Assembly: GCA_002104945.1 (NCBI GenBank)
Contig: MCFH01000044.1
Location: forward strand, 1 to 64,000
DNA length: 64,000 bases
Direction of reading: 5' to 3'
From: Piromyces finnis finn
Taxonomy: Eukaryota; Fungi; Neocallimastigomycota
The notes below the pieces were generated by a model. The model was not told the origin of the DNA, searched no databases, and saw only the letters and a program-made list of their open reading frames with translations. Made by a program: the position numbers and the translations under genes. Positions 1 through 64,000 of this stretch are shown here, piece after piece. Every line of letters starts with the position of its first letter. The stretch's first letter is position 1.

Positions 1-1109
1 TTTTAAATAGATTGATTTGTTATTATTATTATTAATATTATAGTTATTGCTGATATTTATTTAATAATTTTATTAACAAAAAGTTAAATATATAATTTAA
101 TAAATAAACTTAAAAATATATAAGAAGATTATATGTTTTTTTTATATATCCTATTCTAAATATATATTAAACATATATAATGTCGGTATTTGTTTGTTTG
201 TTATATATTTCTAAATGTAGTAATAAACATTTTTTTTATTTAACAGGAATACTAATAATGTTTGTTATATATTTCTAAATGTAGTAAAAAAAACAAACAT
301 TATTAGTATTCCTGTTAAATAAAAAAAATGTTTAAAAAAAAAAAAAGAAACAATACATAATACATCTGAAATTTGATATTTTAATAGTTTTAATATAGAA
401 TAACTTAATAAAAAATAAAAGTATATCTATTTAATAAATCATAATAATAATATAATAGTAATCAGCAATTATTGATATGCATAATAAATAAAAAAAAGCA
501 TTACTTAGTTATGTTATTCATTAATATAAAAAATATATAAATATAATAATTAAAACCACGCTTTTTTATATTTTTTATATAAAAATTAAAAAAAATAAAA
601 ATAAAAATTCACTTTTCATTTTTACCAAGGAGACTTTTTTTATATTAATTTTTTTTTATTTTCTACTTTAAAATTCACCCTTTTCCCCTTTTTTTATTAA
701 AAAAAACATTTATTAAATTTAAATAGTATTCACCAAAACATTATATTTTGAGTAAATAAATTAAATTTGGTTATGGATTTTTTCTTTCTTTTTTTTAATT
801 AACTTTCTCACCACCACAATTTTAAAAAAAAAAAATTGAGTAATTTCATTATATATACTATATAAAATTTATATATATGAATGAATAGAATATTAATATA
901 TTTATATATAATTTTATTTTAAATAAATAAACTTTTTACATAGATTATAAAAATAAATTATTTAAAGTGATTAATGTCAATGTTTCATATACAACTAATT
1001 TAAAAGAAAATTAATAAATGTAAATAGATATTTATACAATTATTTCTAGATAAAAATTGATTTTTTTATATTAATTGAATCATAAAAAATAGTGTTATAT
1101 ATTAATTTA

Positions 1110-2677
1110 TTAATTCCAAATCTTGGAACATTCGTCGCTAACTTTTTTACATGTTTCAGCATCCTTTCCTGATCCCCAACATTTAGAAACTTGACTGAAG
1201 CATAAATCAGATTTTTCAGATTTACATTGCCAGTCTTGTTTATCACATGAAAAATAGGAAGCATCAACAAGATTAACAGCACCTTGATTTGGTGGAGTAA
1301 TTGGTTCTGGTGGAGTAATTGGTTCTGGTGGAGTAATTGGTTCTGGTGGAGTAATTGGTTCTGGTGGAGTAATTGGTTCTGGTGGAGTAATTGGTTCTGG
1401 TGAAGTAATTGGTTCTGGTGGAGTAATTGGTTCTGGTGGAGTAATTGGTTCTGGTGGAGTAATTGGTTCTGGTGGAGTAATTGGTTCTGGTGGAGTAATT
1501 GGTTCTATAGTTGGTTCAGTAACACTTGGTTCTTCTTCTTCAACAATTTCAATAATATCTGATTCTGGAATAGAATAATTGTATTCACCTAATCCTCTCA
1601 TTAATCCTGTAACTAATTTTGGATAAGCAATCTTTAATTGGGAACGATCAATGATAGCAAAACGTTCTCCTTCTCCTTCAAAAATACCATTATCCCATAA
1701 AATACATGGAACTCCAATAGATTTGGCACTTTTAATGTAATATTCTGCCCATTTAGCACGTTCATCTTCATTATGACGATTCATAGCTCCAAATTCTCCT
1801 AAAATAACTGGAACGTTCTTGCTTATGAAGAATTTTTAATTTCTCCCATGGTACCGTCAATTTCACTAGCATCTTCAAAAGTACTAACTGCACCTTCTCC
1901 ATTATCTAATGCAAAACTGTATGGAGAATAGGCATGAATTGATACAATAACTTTATCATCATTTTCTGGATAGATAAAATGATCTGGTGCTCCTCCATAA
2001 GCTCCGGCTGCATATGGTGGAAGCATAAGATGACGAATGGCATTATTACCTCCTGAAGCACGAACTGTGTTGTAGAAAAGATTATCTAATTCATTAACGA
2101 AATCCCATCCTTCTTGATCTCCACCTGTCCATTCAACAGCATCACCAACCTTTCTTGGTTCATTCATACCTTCGAAAATTAAATGTTCATCGTAATTAGC
2201 AAATTCGGCTGCAATTTGTTTCCAAATGGCTTCTAATATCTCTTTAGCTGGTTCTAAGTTTTCAGCATAAGCATAGTTCCAATTTTCATGGTGAATATTT
2301 AAAATGGCAAAACTACCAGTGTTAAGAGCATAATCAACAACTTCGTGAACTCTCTTCATCCAAGCATCATCAATTTTATAATCTGGTCCTTCTCCAAAAT
2401 GTCCAGTCCAAGTTGTTGGAATACGGAAGATATTAAAACCTAATGAGTGTAACTTTTGGAAAAGTTCTGGTGTAGTCTTGACATTTCCCCAACAAGTTTC
2501 GGAAGCTAATTGATCTTCTGCATAATCTAAGGCATCTAAGCAATGAGCATCTAAAGTATTACCTAAATTCCAACCAATTTTAATTTCTTTAACAAGTTCT
2601 CTGGATGGAATATTTCTCATAGCCTTTGATGAAGCAAAAGCCAAGCACATCAAAGCAAAAGTATTTACGAATTTCAT
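1110..2677 (-). CDS. Secreted GH5 subfamily 4 endoglucanase (CelB-like) with Pro-rich linker and C-terminal 6-Cys module; one apparent frameshift at ~1833-1837
   Basis: Signal peptide MKFVNTFALMCLAFASSKA, GWNLGNTLDA, RIPTTW, LNIHHE and acid/base motif FEGMNEP in ORF 1823-2677. Adding one T to the T5 run at 1833-1837 gives ...IKKFFISKNVPVILGEFGAMNR (nucleophile motif GEFG), in frame with ORF 1110-1784. Confidence 0.93.
1291..1506 (-). repeat. 18-bp coding tandem repeat, 12 copies, encoding a (PPEPIT)n linker
   Basis: Unit ggtggagtaattggttct on the + strand, counted 12 times; copy 7 (1399-1416) has one substitution giving Ser. Confidence 0.97.
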
Positions 2678-3893
2678 TTTTCTTTTTTTATTAAAATATT
2701 AATCTAATATAATAAATATAAATCTTCTATATATAAATAAATAATTGTTTTTTTTTAAATATATACTTATATAATAAATTTACAAATTATATACAATTTT
2801 TATAATATTATAAAAATAATTTTTTTTATAAGAAAAAGCATTTTTTGTTGTATTTATATTATTTTTTAATCTATTTGCGGCATGTAATTATATAATAAAA
2901 AGTAATTATTATTTATTAATTAAAAATTAAAATATAATTATTTAATATTTTTTTTTAAAAAATTATGTATATTAATAATAAAATTTTTTTTATTCTTTAC
3001 TGACCGTTTTTAATTTAATATTTTACTTTTGGGTAAAAAGTAAACGGAAGGTGAAAAAAGAACTAATAGAAAAAAAGGAATAAAATATAATAATATGGAT
3101 AATTTATTGTAAAGATAAAATTAAGAAATAGATACCTAATTATTTATTAAAGAAATTGTTATATATTGCATATGTTGTTTTTATTGTGAAATATATTATA
3201 TAACTATTTGGATATACTTTAAATAGTTCTTTTAAAAAAATCATACTTTTAATAATTATATAATAATAATATATAATATGTATTTTTGTTTTGTATATGT
3301 GAAAATTTAAAAAAAGTAGATGAATAATTAAAGAATTTATTATCTTTAAAAAAAGAGTGATTTTATTATTGAATATACTTTTTGACTTAATAATAGAACC
3401 AATTAAAATTCCCTTTTTTAAATTTTATCACACTCATTTGATGCCCTTTTATTTAATATACAAATAAATAAAAAATAGTATAAAATTAAAATAGAAGAAT
3501 ATGGTTTGTGGAATTGGTACTACCAAATCATTTAATTCTTTTAAATCAAAATAAAATAGTAAAATAAAATAAAAAAAAAAAAAGATTATGCATAAAAGTA
3601 ACACAAGTTTAATTTAAATATAATTAAAATTATATTAATATGATATTTTAATTTAACCAAGAAAAGTCACGCTTTCCAACATCAATAGTAATTGAAATGA
3701 AACGAATTTAAAATTTGATCCTATTATATAATAATAAATTCATGTTTATTTATTTCCTTTTCTTATTATTTTTGAAATAAATCAAAAACATAATTTTTTT
3801 TTAAAAAAATACTTATTTTTCCATATGATGAAATGAAATTAACTAATAGTATTAAATGTTAATAAGTAATCTATTAATTATTATAATTCCAAC

Positions 3894-4062
<169 letters not shown>

Positions 4063-4338
4063 AAAATAATATTAATAATTATAATACAACTTTATTATAA
4101 AAATTCCTACGTACAGGAGTAATAATATTGATTTAAAATGTTTTATGATATGTATTAATAAAATAGCCATGATTAAGTATCTATTATACTATTATACTAT
4201 TATATATTATTAACTTTTGTTTATTATTATAATAAATATAATGTAATTTGCTATGTTCAGTATAAAAATTATAAATTTTAGTAAATACAGAGAACAAATA
4301 ACAATTATAAAGTATATTTTTGTTTAATATTAATATAA

Positions 4339-4500
<162 letters not shown>

Positions 4501-4628
4501 TTGTTTATTTATAAAATATTTAATAAATGAATTATTACAAAAATTTGAAATATATATATAACTCTAATATTTCTATGGATAATAATCTCTTATATGTTAT
4601 TTATTATTAAATATAAAAATATGATTTT

Positions 4629-6572
4629 TTATTTTCCTTTCGTCATTTTTTCATTTTTACTCTTCTTTTCTTTATTATGCTTGTCTTTTTTATTTTGTTT
4701 ACTCTTAATTGATTTTGATTTTTTATTTGACTTTTTATTTGATTTAGCTTTCTTTTTACCTTTATTTTCTTCTTTTTCACTATCATTTTCACTTTCACTG
4801 CCATCTTCACTATCATTATTAATATCAGTATGATCATTTATTTTATCCTCTTTTTCATTTACTTTTTTTACTTCTTTTTCTCCTTTTTCTTCATCTTCAT
4901 CATCTATTATTTTCACTTTTTCTTTTTCCCTTTTATTATCTTTATCCTCACTATTATTTCCACTTTTACTATCATCTTCACTATCACTATCATTTTCACT
5001 TTCACTGCCATCTTCACTTTCACTATTATTTTCATCTTCACTATCATTATTGATATCAGTATGAACATTTATTTTATCCTCTTTTTCATTTACTTTTTTT
5101 ACTTCTTTTTCTCCTTTTTCTTCATCATCATTATCTATTATTTTCTCTTTTTCTTTTTCCTTTTCTTTAATTTTTTTATTTTCTTCTTCTTCCTTGATTT
5201 CACTAATCTCTATAATATTATCAGAAGCAACAGCTTCATTATAATTTTTTAATACATTTATAATAGCATTGAAATTTGGTTTCTTTTTAAGATCATGATC
5301 TAAAAGACGAGTTTTGGTAGAATCTTTAGTGTAGAATCTATAGCCATCTTGTAAACCATAAACAGTGACACTAGAAATGTTATAACCATTTTTAATGTAA
5401 GATAAAAGTCTATTGAAGTACTCATAATATTGTTCTGCTTGAGCACCTAACCAATTATCACCTATTGGTGGAGTAATTGTTAATTCAGTAATTTGAATTT
5501 CTAATCCAGTAGAAGTAATTAACCTTTCTAAACCGTTAAAGTAATCATCTAAATTTGGCCAAGTAACTCCTATATAAGATTGCATACCAATACCATCAAT
5601 TAAGTTTTCTTGTTGTAAAATATTGGCAAGATCAATAATGGCTTGAGTTTTATCATGTGGTTGGATTTGGAAAGTATTATGATCATTATAAATTAACTTT
5701 ACATTAGGAAGGGCATATTTACGAGCAATACGGAATGCTATTGCAACATAATCAGGTCCAAATATTTCATACCAAGGATTTGGTGTTTTATTATTAGCAG
5801 TACGGGTATACCATCCAGTTGTTTCATCATATTGACCATCTGTAATTTCAATTGCTTCATTAACTACATCCCAAACATCTACTGTTCCTGGATAATTAAA
5901 TTGAACAAATCCAAGGAACTTACGAATATAACTATCTAAACGATACTCCATAACATCTCTACTAACAAATTCTGTATTGCTATAATATCCATCTCTAAAG
6001 AACCATTCTGGAACTTGAGTATGCCATACTAGAGCATGACCACGAATATTAAGTCCATTTTTATAGGCAAAATCTAAACCATCAACAATATTACTAAAAT
6101 TTAGAATAGGATCTTCATTACCATTCATAATATTATCAATAGAAGCTTGTTGATCTAAAATAGCACTTGGATTCATAAGATTAGTATAGGTCATTGAATT
6201 AAATTGATATTTAATAACTTTTCTCATTTTTTCAGATGTGATGGTGGACATGGCAAGATCATTACCATAGAGACCAACACCAAATCGAAATGGCGCTTCC
6301 TGTCCTAAGGAATCCCCATGAATTACATCTGAAATGTCACAATCAGCAGCTGGATCTACCATATCTTTTAATTTATAAACAGGTGTAGCAGGAGGTGGAA
6401 TATCATCAATTGGTCTTAAACTTTCTCCTAAACCACACCATTCACCATTTTCTTGACTCCATCCACCATCGTAAGTAGTACGAAGTGGCATTAGTGCCTC
6501 CTTACAACAAGGTATTCCAAATTTTTCAGACCAACATTCACCAGTGGTAGTTATATTTTGATTTATTATCAT
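4629..6572 (-). CDS. GH10-family protein A: single N-terminal fungal dockerin-like domain, GH10 barrel, long charged C-terminal tail; no signal peptide in the ORF
   Basis: Dockerin-like CWSEKFGIPCC...GWSQENGEWCGL; GH10 motifs RGHALVWH, WDVVNEA (acid/base Glu) and IQITEL (nucleophile Glu); ~190-aa E/D/K/S-rich tail. Confidence 0.9.
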   Translation of the reverse strand: MIINQNITTTGECWSEKFGIPCCKEALMPLRTTYDGGWSQENGEWCGLGESLRPIDDIPPPATPVYKLKDMVDPAADCDISDVIHGDSLGQEAPFRFGVGLYGNDLAMSTITSEKMRKVIKYQFNSMTYTNLMNPSAILDQQASIDNIMNGNEDPILNFSNIVDGLDFAYKNGLNIRGHALVWHTQVPEWFFRDGYYSNTEFVSRDVMEYRLDSYIRKFLGFVQFNYPGTVDVWDVVNEAIEITDGQYDETTGWYTRTANNKTPNPWYEIFGPDYVAIAFRIARKYALPNVKLIYNDHNTFQIQPHDKTQAIIDLANILQQENLIDGIGMQSYIGVTWPNLDDYFNGLERLITSTGLEIQITELTITPPIGDNWLGAQAEQYYEYFNRLLSYIKNGYNISSVTVYGLQDGYRFYTKDSTKTRLLDHDLKKKPNFNAIINVLKNYNEAVASDNIIEISEIKEEEENKKIKEKEKEKEKIIDNDDEEKGEKEVKKVNEKEDKINVHTDINNDSEDENNSESEDGSESENDSDSEDDSKSGNNSEDKDNKREKEKVKIIDDEDEEKGEKEVKKVNEKEDKINDHTDINNDSEDGSESENDSEKEENKGKKKAKSNKKSNKKSKSIKSKQNKKDKHNKEKKSKNEKMTKGK

Positions 6573-7211
6573 CCTTTATATTATTTTATATTAAAAAATT
6601 TAAAAAAAAAATTAAATAATATATTTTTTGTATTTATTTATATCTAATTATTTTAATACAAAATAAATATCATATATATGATGATTAATTATTTAAAAAT
6701 AAATAGATAATAATAATAAATAATAAATAATAATTCCTTTCTAACAAAATTTCATTTAAATCATTATACCTAATTAAAACTCAAATTATTTAATATTAAT
6801 TATTAATAATTTCTTTTACTATAATTATAATGTATGTACATTTCTACTTTGCCTATTTTTATAGGAAAATTATTTTCAAATTAATATTCATATTTTTTAA
6901 TTGATATTAAAAAGATGAAAGAATTTAAATTTTTTAGACCAATAATGTTTTTTAATAATTAATTTTATAGACTGGAATAATAATGTCTTACATCAATAAA
7001 CTTTAAATATTTTTCATAAAAAAAAAGGTAATTTTATTGTTACCTTTAAAAAAGTTGGTATAATTAATAATTATATAATATTAATGCATTAACATATTAA
7101 CGGTATTTTCTATAGAAAAAAAAAATTACAAGATATTTAATTTATTTTTATACTTTAATAAAAACAATAATAGATCAATACTTTTTGATTTTATTTTATA
7201 ATTCTATTTAG

Positions 7212-7212
<1 letters not shown>

Positions 7213-7286
<74 letters not shown>

Positions 7287-7295
7287 TAATTCTAT

Positions 7296-7326
<31 letters not shown>

Positions 7327-7330
7327 TTTT
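7213..7330. repeat. (TTTA)n microsatellite
   Basis: Tetranucleotide run with one interruption near 7288-7293. Confidence 0.95.
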
Positions 7331-8144
7331 ATTTTATTTTATTTTTATAGAATTTTATGTATTTTATACGACGTCTTACTGATATGACAATGTACAATAA
7401 TATACAATCACATCACATATTATATACAGGAGGTTAAATGAGGAAGTCTAAAAAAAATAATAATAATAAAGTAAATATTTCTATTTTTTCTTTTTTTAAT
7501 TTTTACATTATTTTATAAAATATATAAATAGAGTTATATCTTTTTCTATAATCAATTCTTTTCTTTTTTTTTTTAAATTTTAGTGTCTTGTTCGATTTAA
7601 TAACTTTTATTTATTAATGGAAAACAATTTTTTTTATTATTCATTAAAATAAAAAAAAAAAAATAAATAAATAATTTAGTCCTTTTTAATATCATTTTTA
7701 CTTTACTATGCTTTATGAAAAAACACGATAGTTAAATAAATATTTTTTAAATATTTATTTTATTTAAAAATAAAAAATATTGCACTCTTTTTTAAACTTT
7801 TTTTTTTTTTTTAAATAACTTTTTCTTTTATGTATATTTTATTTTTGATTTTTTTTTTTTCTTTTAAAATTTATTTTTTAATTTTATTTTTATTTTTTGT
7901 TTGTTTGTTTGTTTGTTTATATTATAATTTATATTAATTTTTTGTATAATTTAGTTAAATAAATAGTTTTCTATTATATTTTACATACATAATAATTTAT
8001 AAATATTATAATATTTATATTAATTATATATAAATATTTTATTTTATTTTTTCTATGAAAAAGGTTTGAATTAAATTTTTTATTTTAGGATAAAAAAAAG
8101 AAAACTTTTTAATTTTATTCTATTAGAGAGTGAATTTATTGTAT

Positions 8145-9638
8145 TTATTCTTCATCACTGTCATCATCAGCAGAATCTTCAGCAACATCAACATCAGCAT
8201 CAACTGAGATTTCTTCATCGCTTTCGATATTAGATTCATCATTAACTTCAGCATTGTAAGCCTTTAAAACTTCCATGATAGCTTCGTAAGTTGGCTTCTT
8301 TTGAAGTTCATGATCGAAGAGACGAGTTTTGGTAGAATCGGATTCATAGAATCTGTAACCATCTTGTAAACCGAAAACAGTAACACTAGTAATGTTAGCA
8401 CCATTCTTGTAGTTCTTCATAATAGTTTCCATCATCTTACGGTATTGGTAAACTTGAGTTTCTAACCAATCTTCACCATTAGTAGCATAAATAGTGAATT
8501 CAGTAATTTGAATTTCAAAACCTTCAGCAGCAAAACGTTGAAGAGCCTTATCGTAGTTAGCAACATTTTCTTCAAATGGTGGGTCAATTGGTTGAATGTA
8601 AGATTGCATACCAAGAGCATCAACTAAATCTTCCTTTTGTAAAATGTGCATAAGATCAATAATAGCTTGAGTTTTGTCATGTGGTTGTTGAGCAAAAGTA
8701 TCGTAATCGTTGTAAACTAACTTAACATTTGGAAGTGCGTATTTACGAGCAATACGGAAAGTTTTAACAACATAATCTGGACCAACAAAGTCATACCAGA
8801 TGTTTCTATCACCTTCATAAGTAATAGTACGAGTGTACCATCCAGTACTGTTATCGAATTTTCCTTCTAAAACTTCAACAGCTTCATTAACAACATCCCA
8901 AACATCAACAACACCTGGGTAGTTGTAGTTAACGAAACCGAGATATTGTTTAATATAGTTTTCTAAACGTTCGTAAATAACTTCTTCAGAAACGTATTCC
9001 TTAGCATCGTCAAATTCTTCTCTAAAGAACCAGTCTGGGAATTGCTTGTGCCAGACTAAAACGTGACCTCTAATATGAAGACCATTCTTTTGAGCATAAT
9101 CTAAACCATCAACAAATGGAGTAAAATTAAGAGCAATTTCATTACTACCATTCTTGAAGTTCTTTTGACAACCAGCTTGGTCAAGAACGAAAAGTGGTTT
9201 CATAAGGTTACTGTATGAGAATGAATTAAATTGGTATTTAACAAGTTCTCTCATAACCTTGGAAGAAGTAGTTGAGGTGGAAACAGCAGCACCATTGAAA
9301 CCAACACCAAAACGGAATGGAGCTTCTTGAGCTAAAGAATCACCAGTTATAACATTGGAAATATCACAATCAGCAGCTGGATCTACGACAGAATCAAGGT
9401 CAAGAAGAGCTGGTGGAGATGGTGGAATATCATCCTTTGGTCTAGTGCTTTCAGTTCCAAGACCACACCATTCACCATTTTCCATACCCCAGATACCATC
9501 ATAAGTGGTTCTAACAACTTCCTTAGTGGTTTGACAACATGGAATATTGAATTTTTCAGACCAGCAAGCGTTATCATGTGGTCTAGCTAAAGCAACAGCT
9601 GATAATGAACTTAATAATAAAATAGAATTGAATTTCAT
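8145..9638 (-). CDS. GH10-family protein B: signal peptide, single dockerin-like domain, GH10 barrel, short acidic tail; tandem paralog of 4629-6572
   Basis: Signal peptide MKFNSILLLSSLSAVALA; CWSEKFNIPCC...WGMENGEWCGL; RGHVLVWH, WDVVNEA, IQITEF; long stretches shared with paralog A (DPAADCDIS, APFRFGVG, QPHDKTQAIIDL, GLQDGYRFY). Confidence 0.93.
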   Translation of the reverse strand: MKFNSILLLSSLSAVALARPHDNACWSEKFNIPCCQTTKEVVRTTYDGIWGMENGEWCGLGTESTRPKDDIPPSPPALLDLDSVVDPAADCDISNVITGDSLAQEAPFRFGVGFNGAAVSTSTTSSKVMRELVKYQFNSFSYSNLMKPLFVLDQAGCQKNFKNGSNEIALNFTPFVDGLDYAQKNGLHIRGHVLVWHKQFPDWFFREEFDDAKEYVSEEVIYERLENYIKQYLGFVNYNYPGVVDVWDVVNEAVEVLEGKFDNSTGWYTRTITYEGDRNIWYDFVGPDYVVKTFRIARKYALPNVKLVYNDYDTFAQQPHDKTQAIIDLMHILQKEDLVDALGMQSYIQPIDPPFEENVANYDKALQRFAAEGFEIQITEFTIYATNGEDWLETQVYQYRKMMETIMKNYKNGANITSVTVFGLQDGYRFYESDSTKTRLFDHELQKKPTYEAIMEVLKAYNAEVNDESNIESDEEISVDADVDVAEDSADDDSDEE

Positions 9639-12600
9639 TTTGTCTTTAATTTTATTTTTATTTATATTGAAATTAGATTAATGTTTTAATTATTGTTGTT
9701 GTTTTATGTATAAATTTTTATTAATGTATTTTATTATTTGTTTTTACAGTTTTATTTTATATATATATTTTTTATTATATTTTTTTTATTTTTTTTTTAA
9801 AATATAAAAACTTCGGAAATTATTTAATTTATATACTTCACCTTTTTTTTTTTTTTTTTTCTGTTTCTTTTTTTAATTAATATTTAATTATATAGTAATT
9901 AATTGTGTATTCTTTGGAAATTAATTAATAACTTAAATCTCAATAAACAATAAGGAATAGTGGAACATAATATATAATAATATATATAATATATATTATT
10001 TAAACAATATTCAAAACTTTATTTAATAATAAAGGTTATATAATAAACTATTAAACAATATATGTGGTAAATAATTTATGTAAAAGAATATTAATACAAA
10101 TAATTTAAATTAACTTATAAGAATTATATTCAAACCTATCAATCATAAAGATAATGTACAATATATGTAGCATATTTTAATGTTTAAGAAATTTAAAATA
10201 GACACATTCAAAAATTCATATATTATAAAAAAACAATAAATATATTGTTCTTTTATAAATAATAAATGACTAACACAATTGCACTCATAATATAATTCTT
10301 ATTTAAATTTGTAAAATGATAAAGAATTATAAATACTTATATATTAATAATTAACGCTAATACTAAAAAGTTGTTGAGTTAATTATCTATTTCTTTTTCT
10401 TTAAATATTAAACATAATATTTCTATATACTTGCAAAAAAAGTAAATTTTTGTAATAAAAAAAAGTATCCCATTTAAGTCATCTAATCATTAAGGATGCC
10501 ATATTTATTTTAAATTAATTATTAATTATCCTTTCTGTGTAACCAAAAATGTTAAACTATATTTTTAATTTTTTTTTTTTTTAATATTTAATGTTTACTT
10601 TTATTATATATCAATTTACTCTAGGATACATTTTATGATTTTTTAGTAATTTTTATAATTGATTATCTATATATTAATTTGTATAATTATTTTGTACTAC
10701 CTTAAAGCGAAAAAAAAAATTCCTTTGAATTTTATTACCTATATAAAAAGGTCATTTTAAGTATAAAAATAAAATAATTTGTTTTTTAATTAATTAATTC
10801 AATAAAGTATGAAATGAAACGATTTGTTGATTAAATTATTGGTGGGTGAGTTTAAAACATGATACATTATTTATGTATATATATTGATATAAAATGAACA
10901 TAAAAACCTTTATAATATAATTGAATATTACTATAAATGTTATATAAACATAAATTAATGTAATATTAGAATAAACTATAATAGTTTTTTAGTACATCTT
11001 ATTTTGTACATTAATGTATTTATCATATTTTTATAATTATGTGATAAAGTATTTATAATAATTATTGTATTTAATATATAAACAGAAAAACAAACTTTAT
11101 AATTAGTGGCTTTAGTATAAATTAGTATAAAATAGAGTAAATTAGTCTCCATCTAAGAATATAACAGTTAGGAAAAGATATTCATACGATCATATAATAT
11201 TAAGTATGTATTTTAATAATTTATAAATAAAGTATATAAGTCATCCCACAAATCCTGAGTAAATTGAAACGAGTTATATCATATATTAATCATTAATGAT
11301 TTAGAAAATTAAAAGGTAATTTCTCTATGGAGACATTTTTGATCTTCCAAGTTATTCCAATATTTTATATTTTAAAACAAAAAAAAAGAATATGGATTTT
11401 AAATTAAAATAATATAAATAATTTTCTTTAAAATTTAAATATAAATAATAAAAACAATTATTATTAAGTAATAAGAATATATATATTTTTTATAATTTTT
11501 TTAAAGTTATTATTTTAAAGCATTTTTATTCATTTTCCTTTTTTTTTTATATTTCTGTTTTTAGCGGCTTTTTTAATATATTTAATTAAAATATGAATCT
11601 TTATTAATTAAAATAAAGTTAAAAAAATGATTCATATATAAATTTAAATAATAATAAACTTTATATTTTAATTAAAAAAGAATTTATAGAAAAAAGAAAC
11701 ATCCATTTTAAATATTTTAAATGGAAAGAAAAAATATAAAATTATATAATAAGCTATTTTTGTGATTTTAAATATATAAAAAAAACATACTTTTTTTTAA
11801 AATTTTATATTTAAATTTAAAAGTAAAAAATCTGTTTTAAAAAATGCGATAACTTCCAATAAAATAAATATAAAATAAAAATAAGTGCAAAATCTAAAAA
11901 GGTTATGTTATTTTTATTAATTTCTAGTCTGTTCATTGATTAATAAAAATAACATAACTTATTTAAAGTCATTTATATTTTGTTAATTATATAACATGCA
12001 AAAAAAAAAAAAAGATATTTTTATTTTATTATAATAAAATATATATAATTATTTCAATTTTATTCCTCTATAATTAATTTATAAAGTTTTTTCTATTTTT
12101 TTGGTTGTTGTGAAAATATAAATATGTCATAGTATATATTAATTTAAAAATAAAAAAGCAAAAACATAATTTTATAAATAAATATAAGGAATATAAGGAA
12201 TCATATAAAAGAATTAGTAAAAGTATTATTCAAAAATAATTTATAATTTAATAACATTATATTTTTGGTAATATTATTAAAATTACGATATCTCTAAAAT
12301 AAAACAAAAAATGAATTTTTATTTAATTCGTTGTGTTAATAGTGATAAAATAATTATTAATAAGTTTATTTATGTTCTCTTTATTACTTTTTTTTTATTA
12401 AACAAATTTAATATTTAAATATAAATTACTAAATAGAATTGAAAGTACATTTTGCATTATTCCTTAATTTCAAAAAATAATTATCATTTTAGTCTTTTAT
12501 TTAAGGATAAACTAATTTTTACATTTTTACATCATAATTCTAACCCTAAATAAAATAATTTTATTGTACATTATATTTGTGAAAATAAAATACATTCCAA

Positions 12601-13329
12601 AAATAATATTTTATGTATTTTTTATGTATTTGTATTTTATAAAATTATAAATTAATATTGTACTACATTTTTTGTTCTTTGGTTATTTTAAAAGTAAAAG
12701 ATTTAAGAAAGTTACAATATTTATATATAAAAAAATAAATATAAATAAATAAAAGATTATAAAAAAACCCAAATAATTTTATAAATAAATTTAAGTGTAA
12801 ATTAAATTTATCCTTGACATACATTATATTAATTTTACTAAATACGACATACAATACATAAAAATTTAATTAATAATATACTAAACGAAAAAGTTACATT
12901 GTAAATAATACGGTTATATAATGAGATGCTAAGTTATGTGATCACAAAGTAAAATAAAAGCTATCTCTAAAATACGTATAAAATACTCTTTTAATACATG
13001 TTTATGTTTTTATATTTTAATAATGTGAATCATAAATATATACTATATTAGAATAAAGGTATGTGTTAATAATAATTCACCATTTGAAATAATATAAATT
13101 TTTTAATTCTAACCCATTATTAATTAAATAAAAAAATTCATATGATTATTTATTTATTTAATTATCATATGAAATTAAAAAAAAATTTTTTATTCATCAA
13201 TCACACTTTTTAACATTCTTTAAATGAAGGCGTTCTTAGCGCCTTTTTTTTCTGTATTAACTAAACTAATAATTGGCTTTTTTATCTGTAAAATTTTTTT
13301 TTTTTTGTTTTCTAAAGAGTTTTCTATTT

Positions 13330-14120
<791 letters not shown>

Positions 14121-15403
14121 ACAATAATAAAAAGGCTTTCTAAATTCAAATTATTTATATCCTATTATGCCATCAATTTTTTTTTTCAAAAAACTTTATC
14201 TTTTAATTATCAAAATAAAGCATTTATTATAATTATATTAACTATTATTTATTATTATTTAGTTAAAATAAATAATAATTCAAGAATTGTCTTTTTCTAA
14301 AGACTATTATTGAATATAATTAAATAATTTTTTTGTATATCTTATAATGTAATTAAAATTTTTATTTTCGTGATAGTAACCAATTAAATTTTTTTTATTA
14401 ATATATTATATAAATTATACCAGTGTATAATAATTATTAATATATTTGAGAGGAAATGTGGAAAGAAATATTATAATAAAAGGATGATCCATATTATCAT
14501 TAAATATACTATATTGATATAATTTTTGACTTTTCATTTCATTAGAATTAGTAGGAACAAACTAAATATTAATATAGCTTCTAATTTTCATATTTCTATT
14601 ACAGTTTTTAAGATGATTACAAGAGAAAAGTTTTTTTTTTTTGTTTAATTTATAAACCGTAATAAAGAGTACTATTTTTTTTTTTAAATAAAATAAACAA
14701 TTTAATTGTATCAAAAAATATTAATTATTATTAAACTTTTAATATTATTCATTTAATATCTTTATATAAAACATAGAATATATAATAAAAAATTAATATA
14801 TGATTTTATGATATTTGCTTATACACAGTTTTTTTTTATAGAATTAACTTGAAAGTTTAACAATTTTATCATATGAATAAATAAATAAATTAAAAAAAAA
14901 GATTAAAGAAAAAAAAAAAGGAAACATAATTCATTAAAAAATTAAAAATAAAAAGGATAAAAAAAAAAAAAAAAAGCAAACCGAATTCTTTAGAATGTTA
15001 TTTTTATTATTGTAAATGGATTTAAGTTTTAATAAACTTTTTTTTTTTTTTTAAAAAAAATAGATTTAATTAAATTTACTATTATTATTATAAAATAAAA
15101 ATAAATTAAAGTATATGATTATTTGACCACAATACTAAGCAATCTACTGCCCATGCAATTTTTTTTTTTTTTTTTTGAATTATCCCTTTTTTTATTATAT
15201 TTAATAAATCATTTAATAAATCAATTAAAGTATATATTTTTATATTTATTTATTAAATCTTAATTTGAATTTAATCCTATAAAAGGAAAGAAAATTTTCT
15301 TCTTTTTTAAATCTTTGAAAATATTTTTATTACGAAATTAATAATAAATTTATATAAAAAATCATATTTTTTTTTCTAAAAATCAATAACATTAATAAAA
15401 AAA

Positions 15404-16910
<1,507 letters not shown>

Positions 16911-18165
16911 AAATAATTATATATAAATAATTTATTTATATATTATGTTTTGTTAATTAAAATCAAAATACATTTAACAATAACCATATAAAGAATGCTA
17001 TATTCTTTTTTATTTATAAAATCAATTTCCTTTGTTTTTATTCATTTTTATCGTTAAACAAAAAGTTTAAAAAGTAATAATAACCTATCATTTTTTTTAT
17101 AATTAAAAGAAAAAAAAATTAAAAATCATAAATATCTTTTTTTTATAATTATACATTTAATAATAAAAAAAACAACATAATTATCTCATTAACTATTATT
17201 TTATATAATAGTTTTTTTCGTATTAAATTAATAATAATGGAACAAAATCTATTTATATATATATAAATAAATAAATATATATAAATAAAGATTAAATATT
17301 ATATATTATATATATAGGAATAAATATATATATATAGGCATACATAAAAAATTAAATAAAAATAAAATTTAATGAACATTTAAAACAAAACAAAACAAAA
17401 AAAAAATGTTTAATGGCTAAAAATATTTAATCGTGTATTTTGTAGTTTTATATTTTTTTTAAAAGAAATTTTTATGTTTTGGTTTTTATTTTATTAAATT
17501 TTTTTTTTTTATTATGACAGATGTCTTTTGCTTTTTTTATTTTAGTCTGTTGTTTATAAAAAGGTATTTTTTTTCATTATTTGTTCAAAATATATTTTTT
17601 TAATGAAAATTTTTGAGGAAATTTTATTATTTTATTATAAGGTTTTCATAATAACTTGATATTTTGGTTTATTTTAAAAAATCTTGATTAAAGAAATATT
17701 TTAGTGATGATGATCTTTCTAAAAACTACAATGTATATAGTTTTTTTATAATCTTAAAAATACAAAATGCTTTACCAGAAAATCTCCCTTTTTAAAAAAT
17801 TTCCTGCCTAGAATTCTGCCAGTCACTTCTCTTCTGGCTAAAATTTTTGGCTAAATCCTTCAAAAATCTAGGATATATACATAGTTGTAATAGTGAAAAT
17901 TATTAGACTTGTTTTCAATTTTTCATTATTATTAACTATTTATAAATAACTTTCAGATTTACACATGATAATCATGTGCTCATGTGTTTTAATCAATATC
18001 ATAATATATAAAATAAATAGCAACAATTAATGATTAACCAATAATATTATTTATCTTTTTTTTTTTTTTTTTAATTTTGTAAAAATTTATAATATTGAAT
18101 ATTTGTCATAAAAAAAGAAATAATAGAAAAACTATATATAAATAGAAATAAAGTAGGAAAAAAAA

Positions 18166-18746
18166 ATGAGTACACAAGAAAAAAAACTGAAATTCAAAAA
18201 AAATGAAGAAATAAAGTAGAATTAACAGATGAATTATTATCACGTATTGCAATTAACGCAAGTCCATTACGTGAAGATGATGTTGAACTTGTTAAAAAAC
18301 AACTCGGACGTAAACCTCGTGGTTTAATTGCTATCGGTGCACGTTGTGCTTGTGGAAAGCCAGCTGTTACTATTACTTCACCACGTTTACCAGATGGTTC
18401 ACCATTTCCAACCTTCTTTTATTTATGTTTACCAGAACTTATTGTTGAAGTTTCTCGTTTAGAAGTAAAAAATATTATGAAAGAAATGACAAAGGAAATC
18501 GCAGCAGATGAAAATTTACGTGAAGCTCACCAAAAAGCTCATGACAGTTATATTCAACGTCGTAATTTACTTGGAGAAGTTCCAGAAATTGCTAATATTT
18601 CAGCAGGTGGAATGCCAACTCATGTAAAATGCTTACACTCACTTGTCGGTTACTCACTTGCAGCAGGTAAAGGTGTTTGTCCTATTGGTGATAAAGCTTT
18701 AGAAATGATGAATTGGGATACTTCTGTATGTCATTGTGAAGACTAA
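18166..18746 (+). CDS. DUF501-family protein (Rv1025-like, bacterial type), intronless; one apparent frameshift in the A-rich 5' end
   Basis: Reading upstream of ORF 18477 in the same frame gives DVELVKKQLGRKPRGLIAIGARCACGKPAVTITSPRLPDGSPFPTFFYLCLPELIVEVSRLE, then ISAGGMPTHVKCLHSLVGYSLAAGKGVCPIGD. These match the DUF501 motifs QLGR-PRG, RCxCG, PFPT, SAGGMP and VKCLH as I recall them. ATG at 18166 needs one extra base before ~18213. Confidence 0.88.
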
Positions 18747-19422
18747 ATTGAAACTATATACTAATCGACTGTTGCATACAAGAAATTCGACTATATATAT
18801 AAATATGAACTATATACCACAAAAAAAAAACACTTTTAAAAAGATTATTTATTATATATATATTTAATATATAAATCTTATGTACGCTCTAATCTTATAC
18901 AAGTTTACTTACGAATTGTACACTATAAATCTTAATATATAAAATAAAAAAAAATAATCATTAAATTTTAGAACAACTATAGATAATTTTATATTATTAT
19001 TTACATATTTACATTTTTTTTTTTATTCATTTAAAATTGAAAAAAATTATTATTATTATTATTATTATTTTTTTTTTCAAATATATTCATCATACATTTA
19101 TTTTCAGTACTATTTTTTTTTTCAAGTATTTTTCAAGGTATCCTTTTAAAAGATTTTTTTTAATTAAAAGTCAGAAGTGAGAACCACAAATAACAATAAC
19201 GAAAATAATAATTACAATAATAATAAAAAAAAGTGGTATTATACTTTTTTTCTAGAAATAATGTTAAATGTAAGATCTCTAATTTTATGTATAATTAGTA
19301 TTCATATTGAATAAATAAAATGAAAAAATTCAACTAAGTATTAAAAAGGTATCATAATTATCCTAAAAAAAAAGCAGATGATTCAGCCAACAAAAATTAT
19401 TATAGTGCATTTAGTCTATCAA

Positions 19423-20538
19423 TGATGCGTTGACCGATATATTTTTGAATAATATAAATTTTTGATAAATAATAAATTCTAATATTTATGATGAAACAAT
19501 AAATTTAAAATAAAATAAAATATGTTTTATAATTAACAAATAAATCACTCAAAAACTCGAAAATAAACTCTTTTTATTATGTTTAAATTATCTCTTTATT
19601 ATATTTATAATTTATTTATTGTCTATTTATGGTCTTTTTATTCTCTATTTATTGTCCGCCCTTATAAAGAAGAATTTTATCTTCCTTTTATACATTTTCA
19701 TTTATTACATGTATTATTATTTTTAACTATTAAATGTTATTATTACTATTGTTATTATTTATTAAAATTAAAAGAATAAATTAAAATTATGTCTTAGTAT
19801 TATAAAATATTATAGAATATTACTTATTTGATTTTCTTATTACTTCAAAATGTTTAAATTTAGAAAAATTATTATAAATTATCATTGACTATCATTAAAT
19901 GTATAATACCTTGAATAAAATAATTAAAATTTAAAATTAAAATAATATTAAAATAAAATTAAAATAAAATTAAAATAAAAATTGAAATAAAATTAATAAA
20001 ATCAAATATTAAAAGTATCAATTAATATAAACACATTTTATACAGAAACATAAAAGAGTTCTGTATTTTATCTTTAAAATTGTTTTATTGTTCTATTTCC
20101 AGGCTTTAAATTAATCACTTTTAGTAATAATTACTCAGTTATTATTTGTTAATTTATATATATAAGTTTGAAAGAATTTCTAAAGAACACTTGGATAAAC
20201 ACTAGAATTAATAATTTATGTATATCATTTTATTTTTTAGTTTATTTATTCATTTTTATTACTTATTATTATTTTTTATTTTAATACATTTTTGGATTGA
20301 GTGTTTTATTTTATTTAATAATTTATTTTATTATTATCTCTATTAAGTCATTTTTATTCATAATTTATTATTTAATAAAGAGAATATTATTTATTTAAAA
20401 GAAAGGGTTATATTCCATAAAATTATTATTTATTCATTTTTAAGGGTTATTATCTTTTATTTTTATTATAAGTCGCTATGGGTTAAGTCGTGTTTATTCG
20501 GCTAGTTTTTATTACGTTTTTATGTGAGTAGCGTATCA
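19423..20538 (-). mobile_element. LTR of left arm (~1116 bp)
   Basis: On the - strand it begins TGATACGC just after a purine tract (gtggggga, 20542-20550) and ends ...ACGCATCA; TG...CA termini with a short imperfect terminal inverted repeat. Confidence 0.8.
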
Positions 20539-20578
20539 AAGATCCCCCACTTAAGTTTGGACTTCGTCCCTGGAAGTC

Positions 20579-22085
20579 TCATTGTGCCAAGTATGATAAA
20601 TGAACTAAATTCTTTTGATGAACATTTCTTTCAGCTATTGCACCACTAATAGGGTCACATAATGTAGCAGTATTAAATTCCATTTTAATAATACGGAAAG
20701 GTCCCATGAAAAATGGATCTAACTTTCTTCTTGAAAAATTTCTAACAAGTACTAAATCACCAGCTGAGAATGCAGTATTCATTGAAGCTTTTTGTTTTCT
20801 TCTATTTTCCCATAATTTATTAGCATTCTGAATATTTTTGGTAACTTCAATAATCCATTCCCAATGTGTAGTAAATTTATTTATTAAATATTCTTCTGGA
20901 GTTTCGTATTCATTTTTATTATTATATTCTATCATAAGTTCAAATGGTTGAAGGTCAGTACGACCATATAATAATTCAAAACTAGAAAATTTTGTTACTT
21001 CATTTTTACAAGTACGTAGAGCCCATAGAGCAGATTGTAGAACTTCGTCCCATTCTTTATTTGAGTTTCCTAGTAGTCGAATATTTTTAACAATTTCTCT
21101 ATTACGATTTTCTACTTGCCCATTTGTTTCTGGGATGATAAGTGCTAGAATATTGAACATATATACCATATAAATCAAGGAAGCCTTTAGTAGCATCAGA
21201 AGTAAATTGTGGACCATTATCAGTAATTAATATTTCCGGGAGTACCATGTCTAGAAAATACATTTGTAAGAAATTTTATAACATCCGTAGATTCAATTGA
21301 CTTTAGTGGTTCAGCTTCAACCCATTTGGTAAAATAGTCTACAAGTACTATTATATATTTATTATTATTTTTAGTTATTGGTAGTGGTCCAATAATATCT
21401 AAACCAACTCTAGTGAATGGTAGACCTGGTTTTGTAGCAAATGATTCAGTACCACTATTAATAGTTGAGGTCTCTTTAATTGACAATCATGGCAAGTTTT
21501 TACAAGTAGTTCTACATCTTTAGACATATTTTTCCAATAATAATTTTCTTTAATCGGTTATAAGTTTTATAAAATCCTTCATGACCTATTGAATGTGCAG
21601 CTAATAGTAATTCTATTTTCTCTTCTTTATCTTCGACAACTTTTCTGATATTGTCACCATCTTTATAGTACTTTATTCCATTTATTAAGATAATTTTCTT
21701 TTTAAGAAAGTCTTTAATTTTATTACTTCCTGGATATTCATTAGAATTATTTTCACTGGTGGTACCAATAGATGTATCAGTTACTTCAGTTACAAGTACA
21801 GCTTCTAAGTCAGTATCATTATCTAATACTTCTTCTTTTTCATTTTCAAATGAAACGGAGGATATTTTTATTTTATTTTCTATATTAAAATAATTATTTT
21901 TATCAATATTAAAAATATTAGATGGTTCAAATGAATGAATTTTATTAAGATTATTATTATTGTGGATGTTAGAATATTAATAGTTAGTTGTAGTATTTTC
22001 ATTTAATTTAGGAAAATCATTTTTATTTATATCTATTTTATTATTTAAGTAGCAATGTTATTTAAGTCATTGATATCACTATTCT
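20579..22085 (-). pseudogene. Frameshifted Gypsy integrase (left arm)
   Basis: ORFs 21220-21486 and 20579-21217 are near-identical pieces of the right-arm integrase; single-base indels near 21470, 21235, 21135 and 20597. Confidence 0.9.
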
Positions 22086-22228
22086 TACTTATTATACATA
22101 CATATATATCAATAATTATTCATATTAATATATTCAATTTATTTCGATATTATTAAAATAATTATTTTAAAAATAATGAAATAAATGAATTATCTGAATA
22201 TGATAATGATATTGTTTATAATGAAGTA

Positions 22229-23719
22229 ATGAATAGTGATATCAATGTCTTAAATGATACTCGCAACTTAAATAATAAAATAGATATAAATAAAAATGAT
22301 TTTCCTAAATTAAATGAAAATATTACAACTAGTTATAATAATTCTAACATCCATAATAATCATAATAATATTCATTCATATGATCCATCTAATATTTTTA
22401 ATATTGATAAAAATAATTATTTTAATATAGAAAATAAAATAAAAACATCCTCAGTCCCATCTGAAAATGGAAAAGAAGAATTATTAGATAATGATACTGA
22501 CTCAGAAGCGGTTCTTGTAACTGACACATCTATTGATACTAGTGAAAATAATTCAAATGAATATCCAGGAAGTAATAAAATTAAAGAATTTCTTAAAAAG
22601 AAAATTATCTTAATAAATGGAATAAAATATTATAAAGATGGAGACAATATCAGAAAAGTTGTTGAAGATAAAGAAGAGAAAATAGAATTACTATTAGCTG
22701 CGCATTCAATAGGTCATGAAGGATTTTATAAAACTTATAATAGACTGAAGAAAAGTTATTATTGGAAAAATATGGCTAAAGATGTAGAACTACTTGTAAA
22801 AACTTGTCATGATTGTCAATTAAAGAGACCTCAACCTATTAATAGTGGTACTGAATCATTTGCTACAAAGCCAGGTCTACCATTCACTAGAGTTGGTTTA
22901 GATATTATTGGACCACTACCAATAACTAAAAATAATAATAAATATATAATAGTACTTGTAGACTATTTTACCAATTTTACCAAATGGGTTGAAGCTGAAC
23001 CTCTAAAATCAATTGAATCTACGGATGTTATAAAATTTCTTACAAATGTATTTTCTAGACATGGTACTCCAGAAATATTAATTACTGATAATGGTTCACA
23101 ATTTACTTCTGATGCTACTAAAGGCTTTCTTGATTTATATGGTATATATGTTCAATATTCTAGCACTTATCATCCAGAAACAAATGGACAAGTAGAAAAT
23201 CGTAACAGAGAAATTGTTAAAAATATTCGACTATTAGGAGACTCAAATAAAGAATGGGACGAAGTTCTTCCATCGGCTTTATGGGCTCTACGTACTTGTA
23301 AAAATGAAGTAACAAAATTTTCTAGCTTTGAATTATTATATGGTCGTACTGACCTTCAACCATTTGAACTTATGATAGAATATAATAATAAAAATGAATA
23401 TGAAACTCCAGAAGAATATTTAATAAATAAATTTACTACACATTGGGAATGGATTATTGAAGTTACCAAAAATATTCAGAATGCTAATAAATTATGGGAA
23501 AATAGAAGAAAACAAAAAGCTTCAATGAATACTGCATTTTCAGCCGGTGATTTAGTACTTGTTAGAAATTTTTCAAGAAGAAAGTTAGATCCATTTTTCA
23601 TGGGACCTTTCCGTATTATTAAAATGGAATTTAATACTGCTACATTATGTGACCCTATTAGTGGTGCAATAGCTGAAAGAAATGTTCATCAAAAGAATTT
23701 AGTTCATTATCATACTTAG
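22229..23719 (+). CDS. Ty3/Gypsy-type integrase (HHCC zinc finger, DDE core, GPF motif) with Asn-rich N-terminal region; no RT or RNase H
   Basis: HSIGH...CHDC; VGLDIIGP (D), ITDNGSQF (D), NGQVENRNR (E); GDLVLVRN...MGPFRI. Confidence 0.93.
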   Translation: MNSDINVLNDTRNLNNKIDINKNDFPKLNENITTSYNNSNIHNNHNNIHSYDPSNIFNIDKNNYFNIENKIKTSSVPSENGKEELLDNDTDSEAVLVTDTSIDTSENNSNEYPGSNKIKEFLKKKIILINGIKYYKDGDNIRKVVEDKEEKIELLLAAHSIGHEGFYKTYNRLKKSYYWKNMAKDVELLVKTCHDCQLKRPQPINSGTESFATKPGLPFTRVGLDIIGPLPITKNNNKYIIVLVDYFTNFTKWVEAEPLKSIESTDVIKFLTNVFSRHGTPEILITDNGSQFTSDATKGFLDLYGIYVQYSSTYHPETNGQVENRNREIVKNIRLLGDSNKEWDEVLPSALWALRTCKNEVTKFSSFELLYGRTDLQPFELMIEYNNKNEYETPEEYLINKFTTHWEWIIEVTKNIQNANKLWENRRKQKASMNTAFSAGDLVLVRNFSRRKLDPFFMGPFRIIKMEFNTATLCDPISGAIAERNVHQKNLVHYHT

Positions 23720-23753
23720 CACAATGAGACTTCCAGGGACGAAGTCCAAACTC

Positions 23754-23763
23754 AAGTGGGGGA
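23754..23763 (+). other. Polypurine tract preceding the 3' LTR
   Basis: aagtggggga lies 3 nt before the LTR start TG at 23767; a mirror copy lies at 20542-20550. Confidence 0.75.
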
Positions 23764-23766
23764 TTT

Positions 23767-24881
23767 TGATACGCTACTCACATAAAAACATGATAAAAAC
23801 TAGCTTAATAAACACGACTTAACCCATAGTAACTTATAATAAAAATAAACAATAATAACCCTTAAAGATGAATGAATAATAATTTTATGAAAATATAACC
23901 CTTTCTTTAAATAAATAATATTATCTTTATTATATAATAAATTCTGAGTAAAAACGACCTAATAGTGATAATAATAAAATAAATTATTAAATAAAATAAA
24001 TTATTAAATAAAATAAAACGACTTAATCCAATAATGTACTAAAATAATAAAATAATAATAAATAAATAAAAATGAATAAATAAACTAAAAATAAAATGGT
24101 ATACATCAAATTATTAATTCTAGTGTTTATCCAAGTGTTCTTTAGAAATTCTCTTAAACTTATAAATTAATAAATAACTAATTGAGTAATTATTACTAAA
24201 ATGATAAACTTAAAACCTGGAAATAGAACAATAATAACAATTCCAAAGATAAAATACAGAACTCTTTTATGTTTCTGTATAAAATGAGTGTTTATAATAA
24301 TTGATACTTTTAATATTTTAATTTTGTTAAATTTTTATTTTAATTTTATTTTAATTTTATTTTAATATTATTTTAATTTTAAATTTTAATTATTTTATTC
24401 AAGGTATTATACATTTAATGATAGTCAATGATAATTTATAATAATTTTTCTAAATTTAAACATTTTGAAGTAATAAGAAAATCAAATAAGTAATATTCTA
24501 TAATATTTTATAATACTAAGACATAATTTTAATTTATTCTTTTAATTTTAATAAATAATAACAATAGTAATAATAACATTTAATAGTTAAAAATAATAAT
24601 ACATGTAATAAATGAAAATGTATAAAAGGAAGATAAAATTCTTCTTTATAAAGGGCGTACAATAAATAAGAGAATAAAAAAAAAACAATAAATAGATAAT
24701 AAATAAATTATAAAATATAATAAAGATTTAAGAGTTTATTTTCGAGTTTTGAGTGATTTATTTGTTAATTATAAAACATATTTTTATTTTATTTTAAATT
24801 TATTGTTTCATCATAATAATATAGAGTTTATTATTTATTAAAAACATTATATTATTCAAAAATATATCGGTCAACGCATCA
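23767..24881 (+). mobile_element. LTR of right arm (~1115 bp)
   Basis: Starts TGATACGCTACTC and ends CAACGCATCA; alignable over its length to the reverse complement of 19423-20538. Confidence 0.8.
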
Positions 24882-27080
24882 TTTAATTTTAGAGCCTATT
24901 TAAAAAATTATATCATTTTTGTTTAAAACAAAAATTTGTTAGTATGAGTTTTAATTTGATTTAAAATAAATTATAGATAATGTCTAATTTTATTTATTGA
25001 AAAAATCATTCTAAATAATTCAAATAACCAATTTAAAACTACCTAATAAATCAATTTTTAATAATTAATTTTCAAAAAGGATTAAATTATTAAAAAATTT
25101 ATTTTAAAAATTGTAACCCTTGAACAAAAAATATAAATGTAAAATATGGCGTAGTTTAATAAAATGTAATGAACAAAACACGTGAAAAATATATTTATTT
25201 AATCACAAATTTTCTAAAAGTTGGATATAATTCAGGCAAAGGTCAAATTTCTTATGGCTAAAAAGTCTAGCTAAAATGGCCAAAAATCTAGGATAAATAC
25301 TAATAGTTAGTTAAAGAAATGTTGATTATATAAAGTTTTTAATAATATTAGAAGATGGGTTATAATAATTAATGAAAATTAGTTCATGCATTACATTATT
25401 ATTTTATTAATCATTATACTACTGTAAAGTCAAAAGAAGATTTTATCAACTATATTTATGCATGTAATTAATATCATTAATAATGTAAAAATAAATGATT
25501 ATTAAATATCTTAAACTTTATTATTAATAGCAAAACTTTTTTTTTTTTATCATTAATAAATTTAATGTTTCTTCTTAAAAGTTATTATAATTCACTCTGT
25601 AATAATCTTAAAACTTAACCAACAAATCATGAAAAGATATTTATTATATCAAAATAAGTCTCATAAAATATTTATCAAAAAAAAAAAAAAAAAAAGATAC
25701 TTATTATTTAAATAATATTGTCAAGTCAATTTTTATTCAAACTTTTAAAAGAATTAAATTCATAAAATTTTATTCTAATTAATTGCAACCTTTAAATGGA
25801 ATATTATATCTTATAAAGGTTAGGCAAATTTTATTTGATAATTCTTGATAAATTTTAAGGTAATAACTAATATATATTTTATTTATAATGATATAAAAAT
25901 ATTTGCATGTCAACATGATTAAAACTAAACGAGGCGTATTATCTAATACTAGATAAAATAAATTTAAATGAAAATATAAATTTATTTAAGAATCAAAATA
26001 CTATATAAAATACTTATTCTTGTTTTTAATATTGATACTTATAATTTACTATATTTTAATTACGTATACAATTGTATATATTTTATTACATTTGTTAAAA
26101 TATCATAGGTCAATTTATTAAATTTCTTCACTTTACATTAAATACCAATCAAATTCCATTTATTTCATATCGCTTTCTATTATTATATACAATTATTAAT
26201 ACAATGTTGTACAATATTTAAGATTACTAAATTTTCCATATAATTCTTTTGGAATACAATTTTTAAATACTTATTTTACAAATCTACACTTATTCTTTAT
26301 TTATTTAACCTTTATACTTTCCCTTAATAATTTTTTCTTCTATTATTTTTGATTTTTGTCATTCCATTAAAAAAAGTAAAATAAAAAACCTATTCCATTT
26401 TTACTTAACACGAATTACTACTGTTCACACTTTTGCTTTTTTTTTTAAAAAAAAAACTTATTCTTTTGAAATATACTTTATTTTTTTATTTACATAATTA
26501 TGCTAATTAATCGTCTATTGTAAAGCGAAAGGAGCTAAAACTATAATATATATATTAGTGATAATAGATAATGGTATAAATGTTAAAGGTATCTAAAAAT
26601 TCAAATTAAAATAAATATGGAGTATGACAAAATCCAAATTCAATATTTATTTTTTATGATCAACTTTATTATTAATATCTTTTAATACACTATTTTCCAT
26701 CTTGGCTTTATATTTTGCTAATATAGAACTTTGTGGTAAATTAAAAGATATTATAAATTTACCATAAATAAATTCCATTTAAAAAATTCTCCTTTTCTTT
26801 TTCTTCATCATTTATATTTTCTTGATTAAATTTCAAAAAATTAAATCATTCAAAATATTAGATGAAAATTTTAGAAGGTGTTCCTTTTTAATAAAAATGG
26901 ATTTTTATCAAATACATTTTGATTAATATGATTTGAATTAATTTTGAATATTTAATTTGATTATTTTTATAAAGAATTAATGTTAAAATTAAAATATTAA
27001 TTTTAATTTTTATGAATGATTGGATTAACTTTATTGAATGTTAATCAAATAAAATAAACTTTTTATTCCTTCTGTATTGC

Positions 27081-27335
27081 TTAGTTTGGCTTAACTCTGA
27101 AAGAACAACCTTCAGTTAATCTGGCCTTACCACCAGTTGGTTGGCAAAGAATAGTACCACAACCGTTGCAAAGAACAACAGTTTGGGCGTGACTGAAGAC
27201 AGTGGAAATTTGTAAACAATCAGCACACTTAACATCCATGAAGTAAGAGTTTGGGGATTGGACAAGTCTCTTAAGCTTGTGTTGGCGCTTTTCAGAAGCA
27301 GCAGATGGGTTTAAAAGATCGACGGCTAAAGGCAT
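27081..27335 (-). CDS. RPS27: 40S ribosomal protein S27 (eS27)
   Basis: [30 protein letters not shown]-type motif (here QHK), C2-C2 zinc finger, [14 protein letters not shown] probable 5' UTR intron acceptor (taatcag) lies 1 nt before the ATG. Confidence 0.98.
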
Positions 27336-28395
27336 GCTGATTAATTATTTTTCTATCAAATAATAGAAAAGGAGATAAATATAATGTGAGTAGGAAAAGA
27401 AAAATTGGATAAATGATGAAATTTTACTCTATTTATATTTTTTTAATTTTTAATATAAAAAATTAAAAAAAAAAAAATTGTTACTAAAAATGTATGATTA
27501 GGTTTATATTGATTGATTATTTTTTTTTTTTTACATTGATTTATGTACAATTTCATAAAAATGTATTAAATTTTTTATATATTAAATGTGATCTTTACAA
27601 AACTAATGATACATTAATTATATAAAAATGTAAATTTTATGTACATTAATTAACCCTTATTTAAAAAGATTTTAATATTAAACGATATATTTTATGTAAT
27701 TTTAAAATTTGTATAATTTATACTTCCCCATAGGATAGGTTTCATTATTTTTAAAAAATAGATTTATAGAACATTTCAATTCTATAAATAATAATTATAT
27801 TAATTTTTAAGAAATTATAATATTATTTCTCATTAAACTAATGAAATATATTATTACTATGAATCTATAAATTTATATTTAGTTTATAATAAAAACTAAT
27901 TAAAATATATATAAGAAAAAGATGTTATTATTATAAATTTTAAAATTAAAAAATTATTAATATTGTCATAATAATTAAATTTTTTTTAAGGCATTAATAA
28001 ACTAATATCTAATATATCTAATATGCCAGATAATAATATGTAATTTATCCAACTCAATTATATATTTAGTTATAAATTGTTTATCATAAATATTTCTTGT
28101 ACGGATTTTTTTTAAAATATATATATATATATATATATATAACCATAAAATCTCAATAAAAAAAAAAAAAAAAATTAAAGAAAAAAGATATATATTATAT
28201 AATATTTGGTTTATTTCTATCATTATTTGTTATTTTATTATTTTCGTTTGTCTTATTTCGCTTATTTCATGATTGTTTTTTTTTTTTTTTTTTTTTTTTT
28301 TTTCTAAATATTTTGTAAGTAATAAAAAAAATTTGAAAAAGGAATAAAAAACGATTGTATGTATAAAAATGAAAAAAAAATATTTATAAATCAAT

Positions 28396-31240
28396 TTAAA
28401 TTGATGAAATGTTTGCAAGCTTTCCCATAAGTTCAATTAAATCAGCTGGTGCTGCTAATGTACAATTTGCTAGTGTTTTTACATTAGTGGGACCAATTCT
28501 ACAAGTATATATGTTATATTGTTTAGAATTTTCACCATTAGTGGTTAATGCTTTAAACATATCTTCATCAGTTTTATCATCACCAGAACATAAAACAAAA
28601 TCACAGTCTTCTTGATCAGCTAATAAACTATTTACAATTGATCCCTTATTAATGGCTGATGGTCTTACTTCTAAGCACTTTTTACCAATTAAAATTTCTA
28701 CTGGATACTTTGATAATATTACATTTTCTAAGTGAGTTTGACATTCTTTAGCTTGGAATGCACCGTAATTTGGATCAGCAAGTCTATAATGCCATGTAAT
28801 AGCACATTTCTTATTTTCAATAAATGAGCCTTGAGTACGTTCAGTATAGAAATTAAATATATTCATAACATCCTCCTTCCATGATAAATCCATATCCTCA
28901 GTTGCATTCTTCCATGATTCACCGGGGTATTTAATGAAAGAACCATGTTCTGCACTTAAACCAAGATTTTTAAAATGACCTAAATGTAAATCAAGGAATT
29001 CTTGATCTCTACCAGAAATAACAAAAATATAATTTCTTGGATCATTGGTTAAAACAGTTAATGCCTTTAACATTTCTGGACCTGGGACGGCTGCACTTGG
29101 GGTATTACAAATTGGGGTTAAAGTACCATCATAATCGAAAAAGAAGCAACGCTTTCCTGAATTTACATATTTATCTATAACTTCCTCTGTATTTAATATA
29201 GGAATTGGCTCCGTTGAATCTAATTCAACACTATCTTTTTCTCTTAATTCTTTATAGAAGCTTTTTGCCCAAAATTGAGATGTATTATTAGTGACATTTT
29301 TATATAATTGTTTATATCTATCATTACGTTCTTCTTTTGTCATTAATAAAGCTTCATTAATTGCTTGGGCAACACCTTCATGATCCCATGGATTAACTAA
29401 AATTGCACCACTAAGTGATCCAGCAGTACCAGTAAATTCACTTAAAATTAATGGACCATGATTTTCCTTTTGACAAAGAACAAATTCATGTGAAGTAGTA
29501 TTCATACCATCACGTACTGATGTAATTAAACCAACATCGGCAACATTAAGTAATGCAAAATACTCATCTTGATCTAAATCTTGATGATAATAGTGAACTG
29601 GAGTAAATTCCAATGTACCAAATTGACCATTAATATGGGCAACTAATTCTGAAACTTGAGTTTCTACAAGTTTTGCGTCATTTGAATTTGATGGTGAAGT
29701 TACTTGAACTAATATAACTTTACCTTGCCATTCTGGGTATAATGTTAAAAAATATTCATATGCTGATAACTTATGCTTAACTCCTTTTATTTTATCTAGT
29801 TTATCTGTACCAATAATAATTCTTTTTCCTTCATATAATCCTTTAAGAGATTCCATTTTTTCTAAAACCTTTGGTGTAATTCTTTATATTTAAAGACAAA
29901 TAAATAACAAAAAAAAAAAAAAAAATCAATATTTATGTATATATTATTTATTTAAACTATATTCTATACAAATATATAATTATAATATTATTATAAGTAA
30001 AAAATTATTTACCTTCTTTTTTCAATTTTTTCTACATCAATACCAATTGTAAATATTTCTACAGAAACAGTAGTACCATTATATTCAACACCCGTTGGTG
30101 TAGATTCTAAACCTAGCACTCTTGTGCATGAACTTATAAAGTGTCTTGAATAAGAATAAATTTGGAAACCAACTAAATTAGAACCAAGAATACCTTTTAA
30201 TACTTCTTTACGTTTTGGAAGGCATCTAAAGATTTCGGATGTTGGGAAAGTAGTATGAATAAATATACCGATATTAGCCTCTGGAAGTAATTTTCTTAAC
30301 ATTTCAGGTAAAACTAATAAATGATAATCTTGAATCCAAACTATTTATTGTTTATTAATTATAGTTTTTTAAAAAAAAATTTATATATCAATATATAAAT
30401 TTTTTATTTAAAAATATTAATTTTTATATATTTATTATTATTATCATTTTTTAATAATAATCTATTTACTCATATCCCCTGGTTGATAGTATTTTGCAAT
30501 TTCATTAGCAAACATTTGATTAAACTTTACATAGCCCTCCCAATTCTTTTCTTCACTAGTTTGAATTGTCGATTCCCAAAGAATATAATGGAATAAAGGC
30601 CATAATTCTTTTATATATATATTAAGAAAAATTATGAAAGAATAAATAAGAAATATATAAAAAAAATTTACATTATTATTTCTATTCTACATTTTATAAT
30701 AACTATTATTATTTTAGCTTACCTGTTTTACAATAACCCTCATAATGTAAATTACAAGTTTCTGGATCTACAAATATAGGAACAACTGATTTTTCTTTAT
30801 ATAAGCTATCGGTTAAAGATTGTTTTAATTCTGGTGTAAATTGGTCCCATTCAATAATATTGTTGGTTTTATTTGATATAAAATCATCAACATTCTTATT
30901 ATTATTAGTTGATTCCAAAGGATTTCCTTTTATGGTAATATCTCCAGGAAGACCAAAGTATACAATTTGACTTATAGATTCTTCAGTTTTTAATGAATTT
31001 ATGCCAGAATACATAGCATTGTAACTTCGTCTACTGGAAAACTCCCAATTTTTGTTATTTTCATTTTCATTATTTAATTGACAAGTAATTGGTATTAAAC
31101 GACTATTTTAAATAAAAAGTCAATATTTCCTCTTTAATTTATTTTTAATATTACTTTATTAAATATTATTTTTCTATAATGCTTAATTTTTTATACCTAA
31201 CAACTAAAAGTCTATGTTTAGAACCAGAATTGAAATCCAT
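28396..31240 (-). CDS. TPS2: Trehalose-6-phosphate phosphatase (GT20-like plus HAD domains), 5 exons: 31240-31197, 31102-30723, 30607-30470, 30340-30013, 29881-28396; 791 aa
   Basis: Manual splicing at GT-AG sites gives 2376 nt in frame: RLLVVSRLIP, ELWPLFHY, IWIQDYH, RDGMNTTSHEF, and an intact HAD motif FFDYDGTL plus GDDKTDEDMF. The synthase domain lacks the GGL loop and has DKLD for DRLD, as in fungal Tps2. Confidence 0.92.
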
Positions 31241-32964
31241 ATTATTATTTATTTCTTAAATTTTTTACTAAAAAATAAAATGTTTTATTTATTTATTTTA
31301 TTTGAAAATAATATTAATAGAAACATTTTATATTCAGTTTATTTTATTCAATTATTAAATAGAATGGTTTAAATATTAAAATTTTTTTCTTATAAATATA
31401 CATATATTTAAAATTTCTTTAAATAAATATTTCATATTTAAATATCTAAATCGGATATTATAAAAATAAAAATACGATTATTATAATTTATATGTCTATA
31501 TTCATACCTTTTATACAAGGAAGTTTTATATTTTATAATATTTGATATATTAATTCTTGTTTTATGTAATTATTATTATCAATTATATTATTATTTCAAA
31601 TATTATTTCTTATAATTTATTCTTAAAGTCATTTATTATACTTTAAAGATGTTTTTAAAATCAGGAAAGTACTATTTATATTTATATTATTATAAAGCAA
31701 AGATAAAATATGTTTAATTTTTTTTAACTCTTTCCTTTTTAAACTTGCAAAATCTTTAACAAAATTTAATAAGATTTAATTTATATTGTTATCTTATTAT
31801 TAAGAAGATATGTATTTTTATTTTAAATAAATTACAATATATAATAGAGAAATTAAAAGAAGGAATCAAACATTTACAAGTTAACCAGAACACTTTTTAA
31901 TACAAAATATTAATTTTTGTTAAAAAAAATTATTCCTTTTCGTTTTTTATATATAAAATAATATATGATTTTGATTATAAATGAAATATTAAAAAAATGT
32001 TCTTTTATTATTTAATCATAATTACTATTTAATATATAAAAAAGAAACTTTTTTTTAATCAATATTGATATATAACATTTCAATATATGATAATATTTAT
32101 TATATTGATATTATATTATTCAAATTCAAATTTTATATAGTTAACATTATGTAATCTAATATATAAAAAGTTGATTATAGTCTGAAATAAAGTTTAAAAC
32201 AATATTGATTTTTAATAAACTATAACAAGATATAGTTTTATATATTACAATTTATACTGTAATATATTATTAATTATATTTAAGTAATATATATGTAAAT
32301 AAAATTAAATATATTTAAATAAAATTATAATATATTCGGAATATAGTTTAATATTACTTTTTATAATATTACACAAAACAAAAAAAAGTTTATTCTATAT
32401 ATATTATTATATACAATATATTTTATTGAATATTATACACACAAAAAGGTTTCCATACTATTTCTTATATAATTGTTTAAAATTGATATAGAATATCTCA
32501 TTATAATTTGTTAATATATTAAAGAAATTATTTTAATATAAAAATATTAAATAATAAATAAAAATTATACAGAAATTTTCTTTTTAACATTTAGTACAAG
32601 AAATGAAATAAACTTAATGGTTTTATATATAAAGATATTTAAAGTGGAACAGTAATAGAAATGTTTTATTATTTATCATTATTTCGGTGTAAATCTTTTG
32701 GTAGAATTCATTAGTTCTGTTATTTATAAATAAATAAATCGAATTTATAATTATAATACATAAAATATACAAAATAGCTTATTTATATTAAAAGTAAAAA
32801 AAACGAATGTTTTTAAAATTACTTTTTTTATGTCAATTTTATTAAATATACCAAGATTTATATAATTGATATTTTAATTGTAATCTTCTATTAATGAATA
32901 TGGTTAAAATTTTGAAAGTAAATGAGATTGTAATGTTAAAATTGAATAAAATTAGAATTTTTAA

Positions 32965-32967
<3 letters not shown>

Positions 32968-33019
<52 letters not shown>
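32968..33019. repeat. (TAT)n microsatellite
   Basis: Short pure trinucleotide run. Confidence 0.9.
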
Positions 33020-33573
33020 GTCGGTATTTTATTCTTTTAGAATACAGAAATAATTCTTGATTAAAAGAAATGAAATTATTCAAAAAAAACTTTTATTTTT
33101 AAGAAATTATATTTAATATAGATCAATGAACTATTATGCCTTTATTATTTGATCCTTCTTTTGTACCAATCTATTGCAAATAAAATATCTTTTTTTATCA
33201 ATGCTTTTAATTATAGTTTAATATTTTATTCTCATAGGTAAAAAAAAAATAAAATATTTTTTCTGTATTTTAAAAGTTCAATTTTATAAATTATATATAC
33301 ATTAATTAAATGTATATAAACAATCCATCATTTTTTTAAAAAATATATTCTGTATTTTCATTTCTGCATTATTTAGATTAAATACATTATAATTTTATAT
33401 AAGTTTAATAAAACCAAATTTGTTCATATTTTATAATACCAATTTAAAATAAAAATTAAGAATAGTTAAATGATATATTATCATTCTTTAAAATCAAATA
33501 ACTCTTATATTTTATATATAAGTATAATTTTTACATTAAGTAACTAAATTTATCATTGGAATTAAAGTAAAAA

Positions 33574-33608
<35 letters not shown>

Positions 33609-36170
33609 CTATATTTATTATTTCTTTTTTCTTATTTCTTTTCCTCCTTTTAATAATTTAGTTTTTTTTTTTTTTTTTTGACTTAAAGAAAATATATATT
33701 TATAATACAATTTATTGCTTAATAGATTAGAATTCAGCTAAATTATGCTAAAGCTATATCATAGATGATTTATTTCTATTTAAATTTATGTTTCATCTTA
33801 ATAAGGTTTTTCATTTTATTATTAATATTACTATTTATGGTTTATAATTTATTTTGTAAAAGTAATTAAGGTGAATAATCCTCAATAGTATTAGTATATA
33901 TTTTATGGACTTATTACATATAATTAGTAATTTTTATTACACTATTATATGAAATATATATATATAATACTAAAAAAGAATAATAATTTATGTTGAAGGA
34001 ATTTCAAAAACTAAATCATATGATAATAAAAATAATGGTGATTTAGAATTAAATTTTGATGTTACAGTTTATTATTCCAATTTCTATATTCAATAAGTGT
34101 TTTTAAGCATGTTTTTATTAATTAACTGTTAATTAACTTTTTAAGTTTATTAATTATTAAAATTAATATTGATAAAAAAAATTAATTTTAAATTATTTTT
34201 TGTTAACTATTACTCATTCAACCATACCATACCATTATTCCTTTAACCATACCATCATCAATTGTCAATTATATTAAGATCAATGAATAAAAATAAAATT
34301 CTGACTGATAAATATAATAATATAATTATAAATAATCTATATTTTTTATTTTTGAAGGAGAAATCTAGTAATAATTATTATTTACACACTGTAGGTGTGT
34401 GAGTAATAGTATTTTTTTTTTGGAAAAATTCAAAACAAAGGGATAGTTTTTAATTTTATTTTTTTTTTCTGATTAATCATTTTATATGAAATAAAGTTAT
34501 TTTTTTTTATTAATCATATTATTGATTAATCTAATATATAGTTTAAAATATCTTTTTTAAATAAAAGTATGTAAATATTATAAAATACAGAAAATATATA
34601 AATATTTTTATTATTTATTTGTTGAATATATAAATGTATTAATTAATTTTATACTGAAAAGGTCCAGAATTATAATAATTAAAATTTAAGAGAAATAAAT
34701 CATTTGATCCTTATTAAATATATATATTGATTAATTTACCCAATTAAATAATAGTATATCAATAAAAAAGAACTCTATTTATATTTAAATTAAATATGGT
34801 TAGAAATTGTTTATCATAATATACAAAACAAAAATAAAAAAAAAAGTTTAAAAAGTATTGATAGTCACTGGTTAGTTTTGATAATTGTAATCACCACACT
34901 CAATATATATTACAAATGATAAAATAAAACAAAAAAAAAAGTTACTACAATATAGTAAAGATTAATTATGATGATGAGTATAAATAGAAAAGAGAAAGAA
35001 AGGCTTAGAAAATTAATGGATAAGTAGATTCTTTGTACAATTTTAATTATGATATTATGCCAAGGTAATTAAAAATTAAAAAAAAATTACCTTTTAAATT
35101 ATTTATAATATTTTTGAAACTAATGCTATTAATCTTTTCTCTAATTTTTAAATAGGCATTTATAATTGTAGTTTTTTATTATTATTCCAAACCAAAGATT
35201 TAATAAAAAAGGCAATCAAATAGCAATTCATCCAATTTGATGTTCTTAACCCTTTCATAAGACTTTGGAATAATTAATATCTATGTCCTTCTTAACCCTT
35301 AATATATTTAAATATACATTTATACATTTATAATTATATCTTTACTTTATGATGAATTAATAAACTTAATATTTTTTTGTAGATGATTAAGATACAAGAA
35401 TTAGATGATTCAATGTAAAACTAGAAATATTATAATATTATAATGTAATAAGCAAAAATTATTTAAAATATATAAATCTTTTGGTAAAAACAGGATTATA
35501 CCTATTTATATAATTTTATTTTATTTTATATTTTATAGAATAAATATGCTGTAATGACAATCATTTTAATTTTTAACATTTTGAATTCTTAACAATGTAA
35601 TAATAGTTAAAGTATATAAATTCAACATAGTTTATTTGACATTGAGAAAAAGTCATTTATTAAAATAATAAATATAAATATTTTATAAGATATTATACGC
35701 ATTTGTATATTTCTTTTATTTGTTTTTTTATATTTTAAATTGTAATATATATATAATAATTATAAATTTTGTTTAAAAAAAAATTTTACATTTATTAGTT
35801 ATTAATAATTACCAAATAGATTAACAACTTACTAGTGTATTTTTATATTTAAACATTAAAAGACAGGATTAGATATTTATAATTATTATTATGAAAACCC
35901 AAACCCACTATTGTTTATTAATAAGCATAATTTAAAAAGTTGAATTTTTATTTTATTTAATGAAGTATTAAATTTGATAAATTAATTACAAATTTTATAT
36001 ATTGGAATATATTATAATATATATATATATATATAAATTCAATGTTATTAAATTTGAAATTTTTAAGGAATTATTTATATTAAAAATTTCAAAAACCAAA
36101 AAGAATAAAACAAAGAAGAAAAAAAATTAAATAACAAAAAAGAAAAGTAAATAAACTATTTGATTAAAAT

Positions 36171-36207
<37 letters not shown>

Positions 36208-36347
36208 CAATTTATAAAAAATAAATTTATTTTTTTTTATTTATTTATATTCTATAAACATTTCATTATATTATATATAAAATAATTTAAATTAAAACAA
36301 ATAAAACATTATATTTTTTATATTATATAAGCATTTTTAAATTAATA

Positions 36348-39060
36348 ATGGATGAAAGAATACCAGAACCAATTGAAGTTAATATTATTCAAAGAAATGA
36401 AGAACCAATATCTCTTTCAGTTGATGTTGTTGAAAACACAGTATTAGATCTTAAAAGTAACTATAAAATTTTAAAACTCTAATAAGATAATATCTTTTTT
36501 TAATAATTATTAAAATTGAAATTTTAATTTCATTTAAATTCTTGAAATTTATAATTGTTTGAATTTTAATTATTTATTATATAAATGCAAATTGTATAAA
36601 TGAAAATTACAAAATATTAAACAAAACTAATAATATAAGTCTTAATTAATGCAAATTTTGAAATTCAAAGTATATATAGTGTTATTTAGTTAAATTTATA
36701 AATCTAAAATTTAAAATGTAAAGTATGAACACTTAAAGTAGAATCCTAAATAATAGAAAAATTCCTAAAGATTAAAATAATAAATAATATGATAGAATGT
36801 ACATTATTATATAAATATTTTTTTTATTCGAAATTTAATAAGATGTATATTTAATTTACTATTCAACATTTTTTTAAGTTTATAATTAAAAATAATATTA
36901 TATTAAAGAGTAAAGTTTAAATTTAACAATATTAGATTTTTTTTAATAATATTGTGCAAATTTAAATATGAAAGTTTTTATATAAAATGAATTTATAAAT
37001 TCAAAAACATTTATATATACTAAAATCAAATTTCATAACATTTAATTTTAATAAATTTATTTCCTTAATATATTATATATATATATAAAATTAATAATAT
37101 TTAACAATTTAACAATTGTTTTTGTTTATAGATTTATTATATGAATTAACAGATATCAAGCCAGAGGAACAAAGATTAGTTTATTCAGGAAAAATTTTAG
37201 ATGATGACACTTTATTAAATTTTTATAGTAATTGCCCTTTTTTCTTTTTTTTGATATTTTACATGCCATGTATACTTTTTATATAGTATGGTATTTTATA
37301 TACCTATTAACCAATATCAATCTGAATAATTTAATAAAAATACAATAATAATGTATAGATATTAGAGATGGTAATTCAATTTATTTAGTACGAGGAGCTA
37401 AAAATAAAACACAATCTATTTCACCACAAGCTCTTTCACAATCTCAAAAGAATAAAAAAGCAGCTGCTGGTGGTATGGATTCTGAACTTGTTTCTCATTT
37501 ATTAGATAACCCATTCATTCAATCTGCTATGAGCAATCCAGTATGTTAATATCAGATTTTTTTTTTCCTTCTATTTTTCTTTCATAGTAATTTTATTCTG
37601 AAATAAATTTATATTTTTATACAAATATGAACAATTCATATTTAATAGGAATTTATACGATCTATTTATATGTCTAATCCACAATTTAAGAAAATTATTG
37701 AAAAAAATCCAGAAATGGCACAAATATTTAATGATACAGAATATTTAAAACAAGTAAATTTTTAATTATAACAAAAAACTAATATATTTTATAATTTATA
37801 ATATTAATTTATATCTGTTGTTGGGTATTAATATATTAAAATGTTATAAAAATAATTTTATATTAAAAATTTATAATAATGCATATACTTTTTTAGTGTA
37901 TGGAAATAGCAAGAAACCCAGAAATGATGAATGAAATGTTAAGGTAAAATAAATTTATATTTTCTATATTTATATATGTTTATTTAATATTAATTAGTTG
38001 CATCATTTAAATACTGGAAATTCTAGAAATCAAGATAGAGTTATGAATAATTTAGAAAGTATCCCAGGAGGTTTCCAAGCTTTATCATCTTTATATAATA
38101 CTGTTCAAAGCCCATTAATGGATTCCTTAAGACCAGAACAAGATAAATCAACTAGTAAGTTTATTTTTAGTAAGAGTATGAAAATTTGCTTATGAATTTA
38201 TGCATTTATTTTTAATTATTATTTTATTTTATTTTATTTTTTTTATTAGAGGAACAAAATGAGTATTACGCCAAAAAACTTTTAAATGGCAAAAAATTTG
38301 ATAATACTAAAATTAATAATGATGTAAGTTAAATATAAAATTATGAATATTACTTTTGTATTTTTAAATTAATATTATGATTAATAATAATAATATATAT
38401 ATATGTTTCTCCAACTATCTTTTATAGGCTCTTCCAAATCCATGGAATTTAAATGTTAATGGTAATATATGTTAATTATTACACAATATAAATTACATAT
38501 TAAATTAATGCATTATAAATAAATATAAACATAGATCAACCAAGTTCAAGTAGTTCTTCTCTATCACCATTTTCATCCAATGTAATTTCACTTTATCTTC
38601 AAAATTTATATTAAAAAATACTAATGTTAAGCTAAATATTTTTATTTTTTTTAATTATAGTTATTTGGTAGTATGGGAAGTATGGGAAATATGTTCAGCC
38701 CATTTAATGCACCACCACCAATGAACGAAACTCAAGAGGAACTTGAAGTTAAATATGCCGAGTATGTATATTATAGTATAAATTGGAAAACAAAATTATT
38801 AATAGCTAATGCTTTTATATATATATCAAATAGGCAATTAAAAAGTTTAAATGCAATGGGTTTTTATGATAAAAAAGAAAATTTAAAGGCATTACAATAT
38901 ACTAGGGGAAATGTCGAATCAGCTGTCGAGTAAGTTTAACTTTTTTGGTTTATATAATATTATTTACAAATAATATAAAAGATTTATTAATTTTGTTTTA
39001 TGGTTGTTATTATAATATACAAATAGTTATTTATTAAATCAATCAAAAAGACCATTTTAA
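36348..39060 (+). CDS. DSK2: Ubiquilin/Dsk2 (UBL-STI1-UBA), about 10-11 exons
   Basis: UBL exon PEEQRLVYSGKILDDD (37132-37227); STI1 segments DNPFIQSAMSNP, SNPQFKKIIEKNPEM, NQDRVMNNLESIPGGFQAL; ALPNPW; UBA QLKSLNAMGFYDKKENLKALQYTRGNVESAV. Inner exon boundaries are approximate. Confidence 0.9.
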
Positions 39061-39670
39061 TAAATTGGAATCAAAAGAGAAAGTGTGAAAAAAAAAAAAA
39101 AAAAAAAGAACTATCATTTTTAAATATATAAAAGCAACACGAAAAACTTAAAAAAAACCTTTTTAACTAAATATATATAAAACTCAAAATAGAATGTTAA
39201 AATAAATAAATTAATATATGTATAATTTTTAAAATACTAAACGTATATAAATATAAATTCTTATCCGTTTTATTCATTCAGGATATAAATAATTAATAAA
39301 ATAAAACTATAAACAACAATAACAAAAATAATACATACAATAATAATATAAAAATCCTATTGATAATAATTGTAATTAAATTCAAGAGGACTTTGTTATT
39401 TATAGCAATTAAATAAACAATAAAATAATGAAATATTATATATATTATATTATTTCTCTATTCCTTTTTTAAATTTTTTATTTTTTAATTTTTTTTTTTT
39501 TTTTTTAATTTTTATTTATATTTTAATAACGGTGATAATTAAGGTTGTTTCTTTATATACTTTTATAAAAGAATTAAAAATAATTGTTATATATTAATTT
39601 TTAATTCACTTAATTTTGCCTTTTTTTTTTTTTTTTTTGTATTTTATTATTTTATTTTAATTTTAATATT

Positions 39671-39722
<52 letters not shown>

Positions 39723-39862
39723 TTTTTTTTAAGTTTTGTTAGTATGAATAACCAAATTTAATTGTTTGAATTTCGTATATCTGTTTATTATTTGTGGTTC
39801 AATATTTATATATTTAAACTGTTTATACGTTTTATATTTATATTATTATTTATATATTATAA

Positions 39863-41297
39863 TTATTGAGTGTATCTTTTAGCGGCATTATCAAATAAAG
39901 TTAATTTTTCTTCATAATCTTTAATGTATGGATGATTTGGACAAACTTCATTTAAGTGCCTTTAAATTGTTTATTAATAATATTCATTATATAAAATTTG
40001 ATTAAAAATTATAGTAATAATAAAACATATTAGATATATATATATATATACATTTTTTTTTAAATTATAATAATATATATAACTAGAAATTTTTTATATT
40101 TACATTATATATTTTTCAACTAATTCATCTGGTTTTCCTTGAGCTCTTGAACAAATAATTAAGTTTACTAAAGTATCTGGGTCATTACTATTCTTATTTA
40201 ATGATTCTAATAATAATTTTTCAGCTTCAGCAAAGTTTGAAGCATGCATTTTACAGATAGCCTTTCCAGTTAATAACTTTGGTGAAACAGAATTTATTGA
40301 TTGAGAAAGTTCTTCAAATATATAGAATGATTCTTGGTATTTTCTGTCACCTCCCTTTTTATTTATTATTAAAATTATTTATATTATGGTATGTTTATGT
40401 AATTTATTATTTTAACATAGTAAATTTATTATAATAATAGATAATAACAATGTTGTATTATTTGTTAATATAAAATGTATCAAGTAAATAGTTTATTATT
40501 TTTATTAATTTATTATAAAAAAGTATTCATCTTACTAAGGCTAAGTTTAACCAAGTTTCAGTTAATTGAGCAAGGGCAGCATCATCAGCCCAAGATTTCA
40601 TTTGAGTTACTTCTTTTTGAGCTAAATCAGTTCTATTAATTTTTATTAAAAGTTGAATATACAAAGCAGTACTATATCATCGTTACAAAAAAATAATTTA
40701 TTAAATTCATATTGAAAAGATTTTTAATAAATTCATTTTTATAAAAATATAAACAATTATAATTAGTAATTTTATATTCAAAAAAAAATTATATACTTAT
40801 ATATATTTTAATTTTTTTCTATTATAAATAAAGTGCATTGTTATTATTATTATTATTTCATTATTAATTTTATTTTACCATTCAAGATTTCTATTTTTAA
40901 CCTTTTCAAGGATTTGTAAAGCTTCAGTAATCATTTCTTCATGGTTATAAATAATGGCAAACATTAAAATAACAACTGGATTGGTATTTGAATTTGATAA
41001 AACATTATTGATTGTGTTTAAAACATTTTCAATATCACCTTTGTTGTCAGTTTCTTTGGCTGATAAATATTGAGCTAATAATTTAATAGCACAAAATTCT
41101 TCTGGATGATTATCATTAACTTCTTCAATAATTTTTTGATATTGCTTAAGAGCAATTAATGAACGGAAAATTAAACATTGCTTTTCTAATCTTCCTTGTT
41201 GAGTAGATGGATTAGTGTTGTCATTGATAACTAATGGAAAGTTTCCGACATAGAAGTTATTCTTAATTATGTGTAATTCATCAAATTCTTCTGCCAT
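39863..41297 (-). CDS. SEC28: Coatomer epsilon subunit, 4 exons: 41297-40879, 40671-40536, 40354-40104, 39959-39863
   Basis: DELHIIKNNFYVG; spliced ECTALYIQLLIKINRTDLAQKE, WADDAALAQL, GGDRKYQESFYIFEEL, CPNHPYIKD; GT-AG sites in consistent phases. Confidence 0.92.
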
Positions 41298-43092
41298 TGC
41301 TATTTTTATTTATTTAATATAATAGATAAAAATATATATATATATATTATAATTTAATGTTTATGCTATTATTACTATTATTAATTTTAAATATTTTCAT
41401 TTTTACTTTCTTATTTATTATTGAATTTCTATTTTATTTTATTTTATTATTTTTGTAATTGTTTATATATAGGTTGTTTAGTAATTTTATATATATTCCC
41501 AGTTATTTGTTATATTGCATATACATTTATTTTTTATTTATTTATTTTTTTTAAATTGTTGGAGTATACATTTATTATTCAAATTAATTAAACATTTTAA
41601 TAAGTCATTCATCAAATAGTTCTATCTTTACTAATAAATGAATCATAATTAAATGTATAGGTATCCCTTTTTGTATGCCTTTCTGTTATATTTATGCACA
41701 TTTTTTTATTGTTTATATCATTTATTTTATGTAAATTACCTCTTTATTTATATATATATATGTATATTTTGAAAAGTTTTTAGTTTTTTCTTATATTATT
41801 TATTTACTTTTATTTATTTGTTTTTTTTTATAGTTTATTAATATAAAGTATTTTTTAGTTTATTTTTAAATCAATAATTAAATATTTTATAGAAATTTAA
41901 ATACATTATTTTAATTGTATGATACGTTATTGTAATAATGTCTAAATTAATGTAAAAATTAATTTTTCACTGTAAAAAATTAAATAATATGGAAATTAGT
42001 TTCAATACATTTTTTTTATCATAATTACTATAATTTATATTTAAAAATCAATGATGAACTGATCATTTACCATTTTTCTTTATTTTCCTTTAGGAGGTAC
42101 ATAATTACAAAAGTTTGAGTTATGTAATATTTTTTATCTTTTTTTTTACTAGAAAACTTTAATTACAATTAAAAACAGTTTAGTGTGGCTCATAAAATAT
42201 TTATTAAATAATTAATCAAATTAAAAATTATCATTATGTAAAAGTATGGTGGCATTCTAAATTTAATGATTCAGTTTTAGTATATAATTAATTTATAATT
42301 CTTTAATTTTTTCTATCTTTTAATTGTAAATAAAAATTAAAATTCTTTTATTATTATTGGCCAAAATCTAATTTTTTTATTATTATATTATAATATCTTT
42401 TTATATTGATCGAAGTAATTATTGGCCTAAAAAAAAAACATTTACATTGATAAAGAAATAATAAAAATAATATATATTTTTTTTCTTTCTTTACACCCTT
42501 TTAATATAAAAATAATAAAGGTAATTATGTGATGGATATGAAATATTAAAACAAACAAAAAAAAATAAAAATAAAATAAAATAAAATATAAAAATAAATA
42601 TAGAGAGATGTGAATATTTTAATAAAGGTTTCGCAATTCATCAAATAAAATTTAAAAATTAAAAGAAAAAATAAATAAAACAAAAACAAAAACAAGAGCA
42701 ATAATAATAATATTAATAATTGCATAATAATGAAGTTTTAAATGTATTCCAACTTAATTTTAATTATTTTATAAAATCATTTCAAAGGTGTAATTTTTAT
42801 CATTTTTGGACTTTTGGATATATAAAATTATGAAAATTATATTTATACCTCAAAGTTTAATAAACTCTAAAAATCAATTATCCATTTATTTAATAAGATA
42901 AACCAGATTAAAAATCATTGTTAAATTTGAATGATAATAATTTCTAAAACATTATTTAATAAAAAAGAAAAATGATAACAATCAAATTTATTTTAGATAT
43001 ATTTTAAAATTAATTTTTATTAATTTTATTATTTTATTCCTAATAATACTTTCTATAAAAAAAACTATTGTTCCAAAAATTTTCTGGAAAAG

Positions 43093-46000
43093 ATGTCAAA
43101 GCAAGTAAAAAAAGTTCAAACAACTTTATATTTAAAGCCATCTTTAAAACAATTAGAATTAGAAGATTCATTAAAGGCTTTATTAGCTATTCAAGCTTCT
43201 GGTATTGATGTTAAACAAGCCTCAACTAAATATGGTGTGTTTATAAAAAAATAATTTAATATTTATTTAAAATAATTATAATAATATTTAAATTTCATGT
43301 TTATATTAATTATATATGTTCTCCTTTTTTTTATACTCTTTTTCATTTATTCAAATAATTATGCAATATAGAACATTTCGCTGAAAATGTCATTTTAGAT
43401 TTACCAGAAAATAACCTTGTTATTTTTGAAACATCTGCTATTGTTAAATATTTATTAAAGGACAAGATTAATGGTCTCGATGCTAAGGATTTAGCTGCTG
43501 TTAATTCTTGGGTTGAATATGATAAATTCATTTTATCCAAAATTCTTTCAAAGGATAGTACTGAAAATCCAGATGCTGCATTAGAAAAGATCGAAAACGC
43601 TTTAAAATCCAACAACAAGCAATTAGGAAAGGTAATAAAAAGATATCTATATATGTAGTTATTGTTAATCTAATTTAAATAATAGAAAGAAAATATATAG
43701 GACTTTATTAATAGAATACCAAAATTTTGATTGTATTAAACATTGCTATGTATAGGTTTCTTCAGAAATTTCTGATATTGCTGTCTTTTCTTCTTTATTT
43801 GTCGGTTTATCCTACAAGAAGTATGATATCTCCAAGTATCCATCTATTAATGAATGGTTAAATAATAAATTACAAAACCAAGCTGATATTTACAGTTCAG
43901 CTACTAAGAAATGGGGAAGAGTATGTATATAAAAATTATATGAAATAAATGCAAAAGTGATAAAACTAAGTCATTACAAATTAATTTATTAAATTTAAAT
44001 ATCAAATCATTTTCATAGCTAAATAATGACCTAACAAAATTTTTATGCTTTTTTTATATAAACATTAGATTATGGGTTTCCCAGCTGAACAAAAGGTTGA
44101 CACAAAGAACTCTATTATTTTAAATCATCATGAAAGAGTTATGTAAGTTAGAAAAATAAATGCAATATTAATTATAAAAATGAAGTTAAAAAATTTCAAT
44201 TGATTTATCAATATAATTATAAATTACTTTATTTGTGTAGCTTACCAGTTGAAGGTAAAAGAAACATTCTTGTTACTAGTGCTTTACCATACGTCAACAA
44301 TGTTCCACATTTAGGTAACATTATTGGTGCTATGCTTAGTGCTGATGTTTTCTCAAGGTATAACTTTATAAATTAATATATATATTTTCTTTTGCATTTC
44401 ATCTAATTATTCATTATTATTATGATTTTTAAATTATTTAATAGATACTGTCGTATGAGAGATTACAATATTATTTTCATTAATGGTACTGATGAATATG
44501 GTACTGCTACTGAAACTAAGGCTCTTGAAGAAAAGTGTACTTGCCAAGCTTTATGTGATAAATACCATGCTCTTCACAAGGAAGTTTACAAATGGTTTGG
44601 TATTGATTTCGATTACTTTGGTAGAACTACTACTCCAAAACAAACTGAGTAAGTTTTATTTTTACAAATTTTTATAAATAAGTTTTAATTCTATATAAAC
44701 TTTTTTTTAACTCTTAAAATTATTTTGAATTTAATTAGAATTGCTCAAGATATTTTCTTAAAGCTTAACAAGAATGGTTATCTTAAGGAAGATACTGTTA
44801 CTCAATTATTCTGTAATACCTGTAAGTTATTCTTAGCTGATCGTTTCGTTGAAGGTGAATGCCCATTCTGTCATTACGATGTAAGTATAATTTTAGGCTT
44901 TAAAATTTGTGTTGTAATTTTTGCGTCATATCAATAATGCAAATGCATAATTATTTCATAATAGGATGCTAGAGGTGATCAATGTGATAAATGTGGTAAG
45001 TTAATTAATGCTGTTGAACTTATTAAGCCACGCTGTAAGGTTTGTAACAGTACTCCAGAAACTAAGACTTCAAACCACATTTTCATTGATTTACCAAAAT
45101 TACAAGATAAATGTGCTGAATTTGTTAAGAAGAACAGTGTTGAAGGTATTTAATAATTATTATTTATAAAATTATAAGTAATTTTTTTTAATTAATGCAT
45201 TATTTATAATTTTTTATATTTTTATTTATAAAAGGTGACTGGTCTTCCAACAGTATTAGTATTACTAATGGTTGGTTAAAGGAAGGTTTAAAGCCACGTT
45301 GTATTACTCGTGACTTAAAGTGGGGTACTCCAGTTCCATTAGAACATATGAAGGATAAGGTCTTCTATGTTTGGTTCGATGCTCCAATTGGGTAAATATT
45401 TATATAATTTTTATAAATAATGTATTTAATAATAAAAGTATTAATAATAAAATTATTTTATAAAAAATCAATAATAAAAAAGTTACATTTCTATGACTGC
45501 TAATTACACTGATGAATGGAAGAAATGGTGGATGAACCCAGAACAAGTTCAATTATACCAATTTATGGGTAAAGATAATATTCCATTCCACACTGTTATT
45601 TTCCCATGTTCTGAAATCGGTACTGGTGACAACTACACTTTATTAAACCGTCTTAGTACTACTGGTAAATATATATTGGTATTTTAAAGAAATAATATTT
45701 ATTCAATAATTATTAATATGAAAAACAATAATTATTTTTAAAAAAATATAGAATACTTAAACTATGAAAATGGTAAATTCTCAAAGTCACGTAATGTTGG
45801 TGTATTCGGTAACAATGCTGTTGATACCGGTGTTCCAGTTGAAGTATGGCGTTACTACTTACTTATCAACAGACCAGAAACCAACGATAGTTCATTCACT
45901 TGGAACGATTTCATTGCTCGTAACAACAATGAATTATTAAATAACATTGGTAACTTTGTTAACCGTTTATTAAAGTTTGTTGCTGCCAAATACGATTCAG

Positions 46001-47172
46001 TTATTCCAGAATATGATCTTTCTGGTCCATCTGAACAAAAGTTAATTGAAGATGTTAACAAGCTCTTAAAGGATTACCTTCGTAACATGGAAGCTTGTAA
46101 GCTTCGTGCTGGTTTAAAGACCGCTATGGATATTTCTCAAGTTGGTAATGCCTACTTACAAGAAAACAAGATTGATAATAAATTATTCACTGAAAAGCGT
46201 CAAGTTTGTAACAATGTTGTTGCTGCTTCTGTTAATCTTATTTACTTATTAAGTTCCTTAATTTACCCATACATGCCAACTACTACTGATTCTATTCTTA
46301 AGCAAATTAATGCTCCATTAAGAAGAATTACTGATGTCTGGGAAGCTAATGAAATTTTACCAGGCCATACCATTGGTAAGCCAGCTTACTTATTCAAGCG
46401 TATTGATCCAGAAATGGAAAATGTCTGGCGTGAAAAGTATGGTGGTAATGCTCCAAAGGAAGAAAAGCCAGCTAAGCCAGCTGCCAAGAAGCAAAAGAAG
46501 GCTCCAAAGGAAAATAAGAAGGCTGCTCCAGCTGCTGCCGCTGCTGCCGAAACTGGTCCAGATCCATCCAAATTAGATATCAGAGTTGGTCATATTATTG
46601 AAGCTCACAAGCATGAACAAGCTGATTCTCTCTATGTTGAAACTATTGATCTTGGTGAACCAGAACCAAGGTAAATTAGTCATTTTTGCTTTTTACTTGT
46701 TATTTAAAGTTTATATTTCTTTATTGATAAAAACTAATTTTTTTTTTTTAATATTCTTATCATTCTATTCACTAGAACTGTTGTTTCCGGTTTAGTTAAG
46801 TACATGTCTGTTGATCAATTAGTCAACAAGGACGTTGTTTGTTTATGTAACTTAAAGCCAGTTGCTATGAGAGGTATTAAATCTCATGCTATGGTTTTAT
46901 GTGCTAACAATGCTGATGGTACTAAGGTTGAACTTGTTACTCCACCAGCTGGTTCTAAGCCAGGTGATAAGATTGTTATTGGTTCTTACAATGGAACTCC
47001 AGAAAAACAATTAAATCCAAGAAAGAAGATCTTTGAAGGTATTCAACCAGGTTTCAAGACTACTGAAGAAAAGGAATGTGTTTGGGTTGCTCCAGATAAT
47101 TCTGTTCACAAATTCACTGTTAACAATGGCGTTTGTAAGGTTGACTCTATTGTTAGTGGTGGTATTCGTTAA
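43093..47172 (+). CDS. MES1: Cytosolic methionyl-tRNA synthetase, about 12 exons, with N-terminal GST-like and C-terminal EMAPII/Arc1-like tRNA-binding domains
   Basis: [15 protein letters not shown] (HIGH motif), zinc knuckle CPFC...CDKC...[29 protein letters not shown]; N-terminal [10 protein letters not shown]; C-terminal LDIRVG...[12 protein letters not shown]...[20 protein letters not shown]. Confidence 0.96.
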
Positions 47173-47596
47173 GATAAATAAGTTAATAATAATATTTAAA
47201 ATTTACATTTTTAATCCTAATCCTCATTCATTATTATTATCATAATAATTAGTATAATAATTATAATAATAATTAAATAGAAAAATTTCTTTAATTCTTT
47301 TATTTTACACACCCTTTATTTTTAACCTCCCCTTTTATAAAATTTCCCACCTCTTTTTTTTTTTTTAATCCACAAATGAAATTTTATTTAGTAAATTTGC
47401 AAATAAAATAATTATTATTTATTTAAAAATTAAAAAATAATAACAAAAAATTGTTAGTATATTAAACTAATGAATTTTTATTTGAAAACCTTCTTATGTA
47501 GTTTACAAAAACCAAAACCAAAAATTAAAATGAATAAATAAAAAAAAAAAAAAAAAAAAGAAATCATAATGATAATGATAAAAAAAAGTATATATG

Positions 47597-47632
<36 letters not shown>

Positions 47633-48516
47633 TATTTATAAATTCAATTATTTTACACTATTTCATGATAATCAAAGACTAGTGTTTTTTTTTTTTAAAG
47701 GGTAATTAACTATTTTATGAATAATATTCATTAAAGTCTATTTTTCAATTTCTAATCAAAGGAAAGCAAAAAAAAAAAAAAAAAAAAAAAAATATTTAAA
47801 ATTAGAAAGAATTTTAGTTTAATAAAGACTGTTTAAAGAAAGTAATGTTACAGTTGATTGAAGGTTTCACAAATTTTTTTTTTTGTTAATATAAACATAG
47901 TCCCTAACATTAATAGCTCTACTAAATTTACTATATACCTAAAAAGAAGGTTATATTTATAATATCCAAATGATTATTATTTCATTAAGGATCATTTTTC
48001 AATCTTTAATCAAGGCAATAACTCTTTTTTTTTTTTTAAGCTTTATTTAATTTTATTTGATGGTAACATACTCTTTTTTTTCATAATTATGTCTATGAAG
48101 AACATATTAAATTTTTAATCCTACTTAACCTTTTTATTACTCCACAGTATATGGTAATATTTATTGTCGTATCAAAGTATTGAAATATAAAAAGATGATA
48201 TTAAAAATAGAAATATATATATTTTTAATGAAAATTTATTATATATTATATATATATATATAAAAAAGATCTTTTTCAATTCAATTTTCTATATTTAGTA
48301 ATTCCTTAAATGTATCTAATTAAATTAGTACTTTGGTATTTAATCTATTTCCCCAATAAAAATTGTTATAAAATTATATAGCATCCACATAATAAACTTT
48401 ATTTTAAAAGGAACATTTACTTGTTCAATATAAAATAGAAAATTGTCAATCTATTATTATTAATTTAGTTTATAATATAATTGTTTTTAAAACTCAATTT
48501 TCTTTTTGTTTTCCTC

Positions 48517-48890
48517 AAAGTAATAGTCAAAGAAATAGTAATAATAGTAATAGTCAAAGTAATAGTCAAAGAAATAGTAATAGTAATAGTAATAGTAAAA
48601 GTAATAGTCAAAGAAATAGTAATAATAATAGTAATAGTCAAAGTAATAGTCAAAGTAATAGTAATAGTAATAGTAATAGTAATAGTAATAGTAATAGTAA
48701 TAGTAATAGTAATAGTAATAGTAATAGTAATAGTAATAGTAATAGTCAAAGTAATAGTAATAGTAATAGTAATAGTAATAGTAATAGTAATAGTAATAGT
48801 AATAGTAATAGTAATAGTAATAGTAATATTAATATTAATAGTAATAGTAATAGTAATAGTAATAGTAATAGTAATAGTAATAGTAATAGT
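48517..48890. repeat. (AGTAAT)n hexamer array with AGTCAA variants
   Basis: Visible hexamer periodicity; explains the IVIV and TITI ORFs. Confidence 0.95.
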
Positions 48891-51800
48891 ATTACTTTCA
48901 TAATAATTTAACTGCGGTTTATTCCAAAAGTTCTATTTCCATATAAAGAAAAATTAAAAACTAAATTAAAATTTTAAAAGTTTTCTTTTTAAGAGTTTGA
49001 ATAAAAATGTTTTTTTATTAGTAAAGATGAGAAATAGAATAAATAAATAGTTTTAATAGTAAACTATTGAGTTTTATTAAAGGAACGCATTAAATAATCA
49101 TTGTGCTTTATATCATGAAGGAAATGGTTTTACATTATTTCTTTTAAAAAGTTTTTTTTAATAGTGTAAAAAGAATTTAAAAAAGTACCGCACTTTATTA
49201 TGAAAAACCTACTACCTACCGTTTTTCTATAATACTATATTAATATTTCTATAATATTAAATCTAAATTTAAATATTAATTCTTTTTGATTTCTTAACCA
49301 AAATTCCAGAATATTTTATAAATAGAAAATTAAGGTGGTACAAATAATAATAAAATAATAATAAAATTAAATTTTAATATAAATTTTATTATTATATTAA
49401 ATGAACTTTTTAATAATTTATTATTTCAACATTTTAATTTATCTTATATAAAGAAAAGACCGTTCTTTAAACTTTAAAAACTTAAACATTTTGTTATAAT
49501 CTTAACTGACCAATAAATAGCATTATTGTATACACTAGGAAGACATTTTTATGTCTTTAGCTATTAACTAAAGACTTTACTAAATCTTATTATACAAAGA
49601 AGGGAAAATTGGTATAAGAAGATCATCAAAATAAAACATAAGAGTATTCAATCCTAATAATAATTTTCAGTTGTAAATACCTATTTTTCATTTATAAATA
49701 AGCCCTTTCTTCTAAGTGGCAAAGTTTCTTCTAAAAATGGTCTTTTATTTTTAGATGTAACCAAATATGAAACTTTTAGTCAATTAATAGAATATTAATA
49801 ATGTAATGTAATGTATCACGATGTATATTATTCAATTTCCATTTCAATTTTAAAACTAATTAAAATTTATATATAGATATAAATATATAATATATAAAAT
49901 TTGATCAGATTTTAAAGTGTCTATTCCCATTTATTATAGGTATAAAAACAAAAACTACATAAAAAAGTATTATAACAATCCTTCTTATTCAGCATTCTTT
50001 CTAAATAATACATAAAAAGTATTTAATTGTCACCTTTCTCAATGGCTATAGCGTGTTGCTTCAGTATATTTTATTCATTTATACCCACACTTTTAATGAA
50101 TGTTACTTTTTAACCTTTTCTCTATATCCTTGTTTATTCTTTTATTTTGTTTATTAATTTATTTGTATTACTATTCCATTTATTAATAAATGTATTATAA
50201 TATATATAATATATATTATTAAATTTATATTCTTTTATTATTTGCAATCAATTTTTATTTATGTTTATTTTTATATGGAATTATTTTTATCTTTTTGGTA
50301 ATACTTTTTCAATATAATTTAATATATATTTCTATAATTATTATATATACATTAATATATTATATAAATAAACCTTAGTATTATTTAATAAATAAATATT
50401 AATTGTATCATTTATTAATATATAATAATACTATTAATTTAATGAATAGAATATTAAATTAAATAAATATATTATTAATATAATTATATATAGAATATAA
50501 TTTACTATAATAAATTATTAATTAAATCAATTAAATAGAATATATATTATAATACATTCTAGCATATATTAATGAAGAGGATTACAAATAAGTTTTTTTG
50601 GTAATCATGGAATATTAGTATAAAATAATATAAAATAGTGTATTATTGTGTAATACATTATAAATTATTAAAATTATAGAATTAATATATACGAGCCATA
50701 TATTAAATAAATACAAAATTCAATACTAACTTTTATAAAAAAAATGTAGGCCTTCCTTTTCCTTTCCTTTAGGCGTTCTTAGTTTTTTTTTTTAAGTAAG
50801 AATTATTTTATTATTTTTTCTATTTCAAACCAGGAATTCTAGAATTATGTATAGCTATCTACACCTACATCTACATGTTTTTTTTCTTTTCATTTTTGAT
50901 GCTATTTCATCTGTAATATTATGGATTGATTAAAATTAATTATTCTATTTAATTATCAATCATTATTATTATATTAATAAAATTTTATTAAGAATTTTAA
51001 AAATTAATTTTTTTGAATAGAACTACCTTGAATTTTAATCTTTAATTTTAATATATAGTATAATAAATAAATAATTTAAAAAAAAATTTTTTTCCTGAAT
51101 TTTTTTTTTTTTTAAATTTATAAAAATAATAAAAATTTAAAAAAAAAATAAAAACGTATTGTAACGAAAAGAAATTATAAAAATACCATAAAATTTGAAA
51201 ATTCCTTGATTATATATTGGAAAAGAGTAAATATTATTTATTAAAGGAAAATATTTATGAATAAAGAAAGAATAAATTACTTTTAATTTTTCAAATTGTA
51301 AATTGAGTTAAAATTTTAAAAAAGAAATTCTCAATAGCATTTGGAATTTAATAATCTTTAAAAAATGTGTATATATGCCAATTTAGTATTATGAAAAATA
51401 AAAAAAAAAAATATTGTTGAATAAAGAATAATAATAATTTATTAAAGTATGAAAACACTAATATAGAAAAGAAAAAATTTAAAATTTGAAAATAATTTAC
51501 CTTAAAAAGCCATTATATTACTATTAAGATAAACTTTTATTTAATTATATATTAATTATTATTATTATATATATATACGTTTATTCTTTTTTTTATTATT
51601 TTTAGGAAAAGTCAATTTCATTTTAATAAAAGTTAATTATTAAAAGTGAAAAGAAATAATAATATATATATTTAAAGTAAGAAAGACAATCAAAAATAAT
51701 ATATACAATAAGAGGACATTTTCTAAATTCTTCAAAAAATAAAAAAAGATATTTTTATTTTTATAATAATTAAAAACTTCAATATTATTTTTTTTTGTAC

Positions 51801-51957
51801 AATACAAGTGTATAATAAACTTGTGTAAAAAAGTAGTTATTGAAGGAATCCTTAAAAATATAAACTTTTTTTGTAAATATATCTAATAAAACTAATTAAC
51901 AGTATTATAATACAAAAAATAAAAACACAACACTATACATTTTAATATTATAACAAA

Positions 51958-53253
51958 ATGACAAACGATAAGAATATTATTTCTAAACTTACTAAAGGTT
52001 TAAAATTGAAAATTAACAAAAAGAAGAAGAGTAATTGGAAAACTTTAAATTCTAACGAATATCTTTTATCAACTCCAACTCCAACTCATGAAGAACATAT
52101 GTTATTTTCTGATACAGAAGTAGAACTTTATCAAGCTAAAGCTAATATTGAAGCCAATCGTTCTTTTACCTTTAATAATAATAGTAATGAAAATAATATA
52201 GATACTAAAAATGTTTTAAATAATACTTTTTCTGTTAATGTAAATGTTATTGGAAGAAGTAAAACTTATAATAGCAGTTCTTCTTATACCTATAATAATC
52301 GTCCAACCATTGGACCTAATATTCAAAACAAATATACCCCTAACTCTACTACAGAAAGTCGTAAAAACTCTTTCCAAACCATATATTCACCACAAAATAA
52401 TAATTTAACTCAATCAGGTATGAACCATTGTTCTTCTTTTTCTAATAATTCTACTCCATATACTTCTGCACCAAATTCACCTATTTCTATTGATTCATCT
52501 GATACCTATGTTAACGAAATTAAAGCTAATTTCAATAATCCATTCCTTAAAAATAATGCAATAAATAATATTAAACCAAAAACAAACGCATTCCTAAGTG
52601 TTTCAACTACTAATATGGATCCAGCCTTATCTCATTCTTTAATTTCACCTATTGAATTTGATGTTGCTGGAAAGGAAATTAAGACTTCTGAAGATACAAC
52701 TACTACTGCTCCACAAAATATCTCTACAGGACAAATCAATACCAATGAACAAGTTCCTAGAAATAAATCTGTCAAAAGAACAAAACCTTTAATTACTTTT
52801 GACACACCACCAGTCGTCTCACCAATTACTGCAGAAACAGACTCTGATGAATATATTCGTGGTCGTAAACGTAGTGGTAAAAAACATAAGAAATATACTA
52901 AAAAGCGCTCATCTAATCTTACCCTTAAAACTAACAATTTAAAAGATATGACTAAAAATATGACTTTTTCTGAACCAACTTCAGCAATTGTCGCTAGAGC
53001 AAATAGCAGACTTAATTCTCCAAATTCTATAAGTAATGAAGAAGATGATGATGTACCATTAGGTATCATTCAATACAAATGTATTTCAAGTATTCTTAAA
53101 GAAACTGGTCCAACCAATATTTCTTCCCTTCAATCTAACACAAAGAAGACTAAATCACACTCAAAAGATAACTATGGTTACATGTCACCTCCACATGAAT
53201 CCTATTTGGAAAAGTATGATATCAATTATTATCAAGAAAATTACGTTATTTAA
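51958..53253 (+). CDS. Hypothetical 431-aa single-exon S/T/N-rich protein, probably disordered
   Basis: Long stop-free ORF with coding-like GC content and host codon usage; basic cluster RGRKRSGKKHKKYTKKRS; no recognisable domain. Confidence 0.8.
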   Translation: MTNDKNIISKLTKGLKLKINKKKKSNWKTLNSNEYLLSTPTPTHEEHMLFSDTEVELYQAKANIEANRSFTFNNNSNENNIDTKNVLNNTFSVNVNVIGRSKTYNSSSSYTYNNRPTIGPNIQNKYTPNSTTESRKNSFQTIYSPQNNNLTQSGMNHCSSFSNNSTPYTSAPNSPISIDSSDTYVNEIKANFNNPFLKNNAINNIKPKTNAFLSVSTTNMDPALSHSLISPIEFDVAGKEIKTSEDTTTTAPQNISTGQINTNEQVPRNKSVKRTKPLITFDTPPVVSPITAETDSDEYIRGRKRSGKKHKKYTKKRSSNLTLKTNNLKDMTKNMTFSEPTSAIVARANSRLNSPNSISNEEDDDVPLGIIQYKCISSILKETGPTNISSLQSNTKKTKSHSKDNYGYMSPPHESYLEKYDINYYQENYVI

Positions 53254-54149
53254 ATTTAAAACAAAAACAACAATAATAATGACAAAAAGTCAAACAAAAA
53301 TTATTAAATTTTTGGAAATTTAATAAAAATAAATCATAATAACAGTAATCATAATAATAGTAATCATTATCATCATCATAATAATAATGAAAATATATAT
53401 TACCAATAAAAAATAATAAATTAAACCCACAATAACATGTATATCTGCATATACATAAAATAGTTAAAACAACAAACTATCGAATACTTAATATACTTAA
53501 TAATAATTAACAATTAGTTCTTTTTTTATTTTTTTTTAAAAAAAAAGAATAAAAGAAAAAATTGTTAAATTATTAATTATACTAATAAATAAGATTAGTA
53601 TAATAATGTAAATCCTTGAAAAAAGAGAAAATACTTTTTTTTCTCTATATGTATCATAAAAATTAAATAAAAATATAAAAAATTTATTTAATTTTATTTT
53701 ATACTTTTTTATATTAGATATAAAAAAGAAAAGAGAAAAAAGTAAAACAATAATATAACAAACAGAATAATTATCATTATCTTTATAATTGTAAAAACAA
53801 AACAAAAAGCAAAAACAAAAAAAAACAAAACAAAAAAAAAAAATAATATAATATAATCATTTTAATATTAGTAAAATATTTTAACATTAATTTAATATAT
53901 TATATTTTTTTTTAAGTTTATAATACTAATTGTTAATCATTAACAATCTTTTGTTATATGAATAATAGTAGTATTATGATAAATTAAAAAAAAAAAAAAA
54001 AAGGACAATAATTAAATAATATTAGTAATAACATTTTAAGGGAAAATGTTAGTATTAATAATATTAATAAGTGACAAATAATAATAATAATAACAATATA
54101 AGTAATAACAACAGTATAATAATATTTTTAAAAACAATATAGTAATATA

Positions 54150-54185
<36 letters not shown>

Positions 54186-54228
54186 AAAAATATTAATAAA
54201 AAGTTTATAATTAAAATAATAATTTTTA

Positions 54229-54259
<31 letters not shown>

Positions 54260-54894
54260 GATGTTGTTACTAGCAGTTTTGTATAGAGGACGTTGGTAGT
54301 ATCTTAATAAGAAAAAAAATTAGAATGAATCAAAAATAATATTAGACATTATATATACACACTATATAGACACATTCACATATAAAAATAATTAATTTAC
54401 AAGAAAACTCTTTAAAATACAAATATAATATTAAAAGAAATATAAACATTTAAGTTAAAAAAAAAATAGAATAACACCATTAAAAAATTTATTTTTAATA
54501 TCACATTAATATTTTATTTAATCCAATATATATATCTAATAAGAAAAAAAAAACCCTAAACTATCTTTATAATATCATTATTTACTTATAATAAATAAGT
54601 AAATAATTATATTACCAACATATAAAACATATAAAATATTTTTGAATCTACTTTTTTTTTTTTTTTTATTTTTATCAAAATATAACCATTTTCACCTATT
54701 ATCCCCTCCCCATTTTTTTTTTCTTAAACAATTTTATTGTTTTATTTATTTTTTTCATCATGTAAAATATATAATTTTGATAAATAATTAATTAAACATT
54801 TTCATTAATATCAATAAATCTTTTATAAATTTAATACATAAACCTATATTTATTATTATTACTTTTTATCTTACCCATTTATTTTACCCATTTA

Positions 54895-54944
<50 letters not shown>

Positions 54945-55266
54945 TTAATTATCTTACCCATTTCTTTTACCATTTCATATTATCAGTCCTTTTTTTTTTT
55001 TTTTTTTTCAATTAAATATTCCATAAAAAATTTTATTAATATAATAAATTATGATTATTATTATAAAGATAATGATAATTAAAGAAATCTATTATTATTA
55101 TAATGATGATAGTATGATATTATTAATAATAACTATTATTGTGATTATTTTTATTTAAAATAACAATTTCTATTAAAACTAAAACTATAATTTTTATTAT
55201 TATTTAATAATACATAGTAACTAACTTTTTTTCTTTTTATTTTTACTATTTATTTTTAAATCATAG

Positions 55267-55831
55267 AAAATATCATAAAAAATCCAATAATTATTTAAAA
55301 AATAAGTTAAGTCTTCATAAAGTGCCATCCCACCTTAAAAATACTTTAAAAAGAAAAGATTTACCACCACCATCTCCACCTCAAATTGCTTCTCATAAAA
55401 CACTTTTCTTTGGAAACTATTTTAATTCTGAAAGTTCTTCATCAAATAACGATATAGATTCTGATACTGATACCGATACAAATGATGAAAATGAAGATGA
55501 TTACTTTAATGCTAACTCTTATTTCCATCAATACCGTGAAGAAGATAACATAAGTCCAAAACAAACTGCTATTGAAATTGATGAAGTAGTTTATGGTAGT
55601 GGTACCACTCCAATATCTATTAATTATGCTAATTCTAACATGAATGCTGATTTAAAAATGAGTAGTCATTTGAAGAGCGACTTTGACAATCCTAATCCTT
55701 ATATGAATTTAGAAGATGTCTTCAATAGCCAATTGAATACCAACATGTATAATCCATTTGAGTATCATCATTATCGTTTAAGAAATGCAAATTCCTTTTT
55801 ATATGATGAGCATGGGTATAAAACATATTAA
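55267..55831 (+). CDS. Probable terminal exon of a hypothetical gene (Pro-rich then acidic D/E/S tract)
   Basis: The frame of ORF 55322 is open back to the AG at 55265-55266, which is preceded by a taactaac branch site (~55218) and a T-rich tract. No upstream exon was identified. Confidence 0.6.
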
Positions 55832-56628
55832 TGAAGGGGGAGGGAAATCATAACGAGTAAATTAGCAATGAAAAATGATTAAAAAAATAGAACAAGGAAA
55901 ATAAAAAAAATACTCAAATGGATACTTAATTTAAACATGACTATTTATTGAAACGATAATAATAATAATAATAAAACTTTAATCAAAATGACTTTTTACT
56001 ATTACAATAATGGAATAAAGAAATGAAAAATAGAGAAAGGAAATGCGATAACAGGATAATATATAATAATAATGATAATAGTAAAGGTATTAGTAATAAT
56101 TAAAATCTTTACTACTAAAAAGATAAATATATATCCAAAAATTTTTATTTTTTTTTTTTTAATTTTAATTAAATTATTAATTTAATAAGACTATCCACCA
56201 TCATCATAATATATACAATAAAATAACAAACAACTAACTAACATGATATAATTAATAATTAATATAATATAGTAATTAATATTTAATAGTATTAAATAAT
56301 CTCTCTCTATATAAAACATTTTTTATTTGAATTTATTAATTTACTATTTCACAAAACTTAATTTTTATATCTATTAATGAATCATTCTTATTAGTAAATA
56401 TACAATCTTTTTTTCTTCTCTATTAAAAATTTATATATATATATATATGAACAAGTAAAAAAGAAAAAATTACTAACACCAGAAAAAAAAGAAAAACCAA
56501 GATTAAAAATATATAATTAAATTTTATACTTTTACCTTTATGTACACATAAGGGAAAGAATAAGTAAAAGAATTAAAATAATAATAAAAAAAATAGGAAA
56601 TATATATATATTTTTTTTTGAAATATTA

Positions 56629-56629
<1 letters not shown>

Positions 56630-56664
<35 letters not shown>

Positions 56665-56817
56665 AATACTAATACTAATACTACTAATAATAATAATTAT
56701 AATACTAATATTAATACTAATATTGATACTACTAATTATAATAATATTAATAATACTAATATTAATACTACTATTATTACTACTACTATTACTACTACTA
56801 CTACTAATAATAATAAT
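56630..56817. repeat. Mixed (AAT)/(ACT) trinucleotide array
   Basis: aataat/actaat/actact units. Confidence 0.85.
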
Positions 56818-59800
56818 ACAAAAGAATTACTATTAATTAGAAAAAAATTATTATAATAAGTAGGTATACTAAAAATTTATTTTTTATTTTTAGGTGTAGA
56901 AAAAGATTTAAAACATATGAAAAAAAAAATTGCATGATATATAAAAGAACATTTATAAGATATTAATATATTAATAATATTAATAATATTAATATTATTA
57001 AAACTTTATATAATTCATGTATTTTAAAAATTCATTCATTAGAATATGATATTTATTCTAATTTAGTATTTTAAAAATATTAATATTCTTATTTTTCATT
57101 TTTTTTATGGAAATGATCAATTTTCGAGAAATCTTATTTCTAATAATAATAAAAAAAGTTTCCATTATATAATAATATTTATATCATACTATTTAATAGC
57201 AACAATAATTATATAATAGCAACAACAATAATAATCATATAATATTATAATATTTAATAGTAATAATTTATTTATTTATTTTATATATATTCATTAATTT
57301 ATTTAAAAATAATAGAATATTTAAAAATGTAAAGAAAAAAATATTCTTAATAAAAAAAAAAAGAGGATTTTTATGAATATATTTTAGTGGTTTAATAATG
57401 GTGCTAGTGTTATAATAATGAATGAATTGGTAATAAAACCTAATATTTTTTATTGGCTATTTGGCTATTTGTATGATTTAAAATTTTTATAGAAACATTT
57501 ATATAGTTATTGGTATTTTTAATAATAAAAATAAAGCTAATATTAATATCAAATTCAAATAACCTAATGCTAATGCTTGTTAGGTTTTCATCAACTTTAT
57601 TTACTGAATAATATAATGGGAATATAAAAAATATTACTAGGATTAGGACTGTTATTTTAGAATGCTCTTTTGACCTCCATTTTATTTCAAAATATATAAA
57701 TAATGTAGAGATTTTTGCAGATTTTTATACCAAAATAATTCCTATTATTATAACACTATGAAGTTACTATTTGATAGGTTTAGTAAATTATTAATGATAG
57801 TAAAAAAAGGAGGATCATACTATATCAAATTGATAAAAAAAAATAATTTAAATACTTTATAGATACAATTAAAATATTGCTAAATAAAATCAGTAATAAT
57901 TTATACTAAGCAAAGAGGTTTATTGTATTAGAATATTAGTGTTTTTTTTATTTTATTTAGTTTATAAAAAAGGAATATGTCACTTTATTAAAATATATAA
58001 TTAACCAAGTCCATTGAATTGGTTTTAAATTTAATTTTTTCCCTTTTGTATTTTTATTATTATTCTATATTATTCTATATTTTTATCATATTATTATATT
58101 TATTTTTTATTTTATTAACTTTTAATCCTTTAATAATAATCTAATTACATTCTTTTATAATAACCTTTAAAATCATGATAACCTTGATATTAAAATACAA
58201 TGATAAATATTTTAAAGTTAAGTAATTTAAAAAAAAAATTTTAATAAGAATGTTGTAAAACAAATACTTCATTTATAATAAAATGAAAGAAATTTAATAA
58301 ATCTTTATTATTAAGATTATTTCAATTTATGAACTTTTTTTTTTTTAGTGTAAAAAATAACCCTTGAATATTATTTTTAAATATTTAGATTTAATTAAGC
58401 ATTATCCTAAATCAATGGTATAATTAATAATAATAGTAAAAATAAAATAAAATATATTCATACACTTTTACTTATTAAAGATTAGTATATTTTTATTTTA
58501 TTTAAAAATAAATGCCAATTTCACAGTAAGTTTAAACAAATTCCTCACAAATAGTGCATGTTGAAAGTAATTTTATATTTTAAACAAAAATTATAATTAA
58601 ATCATAAATTTTGTATTTCTATTTATTACATGATTAATTAAAAAGTTAAAATATAGTAGTGAAAGATAGGAAATATAAAATCAAAATTAAATAACAATAA
58701 AATTAAAACATTTAATTTAAAAAATCTTTATCATATTAACACGATAAACATAAAAACTACATAAACATGATTAATTAAAAATGTGATATTTCTCTAAAAA
58801 AAAATAAAGTTTTAATTAAAAATAATGAAACCTTTTTTTTTTTTTTAAAAAATTAATTAAGCAAATAATATATTAGTTGAATACCCACTCGTGATAGTAA
58901 ATGTTTTGAAAAAACCGAATTTACTAAAAATTTGTTTATTTGAGAGGTGTATTAATGATAAGGTTTAAAACTATCATTTCTTTTTTTTTTTTTTTTAAAT
59001 TTAGAATTTACTTTTTAAAGAAAAGTAATACATATATATAAGAATTTTTGAGAATTTCTTTAATAAAAAAAATTAAATAGTGAGTAATATATTGATTATT
59101 TTGTTATGGTTTTAAGAAAGTTGATTAAGATGACAAAGAATAAAATAATATTTATTTTAATACCCTTTTTTTTTTATATAAAATATTATACCTTCTATTT
59201 TAATATTTTTTTTTTTTAATGTATTGAATTGAATATCAAATAATTTAAGTTTTGTTAAAAGTAATATTACTAATTTTAAAATTATTCTTCTATTAATGAT
59301 TTTTTTGTAATGACAATTTCATTAATAAATAAATTGTTCATCTATTTAAAAAAAAGATATTATCTATCCCATTAGTTCTTTTAATGTATCAATCTTCTTT
59401 TTTTCTTTCTGTCACATTATATTTTTTTTTTTTCATTTTGTTACTAAAAATTCATTTTATAAAAAGAAATGTAATTAATTATTAATCATACAAATTTACT
59501 GGTTTATTCATTAATGTATACATTATTTTAAATTATAATTTATTAAAATTACATTTATATTAATTTTAAATTAGACAAAATTGATATACTATAACTATTT
59601 GTGTAACCAAATTATTTAATAAAATAAATGAATAAATTAATTAATAAATAAATAATTTTTAATCATAAAGCTATTTCTCTTCTTTAATAAAATAAATCTT
59701 AGTATTCCTTTTAATTGAAATTTAATTTATATTAGTATAATAGATAATAGTAACAAAAAAATTATAAAGGTATTAAATATTATTAAATAATATTTATTAA

Positions 59801-60529
59801 AAGCAATAACTAAATATTTTTTTTATAAGAAGTGAAACCTTTTAAAAAGAAAAAGGAAAAAATCAATTATTTAAATTACTTTTTTTTTTGTTCTCTTCAT
59901 AATTTATTTTAGAGTAATTAAAGACAATTATAAATTATTTATTTTAAAAAGTTTTTTTTTTTTTTTTTTTTTTTCAATATTATTAATAAATAACATACTA
60001 ATATACTAACATTGTATATTTTATTTCAATAATTCATATTTCTGTATTATTATTGTATTATATAATGTTATTATCAAAACCTTTTTTTCAATTATATTAT
60101 TTTCGAAACATTTCACTCTATTTTTTTTTGGATAATAAACAAATAAATGTTTATTCTACTTTAAAAAATTAACAAAATCCTATTTATTAAATAAATGGTA
60201 TAGTATTATATTCAAACATAAATATACGAAAAAATTAATTTTATAATTTGAATATTTTATATAAACCTTTGAATGTTAGTATTATTAACTAATTCGAAAT
60301 TCTTTTTTTTTTTTTTTTATAATAAAATTTAAATACTATCGACTATTTTTCATTAGATTATTTTACAATTAAAATATAATTTGAATATAATTTAACGAAA
60401 ATATTTAAAAGAAACAAAAAGTAAAACTATAAATATTAATAAAATAGCTATTAATATATTAACATAATAAAAATAATTAATATAGTAAAAAAAAAAAGTT
60501 TTTATATAATAAATTAAGAAAAAGTATCA

Positions 60530-61513
60530 ATGAAATATTATATATCCCAAGCTATCATTATATACATAGTTTTTGGCTTTTTTAAAGGAGTCTTTTCACA
60601 AGCTTTAGATATTAGTAATAAAAATAGATGCCTTCAACTTAATGAAAAAAATGTATGCAATGCAGCAACTCAGTCAGGATGTTCTTGGTGTACAAGTGAT
60701 TGGGGTTGTATGTTTGTAAGTGACTATGATATTATAACTCAATCTTCCACACAATATTATCATTGCCCAGAACGTAATAATCAAATAAATTATATATTTA
60801 TAAATAATTATAATAAGATCAATAGTGTATAAAATTATTTTCTAATATACAAAAAACCAAAAAAAAAAAAAAAAATTATTTATATATATGCATTTAATAT
60901 AATGGAATAAAGCATGCGTTGAAGGTGATAAGGAGTGTTATAAAATTATGGATGATAGTAGTTTACTTGAACCATTTTTCTTTTATTTAAGTACTCGTAG
61001 TGGTATGGTTTGTCATTTACAACATACTAATGAAGTAAGTCGTTTACACACTTTCCATTGTGATGAATTTTGTCGTCAAGCATTAATGAATGATTATGGT
61101 TATTGTCAATGTAAGTATTCTAAAAAAAAATAAATAAATAGTCCATCTATCTATATAAAATATAAAATTTTAATTTAAAATACTATATTGAATTATAATT
61201 AATAGTTTATGATGATAATGGAAAAGAATTTAAAGATTACAAAATTTCTGGTGGTATTGAGAAAAAAAGTTCTAAATCAACGATAATTATTATTATCGTA
61301 GTTGCTGTTGTTGGTTTAATTATAATTGGAATAGGATTTAAAATTTATTTAAATAAGCATAATAAAATTTTAGAAGAACGTAGAAAAATTGAAATGAAAG
61401 ATACTAAATTAGAAAACGATCTATATTTAAAGGCTCAAATTGCTTTCCAAAAAGAAGAAATGAAAGATCGACAAAAAGAAGGAATGAACATCGACTCAAT
61501 AAAAATACTTTAA
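60530..61513 (+). CDS. Type I membrane protein with Cys-rich (PSI-like) ectodomain, 3 exons: 60530-60773, 60913-61110, 61206-61513; 249 aa
   Basis: Signal peptide; C...C...GCSWCTSDWGC; splicing gives 750 nt in frame; TM helix TIIIIIVVAVVGLIIIGIGF followed by a charged tail ILEERRKIEMK. Confidence 0.8.
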
Positions 61514-63074
61514 ATTATATTTAATTAATCAAGTTTTAGAAGAACGTAAAAAAATTGAAATGAATAATTCCAAATTAGAAAATACTTATAAGAAAAGAAT
61601 GAATACTAAAATAATATTGAATTTATTAAAAAAAAAAAAGAGAAAAAAATTAATTTAATCCATAGAAAAAACAATAAATATAACTATAATATAAATATAA
61701 TTATAATTATAACTTCCAAGATGAATTTTTCTTGTAAAAATTAAATCTAAAAAAGGAAAACAAAACAAAAGTAAGAAACAAGAAGCAAAAAAAATGAAAA
61801 AACAAAAATAGATAAAATATCGAAATATTGATTTAAAATTGTCAAAATTCAAAAATTTTTAATTTTTATTAAAAAGAATTATTATTCTAATACATTTTAA
61901 TAATTTAATACATCATTCTAATACATTATACTTTTAAGTAAAAAGATCTATTATAATAAAATGATATAAAATATTTATATTAATAATATTATTATGAATA
62001 TTTAAATAAAAATGCTTACTATTCTTTTTAAATTTTCTTTGTAATATAATTTATAATATAAAAAATTTATTTACTTTAAAAAAAAGGAGTGAATTATAAT
62101 TTTTTATTGTAATCTAATCTATTCAATAGTGTGGTTTATTTCAAGAGAAGAATAACTAACATAAATTATTTACTTAAAAAAAAGAAACATTAAGAAATAT
62201 AATTATCAAAATTTTTAGTTTCTTTGATATTGCATAAGAATTATAATAATAATTATGGTTCATTAAAATAACATGGAATTTATGTAACCTTTAAAAATGT
62301 ATAGAAAATAAAAATATAATTTTATTTTATTTTTTTTTTTAAAAAAAACATTATATTGTAAATAATTTCCTATATCTATATATTTTCTTATATATTTCCT
62401 GTAATTTAGAATGTTAAATACGGATATTAATGGAAAATTGTTTACAATATTATGCTTTAAATTTAAAAAAAATGAAAAAATGATATTAATATTTTACTGA
62501 TTTCATATAAAATAAAATTATATAGAATTGGAAATAAAACTTTTTAAGACTTTTTAAGAATTTTTTTCATGGTTAGATTATTTGAATATGTATTTAAATT
62601 TTAATAATTTTCTAAAGTTAAATAGGATGGTATTATTTAAATAATCTTGTTAGTATTACTTCGAAATGGATAGAATTTAAAATATTTATTAAAATAAAGC
62701 TTTTTAAAATTTAATTAAATTTTTAAAGAAAAATGTTTATTATTATGATGTTTTTTTTTTCATGTAAATTTTGTTTTTAATTTTGTTTTGTAATATCAAA
62801 AAGATTTGTTATTTTAATAGTAGAGAAATATATTAATTTTTAATCTTAAAACCTTTATAACTTTAAAAAAGTTATTTTATTTTATTAATATTATTTTAAA
62901 AAATGTAAAGGAAAACAAAAAAAACAAAAAAAAAAAAATAAAATAATCACATATCAAATAATAAAAGTATAAATTAATAGTATTCTTGAATAATGACTAA
63001 CTGAACAATAATACTATTATATAATAAATATTTAGAAGGAAATATATAATTCTTCTCATTAGGACTATGCCTTT

Positions 63075-63122
<48 letters not shown>

Positions 63123-64000
63123 AATAAATACCAACTATCGATTTCATTATTTAAAGGTAGATTTATTATTTTTTTTAATGTTATTTATTTATATTATAAA
63201 ACTTTAAAATTTTAAAATAAATTAAACAAATAAATTTCAAAATCAGAAATCACAAAATTTAAATTCAATATTATAATTTAATTATTGATTATGGAAATTA
63301 AAAACTAGTTTAAAGATTATTTAATCTATAACGAAACTTTGATTTGATATTTATTTTTAATATTTATTTATTTTGATATTATAGTTATTTTATATTTATG
63401 TGAAATACAATAATATTGGTAATTTGATAGTATATGAATGATAAAATAGGATAAACTGAGAAATATAAGATATAATTATTTAAACCCAAATAAAAAAATT
63501 ATAAATTATTAAATTGTATTGATTTTTAAATCTTTTAAGAATGTTTTAATATTAAAAGCTTTATTTTTTATAATTACTTTATATTAAGTTATATTAATGA
63601 TGTTGAATTATAATGATTAGAATTATTTTTATGTGTTTTTTGTTTTTTATTTAATGTGTAAATCTAAATAAATATATATTTTATTTTTGTTTTATTTTTA
63701 AATTTGATTTTTTTTGTTTGTTTATTTGTTAAGTTTACTACATTTAAAATATAATAATAATATTTAAATTTAACTTTTTAAAATTAACTATTTTTAAATT
63801 ATTTTATTTAATATTGAAATTTTTTATATGTTTTGTTTTAAATAAAACTTTTTTTTTCTTTTTATTTTTTTATTCTTCATTTTAAAATAAATTTTGAAAA
63901 TAGTAATATTTTGAAAAATATATTTTTGTTATAAAATATTTTATATTTTCCTTTTATTTTAATTTTTTTTTTTATTATTTCTTCTCTAAGTTTTTTTTTT

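Follow-up and report, generated by a model that had tools for sequence, protein, structure and literature searches.

The window analysed here, a stretch of 64,000 nucleotides from Piromyces finnis (contig MCFH01000044.1 of assembly GCA_002104945.1), is very AT-rich, with 5-36% GC per kb, and carries anaerobic gut-fungal genes for a GH5 enzyme, two GH10+CBM10 proteins, a carboxylesterase, a retrotransposon integrase and a trehalose-phosphate synthase/phosphatase. Among these genes, with GH10/CBM10, carboxylesterase and a Gypsy element as its fungal neighbours, lies a gene for a protein of the DUF501 family (Table 1). A first-pass annotation, made from the letters of the window, had recognized this family, and the profile search confirmed the identification: the frame at 18207-18743(+) gave a full-length match to PF04417 (profile positions 2-139 of 139, E 3.8e-35), with 121.3 bits against a gathering cut-off of 23.8 bits. 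An NCBIfam scan of the same protein returned no family.

Table 1. Coordinates of the DUF501 gene and associated features in the window.
Feature	Position	Strand	Remarks
DUF501 gene as it stands in the window	18166..18746	+	581 nt; frameshifted near the 5' end
Start codon	18166..18168	+	
Stop codon	18744..18746	+	
Open DUF501 frame	18207..18743	+	179 codons; PF04417 covers residues 44-166 of the translation
A-rich stretch with assembly errors	18178..18212	+	net shift of one base
Cys62-x-Cys64 of RCxCG	18345..18353	+	Cys codons 18345-18347 and 18351-18353; near-invariant in the subfamily
Glu101 codon (SRLE)	18462..18464	+	first triad member; equivalent to Glu59 of Rv1025; invariant column
Cys157-Leu-His159 (KCLH)	18630..18638	+	Cys 18630-18632, His 18636-18638; equivalent to Cys113 and His115 of Rv1025; invariant columns
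C-terminal Cys190-His-Cys192 (CHC)	18729..18737	+	both Cys at least 90% conserved in bacterial relatives too
Transcript-like contigs, unspliced	18124..18822	+	~700 nt; ~42 nt 5'UTR, ~76 nt 3'UTR
Stretch duplicating internal C171 sequence	1..22134		C171 ~268228-290432, minus strand; end inside a multi-copy Gypsy palindrome
47-nt "intron" inferred from the 177-aa public model ORX44629.1	18170..18216	+	unsupported; bridges the assembly frameshift

The coding sequence is broken near its start in the window. The frame opened by the ATG at 18166 runs for only 17 codons before a stop, and the DUF501 frame lies one base out of register with it; because of this break, the list of open reading frames shows only the last 89 codons (18477-18746), as had been remarked earlier. 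The first-pass annotation had also described a full-length frame of about 190 residues. Such a frame, an intact ORF of 585 nt, does exist in a second assembly copy and in read-derived contigs, whereas the window itself holds a frameshifted version of 581 nt. The second copy is located on contig C171 (271662-272192, minus strand) in an open frame. The intact coding sequence comprises 585 nt, or 194 codons plus the stop (C171; L002:1498-2082, minus strand), and the C171 product is identical to the public P. finnis protein ORX44854.1. Compared with C171, the window lacks single A's after 18178, 18189, 18195 and 18212 and has an A instead of a G at 18183. Among contigs built from public P. finnis short-read runs, a DNA contig (X1) and two probable RNA contigs (X2 and X3) carry the C171 version at 18178-18212, and all three also agree with C171 at every other indel up to 18980.

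The duplicated stretch as a whole shows the same pattern. Over approximately 19.7 kb, only 15 substitutions separate the window from C171, as against 102 indel events; 70 of these indels lie in homopolymers, and 71 are bases missing in the window. Differences so rich in indels and so concentrated in homopolymers suggest long-read consensus error rather than diverged paralogues. The duplication stops inside a multi-copy Gypsy palindrome and is situated at the start of the contig, and no long stretch of C171 is nearly identical to the window segments 28000-34000 or 58000-64000. We do not regard the gene as a pseudogene; the break in its frame is ascribed to an error of long-read assembly at this contig end, whose 22 kb are redundant. 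The alternative would be a true second paralogue in the window, either a 5'-frameshifted pseudogene or an N-terminally truncated gene, beside the intact copy on C171. In its favour, the assembly does contain two loci (C172:18207-18743 and C171:271662-272192), both in large scaffolds of 471 kb and 479 kb, and contig-based read data drop rare variants, such that the absence of the window version is not provable from them. However, the DUF501 frame is 100% identical in protein between the two copies (residues 3-179), all of the differences between the window and the reads correspond to the C171 version, and the predominance of homopolymer indels over substitutions and the end of the duplicate in a multi-copy repeat at the contig start also speak against a second gene, which we consider improbable.

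One of the two public protein models of P. finnis can be understood from the same error. ORX44629.1, a 177-aa model that starts with MIELTDE, lies on a 471-kb scaffold taken as the scaffold of the window, and this start is obtainable only by splicing out 18170-18216. A short intron was considered as the cause of the frame break and rejected: X2 and X3 are colinear through the stretch, with no joint. The codons removed by the supposed intron align, moreover, with the N-termini of the orthologues. This colinearity, together with the alignable codons, indicates that the intron of ORX44629.1 is a modelling artefact. The two annotated P. finnis DUF501 genes are probably one locus, and the public record is corrected accordingly: the 177-aa model depends on a false 47-nt intron that spans an assembly frameshift.

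The motifs RCxCG, SRLE, SAGGMP, KCLH and CHC, all noted earlier, were located in the DUF501 frame. In an alignment of 61 sequences, mostly bacterial rows, the P. finnis protein retains 33 of the 33 invariant and 28 of the 28 near-invariant columns. The triad E101, C157 and H159 occupies invariant columns of this alignment and is present in all five fungal sequences, while C62, C64, W185, C190 and C192 are conserved in at least 90% of the rows. The C-terminal CHC had been taken for a fungal addition, a claim that has to be withdrawn; W185, C190 and C192 reach this conservation across mostly bacterial rows, and the C-terminal CxC was thus inherited from bacteria. The sole novelty of the fungal protein is an N-terminal extension of approximately 15-18 residues, rich in Lys, Glu and Asn.

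An AlphaFold2 model of the protein was obtained with a pLDDT of 92.9 and a pTM of 0.86; residues 1-20 are of low confidence, and the N-terminal extension is predicted to be disordered (pLDDT 55-64). No structural relative was found with Foldseek against the PDB (best E = 3) or with VIA-align against 48,161 chains (best Z = 2.7), and a profile search of PDB sequences gave nothing meaningful (E at least 0.08). A purely computational study of the family, a preprint, likewise describes DUF501 as lacking a solved fold relative (10.64898/2026.08.31.746906). Feature and fold searches of the ESM Atlas returned only DUF501 clusters, one of which the model matched with a TM score of 0.83-0.90 over 171 residues, and the Atlas holds a cluster of DUF501+Ppx-GppA fusions. 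In the same computational study (10.64898/2026.08.31.746906), Glu59, Cys113 and His115 of Rv1025 were proposed to form a mononuclear, solvent-open, catalytic divalent metal site. The metal binding suggested in the first-pass annotation agrees with this proposal and is consistent with the conservation of the equivalent residues Glu101, Cys157 and His159 in the fungal protein, which would form a putative site.

The relatives of the protein were collected using a word-indexed search of 5.8 billion proteins, which gave 1,698 matches. The top matches among the best 120 of these were gut-fungal DUF501 proteins with 81-99% identity, and the only fungal names in this set belong to Neocallimastigomycota. 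The identity to the P. finnis protein is 85% for Anaeromyces robustus, 82% for Pecoramyces/Orpinomyces and 81% for Piromyces sp. E2, and the proteins of Neocallimastix californiae, N. lanati and Neocallimastix sp. share a 90% cluster with that of Piromyces sp. E2. Within the same best 120, the fungi are followed by contigs at 72% and then, at 70%, by the Actinomycetaceae MAG RGIG7097 from water-buffalo abomasum (MBR6459144.1). The identity is 57-65% for Ancrocorticia, Actinobaculum and Arcanobacterium, approximately 50-55% for Microbacteriaceae and approximately 40% for other Actinomycetota. The contig of the 72% relative is bacterial, and on it DUF501 overlaps the end of divIC, with a Ppx-GppA gene 700 nt away; the eno/divIC/ppx context ascribed to the bacterial family in the first-pass annotation is found in part in the nearest bacterial relative.

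A phylogenetic tree had been recommended earlier as a check on the origin of the gene. In a maximum-likelihood tree (LG+C20, 47 rows, rooted on Microbacteriaceae), computed from a subset of the 120 rows that left out eight near-duplicates and the majority of the Microbacteriaceae rows, all five fungal sequences group together as one clade (100/100), and the sister of this clade is a group of ruminant-gut Actinomycetaceae consisting of P0006, P0007 and RGIG7097 (98/98). The fungi and their sister group are nested in a clade of 11 rows (100/98), which itself lies in an Actinomycetaceae-type clade (100/98), and a quick tree of all 120 rows gave the same picture. The phylogeny rests on 187 columns, and by an AU test a tree that groups all 34 Actinomycetaceae-type bacteria to the exclusion of the fungi was not rejected (delta lnL 11.9, p = 0.19). 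The amino-acid composition of the fungal DUF501 sequences is deviant. The donor can safely be assigned to the Actinomycetaceae lineage, of which it may have been a stem rather than a crown member. Since the DUF501 clade is common to four genera, the transfer predates the divergence of those genera; the gut-fungal crown has been dated to approximately 66 Mya (PMC6712302).

The integration of the gene into the fungal genome is evident at several levels. The GC3 of the fungal DUF501 genes is 0.09-0.20 (0.12 in P. finnis) versus 0.53-0.66 in the nearest bacterial genes, and the neighbouring fungal genes in the window have values of 0.11-0.23; the flanks of the gene in the window have 16-17% GC. 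Both the host-like codons and the AT-rich fungal flanks described in the first-pass annotation are thus borne out. Continuity of reads across the flanks, another check recommended there, was found in the form of the independent short-read contig X1 (18089-19035), which spans the gene and joins it to AT-rich DNA on either side, 77 nt upstream and 290 nt downstream. Four other species also have orthologues in their fungal scaffolds, with eukaryotic genes beside them. The loci of A. robustus and Piromyces sp. E2 are single-exon, and the neighbouring genes encode FLYWCH, ricin-type lectin, CAP/chitin-binding and subtilase proteins; no conserved synteny was observed around the orthologues when the loci of P. 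finnis, A. robustus and Piromyces sp. E2 were compared.

Evidence for expression and selection, as had also been suggested for examination, was obtained from read-derived contigs and pairwise comparisons. Three transcript-like contigs cover the P. finnis gene (X2, 18124-18822; X3, 18125-18820; X4, 18231-18813), and no other long flank piece came from these runs; the contigs derive from three runs in two studies, their RNA origin is only guessed, and they give no exact transcript ends. This coverage fits an unspliced DUF501 mRNA of approximately 700 nt, with room for a minor transcript variant that such contigs cannot exclude. The read-derived contigs are colinear with the coding sequence, which is indeed intronless, as stated earlier. 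In A. robustus, DUF501 contigs from two runs align to the genome in three blocks, and the gaps between the blocks are two canonical GT-AG introns (170 and 96 nt), both of which lie wholly in the 5'UTR; these spliced introns show eukaryotic transcription and processing of the DUF501 mRNA. Pairwise Nei-Gojobori dN/dS among four fungal sequences was 0.17-0.21, that is, about 0.2 among gut fungi, at dS of 0.5-1.4, values for which strong codon bias makes dS approximate.

The tree, the GC3, the eukaryotic neighbours, the purifying selection and the spliced Anaeromyces mRNA all agree with the earlier proposal of an ameliorated horizontal acquisition as opposed to contamination. Bacterial contamination or a chimeric assembly join might be suspected from the 70-72% identity to gut Actinomycetaceae and from the lack of an intron in the coding sequence, but the GC3 of 0.12 is far from the bacterial range, a short-read contig links the gene to AT-rich DNA on both sides, orthologues occur in the fungal scaffolds of four other species and have spliceosomal introns in the Anaeromyces 5'UTR, and the locus has no bacterial neighbour genes. 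In view of the fungal neighbours, the amelioration, the spliced mRNA and the continuity of X1, contamination and a chimeric join are practically excluded. Slightly more room, although very little, is left for an ancient, vertically inherited eukaryotic DUF501 gene, comparable with those of apicomplexans, stramenopiles and Naegleria, or for a transfer from the fungus to the bacterium. InterPro has 179 eukaryotic DUF501 entries (10.64898/2026.08.31.746906), and the AU test leaves undecided where the fungi branch relative to the sampled Actinomycetaceae clade. However, the protist members average 30% identity to Rv1025 (10.64898/2026.08.31.746906), while the fungal proteins are 57-72% identical to those of Actinomycetaceae and, in the tree with a Microbacteriaceae root, are placed among the Actinomycetaceae at a support of 98-100. 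Moreover, the bacterial sisters sit in the canonical divIC-DUF501 operon, and no fungus outside Neocallimastigomycota appears among the named matches in the best 120 of the 1,698. Transfer from a bacterium into the fungal lineage remains the explanation that we adopt.

The genomic partners of DUF501 in bacteria were also sought in the fungus. A six-frame search of the fungal genome gave no match to DivIC (PF04977) or Ppx-GppA (PF02541), although diverged or intron-rich genes could escape such a search; both searches give matches in control genomes. The eno-divIC-DUF501-ppx neighbourhood, which is typical of actinobacterial members and not family-defining, is absent at the fungal locus. Retention without the operon, as the first-pass annotation had proposed, is thus supported by a conserved DUF501 core in a genome with no match to either partner. 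This conservation implies that the activity of the protein cannot depend on those partners or on the bacterial divisome, in line with the computational preprint, whose modelling yielded no complex with DivIC (10.64898/2026.08.31.746906).

Herein, we propose the following scenario for the gene. One horizontal transfer would have brought DUF501 from a gut bacterium of the Actinomycetaceae lineage to the common ancestor of the mammalian anaerobic gut fungi. The acquired gene has been recoded to fungal codons, lies among fungal genes and is expressed as a short monocistronic mRNA, and purifying selection has maintained it in Piromyces, Anaeromyces, Pecoramyces and Neocallimastix. The predicted product is a soluble, single-domain protein of approximately 22 kDa, of which the first ~20 residues would be disordered, Lys/Glu-rich and without the character of a targeting signal; as the N-terminal extension has neither hydrophobic nor arginine-rich character, we infer a cytosolic location. 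Such a protein would act as a stand-alone metal-dependent enzyme whose small cytoplasmic substrate occurs in bacteria as well as in fungi. Taken as a whole, the locus is very probably the P. finnis orthologue of a transferred, working DUF501 gene, encoding a putative metal-dependent enzyme.

The nature of the reaction can be narrowed only tentatively. We hypothesize that DUF501 might catalyse a partner-independent, metal-dependent housekeeping reaction on a shared substrate, perhaps in polyphosphate or nucleotide metabolism, and that the link to actinobacterial cell division might be a matter of gene order only; to this proposal we assign somewhat less than an even chance. Given the DUF501-Ppx/GppA fusions and the ppx neighbourhood in bacteria, the best guess at the substrate is a phosphorylated compound, for example polyphosphate or a nucleotide, although this specific guess is itself rather unlikely to prove correct. 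The main alternative to an enzyme is a structural-metal or redox-sensing role, in which the Cys/His/Glu residues, the RCxCG motif and the CxC would hold a structural zinc, an Fe-S cluster or a redox-sensing centre, and the protein would be a co-opted binding or regulatory factor. The cysteines C62, C64, C190 and C192, conserved in at least 90% of the subfamily, would suit such a centre; no catalytic fold relative was found with Foldseek, VIA-align or the PDB profile search, and FtsB-DUF501 fusions have been reported in M. smegmatis (PMC9846249). However, in holo models the triad keeps free coordination positions, a state more typical of catalysis, and AlphaFold-Multimer runs gave no DivIC complex (10.64898/2026.08.31.746906). 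In addition, the fungus is without the candidate bacterial partners and yet has the whole core conserved. A non-enzymatic role is therefore considered unlikely, though it deserves serious attention, and the enzyme is the preferred reading.

DUF501 had been presented in the first-pass annotation as not known from fungi, and here the annotation was mistaken. Annotated members of the family exist in at least six gut-fungal genomes; the public annotation reads "DUF501-domain-containing" in the P. finnis, A. robustus and Neocallimastix genomes, and annotated orthologues exist in Anaeromyces, Pecoramyces, Piromyces sp. E2 and Neocallimastix. However, neither DUF501 nor PF04417 is mentioned in the text and accessible supplements of Murphy 2019 (bioRxiv version), Ciach 2024, Pratt 2024 or Wang 2019, and our literature search returned no paper joining DUF501 with fungi in a relevant way. 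In the taxon list of the computational study cited above (10.64898/2026.08.31.746906), the eukaryotic members are essentially protists, and the gut-fungal genes are not mentioned there. The transfer itself is real but fairly ordinary, as gene transfer from gut bacteria to gut fungi is well documented. The added value lies in its implications for an uncharacterised, essential bacterial family that is being proposed as a drug target: DUF501 has been reported to be essential in C. diphtheriae, C. glutamicum and M. tuberculosis (PMC10166564), and functional hints have so far come only from the operon (divIC, ppx). A eukaryote that keeps the DUF501 core without these partners narrows the hypotheses and provides a test system. 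If our reading is true, the gut-fungal orthologue has been kept for tens of millions of years by cells that lack FtsB, peptidoglycan and Ppx-GppA, and it would offer a natural, stripped-down setting in which to learn what an essential M. tuberculosis protein does.

The fungal protein can be compared with several known systems. Like Rv1025, cgp_1113 of C. glutamicum and DIP0919 of C. diphtheriae, it has the full-length PF04417 domain, the triad and all invariant columns, and both the actinobacterial and the fungal proteins have about 155-200 residues and a fold without a solved relative. In M. smegmatis, DUF501 is annotated as fused to FtsB (PMC9846249). Unlike the actinobacterial genes, the fungal gene is monocistronic in a eukaryotic chromosome, with fungal codon usage and UTRs, its locus lacks the eno-divIC-DUF501-ppx arrangement, its host has no detected DivIC or Ppx-GppA, and its product carries the disordered, Lys/Glu-rich N-terminal extension of ~15-18 residues. 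The closest bacterial relatives among the best 120 of the 1,698 matches are the DUF501 proteins of ruminant-gut Actinomycetaceae (RGIG7097, P0006 and P0007), the sister group, which are 68-72% identical to the fungal protein and share with it RCxCG, SRLE, SAGGMP, KCLH and the C-terminal CxC; their genes differ in a GC3 of 0.53-0.66, in a start codon overlapping divIC and in the Ppx-GppA gene nearby.

Other bacterial acquisitions of Neocallimastigomycota (10.1101/487215) resemble the present case in their gut-bacterial donor, intronless coding sequence, amelioration, expression and conservation across genera. However, most of the catalogued gut-fungal transfers have assignable roles in carbohydrate breakdown or anaerobic metabolism (10.1101/487215), whereas DUF501 is a family of unassigned function that is essential in the donor phylum. 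The protist DUF501 members show about 30% identity to Rv1025, often lie within larger proteins and in some cases lack the Cys-His pair (10.64898/2026.08.31.746906). In contrast, the gut-fungal protein is stand-alone, keeps the triad and is approximately 70% identical to the proteins of Actinomycetaceae, suggesting a separate and much later acquisition.

The first 22 kb of the scaffold (C172; window 1-22134) was found to be a second copy of an internal stretch of C171, another large scaffold of the same Piromyces finnis assembly (268228-290432, minus strand). The two copies differ by 102 indels and 15 substitutions, nearly all of the difference being homopolymer indels, and we consider that they probably represent a single locus assembled twice. 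The endpoint of this duplication lies inside a Gypsy repeat (table below), dozens of copies of which were observed genome-wide at 90-100% identity, and the scaffold join at this repeat is regarded as doubtful. It is likely that all genes in the duplicated stretch, including those for GH5, GH10 and carboxylesterase, have been counted twice in the public annotation.

The same assembly copy has affected the DUF501 gene model. The public model ORX44629.1 (177 aa) contains a 47-nt intron at window 18170-18216, which bridges an assembly frameshift, and the correct P. finnis protein is ORX44854.1 (194 aa), annotated on the other scaffold. The split of the carboxylesterase over three consecutive ORFs may likewise reflect more assembly frameshifts in this poorly polished contig end, or may be the result of introns. 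The consensus is least reliable at window 13000-14000, because 29 of the indels that distinguish the two copies fall within this single kilobase, where GC content drops to 5%; the long ORFs with a TTG start located there are probably meaningless.

Further features (window coordinates)
Feature	Position	Orientation	Remark
TTG-start ORFs, long	13324-14149		within the 5%-GC kilobase
Carboxylesterase (PF00135)	15404-15892, 15883-16293, 16380-16910	plus	three consecutive ORFs, 15404-16910
Inverted repeat pair	19421-24883	two copies, opposite	~2.7 kb unit, 92% alike
Integrase ORF	22229-23719		carried by the ~2.7 kb repeat

In Anaeromyces robustus, the DUF501 mRNA has a 5'UTR with two canonical GT-AG introns of 170 and 96 nt (7-9% GC; L012:9376-9693, MCFG01000348.1), supported by contigs from two independent runs; similar upstream exons were not seen in the transcript-like contigs of P. 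finnis. The first branch in the fungal DUF501 clade is P0003, an orthologue of the gut-fungal type (288 aa) located at L016:170-1036 (JGI metagenome 3300020079) and on L017, and its C-terminus carries a repetitive Lys/Glu-rich tail of ~95 residues that the others do not have. Among bacteria, one ESM Atlas cluster comprises 87 actinobacterial proteins of ~355 aa in which DUF501 occurs together with a Ppx-GppA domain, an arrangement that may represent either run-through of overlapping genes or a true fusion linking both functions.
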